Shown: positions 1 through 64,000 of the stretch, piece after piece | How positions within the stretch are numbered: the first letter of the stretch is position 1 | Layout of the letters: the number at the start of each line of letters is the position of its first letter | IMG/VR virus record: IMGVR_UViG_3300032182_000187 | Location: 1-64,000 of that record | Strand: one strand, 5' to 3' | Origin: a virus | DNA: 64,000 bases | Program-made: the position numbers and the translations under genes | The notes under the pieces: generated by a model | What the model saw: the letters and a program-made list of their open reading frames with translations, nothing else | What the model was told of the DNA's origin: nothing | The model's database searches: none

Positions 1-103
1 CATGGGTCACATAAACTTTGGTTGCTAACTCGGCATTCTGACCTTGATCGTCAGCCTCTGTCATTGGGATCTGTGGTCCCAGAAGTTTGATTACTTGTGC
101 CAT
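1..103 (-). CDS. Hypothetical protein, runs off the window edge (MAQVIKLLGPQIPM...)
   Basis: ATG at 103-101 overlaps the upstream stop (TAATG) and the frame is open to the window edge. The N-terminus loosely resembles the upstream ORF. Confidence 0.6.
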   Translation of the reverse strand, partial: MAQVIKLLGPQIPMTEADDQGQNAELATKVYVTH

Positions 104-543
104 TATCCTAGGATTGCTACAGGTGAGACATAGACATTACCAGCGCCAGGAGCGCCATCAACTTGGAATAACGAATAGACTTGTCCGTTGTTTTTTATTT
201 GATTGACTACATAATCTCCATTTTCGTCAACAGGAGTCATTCCAGGATTCTTTTCAAGATATACAGTTTCTCCAACTTCGATAACCATTGATGGATAGTT
301 ATCTGTTTCTACATTCTGGATAACTTCAAAATGAGTTGGTTCACCAGTGGTAGCATCAATAGCTTGAATCTTAGTTCTTCTTGCTACGATACGAGAATCG
401 GTGGCATTTGTAATCTTGACCCAGCGAGCACGATACAGTTCTTTTGTTTTCAAATGAACCGCAGTTGCAAGAGCAACCGAATGATCACCAGTAATTGTGG
501 TTCCATCAACTACCGTTACTTTACCTTGTGGTCTGATGATCAT
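103..543 (-). CDS. Hypothetical protein downstream of gp16
   Basis: 146-aa ORF translationally coupled to gp16 (ATGA overlap). Confidence 0.75.
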   Translation of the reverse strand: MIIRPQGKVTVVDGTTITGDHSVALATAVHLKTKELYRARWVKITNATDSRIVARRTKIQAIDATTGEPTHFEVIQNVETDNYPSMVIEVGETVYLEKNPGMTPVDENGDYVVNQIKNNGQVYSLFQVDGAPGAGNVYVSPVAILG

Positions 544-959
544 GACTCTCCCTTATCCTCTTTCTTATTTATTTGTTTGAGCATTTTTTGAAGGTCTGCT
601 GTACTACCTACAAACAGATTGTTAGTGGTGTTGTTGGTCTCACGCTTGGTAGGAGCATCCAGATCCTTCATTTTCTTCTGTAGATCCAACAGTTTGTCAG
701 TGGTGTCTGCTACCTGCTTCATGGCGTTCACAGCGACTTCATACGCTCTTGGGTGCCCCGACTCCTGAGCGACCTCTAACGCCCCGTCTAGCGCCTCCTG
801 ACCCTTGCTGATGAGGTTGTAGAGTTGCCCACGGGTATATTCGTAGTCATCTTTCTGATCGTCCTTCTCCTTCTTCTTAGGAGCAGCAGGTTTAATCTCC
901 TCGGTAGGACTCACCTCAATATCAAATACGTCTTCCATGTTTTCCTCAAAAGTGCTCAT
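540..959 (-). CDS. gp16: Terminase small subunit
   Basis: DYEYTRGQL, HPRAYEV and NNLFVGSTADLQKML motifs typical of T4-like gp16; follows gp15. Confidence 0.93.
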   Translation of the reverse strand: MSTFEENMEDVFDIEVSPTEEIKPAAPKKKEKDDQKDDYEYTRGQLYNLISKGQEALDGALEVAQESGHPRAYEVAVNAMKQVADTTDKLLDLQKKMKDLDAPTKRETNNTTNNLFVGSTADLQKMLKQINKKEDKGES

Positions 960-1762
960 TAGAATAACTCAATCCCCTCGTTAAATCCAAAATCGTCAGA
1001 TGCAATCAACAGTGCATCATCAAGTGTATCAATTACACCATCATTGTTCTTATCTTCCAGTGCCTTAGGTTGATAAGTGAGACCAACTGCTCTTCTGCTG
1101 ACATCTAGATCGCCAACAGATTCGTAGATGGTTGCCTTACGAATGATACCATTGTTGCTGTAAGGACCGTAGATGTAAGACTTGGCAGTGAAGTTCAGTG
1201 TCCAGGTAATGCTTCTACGTTGGGAGAAACTGTCCTCCCAATCATCTTCGTGACTAATATTATTTAAGATGATCGCTACGTCTCTCTTTTCATTCATGTC
1301 TGGAATGAAGTTTAAGGTGACGTTGAAATTTGGTTGAAAGTATGGTAGAATCTGTTCTAAAATTTGAAGACCATCATCTTGCGACTTAGCAATGATGCCA
1401 AGTTCAAACGAAAGATTATATGGTACAGGTACATACTGAACCTTTACCTCATTACCTTCATCTGAAATTACTGCTCTAAACTTTTGAATAGGAGATGTCT
1501 TGCGTTGAGCATCATACTCAACACCAGTCAACTCAAAGTAAAGACGTGGTAACGTGATAGCAACCTTTCTACCTACCTCTGGGTTTTGCTCTAGACGGGT
1601 CAAGAATTTTTGCTTGGGTCCGTAAGCAAGAGGAACCTTCTCAACTTCAAGGGTAGTTCCTACAGTAGGATCCACTTTTTGAATTTCAATATTGTTGAAA
1701 AGCGTACCAAAAGCAATAACGGTTTTCCTAATTGCTTCGTTGTAATAGTGCGGTCCTAACAT
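959..1762 (-). CDS. gp15: Tail sheath stabiliser / tail completion protein
   Basis: FGTLFNNI, VPLAYGPKQKF, LPR and QILEQILPYFQP motifs; gp13-14-15-16 synteny. Confidence 0.93.
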   Translation of the reverse strand: MLGPHYYNEAIRKTVIAFGTLFNNIEIQKVDPTVGTTLEVEKVPLAYGPKQKFLTRLEQNPEVGRKVAITLPRLYFELTGVEYDAQRKTSPIQKFRAVISDEGNEVKVQYVPVPYNLSFELGIIAKSQDDGLQILEQILPYFQPNFNVTLNFIPDMNEKRDVAIILNNISHEDDWEDSFSQRRSITWTLNFTAKSYIYGPYSNNGIIRKATIYESVGDLDVSRRAVGLTYQPKALEDKNNDGVIDTLDDALLIASDDFGFNEGIELF

Positions 1763-2640
1763 TAGAAACTATCCGTAAAGTTGCCGTATTCGCCAAAGGG
1801 ATTTCTTTCTCCCCAATCGATGAGTTCATCTGCCTCATCTTCTATATAGGCATTTTGATCATATTCACTATTCGTATTCTCAATAGTGGAGTACGTAGCA
1901 ACAGTCCAGACAGCACCACTATCATCACCAGTGATGTTCTCACCTGTTGCGAAAGTACCTGTTCTATTGATGACCTGTAGGATTCTATTGACACTATCCC
2001 AAGACTTGACCTCACCAGTCTCATTAGAGACACTACCAGTAACTGTCTCACCGACAGTAAAGTCTGTAGTGCCACCAACTGCCATGGTGATACCAATAGC
2101 AGAACTGAAGAGAGTTTCAATCTCATCAATCTCATCAACTCCAGTATCGATCTTGTCGTTACCAACCTCGTAGATCTCTGCAGTCATTACATAGAACTGT
2201 AGTTTACCAAACTGGTAGAATGGAGACTCTCGCTCTACGAACTTGATCTCATATAAGTCTTCTGTTAGTGGGAAGTATAATAGATCTCCTTCATTGGGTC
2301 TACCAATTACAGTTAGATCATAACCATCTGAGGTTTGATCCCATCTTCTACTGGAGACAATGAACTTAACTTCATCGGTGATGCGTAGACCAAACTTGGA
2401 AATGAATTCTGACTGATCTCCAAAACCCTGTACGTTCACAAGCAGCATCTCTACTTGGAACTGATTCTCAAACTTAGAGTAAATGATATCGTCTAGAGTG
2501 GTATCTTTGAAGATAGTTCTAGGTAGATAATAGATATCAGATCCAAACAGTTTGATCTGTTCGTCTACAAGGTCTTGTGCAAGGTCTTGCTCTCCCGAGT
2601 AACCTTGATAATATGTTGGAAAATAAGGACTAGTAGGCAT
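1762..2640 (-). CDS. gp14: Neck protein
   Basis: YYLPR, SKFGL, RPNEGDLLYFP and PFYQFGK motifs, C-terminal NPFG; synteny. Confidence 0.93.
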   Translation of the reverse strand: MPTSPYFPTYYQGYSGEQDLAQDLVDEQIKLFGSDIYYLPRTIFKDTTLDDIIYSKFENQFQVEMLLVNVQGFGDQSEFISKFGLRITDEVKFIVSSRRWDQTSDGYDLTVIGRPNEGDLLYFPLTEDLYEIKFVERESPFYQFGKLQFYVMTAEIYEVGNDKIDTGVDEIDEIETLFSSAIGITMAVGGTTDFTVGETVTGSVSNETGEVKSWDSVNRILQVINRTGTFATGENITGDDSGAVWTVATYSTIENTNSEYDQNAYIEDEADELIDWGERNPFGEYGNFTDSF

Positions 2641-2641
2641 T

Positions 2642-3472
2642 TTATCCGATCATATCCATGGGTGGAAGGGTGTATTTGGATGGCATGTCCGCTTCTAATT
2701 CCATGACTTCTTTATTACCATCCTCCCAGATCTGGCGACCATTAAGTGTAATGCCACCAGGGAGTTGAACATTCTGATACTTGATTAAGTTCTGTCCCCA
2801 CTGTCTCTTCATTAGAGCAGTAGTGTATCTCTTGACAAAACTGTCATCATATACTTGAGTAAACTCATCTGGATCAAGTGCTCTGTGGCACTCAATCAAC
2901 AGATAGTTATCTTCTACAATTCTGCTAGGATCAATGTCAACAAACAAACGATCCTGTCGCTTGTTAAATCTAAACTGAACAAGTTGTCCAGTGTTAACTA
3001 CCATGTCGATAGTTTCAAAGTATTGCTTGATCATATAGAAGTTTGTAAGATCAAATCTACCAAAAGCAAATCCTGAAGAGAATGAGAACATATCCATCAG
3101 GAAGTATTGGTTGCTTAGACCAAATAGATCATTGCGAACCCAGTTGGAAGATACACCAAACACTTTAGAAACACCCAGAACATGGTCTGGAATTTCAATA
3201 AAGTTCTTTCTATTCTCCCATGTAGCAGTATCTGGATCAGGAGTTGAAGCAGTTTCGTTAGTCTCGGTAAAACGAGTAACATCCTCTGCTGTGATCTGAT
3301 GCTTCAGATACATTCTTTCTACCCCATCATAATGCCACTCTTGGTAAAATTGAAGAGCGGTGTCAACAATATCATCTACCTGTTCGTCTGCGATATTAAT
3401 CTGCAGCACAGGAGCACCTAACTGCCTCTTGCAATAATCAATTAGTTCTTGGCGTGATGATGGCTTTGCCAT
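2642..3472 (-). CDS. gp13: Neck protein
   Basis: LIDYCKRQLGAPV, KRQWGQNLIKY and LPGGITLNG motifs. Confidence 0.93.
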   Translation of the reverse strand: MAKPSSRQELIDYCKRQLGAPVLQINIADEQVDDIVDTALQFYQEWHYDGVERMYLKHQITAEDVTRFTETNETASTPDPDTATWENRKNFIEIPDHVLGVSKVFGVSSNWVRNDLFGLSNQYFLMDMFSFSSGFAFGRFDLTNFYMIKQYFETIDMVVNTGQLVQFRFNKRQDRLFVDIDPSRIVEDNYLLIECHRALDPDEFTQVYDDSFVKRYTTALMKRQWGQNLIKYQNVQLPGGITLNGRQIWEDGNKEVMELEADMPSKYTLPPMDMIG

Positions 3473-3485
3473 TGATTATCCATAC

Positions 3486-3518
3486 AAAAAATCCCTACCT
3501 GTATTTATCAGGTAGGGA
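3486..3518 (-). terminator. Intrinsic terminator whose loop is a late promoter (ATAAATA)
   Basis: 10-bp stem TCCCTACCTG/CAGGTAGGGA, 7-nt loop at 3502-3508 reading ATAAATA on the minus strand, followed by a T-run. Confidence 0.8.
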
Positions 3519-3525
3519 CTTGTAG

Positions 3526-3711
3526 TTATTCTGCAGGTGCTTCTTCCGATTCCTCTGCTTGCTTTTCTAGGAGTTGAAGAGTCTCTAAACCCCCTTGTAG
3601 TTTGAGTTTATACTCTTTTGCTTTCTCCAAATTTGATTCTAGTTCTGCAATCTGTTGATCTGCTTTGCCTAGTTGCTCTTCAAAATTTGCCTTGAGTTGT
3701 TCAGTGTCCAT
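3526..3711 (-). CDS. Small coiled-coil hypothetical protein
   Basis: 61-aa E/K/L-rich ORF with late promoter TATAAATA upstream. Confidence 0.75.
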   Translation of the reverse strand: MDTEQLKANFEEQLGKADQQIAELESNLEKAKEYKLKLQGGLETLQLLEKQAEESEEAPAE

Positions 3712-3738
3712 GGTTTTAACGAGAAATGATGTACGAAA

Positions 3739-4020
3739 TTATTTATATTGAATGAGAGATTCCATCTTGAGGCAATGAACTCTAACGAGATCCAATGCTT
3801 CTAGTGCTGCTTCTAGTTTATGCTTAGCAATTTTTAATGAATTGAATTCTTGTAGATCAATACGATTACAAGCAGAAGTTTCTTCGTTAATTCTTCTCTC
3901 ACATTCGTTGTATTTGGCAGTGCAATCTTCTAGTTGCCCAGAAAATGTTTCCCAGAGATCATCAAATGTAACCTCTTGTTCTTCTGTAACAGTTTCTTCG
4001 GTGACGGTTTCAGATGTCAT
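3739..4020 (-). CDS. Hypothetical acidic coiled-coil protein
   Basis: 93-aa ORF overlapping the upstream stop; loosely resembles the next small ORF. Confidence 0.65.
   Translation of the reverse strand: MTSETVTEETVTEEQEVTFDDLWETFSGQLEDCTAKYNECERRINEETSACNRIDLQEFNSLKIAKHKLEAALEALDLVRVHCLKMESLIQYK
3740..3747 (-). promoter_or_regulatory. T4-type late promoter TATAAATA
   Basis: Exact consensus 29 nt upstream of ORF 3526-3711. Confidence 0.7.
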
Positions 4021-4642
4021 AATCTTCCTCAGGTGGTGTGTATACTTGACGGTTTAGTTCGTCTTTAATTGATTGATCTACTAATTCAAACGCAGATGCC
4101 AAGCATGGTCTTGTATCATACTTTAAGTAAGAACACTCACCATCTTGCTCAACATATTGTAAAAAGAATTGAACATGTTTTTGACCTTTATATCTATTCC
4201 TATAATGAACGATAGTAGATCCAGGGAATAGAACCATGTCTCCAGGTTCCATTTCAAAGGTTTTAATTTTACCTTCATGTTCAAAACTAATCGGCCAATC
4301 CGAGTCTTTACTCAGACAGCAACTGGCAGACCACTGTGAACTTTTGCGGTCCATATGTTTATTTAGATAACTGCCATGACCATATATTCTACCATAAGAA
4401 TACGTAGGATACAAGTTCTTTCCAATAGTCTTCTCAAACAAAGGTCTGAAGTATTCTAATGAGGTTTCAAAAGGAAGAGCTCCATACCACGAAAAATTAT
4501 TATCACCAACTGTAGAATCCACAAAAGTATCTACTCCTTGCGTAGTCTCCATACACTCATGCATCATAGTGAACTGCATGAGTAGAAATGATACTACCTC
4601 TTTAGACATAGCACCTTTCAAATAGTGTACCTTATCTAGCAT
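4010..4642 (-). CDS. 2OG-Fe(II) oxygenase-like protein
   Basis: LYPTYSYGRIY, HxD (KHMDR), distal His (VHYR) and QFFLQYV. Confidence 0.8.
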   Translation of the reverse strand: MLDKVHYLKGAMSKEVVSFLLMQFTMMHECMETTQGVDTFVDSTVGDNNFSWYGALPFETSLEYFRPLFEKTIGKNLYPTYSYGRIYGHGSYLNKHMDRKSSQWSASCCLSKDSDWPISFEHEGKIKTFEMEPGDMVLFPGSTIVHYRNRYKGQKHVQFFLQYVEQDGECSYLKYDTRPCLASAFELVDQSIKDELNRQVYTPPEEDYDI

Positions 4643-5243
4643 GGAAATTTACCGTGATCACAACTCTATTGTTTGCTTTGATGGGACTTGAACTTGCGTG
4701 ATACTGCTCTCCATCAAAGATAAGCAACTTATCTTTTCTTGGTGCAATCGCTTTGTGAATAATATAATCCTCTGCTTTTTCTCGCTCTTCAGTGTCCTCA
4801 AAAATATATGTAGCACCATCACTATCATTTACATAATACAGTGCTGTCCAATGTTTTTTAATCATACATTCTTCTGCATTACAATCTACATGAGGAAAAT
4901 TGTATGGAAGATTAAATTTTCTACTTTCATCAGTTAAAGGAATATTCAAACCTACTCTAACTCTGTTTAACATTAAATCATCATATTTGTAATCCGTTAA
5001 TTCTTCAATTTTTCTACCGATCAATCCTGGAAGAAAAGAAATAGAGTCAAAGAACTGTGATGAAGGTTTATAACGAACGAAAGGAGTATGCTGAAATCCT
5101 GGTTGAGAATATTCATCTTTGGATACATTTTCTCTAGTAATATCATTAAGATAATACCAAGGATAATTATCATGTAAGATACACCTACTCACATGTAAAC
5201 TCAATTCCTTTCCTAAAAAATCATTTTCTTCGTAACACAACAT
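4632..5243 (-). CDS. 2OG-Fe(II) oxygenase-like protein
   Basis: PHVD, LYYVNDSDGAT, FDGxxYHAS and NRVVITVNF. Start moved to ATG 5243, next to the upstream stop. Confidence 0.8.
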   Translation of the reverse strand: MLCYEENDFLGKELSLHVSRCILHDNYPWYYLNDITRENVSKDEYSQPGFQHTPFVRYKPSSQFFDSISFLPGLIGRKIEELTDYKYDDLMLNRVRVGLNIPLTDESRKFNLPYNFPHVDCNAEECMIKKHWTALYYVNDSDGATYIFEDTEEREKAEDYIIHKAIAPRKDKLLIFDGEQYHASSSPIKANNRVVITVNFHAR

Positions 5244-5244
5244 G

Positions 5245-5850
5245 TCAAGTACCTTTATAATTAAATGAAATAGCAATGCGAGGTTCGTCAAATTTGTTTT
5301 TGTCTACTCTATGACTTAACCAAGAGGGCCATAGTAAAAGAGTGCCAGTCTCTGTTTCAAACGAAGTTGCTTTGGAATGAATCCCTATCATATTTTGCTT
5401 TGGTGTCAATCTATGTATGGTGTCTAATGGATCCACAAATTCAATATCAGATTCATTAATATTTTTATGGAGATAGTATGCACCAGAGATGTGAGACGAT
5501 CCCCAATGTCCATCATTGTGACAATGCTGCATAGTCCAGTTATCTTTTCTATGTACATTTGCCCATGAACTGATTATTGTTGGAGTTAATGCAGTGGTGT
5601 ATATTAACTCATTCCAATACGTTTGAACTCTTTCCTGAATTTGTAAAAACAGAGAAGCAAATTGGGGTCTACCATGCAAAGTTAAATCTCTGGAACCTGT
5701 AGATTGTCCATCTTCTCCAGGAAAAAAATACTTTGGTGGTTGTTCGCAAATATCATAGACCGTTTCGATACAAGTCAATCTTTGATCTTCTGGTAGAATA
5801 ATCTTGGATTTGTGAATTGAAATGGCAAATAGATCAATATTTGAGTGCAT
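5245..5850 (-). CDS. Putative 2OG-Fe(II) oxygenase (TIGR02466-like)
   Basis: SWAN, HxH (QHCH), ISGAYY, WPSWLSHRV and RIAISFN. Confidence 0.82.
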   Translation of the reverse strand: MHSNIDLFAISIHKSKIILPEDQRLTCIETVYDICEQPPKYFFPGEDGQSTGSRDLTLHGRPQFASLFLQIQERVQTYWNELIYTTALTPTIISSWANVHRKDNWTMQHCHNDGHWGSSHISGAYYLHKNINESDIEFVDPLDTIHRLTPKQNMIGIHSKATSFETETGTLLLWPSWLSHRVDKNKFDEPRIAISFNYKGT

Positions 5851-6646
5851 GGTATTTTTGAAGAATTTTAAATAAACGTTTTACTCTTGACGTTAATGTA
5901 TCTAGTTCTACAAATTTATGATTACCTGCATATCTCATTTCAGATTCCATTCTTAAATCAATTTCATCTGCATCTTCTACAAGAATTTCAACATCTGGAC
6001 CTAATAATTTTCTAGAAATTGGTAGATACATTGCTAATGGTGTTCCCGCCTCTATAGTGGTAATACCATCATCAGTCGAATGCCACCACAATTGTGGATT
6101 AATTTCATATGCATGGCGAGGATCTAGTATACCAGTAATTGCAGTAAACCTTTCTTCTTGAAGAAAAGGAACTTTTAATTGCAAGAATATGATATCTGGA
6201 TCACTAGAAGTAACTCTCCAAGGAGTATTTACTTTAATGACTTCATCCATACATGCATCTTTAGTGGAATCTTTTAACCACTTACCATGATCTGAGTCAT
6301 GAAATCCTACGTACTCATAACCAGGCATAATTTGTCCACATTGTATTTGCATTTGCCCATTTACAATATGAACTTTAAAGTCTGCTGGAGCGGTTACAAC
6401 ATAACCAGAAGCCAATAGACTATTAACAGATGGACACTTACCTACAGATCTATGGGGGATCTGTTCTCCAGTATCAAGAATAAAAGCAAAAGGACATTTT
6501 GAAACCTTTTCTTTATACTCTTGCTGTTCAGGTTCTTGCCAAGACCTCTTCAATTTAGAAGAAGGTATGATTGGATACAGAGTTTTAACAGCATGAACTA
6601 AAGAGTGGAAACGAACTTTAGGTTTTGTTTTTCCTCTCGTAAACAT
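5834..6646 (-). CDS. Conserved phage hypothetical protein (oxygenase-island type)
   Basis: KCP..GY, KVNTPW and AGTPL motifs seen in cyanophage island proteins. Start uncertain (6646 or 6664). Confidence 0.7.
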   Translation of the reverse strand: MFTRGKTKPKVRFHSLVHAVKTLYPIIPSSKLKRSWQEPEQQEYKEKVSKCPFAFILDTGEQIPHRSVGKCPSVNSLLASGYVVTAPADFKVHIVNGQMQIQCGQIMPGYEYVGFHDSDHGKWLKDSTKDACMDEVIKVNTPWRVTSSDPDIIFLQLKVPFLQEERFTAITGILDPRHAYEINPQLWWHSTDDGITTIEAGTPLAMYLPISRKLLGPDVEILVEDADEIDLRMESEMRYAGNHKFVELDTLTSRVKRLFKILQKYHALKY

Positions 6647-8219
6647 AATCTCTAGTGAATTCAAATGTGGTAGGACAGTTTTCTAGTTTTTCATAAACTT
6701 GATTTCTGTATCGAAGAAGTTTTTCGCCAATCCCTTTAACGTAATCAGGATCGGATAATCTCTTCTGATAAGATCGGTAGTTTACCTCCGTACGTCCAAT
6801 AGGATTATACCCCATCCCCGAGGCAATGTAAAGGGTTCCCTCCAGATCACTTTGAGCATGTGCCACATTTACATTATGTAAAAACTCTTTGTAGAGTCTT
6901 GGGGAAACTACAATATTATCTACAATTTTTTCATATGGAATCATCTCTATGTTTTCTGTACAGTGTCTCCAGTACGCAGTATCACGTCTCTGTGACAATA
7001 CGTAATGCATAGCAACAAAAGAACGCATAGATTCTAGCGTAAAATTACATGCATAGTTGTATCCATCTCGATCGACTTTTGTAATGTAACCATCTCTTCT
7101 CTCTAGAGTGTCAATCAAATTAAGAATATTTTCATGTGTGGTGTAGAGACCTGTAGATTCTAGTGGTTCTAAGAATCCATACGATAGTCCGATACCAACA
7201 CAATTACCTACCCATGCTTTCTCTCGCTTACCATGCTTCATGTCAATGACACGAAACTCAAGTTCTTCTGCTTTTTCTTTACCAATCTTAGTTGCTAGGT
7301 GATTTCTAAATTCTTCCTTGGCACCATCTAAGGAGATAAATTTAGAGGAGTGTACATAACCTGTTCCTCTAACATTCCACAAAGGAGTCTCCCAAACCCA
7401 TCCAGAAGATAGAGCATGACAGTCAGTATAGTTGACCATCTCTTTCTCTCTATCGATGTAAGGCAATCTACATGCGATTGCACGATCATTTAGAAGGTCA
7501 TTTTCAAAACTAATGAACTTAGATCCACATGCCTGCTCTAGAAGAAGAGATTTGAAACCAGTACAGTCAATAAACAGATCTGCTTCCACTCTCATCGTGG
7601 GACAGTTCTTAGTGATCAAACAATCAATACCTCCACCATTCTCTTTAGGAATAACTTCAATGACATCATCTTTGATGTGGATGACCCCATTTGGAATAGC
7701 AACTTTATCTCTTAGATAATTTCCAAATTTAATTGCATCAAAATGATATGCTGTATCCCACATAAAATCAAAATTTCTGATAATATTTCTATTACCAACC
7801 ATTCTGTTTTTATTTGTAAGATATGTGATTGGGTTATGGAATTCTGAATAATCTAACGGATAATCTGGGACTAATTGTTTAAGGTGATAATAATTATCAA
7901 TAGTACCTACTTCAGTAGCATCGACCTCACCGAAAGGATACTGGAATGAATGTCCTTTCTCTTTAAAATTAGTAAACTGAATTGATATTTTATAAGTAGC
8001 ATCACACTCTGGCATCCACTCATAATCTCTTTCCAACATACCAACAGAATAAAGATATCTGTTAATATGTCCAAGAGTAGATTCGCCAACTCCAAGTGTA
8101 GGAACATTTGGAGACTCGATCAATAAGATCCTGAGGTCTGGCATATTTTTCGCCAGAGCAGCAGCAGTCATCCAGCCAGAGGATCCACCCCCGACAATAC
8201 ATACTGTTTTTACTTTCAT
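6618..8219 (-). CDS. Flavin-dependent (tryptophan) halogenase, PrnA/RebH family
   Basis: GGGSSG FAD motif, GVGEST, catalytic-position Lys in DATYK, FIDCTGF, WVWETP (WxWxIP variant) and FLEPLESTG. Confidence 0.92.
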   Translation of the reverse strand: MKVKTVCIVGGGSSGWMTAAALAKNMPDLRILLIESPNVPTLGVGESTLGHINRYLYSVGMLERDYEWMPECDATYKISIQFTNFKEKGHSFQYPFGEVDATEVGTIDNYYHLKQLVPDYPLDYSEFHNPITYLTNKNRMVGNRNIIRNFDFMWDTAYHFDAIKFGNYLRDKVAIPNGVIHIKDDVIEVIPKENGGGIDCLITKNCPTMRVEADLFIDCTGFKSLLLEQACGSKFISFENDLLNDRAIACRLPYIDREKEMVNYTDCHALSSGWVWETPLWNVRGTGYVHSSKFISLDGAKEEFRNHLATKIGKEKAEELEFRVIDMKHGKREKAWVGNCVGIGLSYGFLEPLESTGLYTTHENILNLIDTLERRDGYITKVDRDGYNYACNFTLESMRSFVAMHYVLSQRRDTAYWRHCTENIEMIPYEKIVDNIVVSPRLYKEFLHNVNVAHAQSDLEGTLYIASGMGYNPIGRTEVNYRSYQKRLSDPDYVKGIGEKLLRYRNQVYEKLENCPTTFEFTRDYVYERKNKT

Positions 8220-8234
8220 AACGATTAATTAATA

Positions 8235-8684
8235 TCAGTTAAAATTTGGAGGTGTTAATGCACTTGCTGGTAGATGATTCCAAGCAGGATCATCTTGATG
8301 GTGAAAGTGAACTTTTTTCAGTTTCTTGTATTCTTCACTTTCTTCCCACTCGGATTGCTTAGTGATAGTGGATTTTACTTGCTCAATACGCTGAACCCAA
8401 CTACCATTTTCGAGGGTGCCTGCTTTAATATCCTTGTATAGAAGATCTAATTGATCGCCAATATCGCCATATGCAACACGTCTTTGGAGGTCATGATCAT
8501 CATTCAACTTCTCGTCAGGAGAAATCCAGTCACCTTTACTAAGATGCCAATGAGTCGTGACATCTGCATGAGGACAAGTGACCCATTTAATAGTTGTATC
8601 TGGACCATCATATACTTCAAATTCCTGTCCAGGATCTACAACCTCGTTGATGATACCTCTAAAGTCAAGTAAAACTCTTTTCAT
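8235..8684 (-). CDS. Hypothetical, possible tail-fibre assembly/chaperone-like protein
   Basis: RRVAYGDIGDQLDLLY motif common after phage fibre genes; late promoter upstream. Confidence 0.6.
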   Translation of the reverse strand: MKRVLLDFRGIINEVVDPGQEFEVYDGPDTTIKWVTCPHADVTTHWHLSKGDWISPDEKLNDDHDLQRRVAYGDIGDQLDLLYKDIKAGTLENGSWVQRIEQVKSTITKQSEWEESEEYKKLKKVHFHHQDDPAWNHLPASALTPPNFN

Positions 8685-8707
8685 GATAGTAAACGTTATT
8701 CCTGTAT

Positions 8708-8714
8708 TATTTAT
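8708..8714 (-). promoter_or_regulatory. Late promoter ATAAATA
   Basis: Intergenic, upstream of ORF 8235-8684 and the halogenase island. Confidence 0.6.
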
Positions 8715-9475
8715 CAGATGTATTCATAGATGACCACGATGCCATCTTTACCAGTTGATCCATGCCCATTTCTTCTATAACCACCAGCACCTCCTGCGCC
8801 AGGAGCAGCATTATCTTTGTAGTTATACGCAAAGTTACCGCCATTTGGATGACCACAAGGACCACCACCGCCGAAGAAACTTGCTCCAGCATTACCCACA
8901 CCATAATAGATGTGTCCTGATCCCCCGCCACCAATAATATTTAGGTCTCCGCCAGAACCAGAACCTCCAATACCGCCACAATGTCTATCGGTTTGATTTC
9001 CGCCATTTCCTCCTGTAGCAGACAAAAGACTACCAAATGAAGTAGTTCCTCCTGCACCTGCAGCAGCAGAATATGTAGCATAATCAACGCTACCAAGTCC
9101 AATAGTAACGCTAACAGAAGATCCAACTTGTGCTGGTGTCAATAGTCTTTCCGCATATCCACCAGCACCACCAGATTCTGAATATCCAGATCCAGCACCA
9201 CCACCACCAGTGAGCATGACAAAGATCCTTGTTACATCTGATGGAATATTATATGTTCCACTTTCGTTAAAAACAACAATATTGTCTGGACCTGCAACGT
9301 TATATGAAACAGCACTGCCATCTGTATACAATGCCTTACTAGGATTTAATGCAGGGTCTGGTGGCATAGTGTCTTCATTAATAGTCATACCAGCCACTGA
9401 TAGACTATAACCATCTGGAATATGAATTACCCCAGTTTGAGACGATACAATTTCGTTTACTTTAATTGTTGACAT
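8714..9475 (-). CDS. Glycine-rich tail-tip/adhesin-like protein, paralogue 3
   Basis: MSTIKVNEI start, SGTY..P, GGGG.G, GGAGGY and G.DGIVVIYEY, matching a Gly-rich fibre-tip domain. Confidence 0.78.
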   Translation of the reverse strand: MSTIKVNEIVSSQTGVIHIPDGYSLSVAGMTINEDTMPPDPALNPSKALYTDGSAVSYNVAGPDNIVVFNESGTYNIPSDVTRIFVMLTGGGGAGSGYSESGGAGGYAERLLTPAQVGSSVSVTIGLGSVDYATYSAAAGAGGTTSFGSLLSATGGNGGNQTDRHCGGIGGSGSGGDLNIIGGGGSGHIYYGVGNAGASFFGGGGPCGHPNGGNFAYNYKDNAAPGAGGAGGYRRNGHGSTGKDGIVVIYEYI

Positions 9476-9476
9476 T

Positions 9477-10235
9477 TTATTTAAATTCGTATACTACAAC
9501 GAGACCACCTTTACCATATCCACCCTGGATTGAAGTGTGATAACCAGGAGATCCACCAGCACCAAATGCAGCACTAGCAGTATTATCTAGGGCATAATCA
9601 CCTGCGTTTGGATATCCAGTAGGACCAGATCCTCCAAAAAAAGAATTGCCGCCTGTAGGACCAGCATAATACTGGTGACCTGCCCCACCACCACCATATA
9701 GATTCATATCACCACCAGAACCTACACCACCTACACCACCACAGTGTCTATGATCTTGATTGCCTCCTTGACCACCAGTAGCAGAAAGATAACTTCCGAA
9801 AGAAGTAGTTCCTCCGTTAGATGCAGCATCCGAGTATTGTGTAGAATCTGTATTCCCGTTTCCGATTGTTACGGTTACTGAAGATATTCCAGTAATATCA
9901 ATAAGTCTTTCTGCATATCCACCAGCACCTCCGCCCTCACCAACTCCAGACGCAGATCCTCCGCCACCAACAAGACGAACTAAAATTTTATTTACGCCTG
10001 AATCTGGGGTGTATGTGCCACTACTAGTAAAAGTTACCATTCTGTGTGGACCTACTGCGGTCCACGAAGCAACTCCACCAACACATTTCAAAAATTTTCC
10101 TGCCTGTCCAGAAGTCGATGGGGGCATTGCTGTGCCATCTAAAATCTTTCCATCCAGACTCAAGTTATGACTAGATGGAATTTCGATTGTGGTTCCAGAA
10201 GAAGATTTAATTTCGTTAATTCTTAAAATTGACAT
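9477..10235 (-). CDS. Glycine-rich tail-tip/adhesin-like protein, paralogue 2
   Basis: Same architecture as its neighbours, 252 aa. Confidence 0.78.
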   Translation of the reverse strand: MSILRINEIKSSSGTTIEIPSSHNLSLDGKILDGTAMPPSTSGQAGKFLKCVGGVASWTAVGPHRMVTFTSSGTYTPDSGVNKILVRLVGGGGSASGVGEGGGAGGYAERLIDITGISSVTVTIGNGNTDSTQYSDAASNGGTTSFGSYLSATGGQGGNQDHRHCGGVGGVGSGGDMNLYGGGGAGHQYYAGPTGGNSFFGGSGPTGYPNAGDYALDNTASAAFGAGGSPGYHTSIQGGYGKGGLVVVYEFK

Positions 10236-10994
10236 TTACATATACTCCATGATTACAACAATACCATTTGATCCTTTTGCTCCACCGTGGGATCTTGCCC
10301 ATCCACTAGCACCACCGCATCCAGGAGCAGCATTTTCTTCATTATTAATAGGATATCTTCCTCCATTTGGGTGTCCACCTGGACCACCACCTCCGAAATA
10401 ACTTCCACCCCCTTTACTATTATATCGACCGTGACCTGCACCGCCGCCTCCATAGATAGAAAGCATTCCACCAGATCCTACTCCACCTGGACCTCCAGAG
10501 TGTCTAGCAGCTTGATTAGCACCACTTCCTCCACCAGCAGTCATAAAAGAACCGAAAGAAGTGGTTCCTCCAGTTCCAGCTGCTCCTGCATAAGTAGTAC
10601 CACTACCTCCAGTACCTACAGTAACTGCGACTGTATTAATATTATTATCTTCTAGGTTAATAAAACCTTCACAGTATCCAGCAGCACCACCAGTTTCTGA
10701 ATAACTAGTTCCACCACCGCCACCACCAACAAGTCTAACATAAACAATTTTGGTTCCTGCACTAGGAACGTATTGTCCACTTTGAGTAAAAACAATAATA
10801 TTACCAGCACCATAATCAGAATAAACGAAACCAGTTCCATCTGAATAAACTAGTTTACCATCTTGACCAGAAGTTGACGGCAAAACTTTATTTTTATCCA
10901 GAGCTCTTGAACCAATTTGCAACGAATGTCCTGCAGGAATCAGGACAGTCGTGCCAGTGGATGCTTGGATTTTGTTTACGAATAGTGTACTCAT
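10236..10994 (-). CDS. Glycine-rich tail-tip/adhesin-like protein, paralogue 1
   Basis: Same architecture, 252 aa, directly after the giant fibre gene. Confidence 0.78.
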   Translation of the reverse strand: MSTLFVNKIQASTGTTVLIPAGHSLQIGSRALDKNKVLPSTSGQDGKLVYSDGTGFVYSDYGAGNIIVFTQSGQYVPSAGTKIVYVRLVGGGGGGTSYSETGGAAGYCEGFINLEDNNINTVAVTVGTGGSGTTYAGAAGTGGTTSFGSFMTAGGGSGANQAARHSGGPGGVGSGGMLSIYGGGGAGHGRYNSKGGGSYFGGGGPGGHPNGGRYPINNEENAAPGCGGASGWARSHGGAKGSNGIVVIMEYM

Positions 10995-11000
10995 AGTTCT

Positions 11001-14000
11001 TTACACAACAGACCAGGCAGAACCTGCCGAGATAGTAATTGTTACGTTATTATTTATAGTCAATGGTCCTGCACTTACAGCATTGGTGTTTGATGGAATA
11101 GTGACATCTTCTGAGATAATAGTTCTGTTAGTTTTAAAGATGCCATAACTATCAATATACTGACGATCTCCATTAACATAGAAGACTTCAGTATTTGCAC
11201 CACTGGTAAAGGAAGCACCATTGATACCGAAACTTCCAGAAACCTGTAAACCGTAGTCTGGGTTGCCAGTAAATCCATTTGCAGTAGGATCTGCATTGAT
11301 CCAAACTTTAGATGCTCTAAAGATATCAAGTTCATTTTGTGCTTCAGTCCAACGTGAAGTAACGAACTCAGCGTTGTTCTGGAATAGTTGACCATTGAAG
11401 TTAACATCACCTTGAATGTTCAGTTGATAATTTCTTAGTGTGTTATCTTCAGGATCTGTTCCACTGAATGCAGTTGTATTGATTGCAACTCTTCTAGTGT
11501 TACCCTTGATTGCGATAGCAGGAGTTGTGCCCCAGTCAACGCCACCATTGGAATCAGAAGGTGTGATATCAAAGACATCATCTGCAAGTAACTGATTACC
11601 AATTCTGAAGTTTCTGAATCCAGTGGATCCTTTAAATTCGATTGGAGCACCATTGTTGTTAGATGCATCATTAATAAGAAGTTTAGTGGAGGTATAAATA
11701 TTGCCTGCCACATGTAGTTTATAATCCGTTGCGGTAGTTCCAGTCGTTCCTAAGAACAGGGTGCCAGTGCTATTGAGTTGCATTCTAACTGCACCCGCAT
11801 TGGAACCAGATCCAGCAGAAGAGTTAACTGTAGGAACAGATGTTCCATCAAACGAAACTGTGAAATAACCAACATTACTATCGTCTGCACCAATTGCCCA
11901 GAACTGATCGTCGGTTCTGTCGCTAAATCCAATCTGTGGAGATCCAGCAGTATAACCCAACTGAATTCTTCCATGGTTTGAAGTCTGCTCTTCAAAGATT
12001 GCCCAGACATCGTTACCTTCAATAGATCCATCATTAGGAGTGATAATGTGCAAGAGAGACTGTGGATTGTTATGTCCAATACCAACACGTCTGTCCGTAG
12101 AATCAACATACAGAACGTCAGTTGCAACAGAAAGATCGGTAGCGATTGTGACATTGCTTAGGAAGTCTGCTCTACCAGAAATGCTCAGTGCCTGGGTAGT
12201 TGCTAATACACCAGTAATGGTCAAAGGACCAGACATAGTATCACCAGACTTCAGTACGTTCAGCGAAGCAGAACCTACCAGTTCAGCACCAGCATCTAGA
12301 GTGATAGTGCCAGCACCGAATCCACCGTTAGCATCACGAATAACACCTGTGTTTGCTACGCTTCCAGTATTGAAAGTAATGTTACCAGTGTTCCAGACTG
12401 TGTTGCCGTTGATGGAGAAACCATCAGCGTTGACAACCTGTACGTCTAACGTACCGCTGGAGTCTGTGCTATTACCACCAGTTGCGATAATTGCAGTGTT
12501 ATAGTTTGCTGCTGCTTGTTCAGAAGATCTGAAGTAGATACCTGGGGAAGAAGGAATGCCATCCTTTCTACCAAGTCTGAGGTTTGCAGTACCACCATCA
12601 CTCTCAAGTCTTGCAACTTGGAAAGTGCCTGTGGAGTCAAGGGTGAAATCTTGGAAAGCAACACGGTTGTTTGCTTCACCAATAGTCTCAGCACCATCGA
12701 AAGTACCAGACTGTAGTACACCGTAGATGATTGTGAAATCGTTGAAGTTATCAGTTTCGTCGTTAGTTACGATCTGAGTAATCTGAATTTCACCAACACT
12801 CTGTGCAAGGTTATTGTAGAGGTTAATTGGGTTGCCAGGTAAGAATGGCGAAGAAGTTAGAATTGCACCAGAGATGTAGATTCTATATCTTGCGTTACCA
12901 GAGATCGAAAGGATATCTAAACTGTCCTGAATCGACTTAGGAGTGAAGAAGTCTGGCAGTCTATTGTCGGACAACTCACCGAAGTTCATGTTGTATGCGT
13001 TCTGATACCAGATACCTTGACGGTTGTCCAGTTTGTCAGCATCAAGGTCAGTACCAGGACCATCGTTGAGTGAGGTCCAGACCTTACCCCAAGAACCCCA
13101 GTCATCCAGAGTGGTTCCAGAACCACGGAGCCACATGTTGTCATTATCAGTAAATGCTAACTGTCTAGCACCACCACCAGTAGCATCAAATCCAGAACCG
13201 AAGTTTCTGATAGTCATTACTAGGTGTCTTTGACCACCGTCGAGGAGACCATCAGCAGTGTTGTTTCTAGTATCAGCAATAATACCAGAAGAGAACAGGT
13301 TAGGAGATGGAGAAGACGTTGGGTTAGTTACACCAGTAACGAGTCTGAGAGTGTTACCAGACTGACCCGAGATGCTGATGTTGTATGTACCAGACATACG
13401 ATCTGTTGGTACAGTACCTGCGTTTAAGTTAGAAGCATCTAGGTAGTAAGCACCCTGCACACCGTCTAGAAGGTCAGCATCAAGACCACTATCAGCACCA
13501 GTCTTCAGTGTGATAGAACCGTTTCCAGATTCTCCAATCTCGAACTGAGACTTTCTAAATCTCGAAACACCGATTGTGCCATATTCATCAGCAGAAATTG
13601 TCTGGTTAGTAGCACGAAGAACGTCAACCGAAACGTTAGCAAACTGCTTATTAACTGTACTAATCTTCGCCTGGAGAACGAGACCAACACCAGATCCAAT
13701 CTCTGCAGGCAGAGAGGTGATGTTAAAGTCTGCATTGTAGTTAAGACCACCATCAGTTACGGTGAGTTCAGTAACCTCTCCACCAGAAACAATGACGTTT
13801 GCTTTGAGTCCTGTACCAGTACCACCACTTAGAGTCTGGTCAAAGTATTGACCATCAGTGAAACTAGAACCACCCTCAGCAACAACAATGTTGTCTACGA
13901 ATGTACCTTGAGTGTAAGAAGACTCAAATGTAATTGGAGAAGCGCCACGCTCAAATTCAATAATAGTTCCTGCGGGAATTGTTGCAATCAGTGGGTTGGA

Positions 14001-17000
14001 GATAGATACAGTTGTCAAACCGCCAGAGGTAAGAACACCATCAATGTTAGTGTTTTCCTGAATACCAACGACATTTGCTACTACTTCGTGACCAAGTAGA
14101 GTGTCGGAATTGGTAGTAAAGATTAACTGCTGACCACCAATACTTGCATCACTGTATAGTCTAGCAAAGTATCTTGTCTCAGCACCCTTAATAGACTGAA
14201 CTGCCAGAGCATAAGACTGGTCACCACGTAAGAATGTGAAGGAGTTTGCAGCGTTGGAGTTAAGTGCCAAACGAGCAGTCTCAATAACACCCGAAGTAAT
14301 GTCAGATGCTGCAATCTGGTTAGAGGATAGAGATACCCAGTTATTGCTATTGAAAGAAGAGGTGTTAACAACTCTTGTGACATTAACTACTGTTGGTGGA
14401 AGATCACTAGAGTTGATGGTGTCTGCCTCAGTTAACTTGAGTCTGTTTACAATGTCACCATAAAGTCTGTTTTCAATTAGAGCACTACCAGTTGCTTGTG
14501 TACCAGAACCAGATGGTGCAGAGAAGGTAACTGTTGGTTGTACAGTGTATCCCTTACCACCAATAAGACCATTAAACTCTTGGATTTCAACAACAACGAC
14601 CTGACCGTTAGCAATTTCTGCTGTAGCAGATGCTTGGATGTTGCCAGCAGTTGGTTGACCACCAGTAATTGTAATAACAGGTGGGGAAGTGTATCCAGAA
14701 CCAGGATCTGTGATGATGATCTGGAATACAACACCAGTTCTGTATTCAGTTGCTTGAATCTGACCGTTAGACTGACTACCAGTAAAGATATCACCTAGGG
14801 TGAATGATAGGGTAGGATCAACGGGGAAGGATACAAACAGACTATCTAAGTCATTGTTAAGAATGAACGATGTCGATGTATCCTGTTGGATTGCGATGTC
14901 ACCTGCAAGTGCGCCTTCAATGGAGGTTCTTGCTGTAGCATCGGGAACAGTGAATACACTGAAAGGACGTAGAGCAGGGATCTGGTCAACAGAAATCTTA
15001 CCAGAGTCGGTAAGTTCGACCAGTGCTCTAGGAACAGCGTTTGTAGAATATGGTTTGTTGATGTAAGGACCAAGGTTATTTGTAATGTAGTCCTTAACTG
15101 CTTTCTGAGTAGGTAGTTTGGAGTCAGTGGAGTTAGCGCCACCCAGTGTGTTGGATGCGTCGAAACCAGTAACAACAACGTCGCCACCCTTCAGTTTCAA
15201 GAATTCAACTTCCGAGATCGTAACCGTACCAGTGAAGGTGATGTTACCAGTTCTGTTCTCGATTCTTGCGAAAACACCAACCTTGAAGTCACCAAGTTCG
15301 TCAGTACCAGAGACGTATACACGACCATAGCGTTCAGAAACTTGCTCGTTTGCTTCAACTTTAACACCACCGTTTTCAGGCAAGGAGTTGTAGTTAGTAC
15401 CAGAACCTGCGAATTCCCAAGTGTGGGAGGAGGAGTTAACGATAGAAGGTCTGTGTAGTCTGATTGTCTCACCATTCAGACTGGTTGTGGATACTGCTTG
15501 CTGGGTAGCAATATTCTTAAATTCAGCACCGCCACCAGAACCAGAGTCAATTGTAAGTTGAGCAGAGAAAGGAGGACCAACTGTTACAGCATCAACTGCA
15601 TCAATGAAGTATTCAATCTCAGCACTTACGTTTTCAAAACCATCAATCTTGACGATATAGTGCTCAAGAGGTTCTCTTCCAAGACCATCAACGGTAAAGA
15701 TTGTTCTACCAGTTGGAGTAGCAGATACGTTCGTGATAGTACCAACGTCAAAGATGTATGCCTCTTCTCTAAATCCAATAGCACGTAGAGCGAAGATACC
15801 GAAGTTGGTAGCAGAGTTAGTGATAGATGCATAACCACCAGACTCAGAAAGAACACCATCAGCACAGAAGATAACGAAGACCGAAACCAACTGAGTGTAA
15901 CCATCGTTGATAACCTTATAACCAATACCACCGAAGGAAACAATCGTGAATGCCGCAGCAACCATCGACTTACCCTGGTTGGGGAAAGTTGCGGAACCGT
16001 CAAGTTCTAGACCTGCGAAAGGACAGTTAGGTTGTTTGACTCTAGAACCGTCAATTAGAGCACCGCCACCACCTAGGAAGGAGATGATTGAAGAGTTCTG
16101 GGTATATGGAGATGCTTCAATGATTGGGAAATCATCGAAATCAGAACGTGGTGTAAGAACAGTTCCGTTAGCATCGTAGATAGTTACGTCTGGATATGTG
16201 TAAAGATCAACCGTATCTAGAAGTGTGCCATAGTTCTTAACTGTACCACCAGGAGCAATATCTCCACGAAGAATATCGTTGAGCAGTGTGAAGGAGGTTG
16301 TAATGGCAGACTCAATACCTGCACAGTATGGAGTTCCTAGTTGATCAACTAGAATGCTGCTATCTGTGAACAGAGGAATTGGTGAATGAACTGGAGTATA
16401 TACTGCACCCGCACCACCTAAGGTCGCCCAGTTCCTCATAGCGAGGATACAAAGATCTCTTACCTGCTCGAAAGCATAGATGGTTTCATCTCTCTGTGCT
16501 TCGGGAATACCAGTTAGAATAGTTCCAGAATAATATTCCTCAGCGTTCGTAACAATAGCGGCATTACCACCGAGAATAATATCTCTAATCAATGCAGTGA
16601 TAATATAGTTAATATCTCTTCTGCATTTTCTTTGATTAATATCATTCAGAAGAAGGGATGGATACTGCGCTTCAGTCTTGCCTAGTGCTTCATCCGCAAT
16701 GAAGTCTCTGTTTCTAGCAATCAGGTAACCTGCATCCAACTTAGTACCAGATGCGTCATTAGTTAGAACATCGACAAACAGATAGGACAGAACATTGATT
16801 GCTGACTTAACGTTTGCACAATGCTCGACTCCAGGTTGAGTTAGATCTTCTAGAATCGTTGGGTCGATGTACTTGGGTAGAGAAGTATACTGTGCGGTAT
16901 AAACGGGATCCGTTGGAAGACCTGTGCCAGTTCTCCACTTACGCATTGCAAAGATTGCTAGTTCTCTAGCATACTCAATTGCACGTACAGTTTGAATAAT

Positions 17001-20000
17001 TTCGTTATCGATGTAGGTAGCAATTTGAGTGCCTTGAATGTACTTCTTAGCAGCGTCAATAACATTGTAGTTGCTTCCATACTCAAGGTCACGGATGACA
17101 GCATTAAGGAAGTGTCTAATGTCTCTACGACACTTGTTGTCACTAACTGGAATATTGAAACTTGGATATGTCTTCTGTGTAACTACGTTATCAACAGTAC
17201 ACTCAAGAAGAATGTCAGCAAGTTGTACGATACTATCATTTGCTAGTCCTGGGATAGCACTATCAGTTGTGATAGTAGCAGCACCAGTTACAGTATTGTC
17301 ATAAACAAAGCTGGTGATATTATAAGTAGATCCACCAAATGTTACTGTTCCGCCACTTACGTAGTCATGAACAAATCTCGATGGTCCGAGGAATAGTTTG
17401 AATTCGTCGCCACCAACAGACAAAGCATTAGTTGCTGCTCTTACAAATGTGTGAGCAGACTGTGGTAAATGTTTGACTGCTTCTGCAGTAGCACTCACAA
17501 ATGTGTGAGTAGATTGTGGTTCAAACTTAATTGCTCCAGGTTGAGCACTTACGAAGGTGTGCGTAGAACCCGATGCAGTGCCTGCGTCACCGACGTTGAT
17601 AGTAAATGTGCCAGTTTGCCTTCTAATAGCGTCTGTAGCGATGCTGACGAGGGTGTGAGCGCCTGTGTAATCAGAACCACCAATGTTGATTCTAAATCCA
17701 TCCTGAGTTACATTGTCAATCTCAAAGTAACGGTTGCTAGCATAGTCGTAGTTAGTTCTTGGGTAAGACTTGTTAACCGTATTGCCATCTAGAACACAGG
17801 AATAGGTGAGGGCATTATCCTCGACCATAATGTAATCACCATCAGCAAATCCATGACTTGCTAAGGTGAACTGGATAGTTCCTGCAGCAGCGTCATAAAC
17901 TGCATCTGTAGGAGTGTGAGATGTGAAACCAACGTTAGTGATTTCAATGGACTTACCAGAGTAAGGATCTTGTCCTGCACGAGGATATGTGTGGACTTGG
18001 GTATTGCCGTCTTGATCGCAAGTGAATGCGAAAGAATTGTCCTCAAGAACAACATGCTTACCAACTTGTAAACCATGCTGCCCTACAGTGACAGTCATGT
18101 CACCAGTTGAGGCATTGTATGCAACGTCTGTTGGTTGGAAATATTTGTTAGCGGGAGAAGCACCAACATTAACTGTGATGGTGTTCTCGGAAATCGCTGT
18201 GATGGGGATAGAACGCTGTGAGAAGAGATCGTGTCCAGGTCTTGGATAGGTCTTGGCAGCGTCATTGCCATCCATGGTGCAGGTAAAGGTCAACGAGTTG
18301 TCATCGATGACAATACCTTCTCCTACATCTAGTTGGTGAGTTCCAATGGTAAGAACTAAGTTACCTGTTGCAGGATCATAAGTTGCATTAGTTGGAGTGT
18401 ACAGTTGGTTAGGACCAGAAGCACCAACATTAAGTGTAAACGTATTAGTGGTTACTGATTCAATAGGAATTGCTTTGCCAGTAGCATAGTGATGAGATTG
18501 TGGTGCAGTGTGCTCGGTATTGTTACCGTCCATTGCACAAGTGAAGACAATGCTGTCCTCTTCAATCTTTACACCATCACCAACAGATAACCCGTGGTTT
18601 GCAACAGTGAATGTAGAAAGACCAGTCGCAGGATCATAAGTTACATCAGTAGGAGTGAACTGCTGTGTTGGTGTACCATCTACATCATATACAGCAAAGT
18701 ATTCTTTCTTAAATTCATCATTGACTCTACCAACAACTTCATCTGCAATAAAGTCGATATTGTTTCTAATTTGTAGAGAAGCATCTTGGAATCTTCTTGC
18801 TACAGGTGTCGCCATATCAAATTTGTTTGGCGAGTTCAGCAAGGAAAGAGTTACGCCCTTAGATGCCGAAGAAACCTTCGCTAGGTTGCCAGGTTCAAAA
18901 TTGGAGTCTGTGATGACCGAAGTCTTTTTGGGAATAACAAAACGTCTCGAACGACCGTCAGCATCTTCGAGAACTTTGTAAATTCTCTGCTTACCATTCA
19001 AGAATGATAAGTCAGGACCAGAAGTAGGCAGACCTTCAATTAGAATTTCTTGACCTTCTTTTAGTTCGTGGACGTTCTGTCTACCAATCAGTGCGTTGGT
19101 GTAGAAGACGATACCACCAAGATCCTCTGGACCAGCGCCGTCCCATCCATATTGGAATCCACCAGTAGCAACTTCGTCTGTGCCCTGTAGAGAGAAGTCA
19201 ATTCTGGAAATAGGATACTCTACTTCTCCTGGTTCATTGGTGAATACAACTTCACCCTCTGCTCTAATGGACTGAATGTCAGTAGAAACGAACTCATATT
19301 CTGCATCCAGATAATCCAGTGCGTTTGCTCTTGCAGATACAAATGTATGTGGATAGTTGCCACCAGAGATAACAGCGTTTGCTAGAGCACTATCAAATGC
19401 ATGTTCATACTGATCGTCAGGTCCAGATGCACCTACGTTAATTGTAATTGTTGTAGAAGTTACTTCTAGAATTTCTACCGCAGTGTCGTATGCTGGGTCA
19501 GTTGTTCTTGGATAGAAGTGGACACTGGAATAACCATCTTGAGAGCAGGTAAAACCAAGAGACTCTGTTCTTAACTTAATAGAAGTTCCTACAGTTAGCG
19601 TATGAGTGCCAATTGTTAGAACAGCAACACCAGATGCAGGGTCATAGGTAGCATAAGATACCTGATGATTGACAAGTTGAGAGTCGCCAACATCAAGTTC
19701 AAATGTATTAGTTGTTGCTGCAGAAATAGTTAGGAACTGGTTTGCAATTGGGTCGGAAGATCTTGGATAGTATTTGACATTGGTGTTTCCATCCATGTCA
19801 CATGTGAATCCAAGAGATTCGATGTTAATACGAATTTTATCACCATTAGCAAATCCATGGTTGGGAACCGTAAACTCGGAGATACCAGTTTGTGGATCGT
19901 AGGTTACGTTTGTTGGTGTATATGGAGTGGTAATGAAGTATTCAAATGTTTCACCAGAGATGAATGAACCACTGAGAATTTCAATGTTAGCAGTACCTGA

Positions 20001-21470
20001 GATGTAAGCTTGTACACCTGTAACTGTGTCAAATACTACTTCATTGACTAATGCAGTTGCACCAGTGTTAACACCTCTTAGAGATAGACCAGCGGTAAGC
20101 TGGTTTAAACCAGTGTTTGTCTGGAAGGTAACTCTCTCACGATTTGGACCAAAGATCTGGTGACCAACTGGGAAACTTAATCCAAAGTCTCCATTAGCAG
20201 ATGCATCAACTTCAATTCTTTGCTTGTCATCGAAGACCATAGCAAAGTCCCACGTTGCAACAGAGTCGCCGTTGGAATCAATTTGGTCACGATAGGTAAC
20301 ACCGATGACATAGTTCTTGTCACCAAATTTGAAAATATGCTTTCTTGGGTTTGCTGGGCGGATGATAACCAGACGCAGGTTGTCACCAACAACCGATGCA
20401 TCGGGAGGAATGGAAATTGGGTTATCTTCTAGATAATCACCGCCAGCAACGATAATTGTTTCTTTGACGCCAGGTGTTTTCCATGCTTCCTGACATGCTT
20501 TTTTAATTGTTCTTACAGGAGCAACAGCAGAACGACCATCGTTGTCGTCACTACCAATAGTCTGCGAAACGTAGATACGACCACCAACGTCGTTCTGTGC
20601 TAGGTTCAGAACATATTCTGTAGTTGCAATCTTGTCAGACTTATCACCCAGGAGAGGTGTGATAGATCTTGGATAGAGACCTGAGTCACCAGTCTCTTCG
20701 TAGTAAGGTTGAGTATCGTCAACAATACGGAAACCAATATGCTTCAGTTGTGCGGTTCCGTTCGCCTCAATACCATCAATGTGTGTAGGAGCAGAGGTTC
20801 CAGTAGTACCAGTTTCAATAACCTGATATACATTACCACCAAAATATCTAAAAGTATTCTTCTGAACAATAACGTTAGGTGCCCAGAGAGTACCACTGTT
20901 GTTAATATAAGTTTTTAAGTTTGGTGCTCTAAAGTTTGCGTCTGGAGTAACGAAGTTATCGATATCCAGGTTTAGAATTCTCGCCGTGTCTGAAATGATC
21001 GACGTAGATGTTCTAATAGCACCGTTAATGTCAAGTTCAAAGTCAACAGTATCTAGGAATGCGATACCAACAGCACCAGTACCATTACCACCACTAATTT
21101 GTACGACTGGAGCAGTTTCGTATCCATCACCAGGATCATCAACAATAATCGCACTAACTTGACCATTGAAAATTGCCGCCGATGCCAATGCTTGACGACC
21201 ACCCTCCAAAGTTGGAGCACTAAGTTCAACTGTAGGGACTAAGGTGTACCCACTACCACCCTGTCCATCGGGAATATCAATTCTTTCAACTCTTTTACCA
21301 GTTCTATTAATACCTACCCTAGGTAGACCTGTCTCAGCGTCTAACTGTGCTCTAAAGATCTCCCTCTCTGTTGCCCCAGTTCCAGCACGAATTACATAAG
21401 TTTGGTCTGCGATAACCGATGGGTTGACCGCCCTTAAAATTTCCTTATCAGAATTAAACTGAAAACTCAT
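11001..21470 (-). CDS. Giant multidomain tail fibre / virion structural protein (3489 aa)
   Basis: GxGY..P repeats, beta-helix cap (IYVSQTIGSDDNDG..PVRTIKKA), ~95-aa TYDPxTG repeats, LDADLLDG fibre motifs and C-terminal SAGPLTI..TISAGSAWSVV; late promoter upstream. Confidence 0.85.
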   Translation of the reverse strand: MSFQFNSDKEILRAVNPSVIADQTYVIRAGTGATEREIFRAQLDAETGLPRVGINRTGKRVERIDIPDGQGGSGYTLVPTVELSAPTLEGGRQALASAAIFNGQVSAIIVDDPGDGYETAPVVQISGGNGTGAVGIAFLDTVDFELDINGAIRTSTSIISDTARILNLDIDNFVTPDANFRAPNLKTYINNSGTLWAPNVIVQKNTFRYFGGNVYQVIETGTTGTSAPTHIDGIEANGTAQLKHIGFRIVDDTQPYYEETGDSGLYPRSITPLLGDKSDKIATTEYVLNLAQNDVGGRIYVSQTIGSDDNDGRSAVAPVRTIKKACQEAWKTPGVKETIIVAGGDYLEDNPISIPPDASVVGDNLRLVIIRPANPRKHIFKFGDKNYVIGVTYRDQIDSNGDSVATWDFAMVFDDKQRIEVDASANGDFGLSFPVGHQIFGPNRERVTFQTNTGLNQLTAGLSLRGVNTGATALVNEVVFDTVTGVQAYISGTANIEILSGSFISGETFEYFITTPYTPTNVTYDPQTGISEFTVPNHGFANGDKIRINIESLGFTCDMDGNTNVKYYPRSSDPIANQFLTISAATTNTFELDVGDSQLVNHQVSYATYDPASGVAVLTIGTHTLTVGTSIKLRTESLGFTCSQDGYSSVHFYPRTTDPAYDTAVEILEVTSTTITINVGASGPDDQYEHAFDSALANAVISGGNYPHTFVSARANALDYLDAEYEFVSTDIQSIRAEGEVVFTNEPGEVEYPISRIDFSLQGTDEVATGGFQYGWDGAGPEDLGGIVFYTNALIGRQNVHELKEGQEILIEGLPTSGPDLSFLNGKQRIYKVLEDADGRSRRFVIPKKTSVITDSNFEPGNLAKVSSASKGVTLSLLNSPNKFDMATPVARRFQDASLQIRNNIDFIADEVVGRVNDEFKKEYFAVYDVDGTPTQQFTPTDVTYDPATGLSTFTVANHGLSVGDGVKIEEDSIVFTCAMDGNNTEHTAPQSHHYATGKAIPIESVTTNTFTLNVGASGPNQLYTPTNATYDPATGNLVLTIGTHQLDVGEGIVIDDNSLTFTCTMDGNDAAKTYPRPGHDLFSQRSIPITAISENTITVNVGASPANKYFQPTDVAYNASTGDMTVTVGQHGLQVGKHVVLEDNSFAFTCDQDGNTQVHTYPRAGQDPYSGKSIEITNVGFTSHTPTDAVYDAAAGTIQFTLASHGFADGDYIMVEDNALTYSCVLDGNTVNKSYPRTNYDYASNRYFEIDNVTQDGFRINIGGSDYTGAHTLVSIATDAIRRQTGTFTINVGDAGTASGSTHTFVSAQPGAIKFEPQSTHTFVSATAEAVKHLPQSAHTFVRAATNALSVGGDEFKLFLGPSRFVHDYVSGGTVTFGGSTYNITSFVYDNTVTGAATITTDSAIPGLANDSIVQLADILLECTVDNVVTQKTYPSFNIPVSDNKCRRDIRHFLNAVIRDLEYGSNYNVIDAAKKYIQGTQIATYIDNEIIQTVRAIEYARELAIFAMRKWRTGTGLPTDPVYTAQYTSLPKYIDPTILEDLTQPGVEHCANVKSAINVLSYLFVDVLTNDASGTKLDAGYLIARNRDFIADEALGKTEAQYPSLLLNDINQRKCRRDINYIITALIRDIILGGNAAIVTNAEEYYSGTILTGIPEAQRDETIYAFEQVRDLCILAMRNWATLGGAGAVYTPVHSPIPLFTDSSILVDQLGTPYCAGIESAITTSFTLLNDILRGDIAPGGTVKNYGTLLDTVDLYTYPDVTIYDANGTVLTPRSDFDDFPIIEASPYTQNSSIISFLGGGGALIDGSRVKQPNCPFAGLELDGSATFPNQGKSMVAAAFTIVSFGGIGYKVINDGYTQLVSVFVIFCADGVLSESGGYASITNSATNFGIFALRAIGFREEAYIFDVGTITNVSATPTGRTIFTVDGLGREPLEHYIVKIDGFENVSAEIEYFIDAVDAVTVGPPFSAQLTIDSGSGGGAEFKNIATQQAVSTTSLNGETIRLHRPSIVNSSSHTWEFAGSGTNYNSLPENGGVKVEANEQVSERYGRVYVSGTDELGDFKVGVFARIENRTGNITFTGTVTISEVEFLKLKGGDVVVTGFDASNTLGGANSTDSKLPTQKAVKDYITNNLGPYINKPYSTNAVPRALVELTDSGKISVDQIPALRPFSVFTVPDATARTSIEGALAGDIAIQQDTSTSFILNNDLDSLFVSFPVDPTLSFTLGDIFTGSQSNGQIQATEYRTGVVFQIIITDPGSGYTSPPVITITGGQPTAGNIQASATAEIANGQVVVVEIQEFNGLIGGKGYTVQPTVTFSAPSGSGTQATGSALIENRLYGDIVNRLKLTEADTINSSDLPPTVVNVTRVVNTSSFNSNNWVSLSSNQIAASDITSGVIETARLALNSNAANSFTFLRGDQSYALAVQSIKGAETRYFARLYSDASIGGQQLIFTTNSDTLLGHEVVANVVGIQENTNIDGVLTSGGLTTVSISNPLIATIPAGTIIEFERGASPITFESSYTQGTFVDNIVVAEGGSSFTDGQYFDQTLSGGTGTGLKANVIVSGGEVTELTVTDGGLNYNADFNITSLPAEIGSGVGLVLQAKISTVNKQFANVSVDVLRATNQTISADEYGTIGVSRFRKSQFEIGESGNGSITLKTGADSGLDADLLDGVQGAYYLDASNLNAGTVPTDRMSGTYNISISGQSGNTLRLVTGVTNPTSSPSPNLFSSGIIADTRNNTADGLLDGGQRHLVMTIRNFGSGFDATGGGARQLAFTDNDNMWLRGSGTTLDDWGSWGKVWTSLNDGPGTDLDADKLDNRQGIWYQNAYNMNFGELSDNRLPDFFTPKSIQDSLDILSISGNARYRIYISGAILTSSPFLPGNPINLYNNLAQSVGEIQITQIVTNDETDNFNDFTIIYGVLQSGTFDGAETIGEANNRVAFQDFTLDSTGTFQVARLESDGGTANLRLGRKDGIPSSPGIYFRSSEQAAANYNTAIIATGGNSTDSSGTLDVQVVNADGFSINGNTVWNTGNITFNTGSVANTGVIRDANGGFGAGTITLDAGAELVGSASLNVLKSGDTMSGPLTITGVLATTQALSISGRADFLSNVTIATDLSVATDVLYVDSTDRRVGIGHNNPQSLLHIITPNDGSIEGNDVWAIFEEQTSNHGRIQLGYTAGSPQIGFSDRTDDQFWAIGADDSNVGYFTVSFDGTSVPTVNSSAGSGSNAGAVRMQLNSTGTLFLGTTGTTATDYKLHVAGNIYTSTKLLINDASNNNGAPIEFKGSTGFRNFRIGNQLLADDVFDITPSDSNGGVDWGTTPAIAIKGNTRRVAINTTAFSGTDPEDNTLRNYQLNIQGDVNFNGQLFQNNAEFVTSRWTEAQNELDIFRASKVWINADPTANGFTGNPDYGLQVSGSFGINGASFTSGANTEVFYVNGDRQYIDSYGIFKTNRTIISEDVTIPSNTNAVSAGPLTINNNVTITISAGSAWSVV

Positions 21471-21505
21471 TTCTCTCTCGCTGATGGTGGGATAATCCTA
21501 TAGTA

Positions 21506-21512
21506 TATTTAG
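21506..21512 (-). promoter_or_regulatory. Late promoter variant CTAAATA
   Basis: Intergenic, upstream of the giant fibre gene. Confidence 0.6.
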
Positions 21513-21514
21513 CA

Positions 21515-22024
21515 TCAAGTCCAATCAATACTAATGACTTGTGCCACTGCTACCCACTTAATTTCGTTGGTAGTACCCGCTCTAACTGTTGAATAACTAA
21601 ACTTATTTGCACTACCACTATCGAAAGGAACGCATGTCCATTCTTGACCTGATGGAATACTATCTTTGATAATAGTTTCCATTGTGGAAAGTGTTTGTAC
21701 CTGACCCGCAGCATCATTAGTTACAACAGACTCAAATTTCTTTGAGATGTTTCCACCACCGCTATCATTGACGCCAATAATATGCGCTGTAATAAAATTA
21801 ATTGTATTATTAGGTAAGGTGATTTGAGAACCAACATTATCCAAGGAGAGAACAGCGGTGTTCAATCCTCTAAGAATAAACGTGGTTGCCGAACTATCGG
21901 TAAATGTTTGATTCTTTAATTCTAGACTATTTAGATTCTGGGCATCGTTGAGTTCGTTAACAATAGTAGTATTGCTAACTGAAAAACCATGTACAGAATC
22001 AAAAGTTGAAATGTTTGTTGCCAT
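21515..22024 (-). CDS. Probable virion structural protein
   Basis: 169-aa S/T/N-rich, beta-rich ORF in the tail module (FDSVHGFSV..WVA). Confidence 0.7.
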   Translation of the reverse strand: MATNISTFDSVHGFSVSNTTIVNELNDAQNLNSLELKNQTFTDSSATTFILRGLNTAVLSLDNVGSQITLPNNTINFITAHIIGVNDSGGGNISKKFESVVTNDAAGQVQTLSTMETIIKDSIPSGQEWTCVPFDSGSANKFSYSTVRAGTTNEIKWVAVAQVISIDWT

Positions 22025-22025
22025 C

Positions 22026-25000
22026 TTACTTATTTACATAACTGGTGATTGTTACATTACAAGAGTTTCCAAGATTTAGATCTGGATGTAGAGATACGTT
22101 AACTCTAACATTGTTTAATGCATTATAATCAAAAGTTGCAGTGAACAAATCAATTCCAGTCTTGATGTTACCGTAATCAGTATATACAATATCTGTACCA
22201 TTATCTATAACAGAAAGTTCAAGTTGTTCTTTCTGGTTTAGAGTAGTATTTTCGACTGTAATTAAAATTCTTGCTCCTTTATCTGTAGTTTTATAAACTT
22301 CAGTACCAAAAGTATCATTTGTTCCTTTTACCAAAGTAGAAACAGCAGATTTGATTCTAACATCAGCAAACTCAACTGTTCTCAAATCTCCACTAACCAT
22401 GGTCAAGAAATCTGGAACTCCACCACCATTTGGGAAGTTAACATTGTATTTAATATCACCTGTATCAGATAGTCTCAAGAACTTGTCAATGGTAAGACCT
22501 TGCGACATACCAATGTCAAAGTGCTCTCTGGTGGTATAGAGATAAGTCTGAGTAGTATCACTATGCTCTAGAACCAGAGCACCATTCTCGAATGTCAGAC
22601 TTTCAATATTAACATTCAGATTATCTGTTGTGGAGGAGAATACATCTTCAATACCATCAAAGATAAATTCATTCTCAGTAACTCTAACAGTGTTTACACC
22701 GTTGTTGTAGAAAAACAAAGTGTTCTCGTTTTCGCCAGGAGCAGTTTCTGGGATGATGTACGTGTTACCATCAACGTCACGAACACCACCAAGAGAAGAC
22801 CAGTTGTTTCCATCATAACCTTCATATTGAAGGATGTCTGTGTTAAATCTAATCGAACCAGTTACTGCAGCACCTCTTTGGTTGTTATCTCCAACAGGAA
22901 TTTTTAAAGAACTTGCTGCATCAATAGAAACTTTCTTACCAGAGTTTGGTCTAATAATTAAGTCATTGATGTCTGTAGAAATTACATTTCCAAGGAAACG
23001 AAGTTCTCCACTAACAACGAGTGGAGTATCTCCAAATGGGTCAATACGAACTTCAGAAATTTCTTGGAATGTTAGAGCATCTACAGCAGTAGCAATCCAC
23101 TGTAGAGTTGCAGTACCATTGATAAATGGATCTCCGCTAGTATCGGTTGGTTCGTTACCAGATGTTGCGGTAACACCAGCACCGACAACCTCATAGATGT
23201 TGTTTCTGTACTTGAGTTTTGTGGTGGGTGTAGTAACCGTTACAGGAATATTTGCAAACCACTCTGTATATGTTGGTGCGGTGGTGTTTGCAGATCTAAT
23301 CTTCTTAGTGTTTCTAAAGTCTAAGAAGTTTCTTGTTACCTGTAATGTATTAACGTTATCGTTGTAGAAGTACAAAGTATTGTCATTTGCACCTGGGAAT
23401 GCTTCTGCATCGATGTATGTGTTGCCGTCAAGGTCTCTAACACCGCCCAGAGAGGACCAGGAAGACGTTGTTTCGCTGTATCCTTCATATTGGTTCGTTT
23501 CGGTGTTAAAGCGGATTGCACCGTCTTGTACCTGCCCCACAAGAGGTCTTGCAGACGTATCACCTTTGGGGATAACCAGTGCTGTCGCAGAATCAATTTT
23601 AGTAATCTTTCCAGCAGCAGGAGCAATAAAGATACTATGGTTTGTAGTAGCAGAAATAGTATCATTAACAATGCTCAGAACATCATTGACATTAATTTTG
23701 TTGGTAGTCTTGATAATACCATTAGTATTGAGAGTACCAGTGTCTCCATTGACTGTAAAATTATCACCAAGCGATAATGATGTGCCAGTAAAGATAATCT
23801 CTCCACCCAAAGCAGTAATGGAGGTCAGGGTTGTTTTGTCTGCGTTCAATTCTAACGCAACTTCTGGTGTTACGGTTCTTGTGAATTCTCCCTCGTCTCC
23901 AGTGATATCTGTTGTTGTGATAGTTTCTACGTTTACATCAGTACCTGTGATAGAAGAAACATTGAAAGAACCATCAGCAACAGCACCTGTAATAATATCA
24001 AGTTCTTGTACTTCAAATGCTAAAATTTCAAATCCCGAACCAAAAGTCTTGGGGTTATTGAAATCAATAGTAATTGAACTAGTACCAGACATACCTGGAT
24101 GGACGCCACAATAATAATACATAGTGGCTGGAGTAGTATCTGAAGGAGTGAATACTACATAATCGTCTGCATAAGTAACTTCAGCGCCATCATATTGAAC
24201 ACCAGCAAATACAGCAACAGCAGCACCAGGACTAGATGGAAATTCTGTTAACGTAATTGTATTGCCGTTAATTGCTTCAACAAAAGTATTCTCTGCAAAT
24301 TCTCCAGGTTCAGTCTCATTATTTGTAGTAACAGCCATGCCAACTTGAATCGAGGAGGCATCAGTTACCGTAATATCTTTAGAATCAGTAGCAACAGTTA
24401 CAGTCTCGGAATATTGATTGTGGATACCATCTTGGAAAATACTAAATCTGAATGGGTGACTACCAACATTCTGGACATCAAATCTATACCTATTGTTTAC
24501 AAATAAAGTTAAACTTGGGAAATTTTGAACATTGCTACCATCTTCAGAATCATCTAAAGTGTATCTATTGACATCTTCTACTGATGCTACACTATGAGTT
24601 GAATTACCAGTAACATTATACCCAACATCTGCACTACCATCTGCCCAAGCAACTACAATACTTGCAATACTGCTGCCACTAAGATTAACTTCTAATACTT
24701 CACCAGTCGAAGTAAGACCTTCACTATCAGACGGGTCAACCGTAGTAACAGTTTGTCCTGGTGAATATGCACTATTGGGAACAGTGCCAGTGAATGTAAT
24801 TAATTGACCCGAAACCGTACCTACAATATAGTCAATAGGTTGTGTTAAATCAAAAGGATTTACTGTTAATACGTCTCCATCGGCGTAACCATTACCAGGG
24901 TTATTAACTGCAATTGCAGTAACAACACCAACTTTATCAATAGTATAAGCGTAACCACTGCCAGCATCTCCCCAAGGAACTGTTAAAGTTAATACTATTG

Positions 25001-25853
25001 TTCCAGTAGTAGAAGCACTAGTGTTTAGTGTAATTGAATTATTTTCAGAATCGACTCCACTAACAACAATATCCAGAGGATTATTCTCAGGATCTAAAGG
25101 TGTAGTAAGAGCTCCAGTGCCGCCAGTTTGGGTGACGATCATACCTTCAATAATACCAGCAACACTAGAAATTCCAGTTACGGTATTTTGGTCCTGAGTT
25201 ACAGAACCACTAACATTAGATACTGATGTTGGTAGAGTTAAGACATCTCCTACTTGGTAACCTTCTCCATAAACCTCGATATTTGTAGTACCAAATCCAC
25301 CGTTAATAAACAGAATACTAACAAGGTTACCTGTACCATTACCACCTTGTAGGGGAATATTACTATATTCTGTACCACCCTCTGGACCAACATAGACATA
25401 GTTTTGTCCAGGGGTAGTAGTACCACTATACTCAGAAACTGTGATATTATACGATCCACTTTCACCAGTACCACCAAAGACAGAAATATCTTCGTAACCA
25501 CCTACATCATAATTTTGACCCGATGCCTGAATTTCACTACCTTCAGTAAACAGAGTTGCTTTTCTAATAATAAAGTCTCTATAGTATACAGAACCAGAAT
25601 TACTGTATTCAAAAATTCTTTTAGTTGCACTAACAAATGTTGCAGTATTCTGCTCAGATTTATATAAACCTAATTGTAAATCTGAAGTAAATGCTAGAGA
25701 AGGTTCATTCTTTGTACCATCACCTAACTTCAGATTTCCTGTGGCGAGATCACTACCACCAGCAGCAAATGCGAAGACGTTCTCTGCTATCGTATTGATT
25801 TTTTGCCTTTGAATTTCAAAGGTATCTGTTTTTGCTACATTAATTGCTGGCAT
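22026..25853 (-). CDS. Virion structural / baseplate-fibre connector-like protein (1275 aa)
   Basis: N-terminal TDTFEIQRQKIN, two IRFNT..YEGY..WSSLGGVRD.DGNTYI repeats and a cupredoxin-like motif. Confidence 0.78.
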   Translation of the reverse strand: MPAINVAKTDTFEIQRQKINTIAENVFAFAAGGSDLATGNLKLGDGTKNEPSLAFTSDLQLGLYKSEQNTATFVSATKRIFEYSNSGSVYYRDFIIRKATLFTEGSEIQASGQNYDVGGYEDISVFGGTGESGSYNITVSEYSGTTTPGQNYVYVGPEGGTEYSNIPLQGGNGTGNLVSILFINGGFGTTNIEVYGEGYQVGDVLTLPTSVSNVSGSVTQDQNTVTGISSVAGIIEGMIVTQTGGTGALTTPLDPENNPLDIVVSGVDSENNSITLNTSASTTGTIVLTLTVPWGDAGSGYAYTIDKVGVVTAIAVNNPGNGYADGDVLTVNPFDLTQPIDYIVGTVSGQLITFTGTVPNSAYSPGQTVTTVDPSDSEGLTSTGEVLEVNLSGSSIASIVVAWADGSADVGYNVTGNSTHSVASVEDVNRYTLDDSEDGSNVQNFPSLTLFVNNRYRFDVQNVGSHPFRFSIFQDGIHNQYSETVTVATDSKDITVTDASSIQVGMAVTTNNETEPGEFAENTFVEAINGNTITLTEFPSSPGAAVAVFAGVQYDGAEVTYADDYVVFTPSDTTPATMYYYCGVHPGMSGTSSITIDFNNPKTFGSGFEILAFEVQELDIITGAVADGSFNVSSITGTDVNVETITTTDITGDEGEFTRTVTPEVALELNADKTTLTSITALGGEIIFTGTSLSLGDNFTVNGDTGTLNTNGIIKTTNKINVNDVLSIVNDTISATTNHSIFIAPAAGKITKIDSATALVIPKGDTSARPLVGQVQDGAIRFNTETNQYEGYSETTSSWSSLGGVRDLDGNTYIDAEAFPGANDNTLYFYNDNVNTLQVTRNFLDFRNTKKIRSANTTAPTYTEWFANIPVTVTTPTTKLKYRNNIYEVVGAGVTATSGNEPTDTSGDPFINGTATLQWIATAVDALTFQEISEVRIDPFGDTPLVVSGELRFLGNVISTDINDLIIRPNSGKKVSIDAASSLKIPVGDNNQRGAAVTGSIRFNTDILQYEGYDGNNWSSLGGVRDVDGNTYIIPETAPGENENTLFFYNNGVNTVRVTENEFIFDGIEDVFSSTTDNLNVNIESLTFENGALVLEHSDTTQTYLYTTREHFDIGMSQGLTIDKFLRLSDTGDIKYNVNFPNGGGVPDFLTMVSGDLRTVEFADVRIKSAVSTLVKGTNDTFGTEVYKTTDKGARILITVENTTLNQKEQLELSVIDNGTDIVYTDYGNIKTGIDLFTATFDYNALNNVRVNVSLHPDLNLGNSCNVTITSYVNK

Positions 25854-26037
25854 CTCTTACGATCTCTCTAAGAAGTTGTTTGATTTCAGATAGTTCTTCC
25901 TTCAATGTATTTATGTCATGTTTCATACTATGAAACTCAGATGAGACTCTCCTACTAGAGATTTTATCTTTGTTGATAATTGCTCCAGTAGAAGAGTCTC
26001 TAACTAGGTTTGGATGACCTTCAACTTGTATGTACAT
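25840..26037 (-). CDS. Conserved small hypothetical protein
   Basis: VEGHPNLVRD..TGAIIN plus coiled coil, typical after VrlC-like genes in T4-like phages. Confidence 0.75.
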   Translation of the reverse strand: MYIQVEGHPNLVRDSSTGAIINKDKISSRRVSSEFHSMKHDINTLKEELSEIKQLLREIVRDASN

Positions 26038-29000
26038 CAGTAGGAAGCGACTACACGCAGATCTTGAATTTTAGGTGCGTACGCTGGGTCGGAAGATTTC
26101 ATAACTACTTTAATAGCAAATGAAGTGAACTCGGAAACATCCTGAACACTAAATTCATATTCCTGATAAGAAGACTGATCTTCAGCAACTGCGGAGATAG
26201 AATTTTCTGCAGTTGCTAGATCATCATTGTCAGACAATCCATTACCATTGAAGTATGTCCAATTAATGTCTTCAAAGTTGAGTTGAGCAGAAGACTCCTT
26301 AGTCTTAAACAAGACTTGGATATTTTCTCTTTCTTTAACATTTACAGTCATCTTGACATTAATAGAAGTTCCTGGTTCATTGATTGAAACTTCTTTTGTT
26401 ACATACTTAGCAAGAGAAGAACTATTTCTAGAGTCTGTTTCTGAAGTAAAGTCAACACCATTTTCAAATGACATTCCATTTACAGTTACATAATAATCAT
26501 CTTGAGACTTAATAATGTCACCAACTCTAAAGATATCAGACGCTTGGTTTTCTTGCGTTCTTACAAAAGGACTATCTTTAAGAATAGCTCCTTCGTAATT
26601 ATTGTTGATAGGAGCATATGGATTTTCAACAATCAACTCCTTATCATCAGCATCCCAAGAAATTACTGTGCCATCAATAATATTGGCATAGTTAAAATTA
26701 AAGTTGGATGGGAAGTATCCAAATACATTAGTTCCTTCTGTGAAATTAAATTTCTGTTCGGAGATAGTATTAGCAGATAGAGCAATTCCAGATAACGCAA
26801 TGCCATCTGCACTCTTAGTAACTAGACTTTCGCCAACCTTGAATACTACAGAAGAAGACAATGCAACTAAACAAATGTTGCTGTCATATGATAGCAATGT
26901 TCCAGTTGCTTTTGAAGTGACTCCTTCAATCTGTACTCCAGGAACTAGAACACTAGTATCAGCATTTGATGGAATAATACTTACACCCAAATTGTATAGA
27001 GGACTGAATGACAGTTTCTGATACTTCTTGCCAAATCTCTTCTCCTGACCTGTAGAGTTGTCAATTCTATTAGTAGAAGTTTTAACTGAAGCAATATTCA
27101 GATCAATTACTGGAGACAGGTAAGAAACATTAGAAGTCATGTTAACTTTATAAGTCAACGATCTGTCAATAGCATTCAAAGTAGAATTAATTCTAGATGC
27201 AATAATTTTTTGATTAGTAAAATAATGCTCTTGGTTTAAGAAAGTCCTCTCATATGCAGATTGTGTATACGAAGGGAAGTTAACAGAATTAGAATCTAAA
27301 GCAGTGATATTGGTAGTTTCTACCTCGGTATCAATAGTAGTTCCTTCTAATTGTAAGTAAGAAATTTGGGCATAAAGTTTTTCATATTTTCTGTTATATG
27401 TTGCAAATACAGAATCGCCACCACCAAACAAACTAGATCCTGCTCTAGTTGGCATTTCAATAACATAAGAATCAAGACCAGAGTTTTTGACATCAAATAG
27501 TTTTGCATTCAATACAGTAGAAGAGATACCGCCAACGTCTTCAGATCCTCTAAAGTATACAGAAGACATACCAGCATCTTCAAAACCATGATCTCTGTGG
27601 TAAACTTTTACTAATGTATTATTGTTCTTGAACAAATCAGAAGTTGCATTGGAACTAGATCTTACACTAGTTTCAAATGGAGCCGAAGCAAGTTTTTCAT
27701 AACCAAGATCTTCAGTAGTGAGGAGAAGATTTGCTTTAACACTAGTATCAAATTCTGCTCTGTAAAGAGTAAACTTGATATCTTCAAACAGATCTTCTGT
27801 CCAATTGTCAATATTCTGAGACTTGTAAACAGAACCAAGTAATGGTTGGGAGTTGACAGTGGTGCTTGTGGCAACCTCGGTTTCACCGAGTCTAGATACC
27901 CAGAGATCATATTCGATAGAATCAGTCTCTACAACTAGAGCATACTCAGTGTCATTCTGTAGATATACAGGATGCTCGAAATCAAAGTGGGTTGGAATCG
28001 TAGATGGGGTATCTGCGTTTGCATCAGTTGCAACACCCATTCTTACTGCAGGGGTGTCGATCTCGATTTTAGACGTAATGACAGCATCACCAGCACCCAG
28101 ACCTACACCTTTAATAACAACTGAAGGTGCCTCGGTATAACCACGTCCAGAAAGGACTAATTCGGAAGCATAGATCTTGCCTTCCGAAACGAACACGTTA
28201 CCAGTTGCAGTAGATCCACCTGGAAGTTGTGGACTTTCAATAGTGACAGCAGCAGTTTCATAATTAGAACCAACCTGCTCTACTTTGAGGTCTACCAATT
28301 TACCAGAGTCTTTGGCAATATTAATAATAACTTCTTTATTTCTGGTGTTATTAAATTCAGTTACTGAAGGAATAATAAGTTGCTCGTTAGGAACAAATGA
28401 GATGCCATTATGGTTTTCTAGAACAAGAGTGTAAACTTGCTCTTTGTTTAGTTGCAACTGAATTGAGTTTTCATCACCAACTTGGATGTTGTTTTTATCA
28501 AATACCCTTAGGATAGGACCAGATGCATTAGTAGAAGATCCTTTTACAAACTCTCCCTTCTTAACAGAAATGGTATCATTATCACCAGTAACAAAGATCT
28601 TTAGATATGTCTCAGGATACTTAATGGAAGTAGAACCTGGGATTACATGCTTGCCTGGTTTTCCAGTGTCAATATTTGTTAGGTAGGTTTTGATGGGAAT
28701 AGAAGTATCTTTATTCTGGAAGAATAAATCAACGCCCGTTACAAAACAACCACCACTAAAGTTCTCAACCTTAAAGGTTTGTGCAAGTGGATTTGGTTTA
28801 ACTTCTTGATCTGTATTGCTATTTACAGACTGAACACCTTCATTTGCTTTGAAATAAGCAGCAGATGTAGAAATAATTGAAGAAGGATTCTCTGGAAGGA
28901 TACCAGTAGAATAGAAAATCACGTCTGCATAAGAATTTGATGTAGACTTGTTAGAGTAATCTACTGCATCTGTGAACGTAATAGTCTTTTCACCAGAAGC

Positions 29001-32000
29001 GATATAGATTTCTTCGGAAGCACCATTGTATGTTACACTATCTGCAGATCCTGTCCACCTAGAGTTTGAAACTGGTTCATAACCTGCAGGAATTAGTAAC
29101 AAACCACTGAGATCTCCATTGGAATTAGTTCTTAATTCAGAACCAAATGTTGTTAAAGAGTTGCCAGCGATACCACTGAAGTTACTATCTGGAATTGCCC
29201 ATGCGTTTACATTTCTACCATCAATAAACACATTCAACTTGGTGTCCGCTTTCAATCTTTGAACTTTAAAGAAGACTGGAATAGAACGAGCAAAGAATTC
29301 TAGAGAAGAAGATACTTTAGTGCCGTTGATAGTCTTTGTAGATACACCTTTGGCAATTTCATTATTCTGTGGGTTTACATTGGAAGAACTTGCAATATTT
29401 GCTTTCTGGACAAAAGAGTCAACTTTGTCAGAAGTTACGGTTGCAAAAGAGTTGATGGACATCAACGAAGAATCAGATCCAGTCCAATTAACAATGAAAG
29501 AGTTAAAGATCGATCCAATGGATTCTTTTACATCAGATTTTGCTTGGAAAATGGAATAGTGATTAGTGTTTGTGTTTAGAGCGAGAGGTGCAATCTCAGT
29601 ATTATACCACTGATCAATGGTTGGAGAAATGCGACAATCACCAACATATTGAATGACTACAAAAGGATTTGGATTGATAGTCTTAGTTGCAAATTCATTA
29701 CCAAGTAACCTGAGAGAAGTATATGGCAGTGTTACAACGCCATTGTTGTTAACATAACCAGAAATCAATCTTTGGTCGTTTCTAGTATTTACTTCTTCTA
29801 AATTGAAACTATTTTCTCTAACAGAAGGACGTAATACAGACTGCTGAGTATCAATAGAACATCTGTAGTCTGGAGAAATTAGATTACCAATTCCATGACC
29901 TTCAAAGTTGTCTACAATAAATCCAGACTTAAATCTATCAAAACCTACATTGTCTTTAATCTGCATGTTTAGAGTCTGTTGCTCTAGAATGCTTAACGTA
30001 GTGTAATACTCAAGACGCTCAATGCGCTTCTCTAGTTTACCAATGTCACGCATTGTATAGCGACGATTGTCTACAGGAACAATACGTACGTCTTTATTAC
30101 TCTTAGTAAACGCTGGAATATGTAAGTATGCAATAGTAATTGCATCATCCACATTATCTGGTTTTGCTGGGTTGAGAGAAGCATTTCCTTTCTTGACAAC
30201 AAATTCTCCTTTTTTATTCAAGAAGATACCATCAATACGATCTAAGAACTGCGTCTCACTGAAGGACATAGTATATTCTAAAGCAGGATCAGATGCTGGA
30301 GCAAGTGCAGTAACACCAGAATCTCCAACAAAATTAATATAACTAGCACCAGAAGGATTGGATAGAATAGAAACGTCTTGGAAACCTGTAACAGTAGTGG
30401 TAGAATCTACCTTAGGTCTGAAATCAAGAACATCTTTCAACGAAACAATACCATGTACAGACGAGTTGAATGAAGGTACTTCACTGCCCTCTACACCTGC
30501 TTCATGAATGTAAGAATCTACGGTACAGAAATCACCAGAAGAATGCTCGAAGTAATCGAATGCTACAACTAATTGACCTTGGGTAGGTTCAAATCCTGGT
30601 TTGAGAACCAACCTAGAGACATCATATAGGGTATCTCTTTGTCCATCATCAAAGGAGAACTTATAAGTTACATCAGTACCACTAATTAGAGAACCAGAAG
30701 AATCAACATCAGGAGGTGTAGTTGAAGAACCTTCATATACATATCTCAGTTTAAATGCATCTGCATAAGATACGATAGAGGTTGCAACACCATCGTAGTC
30801 AGAACCACGCAAAGGAATAACACGGTCCCCACCAGAAATAATTACAATTCGTTGATTTCTAATCGCTGTTTTTAATCTTGGTTTTGCTTTGTCAATTTCA
30901 ACTGTGGCAGACAACTTCAGTTTAGGATATGTGGTCAAACCTGTACCAAAGAAATCTGCTGGCATTTGAATAACAAGAGATCCAGCAGTAACACCAGTGT
31001 TGTCTGAAGTAGAAGAATTGATAGTTACATACTTTGGATCGATATAAACGATATCGCCGTTATTTACTACAGAGGAATCACCCTTAGACAGAACTGTTAA
31101 GACATAAGAATTTTCATTATAAGTGATAAATCTCTGGAATCCTACAGGTAGTTGTGCTGTAAATGTTACAGCACCACCAGCAGCGTTCAGGTCTGCAGTA
31201 AAATCCTTTCTGACATAATATCTGATCTTAGTATCAGAAGTATCATTGATCAAAGAAGAAATTTGCTTACTTCCTGTTGGGAAGACCAACGAAGAATTTA
31301 CATTAGATACGAGAGGTCTAACTCTAACAACAGATACATTAGTTACAGTATCTTTTAGTGTGTATGTTAGGTAAATTCTAGATTTGATAGTTCCTTCTGC
31401 ATCACTAGTCCATTGAACGATATTTCTAACGATATTATCATTATCGTCAGTATATTGAATTACATCACCTTGCACAAGATCTTTAGCAAGGTTTGCACCA
31501 AAACCACTACACTCTACAAAATTAGATCCCTGCTTACCAGAGAAACTAAAATTAGTAATTGGTTTGTATTCAGAATAATTTGTCTTAGAGAAATCTACAT
31601 CAGCAGTAAATTTATAATTGTTGTACGTAGATTGAAGTGATTTAATATTTTGTGGTGTATATGTTAAGACAGTATTCTTGAATAGTACAGGAATGATCGT
31701 TGGACTATTTGCTTCATTATCTTGTAAAGGATATGCTACTACTTCTGGAGGTGCAATAAAAGTTTCTCTTAGAGAAGATCGATCTAGAATATCAATTTTA
31801 TAGATACCCTGTCCAGCAACTCTTGGAGCAACCTTTGCATTATTAAGTTCATTACCATTTACATAAATCGAAGTAGATGCATCATCACCATATCCAGTTC
31901 CACGCTTGGTGCAAATGAAATGTGAAATGGTATTGTCTTTTGCGATCTTAGTTGAGTATCCTTGTTCGTCAAAAATGGTCTCTCCAGAAACAAATTGACC

Positions 32001-34121
32001 AGCAACAGAAGTTACGAAAAGAGTTGTACCACTACTATAGTTTCCAGAGAGATCATTTTCAATAACACCAACAGCATTACTCTGCTTACCATAGATATAC
32101 TTACCAGAATTAAATCCTTCGGATGGAGCAGATTCTAATGTAATTTTAGTAAAGAATGTTGGATTAAAGTATCCAAAATTAAAGATACCACTATATGGTT
32201 GGGAGTTAACTCCAGACTTACCTCTAGAAATAATTTTGTCAGTATCTTGATTAAATCCAGATGGTCTATCAGAAAGAGTGAAGTCTTTTGGTTTTACTAC
32301 ACCAACGGTTGGAGTAATTGTATTCGTGTAATTAACAAGTCTACCAAAAGTCAGATCTGGAGTATATCCATCTGGTGGCAAAATGTCAGATTCTGACATA
32401 TACAGCATTCTATACTTAGATGGATCTCCATCATCATATTCTACAAAATACTCATCAAGTACAGATCTCTCTCCAAATAATGTTGCCTCTACAAAGAAAC
32501 TAGATGTTCCTGCTACATTAATATCATTTGCCGTGGAGAATGCAATAACTTCTACACTACCAGCAGAGGTTGGTGTGTTTCCACTTCTCGACTTCACGTA
32601 CCATAGAGTAGTTGGGAATTGATCTTTGGTTACTGGAAGAGGTCTGCCATCAGTAACAGAGATCATTACTGTCTTGACGCCCTTGTCCAATCCAAATTCT
32701 TTAGAGCGTCTGTCTAACGTGAATTTGTAAGAAGTCTCTCCTTCAAGTCCATTAAGTCCAATACTACCATCATTGAATGTGGTATTTAAAAATACATCTG
32801 GGAATGCGGTGAGTTCTCCAGCAACTGTATTGAGAGGTACGCTACCGTAAACATTACTAATTTTAAAAGAAGATGATCCTCTAGACTTGATAGTTACATT
32901 ATCTCTAGTCAAAGTATCTCTTGCTTTATCGATATTAAGATACTTGACTTCTTTGTTTACAATCTCAAATCCACGAACATATGCCTTACCAGGACTTACG
33001 CTTGCGACTAGTTTTGCTTCTGCATCCGTAGCAGACATACCTTTAACTAGACCGTCATCTCCTTGCTTATATAAACCGTTGTTATTATTGCGTTGGAAAA
33101 ATTCTCTTACGTCAATAGTAAAATCTTTAATAACATAATCTCCAGACTCATCATAAGTTCTTCTAGCAAGAGTTTCTTCTAACAGACTATAGTCTGCAGG
33201 TTTAACCTGTTTTTCAACTACACCATTCTTAATTTGAATAATTTGGATGAAGTTTTTGTCAGTTAGTGCGTTATAATCAAATTTTTTGAGTTCTAGACTA
33301 ATTTTTAGTCTATGAGCGCCAGGAGCAGAAGAATTAGAGAATCCTCTAGCATTGTCATATAGAGAAGCATCCTCCTCTGGAGTGATGATATCTTCTACGA
33401 TAGTAAAACCTACCTTTACAGAAGCTCTATCATAGTAATCATTAAGAACAATCAATTGCTCGTCATTGCGGACAAAAAATCCGTTAACGAAGTAAATACC
33501 TTCTTCTACTTTCAGTGCAGTCGCATATCCCATTGCAGGACTGCTGAGACTTGTAATATCTCCAGTATCTGGATCCTCTACTTCAATGGTTGTTGGGAGA
33601 ACACTACCATCAGTACCAACAACTAGTAATGGGGTATTAACACCACCAACAACTTCTAGAGTTTCACCTTGTCTGAATGTAGACTCGTTGCCATCATCTC
33701 CACTGTTGACGTAATTTACAAAAATGAGATCTGCAGAATCTGTTGTAGCATACTTGACTTCTACTACTACAGCAGTAACACCAGAGTTAATACCTCTTAA
33801 AGTAGAACCAATTAGTTGCTTGATATCATATTTTTTATAGACGATGCCACCATTCTCATTTACAGCAACTTCGGAAACAGAAGACAGTTTAACAAAATTG
33901 AGTCTGTTGTTCAGACCCACCTCACCAGGAATTACCAGTTGTCCTTGTTTAAATCTATATTTGCCGTAACTTTCTATCTGATTTTGTAAGATAGACTGAA
34001 GGGATGTTAATTCCCTAGTCTGCACAGAATATCCAGGTCTGAAAAGAACCTTATAAAAATTCTTATCAGCATCAAAATCATCAAAATATGGAGATACGTT
34101 TAGGTTAGTCTTCTGTGGCAT
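26037..34121 (-). CDS. VrlC-like (DUF4815-type) large structural protein
   Basis: NLNVSPYFDDFD..FYKVLFRPG..VQTRELT, LARRTYDESGDY, RYTMRDIGKLEKRI and PLAQTF. Confidence 0.85.
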   Translation of the reverse strand: MPQKTNLNVSPYFDDFDADKNFYKVLFRPGYSVQTRELTSLQSILQNQIESYGKYRFKQGQLVIPGEVGLNNRLNFVKLSSVSEVAVNENGGIVYKKYDIKQLIGSTLRGINSGVTAVVVEVKYATTDSADLIFVNYVNSGDDGNESTFRQGETLEVVGGVNTPLLVVGTDGSVLPTTIEVEDPDTGDITSLSSPAMGYATALKVEEGIYFVNGFFVRNDEQLIVLNDYYDRASVKVGFTIVEDIITPEEDASLYDNARGFSNSSAPGAHRLKISLELKKFDYNALTDKNFIQIIQIKNGVVEKQVKPADYSLLEETLARRTYDESGDYVIKDFTIDVREFFQRNNNNGLYKQGDDGLVKGMSATDAEAKLVASVSPGKAYVRGFEIVNKEVKYLNIDKARDTLTRDNVTIKSRGSSSFKISNVYGSVPLNTVAGELTAFPDVFLNTTFNDGSIGLNGLEGETSYKFTLDRRSKEFGLDKGVKTVMISVTDGRPLPVTKDQFPTTLWYVKSRSGNTPTSAGSVEVIAFSTANDINVAGTSSFFVEATLFGERSVLDEYFVEYDDGDPSKYRMLYMSESDILPPDGYTPDLTFGRLVNYTNTITPTVGVVKPKDFTLSDRPSGFNQDTDKIISRGKSGVNSQPYSGIFNFGYFNPTFFTKITLESAPSEGFNSGKYIYGKQSNAVGVIENDLSGNYSSGTTLFVTSVAGQFVSGETIFDEQGYSTKIAKDNTISHFICTKRGTGYGDDASTSIYVNGNELNNAKVAPRVAGQGIYKIDILDRSSLRETFIAPPEVVAYPLQDNEANSPTIIPVLFKNTVLTYTPQNIKSLQSTYNNYKFTADVDFSKTNYSEYKPITNFSFSGKQGSNFVECSGFGANLAKDLVQGDVIQYTDDNDNIVRNIVQWTSDAEGTIKSRIYLTYTLKDTVTNVSVVRVRPLVSNVNSSLVFPTGSKQISSLINDTSDTKIRYYVRKDFTADLNAAGGAVTFTAQLPVGFQRFITYNENSYVLTVLSKGDSSVVNNGDIVYIDPKYVTINSSTSDNTGVTAGSLVIQMPADFFGTGLTTYPKLKLSATVEIDKAKPRLKTAIRNQRIVIISGGDRVIPLRGSDYDGVATSIVSYADAFKLRYVYEGSSTTPPDVDSSGSLISGTDVTYKFSFDDGQRDTLYDVSRLVLKPGFEPTQGQLVVAFDYFEHSSGDFCTVDSYIHEAGVEGSEVPSFNSSVHGIVSLKDVLDFRPKVDSTTTVTGFQDVSILSNPSGASYINFVGDSGVTALAPASDPALEYTMSFSETQFLDRIDGIFLNKKGEFVVKKGNASLNPAKPDNVDDAITIAYLHIPAFTKSNKDVRIVPVDNRRYTMRDIGKLEKRIERLEYYTTLSILEQQTLNMQIKDNVGFDRFKSGFIVDNFEGHGIGNLISPDYRCSIDTQQSVLRPSVRENSFNLEEVNTRNDQRLISGYVNNNGVVTLPYTSLRLLGNEFATKTINPNPFVVIQYVGDCRISPTIDQWYNTEIAPLALNTNTNHYSIFQAKSDVKESIGSIFNSFIVNWTGSDSSLMSINSFATVTSDKVDSFVQKANIASSSNVNPQNNEIAKGVSTKTINGTKVSSSLEFFARSIPVFFKVQRLKADTKLNVFIDGRNVNAWAIPDSNFSGIAGNSLTTFGSELRTNSNGDLSGLLLIPAGYEPVSNSRWTGSADSVTYNGASEEIYIASGEKTITFTDAVDYSNKSTSNSYADVIFYSTGILPENPSSIISTSAAYFKANEGVQSVNSNTDQEVKPNPLAQTFKVENFSGGCFVTGVDLFFQNKDTSIPIKTYLTNIDTGKPGKHVIPGSTSIKYPETYLKIFVTGDNDTISVKKGEFVKGSSTNASGPILRVFDKNNIQVGDENSIQLQLNKEQVYTLVLENHNGISFVPNEQLIIPSVTEFNNTRNKEVIINIAKDSGKLVDLKVEQVGSNYETAAVTIESPQLPGGSTATGNVFVSEGKIYASELVLSGRGYTEAPSVVIKGVGLGAGDAVITSKIEIDTPAVRMGVATDANADTPSTIPTHFDFEHPVYLQNDTEYALVVETDSIEYDLWVSRLGETEVATSTTVNSQPLLGSVYKSQNIDNWTEDLFEDIKFTLYRAEFDTSVKANLLLTTEDLGYEKLASAPFETSVRSSSNATSDLFKNNNTLVKVYHRDHGFEDAGMSSVYFRGSEDVGGISSTVLNAKLFDVKNSGLDSYVIEMPTRAGSSLFGGGDSVFATYNRKYEKLYAQISYLQLEGTTIDTEVETTNITALDSNSVNFPSYTQSAYERTFLNQEHYFTNQKIIASRINSTLNAIDRSLTYKVNMTSNVSYLSPVIDLNIASVKTSTNRIDNSTGQEKRFGKKYQKLSFSPLYNLGVSIIPSNADTSVLVPGVQIEGVTSKATGTLLSYDSNICLVALSSSVVFKVGESLVTKSADGIALSGIALSANTISEQKFNFTEGTNVFGYFPSNFNFNYANIIDGTVISWDADDKELIVENPYAPINNNYEGAILKDSPFVRTQENQASDIFRVGDIIKSQDDYYVTVNGMSFENGVDFTSETDSRNSSSLAKYVTKEVSINEPGTSINVKMTVNVKERENIQVLFKTKESSAQLNFEDINWTYFNGNGLSDNDDLATAENSISAVAEDQSSYQEYEFSVQDVSEFTSFAIKVVMKSSDPAYAPKIQDLRVVASY

Positions 34122-34160
34122 CGTAAATGAGTCTCTCTAGTTGATCCTGTTTCCCTCTAT

Positions 34161-34167
34161 TATTTAG
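34161..34167 (-). promoter_or_regulatory. Late promoter variant CTAAATA
   Basis: Just downstream of the gp8 terminator and upstream of the VrlC-like gene. Confidence 0.6.
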
Positions 34168-34174
34168 CAGGGAT

Positions 34175-34203
34175 AAAAAAAATCCCCCGATTTCTCGGGG
34201 GAT
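34175..34203 (-). terminator. Rho-independent terminator after gp8
   Basis: Stem ATCCCCCGA/TCGGGGGAT, GAAA loop on the minus strand and a long T tail. Confidence 0.9.
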
Positions 34204-34225
34204 CTGAAAGATATGTTTGAGGAGA

Positions 34226-36055
34226 TCAGAACTCGATGACGAGTTTGATGTCTTCAATCTGGTCAGGAGCACGGGTGATTAGACGACGGTTCTCAACGTA
34301 AATCATCTCACCAGAGTTAGCAGCGATCTCAGGGTTTGCAAGACCACTTGCGAACTGAACGCCAAGGACGTTGCTGTTATCGCCAGTGTCAACGTTTGCA
34401 GAGGTTAGCGAGGTAGTGCCAGTGATTGCATTACCTGCATTGCTCTCGAACGCACGGACAACACCCGAATCGGAGTGGAGGTCAGGAGACTGGATGTACT
34501 TGAGAACACCTTCGGTGGTCGAACCACTGTCGAGAGTCCAAGAAACAACGGTGCCTCTTGCAGTACCACCAGTTACGCTCTGCTCGATAGTTTCGTCAGG
34601 CTGGAAGTCAGAAGAAGCATTGTTCAACTTGACTGCGTACAGACCGTTAACGGTATCGACGGTTGCGAAGGTGGTGCTACCGAAGACATATGGATCCTTA
34701 AGGATACCAATACGACGGAAGTCGTTGTCAACGGGGAAGTCGCCAGAACCTTCAGCGTAGGTTAGACGGATGTTGGTCATGATACGCTTAGCATTCAATT
34801 CCAACTCCATGTCAGCACCGTGACCGCCTTGTGGAGGAAGAACAACTTCAACAGCACCAACAGCAGCAGCACCAACAGTTACAGAAGCGGTTAGACCAGC
34901 ATCGCTAAACAGACCATATGCAGTAGCACCGCTACCAGTACCAGTCTTAAGTGCAACAGATGCATAGGTGTAACCAGAACCAGCATCGGTAACAGTTACC
35001 GAGGAGATTGCTTGAGCGGTTACAGTGATCTGAACCTTACCACCAGTACCATCACCGAGGATAGGAGCATAGTGGGTGCCGTTAGGGAGGTTAGCGCCAG
35101 CGTTCTCAATTAGAGCAACGTTAATGCCACCATCAACTGCTGCTGCTTCAGTTGCCTGACGAGTTGCATCGGATGCAGCAACGATAGGCATGAAGTCAGT
35201 AGAGAGGAAGCGGAGAACATCATTCGTAGGAATGGTGTACATGTACTTCCAAATGTAACCAGCGTTGCCAGGCTCTTCGGTGAAGATGTCACCAGCATAC
35301 GAACCTTGACCAGCAGAAGGAGTAGTCTTAGGCTCATCGGTTGCGTTCTGACCAGAGGGGTTGGCAGGAGTTTCACCGTTGTAGAGGCACTTGAATACTT
35401 CGTACTGGGAGTTGATTACATAGAACTTCGCTTCACCAATAGTGGTAGCGCCAGTTGCTGCGGTCTTACCAACTTGACCACCGCCACCAGGGGTAGCAGA
35501 GTAGTCTGGCTTCCACATGTCGAATTTGGGATTAGCAACTAGATCCCAGTTGTAGCGACGGATAACTGCACGAGCGAACTCATCAGTAATACGCTTAGCA
35601 GCGATGATGTCGTCATACAGATCGAATTTTTCTTTTTGGTTGTCGAGAGGTACGGGGGGTACGTCCTCAGTAGCGTAGCGATAAACGCCAGATACTGCTT
35701 CAGCACCAGTGTCTGCAGTGCCGTTCCATGCCTTGAGGGTAGAACCTGCTGCGGGTACGCTGGAGGTAGAAGGACCGATGTTATAGAGTAGGAGGGAATC
35801 CTCGTATACTGCTCTAACGACACCTTTAAATGTAGCGCCAGCATAGTTGGCACCAACATAAACTTCGTTGCCTTCTACAAACGCTGTAGCGTTCTGGTTA
35901 TAAATCTCTACGTAAGCATCCCAGCGTTGAGGACGACCAACAAAGAAGTACATTCTTGTACGCTCGTTGCCCGTATCGGAGGAGCCTTCAGATAGAGATT
36001 CTAGGAATTGTTTCGCATTAAAAATGCGAAATTTATCTGAAATAATTGCGGCCAT
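34226..36055 (-). CDS. gp8: Baseplate wedge subunit
   Basis: AAIISDKFRIFNAKQF, FYVINSQYEVFKCLYN, GYIWKYMYTI and ENRRLITRAPDQIEDIKLVIEF. Confidence 0.9.
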   Translation of the reverse strand: MAAIISDKFRIFNAKQFLESLSEGSSDTGNERTRMYFFVGRPQRWDAYVEIYNQNATAFVEGNEVYVGANYAGATFKGVVRAVYEDSLLLYNIGPSTSSVPAAGSTLKAWNGTADTGAEAVSGVYRYATEDVPPVPLDNQKEKFDLYDDIIAAKRITDEFARAVIRRYNWDLVANPKFDMWKPDYSATPGGGGQVGKTAATGATTIGEAKFYVINSQYEVFKCLYNGETPANPSGQNATDEPKTTPSAGQGSYAGDIFTEEPGNAGYIWKYMYTIPTNDVLRFLSTDFMPIVAASDATRQATEAAAVDGGINVALIENAGANLPNGTHYAPILGDGTGGKVQITVTAQAISSVTVTDAGSGYTYASVALKTGTGSGATAYGLFSDAGLTASVTVGAAAVGAVEVVLPPQGGHGADMELELNAKRIMTNIRLTYAEGSGDFPVDNDFRRIGILKDPYVFGSTTFATVDTVNGLYAVKLNNASSDFQPDETIEQSVTGGTARGTVVSWTLDSGSTTEGVLKYIQSPDLHSDSGVVRAFESNAGNAITGTTSLTSANVDTGDNSNVLGVQFASGLANPEIAANSGEMIYVENRRLITRAPDQIEDIKLVIEF

Positions 36056-36090
36056 TGAAAATCTCTCTTAGAAACGTTGTTGTCTTTGGT

Positions 36091-36104
36091 TATTTATATT
36101 TATA
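36091..36104 (-). promoter_or_regulatory. Two overlapping late promoters TATAAATA
   Basis: The minus strand reads TATAAATATAAATA upstream of gp8. Confidence 0.75.
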
Positions 36105-36109
36105 ATGAA

Positions 36110-39100
36110 TTAACTAGAAGATCCAAATGTTCTCACATAGTCTCCTGCGGAGTGAGCCGTAGGAGTGGTTCCCTCATATCCTCTTGTTAGATCTTGTAAA
36201 GTATTGCCAGACTTGCTGGTATACCTAATCAATTCAGTTCCGATGAGAATCACGCCAGAATCTGGGAAGGGACCCGCATTATTTATATCCAAACTTGTCT
36301 CGTTTGTAATAGATGCGGAGAGAACAGATCCAACTTCATTGATAGTTGGAATACCCATGTTGAAGCGTTCGCCTGTCATGGTTACGGAAGAACTATGCCT
36401 TTCGGTAAAGTCTTCGATAGTCATGTCGGGGAACATTCTAGTAATAGTATCAATATCACCCGATACTCCAAGAGCACCAGTATCAATCAGTAGGTTATTT
36501 TCAAATCCAGTCATAGTGAATCCTGCATTACCAACCGTGTATCCATCATAGAATGCATCACGCTCTCTGTTAGCGTTAAGAACGAGTATAGTTCCTTGCT
36601 CTCTAGTGAAGACCTCGTTAATAGGATCGTTGAGGTCAAATTCGCCTTGGTCTCTCGTCTTGATCTTCGGAGGTAGAACATATAGTTCAGTGAAGAAGTC
36701 GAGAATACCGATTTCATAATCGATCTCTCTGGATGCACCTTGCTGATCCTGCTCATCAGCAAGACCAGAAGTAATACTAATGGTATGCTGAATCTCATCT
36801 GGTCTTGTGGTTGCAACAATATTAGTTGATGTTGCAGTAAGTCTAGAAGAGATTGTAGGTTCAATCGTGAAGAATGCAGGAATCTCAGCAGTCTTAGAAA
36901 CTGTTACCAGTGAAGATGTAGTCTCTAAGGTGTCTACCTTGTCGGTGATTGAAGTAGAGAATGCTGTGATTGTCGTATCAACGTCATAGGTAACAGTGTT
37001 CGCAACGGAATGATTTGTTTCATGCGTTGAAGTGACAATATTGCTAGAAATAGCACTTAGATCATTAGTAACTACACTAATCTGAGAAGACAGAATAGTT
37101 TCAGCACTTTCTTCTACAATCGTACCGACTGCGATTTGTCTGTCAACATTAGCAATCGTTACTTGCTCAATAGTAGCAAGTTCTAGTGGAGGTGCATTGA
37201 AGTAGAAGACACGGGTGATTCCGTATTCAGTATCCACTTGAGCAACAGAAGCAGCAGGTTGGATGGTTACCTGCTTGTTGATGCTTTGGATTGTTGTAGT
37301 AAGTAGACTATCGGATACAACATCAACTTGAGGTTTGATGATGTGCTGACTGCTTACTGTCTTAACAGAAGGATCAGTGTAGATGTTTACACCGCCCTGT
37401 ACAACAGTTGCCTCGTATTCAACTCTAAAGAAGTTGGATGTGACTGTCTGCTGATAGTCAGTCTCAAATGGATCTCTAACAACCTCTGTAGAAATCACCA
37501 GTTCATGGTTAATATCGAGTCTCAGAACTTTGAGAGACTCTCTAATGGCGTTAGTATCAATTCTAGCGGAAGAGACAATTCCTTCTACACCAACGCCAGT
37601 AACCTCTACGCCAACTACGGAAGCAGAAGTTAGTGCCTCAAGTACCTCTTCCCTTTCAGAAAGAGTTACACGAGTGTGAGTAATCTTCTGAATTTCGGTG
37701 AGGGTCTCAATCTGAAGAACCTCAACATTGAGAGTTGGGACATCAGATGTTACGTTGATTAGGGATACATTATCCTCAATCGCACCACGTTGAGTCAGTT
37801 GTACAGTTTCTTTCCACTCCGTGGTGAATGCCTTAACATTAGACTCACTTGTGGCGTAAGTAGAAACGATGAATGGATTTAGTTTCTCGACTCCAGGTAG
37901 AATTGAAGTAATCGAATCAATGTCATTGACCTTAGAATCAATGACAACCGAGTGATTAACTTCAGTAAAGTCAAGTTCACGTTGTACTACATTAATAAAC
38001 TGATCCTGAGAGTTGACTGTCTTAGTAACAGTGGTCTTCAGGGAAGTTACAGAAGAGAAGTCGTAATCAGTCTCAGAAACGATCTGCTTAGATACGATAA
38101 TGTCGTAGTTGATACCAAGATCAAACGTATTGACAATTCTGAGAGTAGTATCTTCTAAAGTAACTAGACCAGAAGATACCGCACCTTCAACACCTGCTGG
38201 AGGAATGATCGACTTGACCTCACTCTTACTATTGTGGATAGTAGTAATAGTAGGAGTGACAAATTCGGGAGGAATGATGATGACTTCTTCAGATACAAAG
38301 AATCCTTCAATCTTGTGTTCAACTTGAGTATCACGCTCAACTTGAGTCGTAACCTCTAGTTCACTTACGGACTTAACATCCGAGAAACTTGTAGCGGTAA
38401 CTGTTGTTGCTTGAGTCTGAGTTTCCTGAACACGAACGGAAGTCTCGATGCTGAAGACCTCGATGTTGCCGATAGGTACAACACTGATGAGTTCTGGTAA
38501 GTGTCTGAGGTAGTCACCTGCATTGTGAGTCTGTGGTTCGGTGCCGAAAGTACCTCTTTCGACATACATGAACCTGTCTTGCTTGGTCTTGGTATAGGTA
38601 ACAATCTCCTTACCAATAAGCAGTCTACTTGCTTTGGGGAATCTCCTTGTATCTGGTACAAAGATGATATTATCATCCAGATCAACTGGAGCATCCAAGA
38701 ATGCGCCAACATCATTAATAGATGCAGTATCGAGTTGATGTACTGCTTCACTAATGACAGTAGGAGGAAGAATCGTGGTAATTTGCGTTGTAGTATCACT
38801 GACACTAGCAGTGCTTTCAATCTGCTGAATACCTGTGAATGGAATTGGATCCCTGATGATATCAATCTCAGCAGGTTGTACAACCTTAACACTGCTGCTG
38901 ACAGACTTCTCAATACCAGTGAATGCAACCTCACTTTCTTTGATACTAGCAGGAGGCATTGAAGCGATGCTTGCTGCCGCTGCTGGAATAATAGTAACCT
39001 GCTGAGTAGTATCTAAGTTACCAACTGCTGCACTCAGGTCAACGAAGATGAATAGAGATTCACCTGCCTCACCTGTTTGAGTAATAATAATTTCAGTAGC

Positions 39101-42100
39101 AAAGGTTTGTTTCAGACCTTCAGATATCTGGATTGGTGGGGAAATATCAAGAATAGATGTACTCTTAATAGTTCTAGTATTACCCTTGATTCTGTCGAAT
39201 CCTCTTGCAACACGAACTCTGGGTGGTTCTTCGTAACCATAACCACCCTCAAGTAGAACCAGATCAATTACATTACCACCAGTGGCAATAACCTGCGCCT
39301 TAGCACCACCACCAGCATTTGTGGATGGAATAAACTCAACAATAGGTGGAGTAAAATACTGATACGCAGAAGATTGAATGAGGATGTCATTTTCAAAATA
39401 TAGAGTTAGATCCCTACGGTTCCAGTTTAACTTGGTGACAGAACCATTAGCATCAATTTCTGCAGTAATAGCAAGACCTTCACCTCTTACAATATCATTG
39501 TAATTAGTAGTTTTAATATTTGCGTAGATGTCCTGAGATAGGAACTCATTCTTATTAAACTGCTTAGATTTGACCTTTTCAGGAAGATCTAGGATTTCTC
39601 TATAATCTTTCTCACCATCAATACGAATTAAATCACCAGGGCTGAGGTTAGCATAGATAGAGGACTTGTTTAGATATGCTTGGTATCCTAGTTCAGTTCC
39701 TTTGATCCATGATGGAATATCTAGACCAAGCAGTGGATTTCCATCAGAATCGGTATCGAACTCAACCGATCTTATCTGTACAGGAATATTTCCAGGTCCA
39801 GGTAGGAATCCATTTTCAATCTGAAGTTCAGTTACAGCACCTGTTTTTGGATCACTGAAGATAAAATCTAGATCATCGGATCCATATTTAAGATCGAAGA
39901 AATATGGAGTATTGATTATGAGAGTTAATGTTCTATATGCTGTACCATCAATAACTTCGTCGTCAAATTCGACACGCTTGATTTTGCCAAGAGTATCATC
40001 TTTTTGATTTAATTTTACATCATTACCTTTTCTATTGATAAACCAGTTTTCTAGATCATTAAGATCGGAAGCAGCAGTAGCGTCTGAAAGAGCATTAGAG
40101 ATCTTAACCGTTGCTTCAGCAAGGAAGGTGTCTGGTTCGTAATCAAAGAAAGTTAGGGATTTTTCTTTATCTCTGCCATATAAGAGGAGAACATCAACTT
40201 TTTGTGGATAAAATGTTCCATCCTCTTCTTCATGATAGTTTAGAGGAGCACTGAATGTAATAGTTGGTCCTACGATATTATAAGACTTACCAGGAATTTG
40301 TAGAACCCCGTCTACAAAGACGACAGCATATTCTGGGGAATCAACTTTAACAACATCATTAGTAACTTCATCTCTAAGGAGGAATGGACCACCACCCTTA
40401 TACTTGATAGTTTGTTCATCAATTACAAGACGAGTATATGAACCTACGCTGTAGATAAAACACTTCTCAGCGATCTTGATGTCATCATCGCTTTCATACA
40501 ATTCACCATGACTAATAGGTGGTTCGGTAAATTGAATTTGGTCAGTTCTATTTGGATCTACAGATCTAATAATTGCATAAGAATTACCGAAAGGCACTTC
40601 CTCGTCCTTTCTTGCTCTCTGCAAAACGCCATTCAAGGTAACAATTAACTTTTCATTGGGAAGAGTTTTGACAATGCTACCATCTTCATTGTATAGATCA
40701 AACAAGAATTTAGTTCCATCAAATTGATCACTAATGTCTGCAATCTTTCTGATGTATTGTTCATTAAGATCGTCATCTTTAAATTTAATAGACAGGCAGT
40801 AGAACTTCTGTGCTACAACTTCTTGCCCTTCTGCTATCCTGATTCCAAGAGGAGGTTCTGTAAAGACAATTTTATTACCTTGAACAGTGAAAGATTCTCC
40901 AGGTTCTTGTAATACACCATCTATAGTGACAATCAAACCATTTTCACTATATGGAGCGTATGCAGTGCCAGCTCTTGGATCTATTAAGGTATAAATTGTA
41001 TCTCCATAGAGAACCCCACTATCTTCATTATAGTCGCCATTGAATGGTCTATCTAAGACCAATTCTTTAGCAACTGTCTCTCCTGTATCAAATGTATCAA
41101 CAGAAACAGAACCAATACCACGCTGGACATTAAGACCAGTAGAAAGTAGGATGCTCTGCTTAACAAATTTCTTAGTATCTACAACAGAGATGTTTTTGGG
41201 TTCTAGGTTAATAAAAGAATGTGTTTCAATAACTCTAGACTCTTGAGGCATTCTGGTCTGTGCCTCAGATTCAACCATCATCTCACCAAACAGTTGGAAT
41301 CCTGCTGGGTGAGTAGTTTCTCTAATTAAGTCTCTCCAAACTTCAATAGAAGTTTTAGATTTGACAACATAGGAATAATCCTGATAGAAGTAAGAATCTG
41401 CTAATTTCTGTGAGTTCTTACTGAGTTGACCTCTTTCAGAATTGAATCTACCAAGATTATCTGAATATGTTCTGAGATCTGGTGTGAAATCAGTTACAAT
41501 TTGTCTTACAATATTGGCGGTCTTGCCATCAAAATATCCCTGTATGGGTACATCATTTCTAAAGACGCCGACAACGTTTTCTAGTTTGAGAATATTGCTT
41601 CCACTTCTCCAACCATTCTTAGATACTCTACCTTTGGCAACAACTACACCATTGACAAACTGTTTAATCTCTTCTCCACTGTAAAATTCTGTAGATCCAA
41701 AATCTTTAAGTGCTAGTGCTAATGTAGAAGTAAATTCTGGTAAAGTAGTGTAGTCTGAAGTATATCCATAACCAGATCTGATGATCTTAGCATTCTTTGG
41801 AGTACCGATATTGTTACTAGTAAAGAACGCCGTTACGTCAGACTCAAATACCTTAATTTCTGCAAAGGTATAATCTTTACCACCATTACGTGTAATGATA
41901 GACTTGATCTTTCCATTTTCTAGAACACACTCAAATCTTGCTCCAACACCATCACCATTTGTTACAAATGCAACTGGTTTAGAATAGTTTGATCCTTGAT
42001 TAATGACACGAACTGATCCAATGCTACCATTACTAGTATCAACAACTGCCTCCAACTCCGCAAGATAATCGTTTGTTGGTAGAATTCCTCTGCAAATAGG

Positions 42101-45100
42101 AAGATCTGTATAGTTAGATCCAGTATCGATGATATTGAGTTTAGTAATACTACCAATGGCAAAAGCACCAGATGTGGTGTAAGAAATTGATCCAGAACCA
42201 TCATATTGTGGAACCGAGTTCAGTTCATATGCAAATCTATTGGCAGTAGAATAGATTACTCTATGCTCTCCTGCAAGTGGATCTTGAATTACTTTTAGGG
42301 AAGCACCCTCTGTATTAACATCTTCTGATGCTTTAATAAAGTAATAGTAATTGTTGAAATTTACAGGAACTTCATTTTCATATGTATTTGTACTGATGTT
42401 GGGACCAAATCCCAATTTTAGAGAAACAAAAGATCCAGGTGTTCCAGGTAAATTGGTACTTACAGATTTTTCAGAAGTCAATAAATTATAATTGACACTA
42501 GCAGAGAAATCCAAGAACGTATTGTTCATGGAAGAATGACTGGTATCAAAAATGTACTTGTAGTATTTCTGTACTTCAATCTCAGGATTTACCGTAAAAT
42601 TAATATTATCTGTACTGAACTCAAGTTTATATTGAGCAGGTTCAATTGATTTAATACGTACAAATTTGGAAGGAGCATTTTGATCAAAGAAAATGCTACT
42701 TTGCAAGAAAGTAATTGGAGATGCAGTTGTATATGAGAATGCTGTAATTAGAGTCTTAGTTTCTCTATCGTATGATACAACATATGGTTTATTGATGTCT
42801 GCACCTAATGGTTGATAGTTGACATCTAATTTATAGAAAGACTCTTCAATTTCAAGTGGTTGATTATTAAAATGATCGACTGCCTGAGTATTATTCTGAC
42901 CTCTTAAAACAGTTACAGTATTATTTTGGCGATCAACGCCAGTTACGGTTACAATTTCTGTGCCAATACGAAGTTTATCATCATTGGAGATATCTGTTGC
43001 AGATGATACATTAATAAGAGTTTCATCTGCTGCAAATCCGACATGATCAACAGAAACTGTTAATCTTGCCGAAGAAGTGGTGTCTACATTTCTGTTTAAG
43101 AAATTGTCCGCAACTGTTAGTACATCCCCTCTTCTGTAACCAGATCCTTTCTCAGTTAATTCAATAAAACTTACACGACCAAATCCGCCGCCAACATTAT
43201 ATACGGTAATATTTGCTCTAGCGTTGTTAGGATCTCCAGGTCTTCCAATATTAGTTCTTACTTTAGTCTGATCTTGGAAATATAATTCAACTCCAGTGTA
43301 CGTACCTTCTTGATAACCAGCACCACTATTCATGATCACAAATCTACCAACCCCAGTATCATTGATTCTGGAATTAATAACAATATCCTCAATTTGCACA
43401 GTTTGATACAAACGTTTTCTCACATAGTAAGTAGTTGTTGTTAAATTATCATCGGGGAAAATGTTGACGTTAATTTTATCACCAGATCCTAAATTATGAT
43501 TTTCGCTAGTTTGAATTAAACCAATATTATCTTTTATACTTACAATATCAATGTTCTCACTCAAGGAGTTTACAGAAATAACTTGTGATTTAGAAGTATC
43601 CTCAAGAACACTACTCTTTAAGGTATATCCACTATCATTAAAAAAGTCTCCAGAGGTAACTCTTACTTTAACAGAATTTTGCTTAAATGTACCATCTAAT
43701 ACAACACCAGAACCAAATGTCAAACCAGATTCATCATTTACCAAAGAGAGGATAGCACCTTCCGAATATGTGGCGTCACTAGAAAGTAGTAAATTAACAA
43801 CTCTAATTGTAGCAAAGATAGGTAGTGTAGGATCAAATTCTCCTTCAACTCTTCTAAGCACAACTCTATTGTTATTAACAACATCACCAATTACTTCACC
43901 TTGAATGATATCTCCTTCGACAGCTTGAATAACACGGTACTCGCCGTTAGGTGGTTCGAGAATAAGATCATTAACAACTTTTACGTCAGGAGAATTTGAC
44001 AACTCAAATGCACTAACAGTACGAGTATCTGTGATTAGTTCACTTTGAGTAATACCTTCACCTTGATATACAGTATCTCCAGCAAAGAAATACGCCGAAG
44101 TTACTGTGTCAATTACTACAGCATTAGTGCTTTCGGATTCTAAAGCAATTACTTCTTTGCCAGTAACTTCTGAAACTAGTGCTTTAGCGCCAGATCCACC
44201 CGTATTGGTGTTGTCTACAAAAACCTCTCCGCCAACAGAGAAATTTTCTACGGATTGATCTGTATAAATGGAATTTACATTACCCTTAATAACATCAGCA
44301 ATAGTTGCTAAGGTGTCAATACCATTAACATCTAGAGCATCGGATCTTAATCTTCGGACGTTCTTTGGAAGATCATCCTGAGTCATTTGGGAATTGTAGT
44401 TAGAATCTACTGGCAGAGAGTAGAAATTCTTACCGAGGATATATGGAAACTTAGGATCTCCACTAGAATCAATAGTTACGAAGTATGCATAAGTTCCTTG
44501 TGGATATTCTGGAGTGACACAGAATCTACCGTTGTTTTCATCAAGTTCAGTTTTTCCACTGTTAATGGTAGGAGTCCATTTCCAGTCATCAATAAAAGTA
44601 CCCACTTCATATCGATTAATATCTGGACCATCTGTGCGATTGTTTTGTAGCACATATCCGCTATTCATCCTAGTAATAGTCGATGTAGGATCTCCTGGTT
44701 CGGAATATCCGTAAGGACCATAAATGGGATTGCCATCATACGCCCAACCAATAATAGGTGAGTGTGTATATGGAGCAGAATTTTCCGCAAGAACATTATT
44801 ATTGTTATCACCAAGTCTGTATCTGAGGTTTCCTGGGTTGGCGACTACCGCATAATGCTTACCTCTTCCGCTATACTCATCAAAAGTTAAACCATGATTA
44901 TCATCTAGATCCGCTTGACGTAGTTTGTAGCGATCTTTTATCCATCTTTTGATCTTTGCTTCCGCAACTGCACCACTACCAACAGGGATAACATCTACAA
45001 TTAGACTATTTCTATCGTATAAACGTCCGCCATTGATCTTCTGACAGGAAGCAAGACGACCATCTGTAGTCAATACCGCCTCAAATTCCGCAAACGAACC

Positions 45101-47014
45101 TTTCCCAAGCGCATCAAAAATTCTGATCTGCGGAGGAGATGAGTAATATTCTCCAGGTTCCGTAACAATAATACTCGTAATCTCACCAGAAGTTACAATT
45201 GGTTTTACTTTTGCTCCTCTACCAGAGGTAATTGTGACATCGGGGTCGCTAGAGTATACATCTTCAATATCAACTCTAACACTTTGAACGACCTCTCCCG
45301 CCATAATAGCGGTTGCTTTATATGGTTCGTTATTAATTAGTACGAAAGGTGGGGATTGATAACCAACACCCTTGTTCTGTATAGTGAGGGTTTCAATCTT
45401 TCCGCTAGAAATTTCTTCTTCATCTCTGTAACCAACAGCAACAGAACCATCTAAGAAAATAGCAATGTCTCTTCTGCTAGTTTCGTAAATTTCTGTGGTG
45501 TTAGAAGGATATTTTCTTACTAACTTTAAAAATTTGCCATCTATTAAGTTGGTCGGAGAAGACTCTTTTAATAATGAATGATGTGGATAACCACTAGAAC
45601 AAATATAGAAATACTGGTCATCTTCATAGATTGCCGAAACATCGCTATTTAACTGACTGATTGCAGCGGATGCGGCAGCATTTAAAGGAGAAGATGCCTT
45701 TCTATAGTTCTCATTAACAAACCAATCAGAAGAGTCAATGGCAGGATGAATAGATTCAAATCCAGGTTTAGAAATCTGAACCTTGTCGCCACTATTAGAG
45801 TAAGGATTTGGGGAACTTGGGTTAATGTTGTAGACAAGACCCAGTGCTAACAGAGTAATAATACCATTTTCTGTTTCTGCAGTAATCCTATCTCCACTGT
45901 AAACTGGAGTACCTGCAATATGAGTAGTGTTTGGGTTTGATCTATCGGCAAGAATAAACTGAGTTACATTCTTGTCTTTGTACGTAAAAGTCTCGGTATT
46001 GATAACAAATGTTCCAGGAATTCCTTCCCATCCCGCAGTAGAACCAACATCTACTCTGTCATCAGTACCTGAAGCAACTGTAATGTTAGTTTTTAGTGTG
46101 GTTTGAGCAGCAATTTGAAATCTGCCGTTTACAGAACTGGGGGATAAGATAATTTCAAATACATCATTAGAACCACCATATCTAACTGCATCAACAACAG
46201 CAGATGCATAGTTATCTCCACTACGCTGTACAATTTTTCTACCAACTAAATTATCTGCCTGTCCAAAGAGGATCTTTGCTTTTAAACTGTAATTACTGAT
46301 CCAATCAGAAGTAGATGTTTTTAAAGTAAAGTCCTTTGGATTATATACCTCTGGAACATCCTCTTCATCTTTTGCTACAATAGCGTTGAAGATAAACTTA
46401 ATTGACTTATCAGTACCCTTAGACTTGTAGAAACTACTGATATTCTTAATCAGGGTTCTCTTGTCTACTTCACCCTTGAGATATTTCTCTGGGAAACCAC
46501 CTAGATACTGGGATTCAAAGTTCTTGACTAGAGCATATAAGAACAGGTTACTAATGTTGTAAACTTCATTGTTTACATAATGTGGTTCTGCTTGTGTCGT
46601 AACAAAGTTAGATTCTCCATAAAGATCACCTAATGTGGTGTTTCCACTAACACCTCTACTAACTTCTAAAAATTCTGTATCAGTTCTAGTTTTATAAAAA
46701 CAAATCTCGTTTCCAATTTTAATATATCCATTCTCTTCTGGAAATGAAGTTGCATCCTCGACGACGATGGTAGTCGCTGCATCTTGAACAAATTCTGCAA
46801 CTCTAGTATACTGTTTTAGTAAATTCTTTTCGTAAAAATTAATGTCACTGTATTTGGTGACATTCGCAATGATGTCTAGAGGTCCGCCTCTGTTTTCTAA
46901 ATGCTCGTAATATTTTTCTACAAATTTAGAGAAGTCCTGATATTCACTTGCGATGAAAGCAGGTAACTGACTCTCAATAAGAGTAGAAATATTCCTAGTC
47001 GTAACGGATGCCAT
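36110..47014 (-). CDS. gp7: Baseplate wedge initiator, extended (3634 aa)
   Basis: LIESQLP.F, FYKSKGT, HSPIIGWAYDGNPIYGPYG and DSYFYQDYSY..HPAG; lies between gp6 and gp8. Confidence 0.82.
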   Translation of the reverse strand: MASVTTRNISTLIESQLPAFIASEYQDFSKFVEKYYEHLENRGGPLDIIANVTKYSDINFYEKNLLKQYTRVAEFVQDAATTIVVEDATSFPEENGYIKIGNEICFYKTRTDTEFLEVSRGVSGNTTLGDLYGESNFVTTQAEPHYVNNEVYNISNLFLYALVKNFESQYLGGFPEKYLKGEVDKRTLIKNISSFYKSKGTDKSIKFIFNAIVAKDEEDVPEVYNPKDFTLKTSTSDWISNYSLKAKILFGQADNLVGRKIVQRSGDNYASAVVDAVRYGGSNDVFEIILSPSSVNGRFQIAAQTTLKTNITVASGTDDRVDVGSTAGWEGIPGTFVINTETFTYKDKNVTQFILADRSNPNTTHIAGTPVYSGDRITAETENGIITLLALGLVYNINPSSPNPYSNSGDKVQISKPGFESIHPAIDSSDWFVNENYRKASSPLNAAASAAISQLNSDVSAIYEDDQYFYICSSGYPHHSLLKESSPTNLIDGKFLKLVRKYPSNTTEIYETSRRDIAIFLDGSVAVGYRDEEEISSGKIETLTIQNKGVGYQSPPFVLINNEPYKATAIMAGEVVQSVRVDIEDVYSSDPDVTITSGRGAKVKPIVTSGEITSIIVTEPGEYYSSPPQIRIFDALGKGSFAEFEAVLTTDGRLASCQKINGGRLYDRNSLIVDVIPVGSGAVAEAKIKRWIKDRYKLRQADLDDNHGLTFDEYSGRGKHYAVVANPGNLRYRLGDNNNNVLAENSAPYTHSPIIGWAYDGNPIYGPYGYSEPGDPTSTITRMNSGYVLQNNRTDGPDINRYEVGTFIDDWKWTPTINSGKTELDENNGRFCVTPEYPQGTYAYFVTIDSSGDPKFPYILGKNFYSLPVDSNYNSQMTQDDLPKNVRRLRSDALDVNGIDTLATIADVIKGNVNSIYTDQSVENFSVGGEVFVDNTNTGGSGAKALVSEVTGKEVIALESESTNAVVIDTVTSAYFFAGDTVYQGEGITQSELITDTRTVSAFELSNSPDVKVVNDLILEPPNGEYRVIQAVEGDIIQGEVIGDVVNNNRVVLRRVEGEFDPTLPIFATIRVVNLLLSSDATYSEGAILSLVNDESGLTFGSGVVLDGTFKQNSVKVRVTSGDFFNDSGYTLKSSVLEDTSKSQVISVNSLSENIDIVSIKDNIGLIQTSENHNLGSGDKINVNIFPDDNLTTTTYYVRKRLYQTVQIEDIVINSRINDTGVGRFVIMNSGAGYQEGTYTGVELYFQDQTKVRTNIGRPGDPNNARANITVYNVGGGFGRVSFIELTEKGSGYRRGDVLTVADNFLNRNVDTTSSARLTVSVDHVGFAADETLINVSSATDISNDDKLRIGTEIVTVTGVDRQNNTVTVLRGQNNTQAVDHFNNQPLEIEESFYKLDVNYQPLGADINKPYVVSYDRETKTLITAFSYTTASPITFLQSSIFFDQNAPSKFVRIKSIEPAQYKLEFSTDNINFTVNPEIEVQKYYKYIFDTSHSSMNNTFLDFSASVNYNLLTSEKSVSTNLPGTPGSFVSLKLGFGPNISTNTYENEVPVNFNNYYYFIKASEDVNTEGASLKVIQDPLAGEHRVIYSTANRFAYELNSVPQYDGSGSISYTTSGAFAIGSITKLNIIDTGSNYTDLPICRGILPTNDYLAELEAVVDTSNGSIGSVRVINQGSNYSKPVAFVTNGDGVGARFECVLENGKIKSIITRNGGKDYTFAEIKVFESDVTAFFTSNNIGTPKNAKIIRSGYGYTSDYTTLPEFTSTLALALKDFGSTEFYSGEEIKQFVNGVVVAKGRVSKNGWRSGSNILKLENVVGVFRNDVPIQGYFDGKTANIVRQIVTDFTPDLRTYSDNLGRFNSERGQLSKNSQKLADSYFYQDYSYVVKSKTSIEVWRDLIRETTHPAGFQLFGEMMVESEAQTRMPQESRVIETHSFINLEPKNISVVDTKKFVKQSILLSTGLNVQRGIGSVSVDTFDTGETVAKELVLDRPFNGDYNEDSGVLYGDTIYTLIDPRAGTAYAPYSENGLIVTIDGVLQEPGESFTVQGNKIVFTEPPLGIRIAEGQEVVAQKFYCLSIKFKDDDLNEQYIRKIADISDQFDGTKFLFDLYNEDGSIVKTLPNEKLIVTLNGVLQRARKDEEVPFGNSYAIIRSVDPNRTDQIQFTEPPISHGELYESDDDIKIAEKCFIYSVGSYTRLVIDEQTIKYKGGGPFLLRDEVTNDVVKVDSPEYAVVFVDGVLQIPGKSYNIVGPTITFSAPLNYHEEEDGTFYPQKVDVLLLYGRDKEKSLTFFDYEPDTFLAEATVKISNALSDATAASDLNDLENWFINRKGNDVKLNQKDDTLGKIKRVEFDDEVIDGTAYRTLTLIINTPYFFDLKYGSDDLDFIFSDPKTGAVTELQIENGFLPGPGNIPVQIRSVEFDTDSDGNPLLGLDIPSWIKGTELGYQAYLNKSSIYANLSPGDLIRIDGEKDYREILDLPEKVKSKQFNKNEFLSQDIYANIKTTNYNDIVRGEGLAITAEIDANGSVTKLNWNRRDLTLYFENDILIQSSAYQYFTPPIVEFIPSTNAGGGAKAQVIATGGNVIDLVLLEGGYGYEEPPRVRVARGFDRIKGNTRTIKSTSILDISPPIQISEGLKQTFATEIIITQTGEAGESLFIFVDLSAAVGNLDTTQQVTIIPAAAASIASMPPASIKESEVAFTGIEKSVSSSVKVVQPAEIDIIRDPIPFTGIQQIESTASVSDTTTQITTILPPTVISEAVHQLDTASINDVGAFLDAPVDLDDNIIFVPDTRRFPKASRLLIGKEIVTYTKTKQDRFMYVERGTFGTEPQTHNAGDYLRHLPELISVVPIGNIEVFSIETSVRVQETQTQATTVTATSFSDVKSVSELEVTTQVERDTQVEHKIEGFFVSEEVIIIPPEFVTPTITTIHNSKSEVKSIIPPAGVEGAVSSGLVTLEDTTLRIVNTFDLGINYDIIVSKQIVSETDYDFSSVTSLKTTVTKTVNSQDQFINVVQRELDFTEVNHSVVIDSKVNDIDSITSILPGVEKLNPFIVSTYATSESNVKAFTTEWKETVQLTQRGAIEDNVSLINVTSDVPTLNVEVLQIETLTEIQKITHTRVTLSEREEVLEALTSASVVGVEVTGVGVEGIVSSARIDTNAIRESLKVLRLDINHELVISTEVVRDPFETDYQQTVTSNFFRVEYEATVVQGGVNIYTDPSVKTVSSQHIIKPQVDVVSDSLLTTTIQSINKQVTIQPAASVAQVDTEYGITRVFYFNAPPLELATIEQVTIANVDRQIAVGTIVEESAETILSSQISVVTNDLSAISSNIVTSTHETNHSVANTVTYDVDTTITAFSTSITDKVDTLETTSSLVTVSKTAEIPAFFTIEPTISSRLTATSTNIVATTRPDEIQHTISITSGLADEQDQQGASREIDYEIGILDFFTELYVLPPKIKTRDQGEFDLNDPINEVFTREQGTILVLNANRERDAFYDGYTVGNAGFTMTGFENNLLIDTGALGVSGDIDTITRMFPDMTIEDFTERHSSSVTMTGERFNMGIPTINEVGSVLSASITNETSLDINNAGPFPDSGVILIGTELIRYTSKSGNTLQDLTRGYEGTTPTAHSAGDYVRTFGSSS

Positions 47015-47019
47015 TTAGA

Positions 47020-48813
47020 TTACTCTTTGTATGCAGTGAACTTACTTTGGGACATATCAACGTCCAGATAAACCTCTCTTAAGGCATTGATGTCATTACT
47101 TAAAGGACGTACTCTAATAGAAATCTTATTATCTTCAGACGATCCTTTAATAATAGTCAAGTCAGTTAGGACAACTTCACCCTCATCATACTTCACATAA
47201 CCAGCGTTGTCATTCAACACTAGTTTTAATCCATTAAATTCATCTATTCTATATAGGACGATTCTGCCATCCCTATCTTCAAAATACACGGTGTAGTCTG
47301 GGTACTCGGAGATTCTGAACCCCGTAGATTGGACTGTAGGTCCTTCACATGCCTCATAGAAAGCATTTTGAAAACAAACTTCATAATACGTATTAGAATT
47401 GATGAAAGGATAGAAATCCTTTCTCATCATCACTGTAGTCTGGTTTGAGTTGATTGCTCTGTCTGCATCATCAATTACACCAACAAATTTACTGTATCTA
47501 AATTTACCATTAAATTTTTCAGTATCAGAAATCTCAATATACTCCTCAATAGAATTTCTAACTTTGCTAATAATTTCTTCTGATAGTAGAGTAGTTCTCT
47601 GCCCATCAAAGAAAACTTTAGAAGTTAACTCAACATACAAGATAGATGGGTCTACGATGTCTGCAATAACAGATCCGACCATGTATTTCTTCAGTTCTTC
47701 CTTGATTTCGCTTTTAACGAAAGAAGAAAGTAAATCACTGTTAGATGGTTTGACAACAATCTTTACTTTACCATATTCAGGTGGTTGCTCTTGCTCACCA
47801 CCATATGTGATGATGTCTGCAACCGCAGGGTAGATATTTCTAACGATAGCAGCATAGTCCTGAGCGGTCACTGCACGGTTCTGTGTGCCGTAAAAGCGTG
47901 GAGCGTTGTACTTGATCTTATCAATGCTTTCAACCGCCTCTCCGCCCGTTGCAGGGGTCACTGAGGTGATTGTGGTGCTCAACTGGTAAGCGTTACCGTC
48001 TTTATCGTCAATTACACCATTGAAGACAAAAGTTTTTGCTCCGTTTGTCGCAGGACCATTAGAAACAAGATACTGGACCTCAACAAACTGTCCGTTTTCT
48101 AGTTTCTTACCTAGAACACCGTCACCAAAGAAAAGTTCATAATTCTCATCTTCAATTTCATTGATGAAGTATGCATTACTCTGGGAGTTGATATCTAAGA
48201 TATTCGCTGCTGGTTTAAAATACTCGAATGCAGTCGATCCTTGCTGTGGATATACCTTGACTCTCATTCTAGCAGTATCTACACCCTGGTTCTGGATTAG
48301 GTAACGTGTAGATTTGAGTGCTGTGTTGATAACGTAAGAATTTGTAATAAGAGATCCTTCATAGACCTCAACGTTCTGGAAAGTCGCAACACCGTTCGAT
48401 ACAGGTGCAGATACGTCATCAATCAGGGTATACTGGTACAATGTGCCGTCAAAGACCGTTGTGAAGGCGCTACCTGCCCTTAGAAGAGCGACGGAAGGTG
48501 CCGAGGCACTGAATGTAGCATTGAAGGTTACAAACGCCTTAGGGGCGCTTACAGACTTAGGTGTGTATCCTAGTTGCTTAGCGATTGAAACTACATTGTC
48601 TCTTAGACTTGCAGAGTCCAAGAACAACTCGTTAACAACTAGATTAGTGTTAAATGCTGTATAATAGGTGTTATAAGCAAGAACGTCCAGCAGGACACTC
48701 CAGGTAGATCCTTCAAAATCATAATCAGTGAAATCAGTCTGTGCCCTCAAGTAATCCTTGAGTGCTAACTTGATATCATTGAAATCTAAGTTTGAGACTT
48801 GTGCGTACGGCAT
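47020..48813 (-). CDS. gp6: Baseplate wedge subunit
   Basis: LDFNDIK, FTDYDFEGS, LAYNTYY, FGDGVLG and QNRAVTAQDY. Confidence 0.93.
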   Translation of the reverse strand: MPYAQVSNLDFNDIKLALKDYLRAQTDFTDYDFEGSTWSVLLDVLAYNTYYTAFNTNLVVNELFLDSASLRDNVVSIAKQLGYTPKSVSAPKAFVTFNATFSASAPSVALLRAGSAFTTVFDGTLYQYTLIDDVSAPVSNGVATFQNVEVYEGSLITNSYVINTALKSTRYLIQNQGVDTARMRVKVYPQQGSTAFEYFKPAANILDINSQSNAYFINEIEDENYELFFGDGVLGKKLENGQFVEVQYLVSNGPATNGAKTFVFNGVIDDKDGNAYQLSTTITSVTPATGGEAVESIDKIKYNAPRFYGTQNRAVTAQDYAAIVRNIYPAVADIITYGGEQEQPPEYGKVKIVVKPSNSDLLSSFVKSEIKEELKKYMVGSVIADIVDPSILYVELTSKVFFDGQRTTLLSEEIISKVRNSIEEYIEISDTEKFNGKFRYSKFVGVIDDADRAINSNQTTVMMRKDFYPFINSNTYYEVCFQNAFYEACEGPTVQSTGFRISEYPDYTVYFEDRDGRIVLYRIDEFNGLKLVLNDNAGYVKYDEGEVVLTDLTIIKGSSEDNKISIRVRPLSNDINALREVYLDVDMSQSKFTAYKE

Positions 48814-49206
48814 TTATCGTGATCTCTCCAAGAAGAATTCTACGTTTAGTGGTAAATCATCACGACCAATAACTTCAAATTCAAGACTTACTTCAAAACC
48901 ATTGTCATCATAGTTGGGGACTACTCTTAGAGACTCGATACGAATTCTTGGTTCGTACTCCTCTAATGTTCTAGTAATCTCAGCTTTGACTAACGCAGCA
49001 GTACCATAATCTAAGGGTTCAAACAGTAAATTGGTGATTCCAGACCCAATTTCAGAATTAAAAAGTCTCTCTCCACGATTGGTCAATAATAAGTTGACAA
49101 CCGCCTGCTTAATAGCAGCATCCCCCTTTACCACGACTAGATCGTCGGTAACGGGATGTGCCTTGAAAGTAATTGAGAGATCTTTAAAAGTCTGAAATTG
49201 TGGCAC
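48814..49206 (-). CDS. gp25: Baseplate wedge subunit / sheath initiator
   Basis: FKDLS, AIKQAVVNLLLTNRGER and YEPRI. Start probably GTG at 49206; late promoter CTAAATA at 49228-49234. Confidence 0.9.
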   Translation of the reverse strand: MPQFQTFKDLSITFKAHPVTDDLVVVKGDAAIKQAVVNLLLTNRGERLFNSEIGSGITNLLFEPLDYGTAALVKAEITRTLEEYEPRIRIESLRVVPNYDDNGFEVSLEFEVIGRDDLPLNVEFFLERSR

Positions 49207-49237
49207 TGGACACAAAACGTTTCTTATTATTTAGTCC

Positions 49238-49408
49238 TCATTTTCCAACGTATCCGTCGTCCCATTCTGCTTGACTAAGAAACTCATTTAACTTTTTGTT
49301 TTTTTGGCGTTCACTATGCAACCTCAACCAGCGGTCGCTCGCTGGTTGTGATATCAGAGTCATCCCCGCCTCGACGAAAGACTTACTTACATCCGTTGGA
49401 CTATTCGC
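49238..49408 (-). CDS. Small hypothetical protein
   Basis: MANSPTD..GMTLI; start overlaps the upstream stop. Confidence 0.6.
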   Translation of the reverse strand, partial: ANSPTDVSKSFVEAGMTLISQPASDRWLRLHSERQKNKKLNEFLSQAEWDDGYVGK

Positions 49409-49865
49409 CATCTTTAACAATCCTCCTATGCATTTCGGTTGACCAATACTCGTAATACTCTGTTTTAGACAAAGTATTTCTTGCTCTTAACAGACCTTTA
49501 CGTTCTTGACAGAGCATCAAATTTCCCTCGTTGAAATTCGTCTGAATTCCACTAATAAACGTTGGATCGTCTTTGTGATCCTCAAGAAAGATATAATCCT
49601 TATATCTCCTATTTAATGCATTCCTCCAATCAACCAACTCCTCAAACGTTATATTGTTAGTAATCACAAAAATAGCGACATCAACCCCATCAACTGGAGC
49701 GACATCGCTAATCTCCGATTCTATTACCGTATACTTGGCAGTCTCCGCAAATGGACAGATGCTAAGTCCGCCCATCTTACGTTGTGGTTTGGTTAGTCTG
49801 CGAATCCACTCATCGACCTTGACCTCGATACGGCTTCCTCGCTTTGTTACGAGAAGTCGCTGCAT
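49401..49865 (-). CDS. Conserved hypothetical protein (ICPFA..EDH motif, DUF1415-like)
   Basis: W..L.KP....CPFA and LEDH motifs. Start uncertain; overlaps the upstream small gene. Confidence 0.6.
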   Translation of the reverse strand: MQRLLVTKRGSRIEVKVDEWIRRLTKPQRKMGGLSICPFAETAKYTVIESEISDVAPVDGVDVAIFVITNNITFEELVDWRNALNRRYKDYIFLEDHKDDPTFISGIQTNFNEGNLMLCQERKGLLRARNTLSKTEYYEYWSTEMHRRIVKDGE

Positions 49866-49956
49866 ACTTGGTATGCTTCCCAGCACCCTGCCTAGTATTC
49901 TTTGGAGTAGATTCGATGTTAACACCATTTCCTGTGAGCGACGGTCGCTTTGCCAT
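49810..49956 (-). CDS. Small basic protein, 48 aa (not in ORF track)
   Basis: MAKRPSL..PKNTRQGAGKHTKYAATSRNKARKPYRGQGR, a recognisable cyanophage small gene; late promoter ATAAATA at 49964-49970. Confidence 0.8.
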   Translation of the reverse strand: MAKRPSLTGNGVNIESTPKNTRQGAGKHTKYAATSRNKARKPYRGQGR

Positions 49957-50007
49957 AACTTCCTATTTATTGGGACTCCACCAGTATACCACGCTCAGAA
50001 CGCTCTG

Positions 50008-50370
50008 TCAACCGATATGTAAGTTAGTATGCTGAAATGGTCCTACAATAGGTCTCGGAGTTCCACCAGATATTCTCTTCGCCTCGTCTCCCTGCACTGC
50101 GGGTAGTTTGCCATTGATGAAAACTGTGGTATTCACCGCAGGAGTTACGACCCTAACGCCAGGTATACAAGGTACTGGAATTAATGGGTTAATTTTTTGT
50201 CCCTCCACCTGATCAGGGACCGATGTGGCATCATAAGTCTCCAAGAGATCTCCATTCACATAAACATTCGGAGACACGGTGGGGGAACCTCCAAGTGCCT
50301 TCGCAGGATATAAACAGTTTCCATCCGTGTCAGCAGTGTCAACTGCGTCCTTGCCTACTAGAAAGGGCAT
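50008..50370 (-). CDS. PAAR-like baseplate spike-tip protein (gp5.4-like)
   Basis: SPNVYVNG and TVFINGKLPAVQGD repeats with Cys residues. Confidence 0.7.
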   Translation of the reverse strand: MPFLVGKDAVDTADTDGNCLYPAKALGGSPTVSPNVYVNGDLLETYDATSVPDQVEGQKINPLIPVPCIPGVRVVTPAVNTTVFINGKLPAVQGDEAKRISGGTPRPIVGPFQHTNLHIG

Positions 50371-50515
50371 TTAATCTTTCCTCCACCGTATCTAAGTATT
50401 CTGTGATATTTTGATGTTCCCCGCCAGGGGGTTTGTACATTAACTTCAGATTGTATAGCACGTTTTCAAGTGCTTCGATCCTCTCAATCAAGGAACTCTC
50501 GTTCGGGTTGCTCAT
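50339..50515 (-). CDS. Hypothetical protein, 58 aa (not in ORF track)
   Basis: MSNPNESSLIERIEALENV..LMYKPP..ITEYLD; fills the gap between neighbours. Confidence 0.6.
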   Translation of the reverse strand: MSNPNESSLIERIEALENVLYNLKLMYKPPGGEHQNITEYLDTVEERLNALSSRQGRS

Positions 50516-50702
50516 TATTTGTCACCTTCTCTTGTTTTGTCATATTATCATATTGTGTCAGTACGCTCATTTCGGGAACCATGCCAGAGGCATAGTAATC
50601 GACTGCTGCGTCCTGTACAAGGTCTGCGAATTCATTGAAGTCATCGAATACTTGCTCTTTCAATGAACCATCTTTAGTTTTGTAAGTTACTCGGTTTTTC
50701 AT
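50484..50702 (-). CDS. Hypothetical protein
   Basis: 72 aa; first gene of the late block, with ATAAATA at 50765-50771. Confidence 0.7.
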   Translation of the reverse strand: MKNRVTYKTKDGSLKEQVFDDFNEFADLVQDAAVDYYASGMVPEMSVLTQYDNMTKQEKVTNNEQPEREFLD

Positions 50703-50854
50703 TGCTCGACTTCTGGGGCGATTTTTTTCTGGGCGGATTTTTTTGAAATGGGGGACCCTATCGATATTTATCGAGCGTCTGGAAACGTTTATAGCTTAGA
50801 AAGACGGTACTTTTTTGGCATCGCTCGGGCTTAATAACAATTACAAATAAATTA

Positions 50855-50926
50855 CGATTAACTGTGTTAATAATTAATCAGTGCTGTTTAATTATAATTA
50901 CACAGTGCTGTTTAATACTTATCACT
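50855..50926. repeat. AT-rich degenerate direct repeats, 24-bp period
   Basis: CAGTGCTGTTTAAT at 50879 and 50903, with a looser copy upstream. Confidence 0.6.
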
Positions 50927-50932
50927 GACAAT

Positions 50933-50960
50933 AAAAAAAGCGAGGTAAAGAATACCTCGC
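50933..50960 (-). terminator. Rho-independent terminator ending the early block
   Basis: Stem GCGAGGTA/TACCTCGC followed by T7 on the minus strand. Confidence 0.8.
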
Positions 50961-50991
50961 CACTGTGTATTATTAATAATTAGACGATTGT

Positions 50992-51264
50992 CTATAATTC
51001 AATAATAGTGAGATCTCCAGATTTACGTGCCTTTGCTATCACTGAACCGATGCTAATTTCCTCGGAATTCCAGTTAGTTAAGAGGGCACGAATGTGGGCG
51101 ATAAACCTATCGCTACCCCTGAAAATATACTGCTTTTCAGTGTTGCTTTGGTAGGCAATAGTTACGTTGTTATGTAACACTGAGATGCAGTAGATTGCAG
51201 AGGATTCATCAACACTGAATTCACGGAAAAGCATGGAATCAGTGATATCGAAGGAGACAGACAT
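50992..51264 (-). CDS. KTSC-like small protein
   Basis: SSAI..I....VTIAY....Y and SIGSVI pattern of KTSC-like domains. Confidence 0.55.
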   Translation of the reverse strand: MSVSFDITDSMLFREFSVDESSAIYCISVLHNNVTIAYQSNTEKQYIFRGSDRFIAHIRALLTNWNSEEISIGSVIAKARKSGDLTIIEL

Positions 51265-51290
51265 TTGTTGAGAAAAGTGTGAACAATAGG

Positions 51291-51308
51291 AGGGGGATTG
51301 CTCCCCCT
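51291..51308 (-). terminator. GC-rich hairpin (terminator or mRNA-stabilising)
   Basis: AGGGGGA/TCCCCCT stem with GCAA loop on the minus strand; weak U-tail. Confidence 0.5.
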
Positions 51309-51323
51309 ATGTGATGCTAACCC

Positions 51324-51626
51324 TCAGACAGGGGTGTTAACGTTTTGTGCCCAATTCTGCAGGCGAGCGTTACTCGCTTTGTTGAAAACACGGTCGGTGT
51401 GCATCACTTCGCCTCGGAAGATTACACGGTGACGGTTTGCTGCTTTCGCTGCAGATTTGAGTGCATCACGTCCTAACTTACGCTCTGCTTTAGTGTTACC
51501 ATTGAAGGCAAGATCGAAGAGCATAGCAGCACGACGGCGACCAACGATTTTGGGGTTGTTGATAACAGCGTGAGCGAGAGATTCAGCGTTGTTAGTGAGA
51601 ACGAAGAATCGAGTGGAAGTGAACAT
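51324..51626 (-). CDS. Early hypothetical protein (basic)
   Basis: Start at MFTSTRF is consistent with the upstream promoter (-10 TACTAT at 51685-51690). Confidence 0.65.
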   Translation of the reverse strand: MFTSTRFFVLTNNAESLAHAVINNPKIVGRRRAAMLFDLAFNGNTKAERKLGRDALKSAAKAANRHRVIFRGEVMHTDRVFNKASNARLQNWAQNVNTPV

Positions 51627-51684
51627 GAAACAAATGTAAAGGGTTTGGGCGGTTGGGGTCGTTGCCTCCCCCCCTCGCTTGAAC

Positions 51685-51730
51685 ATAGTATGCCCCACCT
51701 GCCCCTCCCGTGCGGTATCGGTTGATACCG
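51685..51730 (-). promoter_or_regulatory. Early promoter with NtcA-type palindrome
   Basis: GTA-N8-TAC (GTATCGGTTGATAC, 51715-51728) 24 nt from -10 TACTAT. Confidence 0.55.
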
Positions 51731-51773
51731 TTTTGGATATTAGTTTGGATGAATTTATTTGCCCTCCTATGTA

Positions 51774-51950
51774 TCACTTACGGCACCAACGGTAAGCATC
51801 ACCCTGGTGGGGAATTCTCCAGATGATGCACTCCTCCGCCCACGCAGTTGCTAACCGATAGGCGTGATTAATGTCTGTTGCCCATGTACAACCAACGGGG
51901 TCAAATTGACCCCATGATGATGGTTGAACTGCCCAAGTTGCTGTGCTCAT
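51774..51950 (-). CDS. Trp-rich hypothetical protein, 58 aa (not in ORF track)
   Basis: MSTATWAVQPSSWGQFD..CIIWRIP; starts just after the Gp88-like stop. Confidence 0.65.
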   Translation of the reverse strand: MSTATWAVQPSSWGQFDPVGCTWATDINHAYRLATAWAEECIIWRIPHQGDAYRWCRK

Positions 51951-51954
51951 TGTC

Positions 51955-52683
51955 TCAAACTGCTGCGGTTTGCTTTACCTTTGCCCGCTGAATCTTGCGG
52001 TTGTTTCGTGATGCTTTGCCCCACTCAGATCCCTTCGGTTGAGTACCATGAACTAGCAGGGCGAAAGGACCATCCTCGAAGCAAGATTTATCCTGAGAGT
52101 CTACTTTAAGACCCGCACGGTTTGCATCATCTTCGGACATGAAAACCTTAGCGTAACGTGTGAACAACCCCTCATCGATCATATGATCAAACTTGCCGCC
52201 ATATGATGCGGTAAAGTAGAAATTAGAGGGCAACTGCAAACCAACAAATAGTGGCAGATTCTTCGAGTAGCAGTAGAACTTAAGATCAGGATTGTGCTGG
52301 GCAACTAACACCCATGCCATCAAATACTCACGATTGAAGAAATCGCCAGACTCGTGAATTCTGACCTTAGTTGTTGTTTTCTTGCGAGCATTTTGCAGAC
52401 CCTCGTTGATAAGGTCAGCAGCATTTCCGTCTCGCAATGCTTTAACAATCGTCTTAAAGTTTTCTTGACGGTTGTTGTAGACTGCATCATATTGCACCTC
52501 AGATGATGCAGCGAAGCAACGAAATTGTGTGAATTCGCCATCACGAATCGTACGCTTGCCGTTATCACCTAAGACTGCCATTGAGAGGCAATTTAATGCA
52601 CCTGGGCAAGTAAATCCTGCGGGTAAGTTAAAAATAACCGTGTCACGGTTAAGTTTAGCGTTGCCGTGAGAAAAGCGAAGCAT
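51955..52683 (-). CDS. Gp88-like protein (radical-SAM-related)
   Basis: GNAKL, FNLPAGFTCPGA..C, CFA, RIHESGDFF and YCYSK. Confidence 0.8.
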   Translation of the reverse strand: MLRFSHGNAKLNRDTVIFNLPAGFTCPGALNCLSMAVLGDNGKRTIRDGEFTQFRCFAASSEVQYDAVYNNRQENFKTIVKALRDGNAADLINEGLQNARKKTTTKVRIHESGDFFNREYLMAWVLVAQHNPDLKFYCYSKNLPLFVGLQLPSNFYFTASYGGKFDHMIDEGLFTRYAKVFMSEDDANRAGLKVDSQDKSCFEDGPFALLVHGTQPKGSEWGKASRNNRKIQRAKVKQTAAV

Positions 52684-52711
52684 TTGTGAAAAGAATTGCT
52701 TAACTGTTAAT

Positions 52712-52768
52712 ACAATACAGGATTTTAGGCACAATGGTAAATGTTAGTGCCACTTGTATTAGTGGCAC
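52712..52768 (-). promoter_or_regulatory. Early promoter with upstream dyad GTGCCAC-N8-GTGGCAC
   Basis: -35 TTACCA, 17 bp, -10 TATTGT; perfect dyad at 52747-52768. Confidence 0.7.
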
Positions 52769-52775
52769 ACACTGA

Positions 52776-52961
52776 CTAGAATTCGATGGGATCTAGTGTA
52801 CCGTTGTTGATGCTAACTCCCTGAGAGATAGTATCACCAACTGCCTGTACGGTTTGCATCACCTCGGTCTGACAATCGCTGGTGATAGCATCAAGAATCT
52901 GCAGGATTTGTGCTCCATTGCTACCCTTACGGAGCAGAGAAATCATCACGTTGGTGTTCAT
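52776..52961 (-). CDS. Early hypothetical protein
   Basis: MNTNVMISLLRKGSNGAQILQILDAI. The in-frame upstream extension is the repeat array. Confidence 0.65.
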   Translation of the reverse strand: MNTNVMISLLRKGSNGAQILQILDAITSDCQTEVMQTVQAVGDTISQGVSINNGTLDPIEF

Positions 52962-52983
52962 AATACAAATGCAATTTGATTGG

Positions 52984-53127
52984 GTTTGTATTAGTAATAC
53001 ACTGTGTGTTAGTATTACTAATAGATAGTGAGTTTGTATTAGTATTACATAGTGAGTTTGTATTACTAATACATTGTTAGTTTGTATTAGTATTAGATAG
53101 TGAGTTTCTAATACTAATACAAACAAA
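52984..53127. repeat. Tandem array of six 24-bp repeats with a self-complementary core
   Basis: Units start at 52984, 53008, 53032, 53056, 53080 and 53104; approximate consensus GTTT-STAWTASTAWTAS-ATAGTGA. Confidence 0.9.
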
Positions 53128-53139
53128 CAGTTATTAAAG

Positions 53140-53240
53140 GTTAATGCTTATCTTTTAATAACTGTTCACTGTGTTTAAAGTTTAAAAATAAAAAAAGTGA
53201 GAAATTTAACTTTCTTAAAAATCTCACTTTTTCATTTTTA
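53140..53240. other. 19-mer plus long AT-rich hairpin, copy A
   Basis: GTTAATGCTTATCTTTTAA followed by stem AAAAAGTGAGA..TTAA-N5-TTAA..TCTCACTTTTT. Confidence 0.65.
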
Positions 53241-53247
53241 TGAATTA

Positions 53248-53469
53248 TCAATAATGATGATAACTCATAACACTGTTAGGATCAGTGTACCAATCATTGT
53301 CATCATCTTCCATTTCTGGAGGATTCATCCACTCGTTAACTTTGAGCATGTCCTCAACATCATCCTGAGACATGTATTTGAGGCAGCAGAGTAACATCTC
53401 CTTGTATGCACATTGCTCTTCAGCAATGCCCATTGCTTCGTCACGAAAGTTGATGATGGTGTTGTTCAT
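53248..53469 (-). CDS. Early hypothetical protein (acidic tail)
   Basis: MNNTIINF..LLCCLKYMSQDDVEDML; own promoter (-10 TATACT at 53491-53496). Confidence 0.7.
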   Translation of the reverse strand: MNNTIINFRDEAMGIAEEQCAYKEMLLCCLKYMSQDDVEDMLKVNEWMNPPEMEDDDNDWYTDPNSVMSYHHY

Positions 53470-53507
53470 GGTGTTGTGTGAACTGATGTCAGTATAGGGC
53501 AGATGGG

Positions 53508-53681
53508 TCAGTCTCGGTCGGAAATGTTCCAGATCCCCCACTGTCCACCTGTGCCCTCGGTCAGACTCCCATGGGATGCCTGACGTGCCTGACGTTGCAT
53601 CATCTCCCTCTCAATGCACTGGCGGGCGATGTCTGCCAACCAGTCGTTTGAAGCGTAGATGCCGTTGCCGTAGTCTTTCAT
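53508..53681 (-). CDS. Early hypothetical protein, 57 aa (not in ORF track)
   Basis: MKDYGNGIYASN..GQWGIWNISDRD; preceded by a promoter with dyad at 53742. Confidence 0.7.
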   Translation of the reverse strand: MKDYGNGIYASNDWLADIARQCIEREMMQRQARQASHGSLTEGTGGQWGIWNISDRD

Positions 53682-53794
53682 GGTTGTGTCGTGTTGACCT
53701 CTAAAGAATAAACCCCACCAGACCCCTCTGGAAGCGCCTGTGTGCCACCTCTAGAACTGGTTGGGTGGGGTAGAGTATTCAATTCATTATGATA

Positions 53795-53956
53795 TCATTC
53801 CCAGTCAGAATACTCATCATAGTCCTTAAATTTGGATTGTTGTTTCTTCCGAGAAGAATAACGCTTCTGATTTTGGACTTGATAACCGAAATCTTCGTAG
53901 TCATCCTGGAATGACTCTTTAGTGGATTCGGTGTACTTTTGACTCGATTTTGCCAT
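53795..53956 (-). CDS. Hypothetical charged protein, 53 aa (not in ORF track)
   Basis: MAKSSQKY..FQDDYEDFGY..KFKDYDEY. Confidence 0.65.
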   Translation of the reverse strand: MAKSSQKYTESTKESFQDDYEDFGYQVQNQKRYSSRKKQQSKFKDYDEYSDWE

Positions 53957-53985
53957 TTTTTGGTGAAATTGTGTACTATTTAGAG

Positions 53986-54222
53986 TCAGACTGCAACAAT
54001 CTGAAGAGTTTTGTCCTCTTTGATCGATTTGTTGACGAATTTGCCAACAGAACGACCATTTTGAACAATATCAGTCATAGTATTGACAAAATCAACACTA
54101 TTAATACCATTTAGAGCATATTTGTACTCATTACCACTAGTAGTATAGGTGATCATAACATCACTGTCATTTACCTCTACTTTACTAATAGCAGAAGAGT
54201 TCAAATTGTTAAAGGAAGTCAT
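53986..54222 (-). CDS. KTSC-like small protein
   Basis: SSAISKVEV..VMITY..EYKY and SVGKFVN. Confidence 0.6.
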   Translation of the reverse strand: MTSFNNLNSSAISKVEVNDSDVMITYTTSGNEYKYALNGINSVDFVNTMTDIVQNGRSVGKFVNKSIKEDKTLQIVAV

Positions 54223-54227
54223 AGTTA

Positions 54228-54297
54228 GTTAATGGTTAACTTTTAAAATTAAAAAATCTCATTTATTAAACTTTTTAAGTTTTTGAGATTTTTGATT
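54228..54297. other. 19-mer plus long AT-rich hairpin, copy B
   Basis: GTTAATGGTTAACTTTTAA followed by stem AAAAATCTCA..TTAA-N5-TTAA..TGAGATTTTT. Confidence 0.65.
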
Positions 54298-54344
54298 TAT
54301 CGAAGTTTTAGGAAAGTTGCCAATCCCTCAACCTCGATACATCT

Positions 54345-54402
54345 AATATACTCGGAATGCTTGGATATGTCAAGGTCTGTGTGCCACTTCGAGGTCTGTC
54401 CA
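54345..54402 (-). promoter_or_regulatory. Strong sigma70-type early promoter with upstream dyad
   Basis: TTGACA-17-TATATT (54373-54345); GTGCCAC-N8-CTGTCCA at 54381-54402. Confidence 0.85.
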
Positions 54403-54492
54403 TTAGTCCTTGACTTTCGATAGCAGGTGTGCTAAGGCAACAAGACCTCCGTACATTACAGAACATTACCTATGTTTTTTAAACCATTTCTT

Positions 54493-54525
54493 TTTTCCAC
54501 AGGTTTTTCCACAATGTTTTCCACA
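54493..54525 (+). promoter_or_regulatory. Three tandem DnaA-type boxes TTTTCCACA
   Basis: Exact 9-mers at 54493, 54505 and 54517 (12-bp period), intergenic; match TTWTNCACA. Confidence 0.65.
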
Positions 54526-54573
54526 GGCACTATATCAAGTGTCCATAAACCCTGACACACACTAGAGAGTGGT

Positions 54574-55164
54574 CTAAGAGTAATAACTAATATTCAGTGG
54601 AGAATTACCATATGATGTACACAGTTCTGCTGGTGTACAATCAAATGCCAATGTAATCCTTCTATGGTCAGTATAGTTAGGTGTTACATCATGTTGGAGT
54701 ACAGAAGGGAACAATGCAATAGTATTTGCTTTTGGTTCATAGATGAATTCTTCTGTATTATATGGTGTTGGATATGTAGTATCCAGTTTAGTCACCATAC
54801 AGAAATCTTTCGTGAAAGCATGTGGTTTACGAATACAAAAGTTCCCACTGTTAGGCGGTACATCAATGAATACAACACCAGAGATGATGGAGTTACCATG
54901 ATAATGTGTTTGAGCAAAATCCATGTGACCATGGAAGTTTAACCAAGATGATGTAATGTTTACCTTTGTCTTATGTCCTGTTAGTTCTATGTACTTGTCT
55001 ATGTGTTGTTTTACTTGTTCTAACAGGAGAGGAAAAACATTTAAAATATCTCTATTGTATGATGTACGACCATTCCCACATGACTCCATGCGTATGTTAT
55101 CCCAATGTGTTTCTTCAATTGTAATTGGTTCAATGTAGAGTGGTGTGGGAAATAGGTCAATCAT
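54574..55164 (-). CDS. Putative 2OG-Fe(II) oxygenase (TIGR02466-like)
   Basis: DLFPTPLY, SWLN, HxH (THYH), ISGV, FPSVLQHDV and RITLAF. Confidence 0.82.
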   Translation of the reverse strand: MIDLFPTPLYIEPITIEETHWDNIRMESCGNGRTSYNRDILNVFPLLLEQVKQHIDKYIELTGHKTKVNITSSWLNFHGHMDFAQTHYHGNSIISGVVFIDVPPNSGNFCIRKPHAFTKDFCMVTKLDTTYPTPYNTEEFIYEPKANTIALFPSVLQHDVTPNYTDHRRITLAFDCTPAELCTSYGNSPLNISYYS

Positions 55165-55358
55165 TGATGTAATTCATTTTCATTGTAATAGAGATAGACT
55201 GTATCATCATCTCCTTTAATCCATTCCAGATACTCATCACCAATAGCAATGGCATCTTCCATACGATCATCTCTAATTAATTCATTGAAACGATCTTGGA
55301 AATATAGGAGGATTTGGTCAGACTGTCTTGAGACAGATTCTTGTTCATTGTGGTTCAT
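55161..55358 (-). CDS. Hypothetical protein
   Basis: Small acidic ORF in a coupled chain; start uncertain. Confidence 0.55.
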   Translation of the reverse strand: MNHNEQESVSRQSDQILLYFQDRFNELIRDDRMEDAIAIGDEYLEWIKGDDDTVYLYYNENELHQ

Positions 55359-55569
55359 AGGTAAGAACATTCCTCAAATGATCATAGGAGATAAACTTAT
55401 GTGGTTTAATGAGTTCAGCAATTGCTCTGGCAAACTCATTAGGGAAATATGCATGATATCTCCAGTAGAGAGTTGTCTCTCTTTCAGACAATGTAGTCTT
55501 GGGTTGTGGTTTATCGTTAATAATGACCATGAGTTCTTTCACATGATCTGCGACGATGGATGGTCTCAT
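55345..55569 (-). CDS. Hypothetical protein
   Basis: 74 aa, ATGA-coupled (LYWRY..FISYDHLRN). Confidence 0.65.
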   Translation of the reverse strand: MRPSIVADHVKELMVIINDKPQPKTTLSERETTLYWRYHAYFPNEFARAIAELIKPHKFISYDHLRNVLTYEPQ

Positions 55570-55802
55570 TTAGTGAATACCTCAGGTTGATTGGCGAATT
55601 GGTGCAAGAAATCGATGCAAGATTTGTAGCATTGATATTGCATTGGTTGGAGATCAATCCAATCAATAGGATCAGCACTATCCCAGTCAACGTATTCTAC
55701 ATCATCATCTTGAATGATGTCTGCAGAAATTGCTGTGCCATTATAGTCAATAGCGAGTGCTTTATTTCCAACAACAATGTACATGCAGTCATCGTAGATC
55801 AT
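55566..55802 (-). CDS. Hypothetical protein
   Basis: 78 aa with AGGAGG RBS and its own promoter. Confidence 0.7.
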   Translation of the reverse strand: MIYDDCMYIVVGNKALAIDYNGTAISADIIQDDDVEYVDWDSADPIDWIDLQPMQYQCYKSCIDFLHQFANQPEVFTK

Positions 55803-55829
55803 GGTGTTCCTCCTAGTGTGTGTCTTTAG

Positions 55830-55858
55830 ATCTTAGCAGAGTTAGTCAAACTTGTCAA
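55830..55858 (-). promoter_or_regulatory. Sigma70-type promoter
   Basis: TTGACA-17-TAAGAT with extended -10 TG. Confidence 0.75.
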
Positions 55859-55982
55859 GCAAATCATGGGGCAGGTCCTCTTCAGGTGCAAAGGTAATCA
55901 TTTCCTCTGCTTCATGTAGGATCTTGAGACGAAGTGTCTCATCATTGAAATAATCTTGGGTGAGATCTTCCTGGTAGGTCAT
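55842..55982 (-). CDS. Acidic hypothetical protein, 46 aa
   Basis: MTYQEDLTQDYF..; ATGA overlap with the upstream ORF. Confidence 0.5.
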   Translation of the reverse strand: MTYQEDLTQDYFNDETLRLKILHEAEEMITFAPEEDLPHDLLDKFD

Positions 55983-56149
55983 GCTGGTTCAATAATGTTG
56001 TTGAGTCCTGGTGTGTGAATGAGACAGACGTTTTTGCTGCGATCAGCAAATTCTTTGATGCAAATAGACATATAATGCCTATCAGGATCAGAATAGACTA
56101 CTCTACCGAGAAATCCATTAATCCTGACTTGTGCTCCAACTGGATACAT
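55979..56149 (-). CDS. Hypothetical protein
   Basis: MYPVGAQVRING..YMSICI..NVCLI. Confidence 0.55.
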   Translation of the reverse strand: MYPVGAQVRINGFLGRVVYSDPDRHYMSICIKEFADRSKNVCLIHTPGLNNIIEPA

Positions 56150-56375
56150 ATCGTCGCTCGGTGATCGGTTGTTCTTCATGGCATATGCTTAAAGAATCGG
56201 GATAGAGTGTCGCAGCAATGTAGTGTGCTTGCTCAGGTGACGATGCAATAACATATGTACGGACAAAGTAGAAAGTTTCTTCTTCTCCGTCGCCCATGGG
56301 CATTTCAATTTCAAGTTCGTAGACATGTCCTGAACGGAGATGACTAGCGAATCCGTGGACTACATCAGCAATCAT
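56118..56375 (-). CDS. Hypothetical protein
   Basis: 85-aa ORF in a coupled chain. Confidence 0.6.
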   Translation of the reverse strand: MIADVVHGFASHLRSGHVYELEIEMPMGDGEEETFYFVRTYVIASSPEQAHYIAATLYPDSLSICHEEQPITERRYVSSWSTSQD

Positions 56376-56517
56376 ATTCTAATGTCGCTGGTAGGTCCGC
56401 TTGTTCTTTTAGGATCTCGTTCTCCTTACGTAGTTTGTTGTTTTCCTCTTGGAGGAACTTTACTAAGTCAGACATCTCTTGGACTAGAGCATCTGCTTGT
56501 TGAGTGGATACGACCAT
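56365..56517 (-). CDS. Coiled-coil hypothetical protein, 50 aa
   Basis: MVVSTQQADALVQEMSDL..; CTAAATA at 56544-56550 upstream. Confidence 0.55.
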   Translation of the reverse strand: MVVSTQQADALVQEMSDLVKFLQEENNKLRKENEILKEQADLPATLEYDC

Positions 56518-56546
56518 GTTTAATACCGTGTCGGAATCAGATGTAT

Positions 56547-56681
56547 TTAGAGGAACTCATACATGAAGTAATCAACTGTTACTTCAAGACGTGCTGCTTC
56601 CTCTTCAATTGCTTTAGTGAACAGCAAATCAATGTCACCATCCTCATATTGTTGGAGGATATCAAGTTGGTCATTAGTCAT
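56547..56681 (-). CDS. Hypothetical protein, 44 aa
   Basis: IEEEAARLEVTVDYFMYEFL, a motif recurrent in cyanophage small genes. Confidence 0.6.
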   Translation of the reverse strand: MTNDQLDILQQYEDGDIDLLFTKAIEEEAARLEVTVDYFMYEFL

Positions 56682-56835
56682 CAAGGTCTTGCTCCATGAA
56701 ATCAAGTAGTTTTTGATACAGATTGCTTGAATCTACATCGCATTGTTGTTGAAAGAATGCCTCATCTCGTGTTGATAACTGTTGCATGGCGGAGATGAGA
56801 AATTCTGATTCGTTGTACGTAAGTGTGCATTCCAT
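56674..56835 (-). CDS. Hypothetical protein
   Basis: MECTLTYNESEFL..LYQKL. Confidence 0.5.
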   Translation of the reverse strand: MECTLTYNESEFLISAMQQLSTRDEAFFQQQCDVDSSNLYQKLLDFMEQDLDD

Positions 56836-56978
56836 TGCCTGATTACTCCTGCAATAATAAAACAATTAGTAATGAGATAAGAAAGGAGTATAACAGTACG
56901 TAAGAGAGCAATATTGTCTGCCTCTCTGTCATTACGTCCCTCCTTTCTTCCTAATGCTAAACTCCATAGTCTCCACAT
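56733..56978 (-). CDS. Small membrane protein
   Basis: MWRLWSLALG.K...DREAD.IA..RT plus one hydrophobic helix. Confidence 0.65.
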   Translation of the reverse strand: MWRLWSLALGRKEGRNDREADNIALLRTVILLSYLITNCFIIAGVIRQWNAHLRTTNQNFSSPPCNSYQHEMRHSFNNNAM

Positions 56979-57118
56979 TACAGTTTAGCAGTGACACCTA
57001 TGATAGTGGCATTAGGATTACGTGCCAGAGCAGTTTCTCTGGCATCCTGATAGTCAGTGGCATGTACAGTCTCGACAAATACTTTGCCTGCCTTGTACAT
57101 TTTTACTTCACAAATCAT
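56978..57118 (-). CDS. Hypothetical protein, 46 aa
   Basis: MICEVKMYKAGKVFVETVHATDYQDARETALARNP; coupled on both sides. Confidence 0.7.
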   Translation of the reverse strand: MICEVKMYKAGKVFVETVHATDYQDARETALARNPNATIIGVTAKL

Positions 57119-57303
57119 GCGTCGTAACCTTCACGACGGAGCATGATACGACGTACATCAATAGCGTCATTCTCATTGGCATAGATGCCAATACGTACCC
57201 GAGACTCACGATGCACCAGTTCCCAACGATGAGAACCAATGATGCCACGAACAATGTAAGGATTGCCAGTGCCTTGAGGATAGGGTTTCTTTTGGAATTG
57301 CAT
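57115..57303 (-). CDS. Hypothetical protein
   Basis: 62 aa, coupled to the downstream ORF. Confidence 0.55.
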   Translation of the reverse strand: MQFQKKPYPQGTGNPYIVRGIIGSHRWELVHRESRVRIGIYANENDAIDVRRIMLRREGYDA

Positions 57304-57309
57304 GATGAA

Positions 57310-57447
57310 TCAGTTGAAGTTGTGCAAATTGTGCCACACGGCACCGATGTTCATGTGACCGTGGAAGTACCCTGCAATGATAACACAGAGGGTGAAGAAT
57401 ATCACCCCCAGGAACATGAGGATAGGTGTGATGGGTTTATCTTGCAT
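57310..57447 (-). CDS. Small membrane protein, 45 aa
   Basis: Hydrophobic helix followed by IAGYFHGHMNIGAVW. Confidence 0.6.
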   Translation of the reverse strand: MQDKPITPILMFLGVIFFTLCVIIAGYFHGHMNIGAVWHNLHNFN

Positions 57448-57844
57448 AGAGATAACCACCAGACCAGTCGGCGTGAGTGTAGAGATACTCACGATCGCCT
57501 TCCTTGAGGATATTATAGCGTATCCCCTTCGCTGGTGCATTGATGCTGGCGGGTTTGTACACATCACCAGTGTTACGATCCACGAAGGCATGGACAGACC
57601 TGCTGTTGCCACTGTCCTTCATCATCACCTTCAGGTAACGACGACCACGAGTGATGTAGAACTCCATGGAAGCACCATGCTCAACGATCTCATCGATCTT
57701 GGACTGGTGATAGTCCATGTTGATGTCGTTAGCAATGCTCCGCTTGTGGTGGCGGATCTGGTAGTCCTTGAAGTTCATGTAGAGTGCATCACACAGCATC
57801 ACAGTGTAGTCCTCGACACGTTCCGCAGTCAGTGTGGTGTTCAT
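57437..57844 (-). CDS. Conserved early cyanophage protein
   Basis: GRRYLKV, SVHAFVD..TGDVYKPAS..APAKGIRY and DWSGGYLY; promoter -10 TATGAT at 57870-57875 with dyad at 57906. Confidence 0.8.
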   Translation of the reverse strand: MNTTLTAERVEDYTVMLCDALYMNFKDYQIRHHKRSIANDINMDYHQSKIDEIVEHGASMEFYITRGRRYLKVMMKDSGNSRSVHAFVDRNTGDVYKPASINAPAKGIRYNILKEGDREYLYTHADWSGGYLYAR

Positions 57845-57870
57845 GGGTGGTTCCCTTGATTACTCCGTAA

Positions 57871-58077
57871 TCATAGAGCGTCAAACAGGTCCCTGAGGTC
57901 CATCAGTGCCACTTTGCTCTCTGTCATAGCGGTGATGGTGTCCGACAGTTTGTCGATTATACTCTGGTGCTTCACGCCAGGACTAATAATCTGCTCTGTT
58001 TTTGCGATGTTGTAACTAGAAGTACGTTGCAGACACATAATAATGTGCTGCAACTCTTCTTTAGTGAACTTATTCAT
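57871..58077 (-). CDS. Hypothetical protein
   Basis: 68 aa, ATGA-coupled. Confidence 0.5.
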   Translation of the reverse strand: MNKFTKEELQHIIMCLQRTSSYNIAKTEQIISPGVKHQSIIDKLSDTITAMTESKVALMDLRDLFDAL

Positions 58078-58253
58078 TTTGGTCTGTTGACATGACGATC
58101 AAACAATCTCATTTGATAACCTTCCCTAAACGCTTGAAGGATGATGTTATCATAGCTATGTGAGTGTAGCGGAATATGTCTGTGCAGAAGATAGTCTTCA
58201 CAGTCTTCTGCCAGTTGTTCTTTAAACTCGTGGTCCAATGCATCTAAATTCAT
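58074..58253 (-). CDS. Hypothetical protein, 59 aa (not in ORF track)
   Basis: MNLDALDHEFKEQLAEDCEDYLLHRHIP..; fills the gap exactly. Confidence 0.6.
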   Translation of the reverse strand: MNLDALDHEFKEQLAEDCEDYLLHRHIPLHSHSYDNIILQAFREGYQMRLFDRHVNRPK

Positions 58254-58508
58254 TCAATATCCTGTATAACGGAATACCGCATGTTCCTTGTAATCATTCA
58301 TCTGTTGTTCCAATTGTGTGTTGTTACCAATCTCTTTCATGATGGCATGTTGTTGGATTTCGGTTGGTCTTAAATATTCACCAGTGTCGGGATGCTTGAT
58401 TTCAATATCCTCAGTAGTGAGGAAAAAAGCGACAATAGGTGTTTCACCCGAGCGAATTGATGAATACTCATCAAGCCAGGACTTTAGTTGATCTAGAGTG
58501 TAGTACAT
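58254..58508 (-). CDS. Hypothetical protein
   Basis: 84-aa ORF (YTLDQLK..GETPIVAF..T.EDI). Confidence 0.65.
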   Translation of the reverse strand: MYYTLDQLKSWLDEYSSIRSGETPIVAFFLTTEDIEIKHPDTGEYLRPTEIQQHAIMKEIGNNTQLEQQMNDYKEHAVFRYTGY

Positions 58509-58686
58509 GAGAGAGAATTTCTTTGGTGGTGGTCATACAGGAACGAGCATAACCAGTGGCATATGCATAACCACAATCAGGGTCAGCATTAGGTGCATCA
58601 TAACATTTTTGAATGGCACTGTCAAGATCCTCAATAAGTTTTGAGAGGATCTCATCATCAATTGTCGAGAGTTGCACGGATGTCAT
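58471..58686 (-). CDS. Hypothetical protein
   Basis: IEDLDSAIQKC..GYAYATGYARS; start uncertain. Confidence 0.6.
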   Translation of the reverse strand: MTSVQLSTIDDEILSKLIEDLDSAIQKCYDAPNADPDCGYAYATGYARSCMTTTKEILSHVLHSRSTKVLA

Positions 58687-58861
58687 CGAATGAGATGTCA
58701 GGGAAATGGAGACGGGTTTGCTCGTCTGATTGGTCCCACAGTTTACTATGGATAACCAGAGAGTCAACTTGAAAGAACTGCTCACACTCATCTACGTCAG
58801 TAGCGAGAGCACGTTGAAGGAGTTCGATCAGAAAATCACATTCATCAGCATTGAGTTCCAT
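58658..58861 (-). CDS. Hypothetical protein
   Basis: MELNADECDFL..; promoter -10 TATATT at 58884-58889. Confidence 0.55.
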   Translation of the reverse strand: MELNADECDFLIELLQRALATDVDECEQFFQVDSLVIHSKLWDQSDEQTRLHFPDISFDDIRATLDN

Positions 58862-58892
58862 AATGTATATAGCGAACATGATCAATATACAC

Positions 58893-58917
58893 AAAAAAAG
58901 CAGGGCGTCTGCCCTGC
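58893..58917 (-). terminator. Rho-independent terminator
   Basis: Stem GCAGGGC/GCCCTGC, 4-nt loop and T7 tail. Confidence 0.85.
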
Positions 58918-58941
58918 CTGTGTCAGCGTATAAACTGTCTA

Positions 58942-59073
58942 CTATGGGTGGACATGACACTCAGTGCCATGACAGTGGTGATTGCCACCATCCCAGTGAA
59001 ATGCTCCGTGAGCGATCTCCCAGGTGCTAACAGAAATCACACTAGTTGCGAGAATAGTAAAGAATGTATTCAT
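58942..59073 (-). CDS. 43-aa His/Cys-rich peptide with hydrophobic N-terminus (not in ORF track)
   Basis: MNTFFTILATSVISVSTWEIAHGAFHWDGGNHHCHGTECHVHP, between TATAAATA (59103-59110) and a terminator. Confidence 0.7.
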   Translation of the reverse strand: MNTFFTILATSVISVSTWEIAHGAFHWDGGNHHCHGTECHVHP

Positions 59074-59101
59074 CTGAAAATAAAATTGAACGCTTACAAA
59101 G

Positions 59102-59242
59102 TTATTTATATTCTTTTTCTAGTCTTTCTAATCTATTCTCCAACTCATAGAGGAGATTGGTTGTACCAATGTTTTCCTCTTCTAACCGATCAATCCTGTC
59201 CTCTAATGTTGTGATATACTCTTGTAAGTCATCGTATTGCAT
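59102..59242 (-). CDS. Coiled-coil hypothetical protein, 46 aa
   Basis: RIDRLEEENIGTTNLLYELENR; a late promoter is embedded in its 3' end. Confidence 0.65.
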   Translation of the reverse strand: MQYDDLQEYITTLEDRIDRLEEENIGTTNLLYELENRLERLEKEYK

Positions 59243-59247
59243 TTTTT

Positions 59248-59436
59248 CTACAGCACAGGTTCTTTTATATATGCTCCTGTGTATTTGTAGAGTTTATATT
59301 TGCAATTGTACCTGTTAATATACTTAACAGCGTGCTCCTCACATGTAAACCAACACTTCTTTTTCTCAGACATGTCATCAAGATAGTATGGAAACATCTG
59401 CACCCATGGGAACAGTTCTTTCTTCCTACTATTCAT
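59248..59436 (-). CDS. Hypothetical protein
   Basis: FPYYLDD..KKCWFTCEEH..KYINRY; start at ATG 59436 just after the upstream stop. Confidence 0.7.
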   Translation of the reverse strand: MNSRKKELFPWVQMFPYYLDDMSEKKKCWFTCEEHAVKYINRYNCKYKLYKYTGAYIKEPVL

Positions 59437-59440
59437 CACC

Positions 59441-59812
59441 TTAATCTCTGGTTTCTTTGCCCTCGCTTTCCGAGTTGTAGTAGTTCCACGTACCGTTTTC
59501 TTCTGGCGAGTAGAAGTAGGGACTGACGAAGGTTTCTTCGTTGATTGCTTTGATGTACTCTTGGTATTTGTCGGTTTCTTCTTGCTCGGTGCTCTTTTCT
59601 TTTTGCTGGGTGTCGATACGGTGCTTGATTTGGTCTTGCTGGTCCTGGGCATACATTTCTCCTGTTGATTCATCATAATACCATGTCCACTCACTATCAT
59701 CGAGACATGTCCACTCATCCTCTAGATCTTCACCAACCCATCGTTTGAGTGCATCGTAGCGATCACGCCACATCTTAACTTCTTCTTCAAGTTGTTTGAT
59801 TCTGTCTTCCAT
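59441..59812 (-). CDS. Acidic hypothetical protein
   Basis: MEDRIKQLEEEV..; abuts the carbamoyltransferase stop. Confidence 0.65.
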   Translation of the reverse strand: MEDRIKQLEEEVKMWRDRYDALKRWVGEDLEDEWTCLDDSEWTWYYDESTGEMYAQDQQDQIKHRIDTQQKEKSTEQEETDKYQEYIKAINEETFVSPYFYSPEENGTWNYYNSESEGKETRD

Positions 59813-59813
59813 G

Positions 59814-61316
59814 TCATCTCCTGATAATATCATTGCCAGCAACAACACAATCGAGATCAGATTGATGCAACAGATCTACAGCGTCTTGAATGTGTCCTGC
59901 GATAGGTTTACCATTATTATTTAATGATGTGTTCAATACCATAGGAATTCCAGTAATAGTGTTAAATTTATCAATTAATTGATAATAATATGTGTGTGAT
60001 TGATCAACAGTTTGTATTCTAGATGTGCCATCTACATGTGAGATAGCAGGGAATCGATCTGGTTCACGTACATCGGCAACATATAACATATGTGGTGTAG
60101 GATCAGTCCATTTAAAATATACATCAACATGTTCCTCAAGGACCGATGCACCAAATGGTCTAAACCACTCACGATGTTTGACTCTCTGGTTTATAATATC
60201 CTTACCATTTGGTAGGGTTGGGTTCATCAATATACTACGATTACCAAGTGCTCTCGATCCTATCTCACCCTGTCCTTGATACCATCCAACAATAGCACCA
60301 TTTGCCAACATTTCAGCAACCTCAGTAATAGTTTCCTCTGTTGGTACACTATCAGGTGCCTCATCATCCTGCCAGAATGGGAAACCAGTTCTATCAAACT
60401 CTTCCTCTTGTTGATAATGTTGTCTAAGATATTCTACAATACCAAGACTGAGACCCTCATCACTACAATGTGGTGGAATAACTAATCTCTTATTTCTAAG
60501 AGCACATGTATTTCTGATTGCAGTGTTGAGTACACTATTCTGTGCAACACCACCACTGAATGATATTGTGAGTGCATCTTGTGAAGCAAAGTATTTACCA
60601 AAGATACGCTCAGTTGCTTCATGCCATAGACCAATGTAATCACATCTACGCTCCCAATCCATCATCTCAAATCCATATACACCCCATACATGGTTAATAT
60701 GCTCAATTGAGAAGCATTCTAATTGTCCTAACAAATGCTGATCGTCTAGCATTCTAGAGAATCCTTTCAATGCCATCAGTTTACCAGCAAAATCATAGGG
60801 ATTGCCTTCAATACCCATGTAATGACCAGCATAGTGTGGCATGATCTGACCAAGACTCATACAATCATCATTGCTATATGCTCGCTGCCTTTCTGTATTC
60901 CAAAACACAGAGTGTGATAAGTTATCATCACCCCACCCATCAAATACTAATGCTGTGTGTGATCCTTCATCAAGTGGCCATACACTCAACGCATGTGCCA
61001 AATGATGGTCTATTCTATGAATGGGACACTTAAATCCCATCTTCTCAAACACAGGTATGTCGAGATATTCATGAATAATAGTGTCATTTATCTGAAGATA
61101 TTCATGTTTATCTGCATCAATGACAATACCAACAGCATCTATCTCAGATGGTGTAACATTCCATCGTTTGAGTACATACTCCCATGATGATAAGTTATCA
61201 AATCCATGGTGCTTACGCTGTAGATCACGTTCTGACTTATAATACTTTACCTTAACACCGTCTGTATAGGTAATATTAGAGTCATGTTCACACAATCTAA
61301 GACCAAGGAATTTCAT
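59814..61316 (-). CDS. Carbamoyltransferase (NodU/CmcH/TobZ family)
   Basis: HDS, HHLAHA, DGWGD, GKLMAL, SGGVAQN, RALGNRS, REWFRPF, HVDGTSRIQTV and LNTSLN. Confidence 0.93.
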   Translation of the reverse strand: MKFLGLRLCEHDSNITYTDGVKVKYYKSERDLQRKHHGFDNLSSWEYVLKRWNVTPSEIDAVGIVIDADKHEYLQINDTIIHEYLDIPVFEKMGFKCPIHRIDHHLAHALSVWPLDEGSHTALVFDGWGDDNLSHSVFWNTERQRAYSNDDCMSLGQIMPHYAGHYMGIEGNPYDFAGKLMALKGFSRMLDDQHLLGQLECFSIEHINHVWGVYGFEMMDWERRCDYIGLWHEATERIFGKYFASQDALTISFSGGVAQNSVLNTAIRNTCALRNKRLVIPPHCSDEGLSLGIVEYLRQHYQQEEEFDRTGFPFWQDDEAPDSVPTEETITEVAEMLANGAIVGWYQGQGEIGSRALGNRSILMNPTLPNGKDIINQRVKHREWFRPFGASVLEEHVDVYFKWTDPTPHMLYVADVREPDRFPAISHVDGTSRIQTVDQSHTYYYQLIDKFNTITGIPMVLNTSLNNNGKPIAGHIQDAVDLLHQSDLDCVVAGNDIIRR

Positions 61317-61674
61317 AATAGTGTTTGGGATCTAAACTAAAGGATTTAATAACTCCATCTACGAAATGGATTCTACAACGAGGATGTCTATCTGGACCAC
61401 TGTATCTCTCTGGATATATCTCAACATAATCAGTAATTAATAATGGTCTGACTTTACCATGAGTACCATTTGGTTTATATGTGAACCACATGGGTGATGT
61501 GTCATCAGGAACAAAGTCTTGTGTGCCAGATGTATCAATGTGCCATATTCTACCAGATGGATCAATCCAGTAATCATGCATCAAACCACCATCATTAATA
61601 TCTTTGGTTTGATTTACACCTTCAAACTCTTTACCAAGTTTGTAAGATGAGCGTACGTGGTCAAACATTCCCAT
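61297..61674 (-). CDS. Conserved hypothetical protein
   Basis: MGMFDHVR..QTKD..YWIDPSG..F.DG, with GGAGG RBS. Confidence 0.75.
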   Translation of the reverse strand: MGMFDHVRSSYKLGKEFEGVNQTKDINDGGLMHDYWIDPSGRIWHIDTSGTQDFVPDDTSPMWFTYKPNGTHGKVRPLLITDYVEIYPERYSGPDRHPRCRIHFVDGVIKSFSLDPKHYYEIPWS

Positions 61675-61676
61675 TG

Positions 61677-62291
61677 TTAATCCTCCCCAACAGCGTTTTG
61701 ACAATCAGTATATTCAGAATACATCCAACCAGTCACAAGATATTTAACTTCAGATTTTGGTGGATATCCTCTATGTTCATATTGCCAGGTTGCAGGAAAT
61801 ACTATTAATTTACCTGTCTCTGGTTGAACTTTAGTTCCATCGATAAATTCGGTGTAACCATCTTCTACAACATCATTGAGATACCAAATAAATGTTGCTA
61901 TACGAACATCTAATTTGTTTTCTTTTTCTCTATATCTTGGCATACCATCATGATGCCAGACATAAAATCCTCCTGGTTCAGTTCTCTGTATTTGATAACC
62001 AGAGTCTTCAACTGGTCGTTTGAATTCATGATAAATTTTGTCCCCTGGCAATTGGTTGACATATTCATCGAATGAAGTGTTTAATGATTTAAAGAACACT
62101 TCATCCTCTTCACCCCAATCTTCATATGCACTAATCAATAAATCTGTTGATTGTTTTACTTCTGGTACATAACCTGAACCAGTCTTACCTGGAATCGTAC
62201 GTTCATCGGCATTAAATTTTTCAATAACGTGGGCACAAAATTCAGGTGTCAATGCATTGTTTTTAATCCAAATGTAATCACTTAGTTTCAT
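61677..62291 (-). CDS. 2OG-Fe(II) oxygenase (prolyl-4-hydroxylase-like)
   Basis: WHHD, WYLNDV..G.TEF, FPATW.YEHRG and KYLVTGW. Confidence 0.88.
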   Translation of the reverse strand: MKLSDYIWIKNNALTPEFCAHVIEKFNADERTIPGKTGSGYVPEVKQSTDLLISAYEDWGEEDEVFFKSLNTSFDEYVNQLPGDKIYHEFKRPVEDSGYQIQRTEPGGFYVWHHDGMPRYREKENKLDVRIATFIWYLNDVVEDGYTEFIDGTKVQPETGKLIVFPATWQYEHRGYPPKSEVKYLVTGWMYSEYTDCQNAVGED

Positions 62292-62526
62292 GTTCCTTTT
62301 CTACAGATTTAATCAATTTGTCCATACGTCTCTCGAAAAACCAACGAGAGATCTTGTTGCTAGGGTGAAATTGAATAATATACCAGTATCGCCTGATATT
62401 AATCCACACTAGTTTCATTCGCAATACTATGTAGTCAGCGACATTTCTGTCAATTGTGACAACATATAACAAGAGTGCAAAGGTTGAGAACCACAACCAA
62501 AACCATGTGTCATAGACCATCATCAT
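62278..62526 (-). CDS. Small membrane hypothetical protein
   Basis: N-terminal hydrophobic helix, then D.NVADY..HP.N. Confidence 0.65.
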   Translation of the reverse strand: MMMVYDTWFWLWFSTFALLLYVVTIDRNVADYIVLRMKLVWINIRRYWYIIQFHPSNKISRWFFERRMDKLIKSVEKEHETK

Positions 62527-62728
62527 CCTCGAAACTTAGGTATTCTATTGCCTTTTTCTGTTTATTGAAATATTTACGACACTTCTTAACTTCTTTCAGT
62601 TCATCTTTGATCATCTGATATGCATCCTCGGCAGTGATTCTCTTTGCCATCTCCATAGCAGTGATCATCTCTACCCTGGTGCCGAAGTGTTTAAGTGCCT
62701 CCTCAAAACAATTTAGTGACTCGTACAT
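62510..62728 (-). CDS. Conserved cyanophage hypothetical protein
   Basis: MYESLNCFEEALKHFGTRVE...AMEM...AEDAYQMIK. Confidence 0.75.
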   Translation of the reverse strand: MYESLNCFEEALKHFGTRVEMITAMEMAKRITAEDAYQMIKDELKEVKKCRKYFNKQKKAIEYLSFEDDDGL

Positions 62729-62746
62729 GTGAATCCTTCAACTATA

Positions 62747-63964
62747 CTATTTAATATCGATAGCGGGTTCACCCTTATCGAAGATAGTTGATACAACCTC
62801 GTTCAAACGTTGACGAGTGTTCTTACCGTAGTTCTTGAACACAGGCACAGTAACAAAACCAGTGCTCTTGCGATACATGGAGAAGTTACCAGCAGGGATT
62901 TTGCCAGACTGAATGTCAGCACTGTCCTCTTTGTTGAGACGAATCACACGACCAATAGTCTGTGCCATCTCAATGACAGGGAGATTACGGAGAAGAATAG
63001 TATGTGTCAGACCACTCACATTGATGCCTTCAGAAAGAATGCTGTAGTGGAAAATGATGAACTTACGATCACGCTGCATACCCCAACGATTAAGAGTCTG
63101 GAAGAACTCATCACGGGTCACTTTTTGTTGATTGACATAGGCACCATGCTTGCTGGTGATGTGCATGACATCATAACCACGCTGAGAGAGGTCTGTAAGG
63201 ACCTGTGTGGTCGATAGCATGTTCCACAGTACCTTTGTGCTAGGAGCAGCGACAAGGACCTTCTGGGCGTTGCTAGCGTCCAGTCTGTCAATCATGTCGA
63301 TGAGAGTCTGTGCATCATTCTCAGCAGCATTTGATTTGCATCGCTCGATGTCAACCTCATGGATATCAATCGTAGGACGCAGAATGCTGCCCTGTTGTAC
63401 AAGTTCAGGTGCAGGCACGTTAGCAATAATATCACCGAAGATGATACGATTGTTCATGCCATTGCCATTCCTTCTATGCTTAGGAGTAGCAGTGAAGTAA
63501 TAATAGTTGTCAGCATCACAAACACTGACATAATCAAAGAAATCTTTGCGTACTCCATTGTGTGCTTCATCGAAGTAAGCAACACTGATGTCAATCTCAG
63601 ACTCATTAACACGACGCAGTGAGTTGTAGGTAGTGAAGATGATCTTGTGATTGTCAACGATCTCATCCCACTCTTGAATGACAGATGCTTTGGTGGTGCT
63701 CTTGTAGCGTGTCTCTCCACTGTGGACATGGAGAACGTTGGCACAGTCAATAAACTCCATGAACTCACTGCAGAGTTGCTCTGCAAGCAAGATACGTGGA
63801 GCACAGACAACGATGGTCTGGGGTGTGGTAGCGTTCTCGATGCGACGGAGAGCATCAAAGATCATGATCAAGGTCTTGCCAGCACCTGTGGGAGCAATGA
63901 CCTGACCATGTGTGTGCGTGGACAGAGCGTTGAGTGCTCGCTGCTGGTGGGGGCGAAGTTCCAT
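62747..63964 (-). CDS. Superfamily 2 helicase (DEAH, ResIII-like)
   Basis: Q-motif LRPHQ, APTGAGKT, DEAH, TAT, SEGIN and QTIGRVIR. Confidence 0.9.
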   Translation of the reverse strand: MELRPHQQRALNALSTHTHGQVIAPTGAGKTLIMIFDALRRIENATTPQTIVVCAPRILLAEQLCSEFMEFIDCANVLHVHSGETRYKSTTKASVIQEWDEIVDNHKIIFTTYNSLRRVNESEIDISVAYFDEAHNGVRKDFFDYVSVCDADNYYYFTATPKHRRNGNGMNNRIIFGDIIANVPAPELVQQGSILRPTIDIHEVDIERCKSNAAENDAQTLIDMIDRLDASNAQKVLVAAPSTKVLWNMLSTTQVLTDLSQRGYDVMHITSKHGAYVNQQKVTRDEFFQTLNRWGMQRDRKFIIFHYSILSEGINVSGLTHTILLRNLPVIEMAQTIGRVIRLNKEDSADIQSGKIPAGNFSMYRKSTGFVTVPVFKNYGKNTRQRLNEVVSTIFDKGEPAIDIK

Positions 63965-64000
63965 GGTGTGGGGTGATTACATAGATAGTATCCCACGAAA

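What the first reader, a model, noticed from the sequence alone, without database searches (positions are those of the whole stretch)
17420..19925. Nested ('matryoshka') domain architecture in the giant fibre: repeats open and close like parentheses
Seen: a ~95-aa repeat begins xPTxxTYDPxTG...HG...FTCxxDG...YPR...TINVG, and its expected last segment (HTFVSAxxxA) is displaced. Cluster 1 (19925-19315) has 2 openers followed by 2 stacked closers (HAFDSALANA, HTFVSARANA). Cluster 2 (18660-17420) has 4 openers followed by 4 closers (HTLVSIATDA, HTFVSAQPGA, HTFVSATAEA, HTFVRAATNA). The fourth unit interrupts the third between IEITNV and TFTINVG. Cluster 2 itself sits inside the first helical domain, which appears to interrupt the beta-helix region. 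Inference: each domain is inserted into a loop of the previous one, producing an out-and-back stalk that branches from the fibre and could be lengthened by internal duplication.
Basis: partly seen in the sequence, partly recalled or inferred. Interest (0 to 1): 0.7.

Follow-up and report, generated by a model that had tools for sequence, protein, structure and literature searches.

The report
Self-nested barrel domains in cyanophage fibre
A giant tail-fibre-type protein of a marine cyanobacterial virus carries two side arms built from one small beta-barrel domain plugged into copies of itself, two and four deep, a rare protein design previously described mainly for the cyanobacterial RNA polymerase.

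Summary
The 3489-aa ORF (window 11001..21470, minus strand) belongs to a T4-like cyanomyovirus and is 97% identical to Synechococcus phage Sf-FR1 over the 847 aa queried. It holds six ~100-aa units. Their last strand (HTFVSA type) is displaced, giving 2 openers + 2 closers and 4 openers + 4 closers.

AlphaFold2 models are confident: pLDDT 91.5 and pTM 0.83 for the second cluster, 88.1 and 0.67 for the first. Single-barrel PDB domains align to discontinuous model ranges that pair each opener with its closer in reverse order.

- **Unit form:** relatives carry the same unit contiguous, in tandem, or nested to depth 6.
- **Cassette:** 59 of 66 related ORFs contain the exact 4-unit cassette.
- **Empty sites:** one collinear orthologue (P0272) lacks both clusters precisely.
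- **Host domain:** cluster 2 sits between two helices of a helical domain. Interruption of the beta-helix was not tested.
- **Function (inferred):** dispensable, stiff out-and-back side arms, possibly adhesive.
- **Closest precedent:** the recursively nested Si3 insertion of cyanobacterial RNA polymerase.

I found no description of such nesting for phage fibres. This scan has noted the same design before in other cyanophage genomes.

The parts
11001..21470 (-). ORF of 3489 aa (P0001), a giant virion structural / tail-fibre-type protein
   Evidence: PHROG 5342 'tail fiber protein', E = 0. The orthologue SfFR1_80, 'structural protein', has the same length in Synechococcus phage Sf-FR1.
19299..19895 (-). 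Insert 1 (aa 526-724): cluster 1, absent from orthologue P0272
   Evidence: BLASTP blocks of P0272 against P0001 skip aa 526-724. At this site the spacing is 16 aa in P0251, 66-68 aa in L006/L008-type relatives, and 219 aa here.
19686..19922 (-). Unit 1.1 opener (aa 517-595), outer barrel of cluster 1
   Evidence: The outer barrel corresponds to model range 10..220 in 3 of 50 VIA rows.
19374..19667 (-). Unit 1.2 (aa 602-699), a complete inner barrel including its closer at aa 690-699
   Evidence: 44 of 50 VIA rows align to model residues 93-99..198-200.
19320..19349 (-). Closer of unit 1.1 (aa 708-717)
   Evidence: It forms strand E204-209 in the model and lies inside the 10..220 alignments.
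17181..18710 (-). Insert 2 (aa 921-1430): cluster 2 plus an ~80-aa beta tail, absent from orthologue P0272
18423..18659 (-). Unit 2.1 opener (aa 938-1016), outermost barrel of cluster 2
   Evidence: 17 of 50 VIA rows span model residues 1-6..423-427 with only 67-89 residues aligned.
18162..18401 (-). Unit 2.2 opener (aa 1024-1103)
   Evidence: 26 of 50 VIA rows span model residues 89-95..405-406.
17931..18140 (-). Unit 2.3 opener, first part only (aa 1111-1180), cut before its TFTINVG strand
   Evidence: One VIA row spans 175..388.
17628..17918 (-). Unit 2.4 (aa 1185-1281), a contiguous complete innermost barrel
   Evidence: VIA rows 1 and 46 span model residues 252..355.
17532..17609 (-). Return of unit 2.3: the TFTINVG strand and its closer (aa 1288-1313)
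17478..17507 (-). Closer of unit 2.2 (aa 1322-1331)
17424..17453 (-). Closer of unit 2.1 (aa 1340-1349)
17145..17324 (-). Weak seventh opener-like stretch (aa 1383-1442) with no closer of its own; unexplained
   Evidence: Opener HMM score 25.7 bits. It lies inside insert 2.
18711..18788 (-). First helix of helical domain 1 (about aa 895-920), upstream of insert 2
16716..17180 (-). Remainder of helical domain 1 (aa 1431-1585), downstream of insert 2
   Evidence: 35% identical over 157 aa to helical domain 2, E = 1e-25. It is contiguous with the first helix in P0251/P0272.
16218..16676 (-). Helical domain 2 (aa 1599-1751), an uninterrupted paralogue of helical domain 1

Best explanation
The two clusters are recursive self-insertions of one ~100-residue beta-barrel domain. 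A complete unit has three parts. An opener of about 70 residues carries the YDxxTG, FTCxxDG and YPR motifs. A TFTINVG strand follows, and a final HTFVSA strand closes the barrel.

In cluster 1, a complete unit sits between the TINVG strand and the last strand of another unit (depth 2). In cluster 2, unit 2 sits in that same loop of unit 1, and unit 3 in that loop of unit 2. Unit 4 sits one loop earlier in unit 3 (depth 4). The chain therefore runs outward through four unfinished barrels, completes the innermost one, and on the way back gives each outer barrel its missing strand.

Each cluster starts and ends at one point of a host domain. Cluster 1 sits in a beta-hairpin. Cluster 2 sits between the first and second helix of a helical domain. 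Both are dispensable accessory arms, because a collinear orthologue lacks them.

Inferred, not shown:
- Every junction between barrels is crossed twice by the chain, so the arm is stiff.
- Barrels must finish folding from the inside outward.
- The arms serve as spacers or weak adhesion modules on the virion fibre, as other accessory domains of phage structural proteins do.
For: **Sequence.** Six openers and six closers occur in the orders ABABCC and ABABAABCBCCC (A = opener, B = TFTINVG strand, C = closer).

**Structure, cluster 2.** The AF2 model of aa 931-1357 used a 38-row alignment built from 37 of the 73 loci. It has mean pLDDT 91.5 and pTM 0.83, and the closers score pLDDT 90-96. In the Foldseek-independent search of 48,161 PDB chains, single barrels of 63-89 aligned residues map to four model ranges. 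These are 252..355 (2 rows), 175..388 (1 row), 89-95..405-406 (26 rows) and 1-6..423-427 (17 rows). The remaining 4 of 50 rows are odd. These end points are the reverse-order closers.

**Structure, cluster 1.** The AF2 model of aa 505-730 used 11 alignment rows and has pLDDT 88.1 and pTM 0.67. The inner unit at 93-99..198-200 takes 44 of 50 rows, the outer unit at 10-11..219-220 takes 3, and 3 are other. Independently predicted cyanophage fragments in BFVD superpose on the whole two-barrel model, with TM 0.82-0.88 and rmsd 1.9-2.9.

**Relatives.**
- The unit also occurs contiguous and in tandem, for example ten ABC units in P0007. The 28 contiguous units share invariant Tyr, Gly, Cys, Pro, Gly and the closer His.
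- 59 of 66 unique related ORFs hold the exact 4-unit cassette, 94 cassettes in all.
- L070 hand-parses as 8 units, 6 deep. Its cluster-1-like closers are pushed behind an inserted cassette.
- P0102 has four first halves followed by four second halves, split at a different loop.
- In a strict set of 81 proteins, opener and closer counts correlate at r = 0.967 and are equal in 55.

**Insertion status.** P0272 (2720 aa) is collinear with the whole protein at 55-62% identity. It lacks exactly aa 526-724 and aa 921-1430 and has no opener hit at E <= 10.
Against: - There is no experimental structure. Coordinates of the models were not available, so strand pairing is read from the first and last aligned residues of structural alignments, not from contacts.
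- Both models are monomers, and the fibre is probably a trimer.
- Automated counts differ in 26 of 81 proteins (20 by one, 6 by more). In the window-like set the 6 of 42 mismatches trace to the weak seventh opener and to divergent closers. I saw this by eye for L070 and L002. I did not check most of the 20 of 35 mismatches among distant representatives one by one.
- The seventh opener-like stretch (aa 1383-1442) has no closer.
- No unit is hypervariable. Mean pairwise identity is 0.60-0.68 for all four units, which gives no support to a receptor-binding tip.
- The cassette is inherited as a block, so its many copies are not independent evidence.
Confidence: 0.8

Rival explanations
1. Strand exchange in the trimer. 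The openers are unfinished barrels that are completed by closers of a neighbouring chain of the fibre. The nesting would then be between chains rather than within one chain.
For: Phage fibres are commonly trimers with interwoven chains (established knowledge, recalled). Only monomer models were made, so this was not tested.
Against: The monomer models close every barrel within one chain at high confidence (pLDDT 88-91.5). Contiguous units need no partner chain. Each cluster is a complete excursion from one point of a host domain and can be absent as a whole, which fits a self-contained side arm.
Confidence: 0.08
2. Beads and a tail. The openers are tandem truncated domains that fold without a last strand. 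The stacked HTFVSA segments form a separate short beta repeat of their own.
For: In the linear sequence the closers form a regular 18-residue repeat (aa 1304, 1322, 1340). Two of them are preceded by a conserved PQS motif.
Against: Structural alignments of single barrels include the distant closers. The closer follows directly as the last strand in contiguous units, and its His is invariant there. Unit 4 with its own closer sits inside unit 3. The numbers match in 2+2, 4+4 and 8+8 (L070) arrangements.
Confidence: 0.05
3. Prediction artefact. The region is real repeat sequence, but the confident nested fold is an AlphaFold bias for closing barrels, and the true arrangement is different or partly disordered.
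For: All structural evidence here is AlphaFold-based. The alignment for cluster 1 had only 11 rows.
Against: The nesting was predicted from sequence grammar before any fold was made. It holds in relatives with different insertion loops and is matched by precise presence/absence of whole clusters.
Confidence: 0.04

Closest known systems
Si3 (SI3) insertion in the trigger loop of cyanobacterial RNA polymerase beta' (RpoC2)
   Same: One small beta domain family is inserted recursively into copies of itself, so the chain runs out and back. PMC13114784 (abstract and passages read) reports eight domains in a 6-level recursive insertion in Prochlorococcus RpoC2. It presents this six-level nesting as its example of complex organisation among 48,551 insertion events.
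   Different: - The fold differs. Si3 uses hybrid-motif (sandwich-barrel) domains, whereas here the barrel resembles the E1 FCCH domain, the endosialidase barrel and flavin-reductase-type barrels.
- The carrier here is a phage virion protein, not a polymerase.
- The arms here are dispensable and vary in copy number between close relatives.
- At least five different loops of the unit serve as insertion sites in the family.
- The depth in this window is 4 barrels plus at least one host domain.
Beta-barrel domain of phage endosialidases (Pfam End_beta_barrel PF12195; phi92 endosialidase 4hiz_A residues 255-338)
   Same: It is a small accessory barrel in a phage tail spike. It is among the best structural matches: Z 7.7, rmsd 2.4 over 80 residues and Z 7.6, rmsd 2.4 over 80 residues. 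That it is inserted into a loop of the host domain is recalled, not taken from a call.
   Different: It is a single copy, not nested. The sequence match is far below threshold, with 3 of 28 units matching and the best at E 0.017, 15.5 bits against a cut-off of 35.
First catalytic cysteine half-domain (FCCH) of ubiquitin-activating enzyme E1 (Pfam E1_FCCH PF16190; 4p22_B, 9mc4_A, 2v31)
   Same: It is the top structural match, with Z 7.7-8.0, rmsd 2.4-2.5 and 75-76 aligned residues. It is itself a domain inserted into another domain (recalled). The nearest named ESM Atlas cluster is a viral E1_FCCH-annotated one, score 0.92.
   Different: It is not nested and not repeated. Sequence matches are sub-threshold, with 10 of 28 units matching and the best at 17.2 bits against a cut-off of 29.5. 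Z near 8 is within the range the tool calls common.
T4 tail sheath protein gp18, with domains nested one inside the next
   Same: A phage tail protein with successive domain-in-domain insertion. This is recalled. It was also named as closest known in earlier notes of this scan. It was not tested here.
   Different: The nested domains of gp18 are unlike each other. The nesting is fixed rather than variable, and there is no repeat grammar.
Accessory Ig-like and similar decoration domains on phage structural proteins
   Same: Small, dispensable beta domains of variable number are added to virion proteins and are thought to give weak surface adhesion (recalled general knowledge).
   Different: Those domains are strung in tandem or at the termini. 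Here the same end is reached by nesting, which lets a multi-domain arm hang from one loop.

Membership tests
Recursive (nested) same-family domain insertion, as in Si3 | A domain is discontinuous in sequence, with its parts separated by another complete domain | tested here: met
   Single barrels align to model ranges 1-6..423-427, 89-95..405-406 and 175..388 with only 63-89 residues aligned, and to 10..220.
Recursive (nested) same-family domain insertion, as in Si3 | Host and guest belong to the same domain family | tested here: met
   The six units align with each other and are 34-49% identical on the five complete opener parts. All six hit one opener HMM at 80-106 bits.
Recursive (nested) same-family domain insertion, as in Si3 | Recursion over more than one level | tested here: met
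   Depth is 2 in cluster 1 and 4 in cluster 2. Depth is 6 in relative L070, by sequence parse only.
Recursive (nested) same-family domain insertion, as in Si3 | Shown by an experimental structure | not testable with these tools
   A profile of 28 units finds no solved relative (best E 0.44).
Hybrid-motif / sandwich-barrel domains of RNA polymerase Si3 | Same fold as the Si3 units | tested here: inconclusive
   No RNA polymerase chain is among the 50 listed matches of either model. The tool states that a family not listed is not excluded.
Pfam E1_FCCH (PF16190) | Score at or above the curated cut-off (29.5 bits) | tested here: not met
   10 of 28 units match at E <= 10. The best is E 0.0053, 17.2 bits.
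Pfam End_beta_barrel (PF12195) | Score at or above the curated cut-off (35 bits) | tested here: not met
   3 of 28 units match. The best is E 0.017, 15.5 bits.
Pfam DUF7243 (PF23891) | Score at or above the curated cut-off (27 bits) | tested here: inconclusive
   17 of 28 units match weakly, best E 0.0003. The three units whose scores I saw had 13.3-14.8 bits. One alignment covers most of the unit (residues 13-95 against profile 72-146 of 177).
Six-stranded flavin-reductase / elongation-factor-domain-2 type barrels | Structural superposition over most of the domain | tested here: inconclusive
   Many matches have Z 5-6.5, rmsd 2.3-4.2 and 62-85 aligned residues. These Z values are within the range the tool calls common.
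Phage tail fibre protein | Match to a fibre family and location in the tail module | tested here: met
   PHROG 5342 'tail fiber protein', E = 0, over aa 1692-3489. The neighbours in Sf-FR1 are annotated as virion structural and tail fibre proteins. Presence in the virion was not tested.

The most novel reading that the evidence does not exclude
This barrel is a self-hosting domain family. Any copy can be host or guest at several loops, so cyanophage fibre genes build branched, bracket-like trees of barrels. Relatives reach 6 deep here, and deeper nests are claimed in earlier unchecked notes of this scan. That would make these the deepest same-domain nests known.

The invariant Cys of the opener and the invariant His of the returning strand may form a metal or other clamp that locks each barrel shut. 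The arms would be stiff probes that can be added or removed in whole modules and that tune how the virion meets the host surface.
Probability: 0.3. Interest if true: 0.8.

Novelty: new variant of a known kind. Interest (0 to 1): 0.62.

Why it matters
Domains are usually strung like beads, and deep nesting of one domain inside copies of itself is rare. The 2026 survey I read presents the six-level cyanobacterial RNA polymerase Si3 region as its example of deep nesting.

Here the same principle appears in a different fold and in a virion protein, with natural variants:
- No arm at all (P0272).
- Single, tandem and 2-deep forms.
- A 4-deep cassette present in one to six copies.
- A 6-deep nest (L070).

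This gives a natural series for studying three things. The first is how a protein folds when outer domains cannot close until inner ones are made. The second is how double-stranded junctions stiffen a multi-domain arm. The third is how phage fibres gain and lose modules.

It also warns annotators. These giant proteins have no Pfam match, and repeat counting by linear tandem logic misreads them.

Tried and rejected
- **Foldseek against the PDB** with the four-barrel model gave only arrays of fibronectin-type domains at TM about 0.1, which is meaningless.
- **Pfam** on the whole protein found 0 families at E <= 0.1.
- **First regex count** of openers and closers in relatives was too crude and looked unbalanced. 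I replaced it with an HMM and scoring matrices.
- **First retraining of the closer matrix** drifted onto the HxYPR motif of the openers. I redid it with the openers masked.
- **First 'complete' filter** let through loci cut inside a nest.
- **Whole-string parsing** succeeded in only 28 of 66, 13 of 80 and 17 of 150 sequences. The failures in the first set trace to cut ends, stray single hits and missed divergent motifs, so I do not use that figure as a test.
- **Regex survey of occupancy** at the helical-domain site found only 5 sites, too few to use.
- **Search for a relative with adjacent beta-helix halves** returned only an internal repeat, aa 56-134 against aa 2244-2327. The claim about the beta-helix stays open.
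- **Per-unit conservation** gave no sign of a variable tip.
- **DNA repeats** in the region are only 35-45 nt remnants at 61-82% identity. The units are therefore old, and no recent duplication is seen in this window.
- **Paper searches** for nested insertion in phage fibres found nothing relevant. One search returned 0 papers, and searches returned no relevant titles. Supplementary files were not consulted.
- **Notes on this genome:** none exist in the scan.
Full report
**What is there.** The finding lies in one ORF, window 11001..21470 on the minus strand, 3489 aa. A tblastn of aa 511-1357 against phage genomes matches 331 records, all Synechococcus, Prochlorococcus or marine cyanophages. 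The best is Synechococcus phage Sf-FR1 at 97.4% identity. In that record the orthologue is a 'structural protein' of the same length. It is flanked by a 'cadherin domain-containing protein', 'virion structural protein' genes and two small 'tail fiber protein' genes. Pfam finds nothing in the protein. PHROGs places the C-terminal half in a 'tail fiber protein' family. The window is therefore part of a T4-like cyanomyovirus, and the gene encodes a giant virion fibre-type protein. Its presence in the virion rests on annotation only.

**Observation.** The six openers align over about 80 residues and are 34-49% identical on the five complete opener parts. Unit 4 (aa 1185-1281) is contiguous, with its own closer. 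It lies between the IEITNV strand and the TFTINVG strand of unit 3. An opener HMM finds no other copy in the six-frame translation of the window, except one weak stretch at aa 1383-1442 (25.7 bits).

**The unit is one domain of about 100 residues.** In relatives the same unit occurs uninterrupted, with the closer directly after the TINVG strand. I collected 86 distinct contiguous units from the first 73 loci and thinned them to 28 at 80% identity. In the alignment the two L001 rows were replaced by the window's own two contiguous units. The invariant positions are a Tyr and a Gly of the first hairpin, the Cys of FTC, a Pro, the Gly of NVG and the His of the closer. A profile of these 28 units finds 709 cluster representatives at E <= 0.001 among 1.84 billion proteins, 215 of them at E <= 1e-30. 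It finds no solved structure (best E 0.44).

**Structure predictions.**
- *Cluster 2.* I aligned aa 931-1357 with 37 homologous segments. These came from 37 of the 73 loci; I dropped duplicates and segments whose match ran past the cluster. AlphaFold2 gives mean pLDDT 91.5 and pTM 0.83, an all-beta model, with the closers at pLDDT 90-96.
In the search that aligns the model to 48,161 PDB chains, compact single barrels (63-89 aligned residues, rmsd 2.3-4.2 in 46 of the 50 rows) fall into four classes of model range.
  - 252..355: 2 rows, unit 4.
  - 175..388: 1 row, unit 3.
  - 89-95..405-406: 26 rows, unit 2.
  - 1-6..423-427: 17 rows, unit 1.
  - The other 4 rows are three two-barrel riboflavin-synthase-type matches at rmsd above 10 and one spanning 49..405.
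- *What it shows.* The ends 355, 388, 405 and 423-427 are the ends of closers 1 to 4 in model numbering. The first opener is therefore finished by the last closer, and so on inward.
- *Strand pattern.* Strands 244-255 and 352-362 run without a break from unit 3 into unit 4 and back. Short strands flank the other junctions. This fits two-stranded junctions.
- *Cluster 1.* The model of aa 505-730 used 11 alignment rows and gives pLDDT 88.1 and pTM 0.67. 44 of 50 rows align to 93-99..198-200 (the inner unit with the first closer). 3 rows align to 10-11..219-220 with 79-84 residues (the outer unit with the second closer). 3 rows are other.
- *Independent predictions.* In the BFVD library, fragments of Synechococcus phage S-SSM7 and others superpose on the whole two-barrel model at TM 0.82-0.88.

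**Relatives.** I labelled the opener A, the TFTINVG strand B and the closer C.
- *Cassette.* 59 of 66 unique related ORFs hold the exact string ABABAABCBCCC, 94 cassettes in all. One representative carries six. The cassette is inherited as a block, so these are not independent cases.
- *Other arrangements.*
  - Tandem uninterrupted units, for example P0007 with ten.
  - ABABCC pairs in other proteins, such as P0115, P0130, P0148, P0102, L097, L098 and L102.
  - L101 with two guests in one host, ABAABCBABCCC.
  - P0102 with four first halves, cut just after the Cys strand, followed by four second halves.
  - P0003 and P0009 with guests after the YPR loop.
  - L070, which I parsed by hand. It has eight units between the two helices of the helical domain. 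One unit is split early by a two-unit guest, and a chain of five more sits in its last loop, giving depth 6. There are eight closers, one of them weak.
- *Closers stay outermost.* In L070 the closers that resemble the window's cluster 1 lie behind the cassette's closers, and the opener that best resembles unit 1.2 lies in front of the cassette. Nesting predicts exactly this.
- *Counts.* I pooled 282 unique sequences. The strict set of 81 keeps only proteins with at least 500 residues beyond the last opener and before the first closer. In it, counts of units and closers are equal in 55, differ by one in 20 and by more in 6, with r = 0.967. In the window-like group 36 of 42 are equal. The six exceptions have one extra opener, traced to the weak seventh stretch or to a divergent closer. 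Among distant representatives only 15 of 35 are equal. The 12-residue closer matrix was trained on close relatives, and I checked only a few of these cases by eye. This part of the test is supportive but not clean.

**The clusters are insertions.** P0272 (2720 aa) came from the same 90% cluster as P0251, which was found with the region upstream of cluster 1.
- It is collinear with the whole protein in three blocks: 1-523 with 1-525 (62%), 522-700 with 725-920 (55%), and 696-2720 with 1431-3489 (57%).
- It has no opener hit at E <= 10.
- It therefore lacks exactly aa 526-724 and aa 921-1430.
- At the first site a 16-residue turn joins two strands that flank cluster 1 here. In the cluster 1 model those flanks are long strands at residues 4-13 and 214-224. 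Other relatives carry 66-68 residues at this site.
- At the second site the first helix runs straight into the CKRDI helix.
- Helical domain 1 downstream of the insert (aa 1431-1585) is 35% identical to the uninterrupted helical domain 2, E = 1e-25.
- P0102 and P0130 carry an ABABCC pair at the equivalent place of their helical domains.

Whether the helical region in turn interrupts the beta-helix could not be tested.

**Fold and family.** The best structural matches are listed below. These Z values are in the range the tool calls common.
- The FCCH domain of ubiquitin-activating enzyme, Z 7.7-8.0.
- A head-to-tail interface protein of phage FCWL1, Z 7.2-8.0.
- The barrel of phage phi92 endosialidase, Z 7.6-7.7.
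- Many flavin-reductase and elongation-factor-type barrels, Z 5-6.5.
- Parts of phage lambda, N4, Mystique and crAss001 structural proteins, and the P22 coat I-domain.

Sequence hints point the same way but are far below threshold. DUF7243 matches 17 of 28 units, E1_FCCH 10 of 28 and End_beta_barrel 3 of 28. The nearest named ESM Atlas cluster is a viral E1_FCCH-annotated one. I file the unit under no curated family.

**History.** The units within the window are old, with only 35-45 nt DNA remnants at 61-82% identity. In other phages whole cassettes stand side by side at 73-83% identity. Recent growth is therefore by tandem copying of the finished 4-unit nest, not by deepening it. The four units are about equally conserved among 38 homologues, with mean pairwise identity 0.60, 0.65, 0.68 and 0.67 from outer to inner.

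**How it most likely works.**
- *Shown by prediction and comparison:* two self-contained arms, each leaving and re-entering the host protein at one point. They are built of barrels closed in reverse order, and the protein can do without them.
- *Inferred:* the chain crosses each junction twice, which should make the arm stiff, and the high pTM agrees. Outer barrels can close only after the inner ones are made.
- *Speculative:* the arms act as spacers or weak adhesion modules on the fibre, by analogy with accessory domains of other phage proteins and with the endosialidase barrel. The invariant Cys and closer His may lock each barrel.

**Comparison with what is known.** The nearest described case is the Si3 insertion of cyanobacterial RNA polymerase. 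PMC13114784 (abstract and passages read) describes it as eight domains in a 6-level recursive insertion and uses this six-level nesting as its example of complex organisation among 48,551 insertion events. The T4 sheath protein is a nested but mixed-domain case (recalled). My paper searches found no account of nested barrels in phage fibres.

The scan's own notebook lists at least eight earlier notes on other cyanophage genomes that describe the same design, some claiming depths of 8-10. They are unchecked AI notes. The one on a 3,428-residue fibre with four nested barrels inside further host domains seems to describe an orthologue, and it agrees with what I find.

**Verdict.** The function and the outer layers of the nest remain open. 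This is a new variant of a known but rare kind of architecture.

Noticed in passing
window 17145-17324 (aa 1383-1442): A weak seventh opener-like stretch (25.7 bits) sits just after cluster 2. It has the Tyr-Asp/Gly hairpin and a Cys strand but no TINVG strand or closer. It belongs to the 510-residue insert that orthologue P0272 lacks. In some relatives (L006, L007, L008, L013) it scores as a full opener.
   Followed up: partly
P0272 / P0251 (relatives), sites equivalent to window 19299-19895 and 17181-18710: A collinear orthologue lacks both barrel arms. Its 16-residue turn at the first site still resembles the first strand of an opener (PNVVTYE against PTNVTYD). The empty site may therefore be a secondary deletion rather than the ancestral state.
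   Followed up: partly
L070:1793-4354 and L071:1462-4029: Eight barrel units parse as a branched nest six deep between the two helices of the helical domain. A cluster-1-like pair wraps the 4-unit cassette. This is a sequence parse only and was not folded.
   Followed up: partly
P0102, residues about 3320-3760: Four first halves of the unit, each ending just after the Cys strand, are followed by four second halves. This is a 4-deep nest split at a different loop from the one used in the window. The same protein also has an uninterrupted helical domain next to one that carries an ABABCC pair.
   Followed up: partly
window about 21068-21302 (aa 56-134) and about 14490-14738 (aa 2244-2327): An internal repeat of about 80 residues links the N-terminal region to a later part of the same protein, with 32-61% identity in alignments of relatives. 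The later copy overlaps the PHROG 460 'head closure Hc2' match.
   Followed up: no
window 9477-10994: Two adjacent ORFs of exactly 252 aa each lie just downstream of the giant gene. In Sf-FR1 the equivalent genes are annotated 'tail fiber protein', followed by a third ORF of similar size. This looks like a small tandem family.
   Followed up: no
L154 (Sf-FR1 record), downstream of the fibre module: The closest named phage carries genes annotated as tryptophan halogenase, Fe2OG dioxygenase, DNA endonuclease V and ferrochelatase right after the fibre genes. I did not check whether the window has them.
   Followed up: no
window 34001-36000: G+C rises to 0.486 in this 2-kb bin, against 0.34-0.45 elsewhere in the window.
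   Followed up: no
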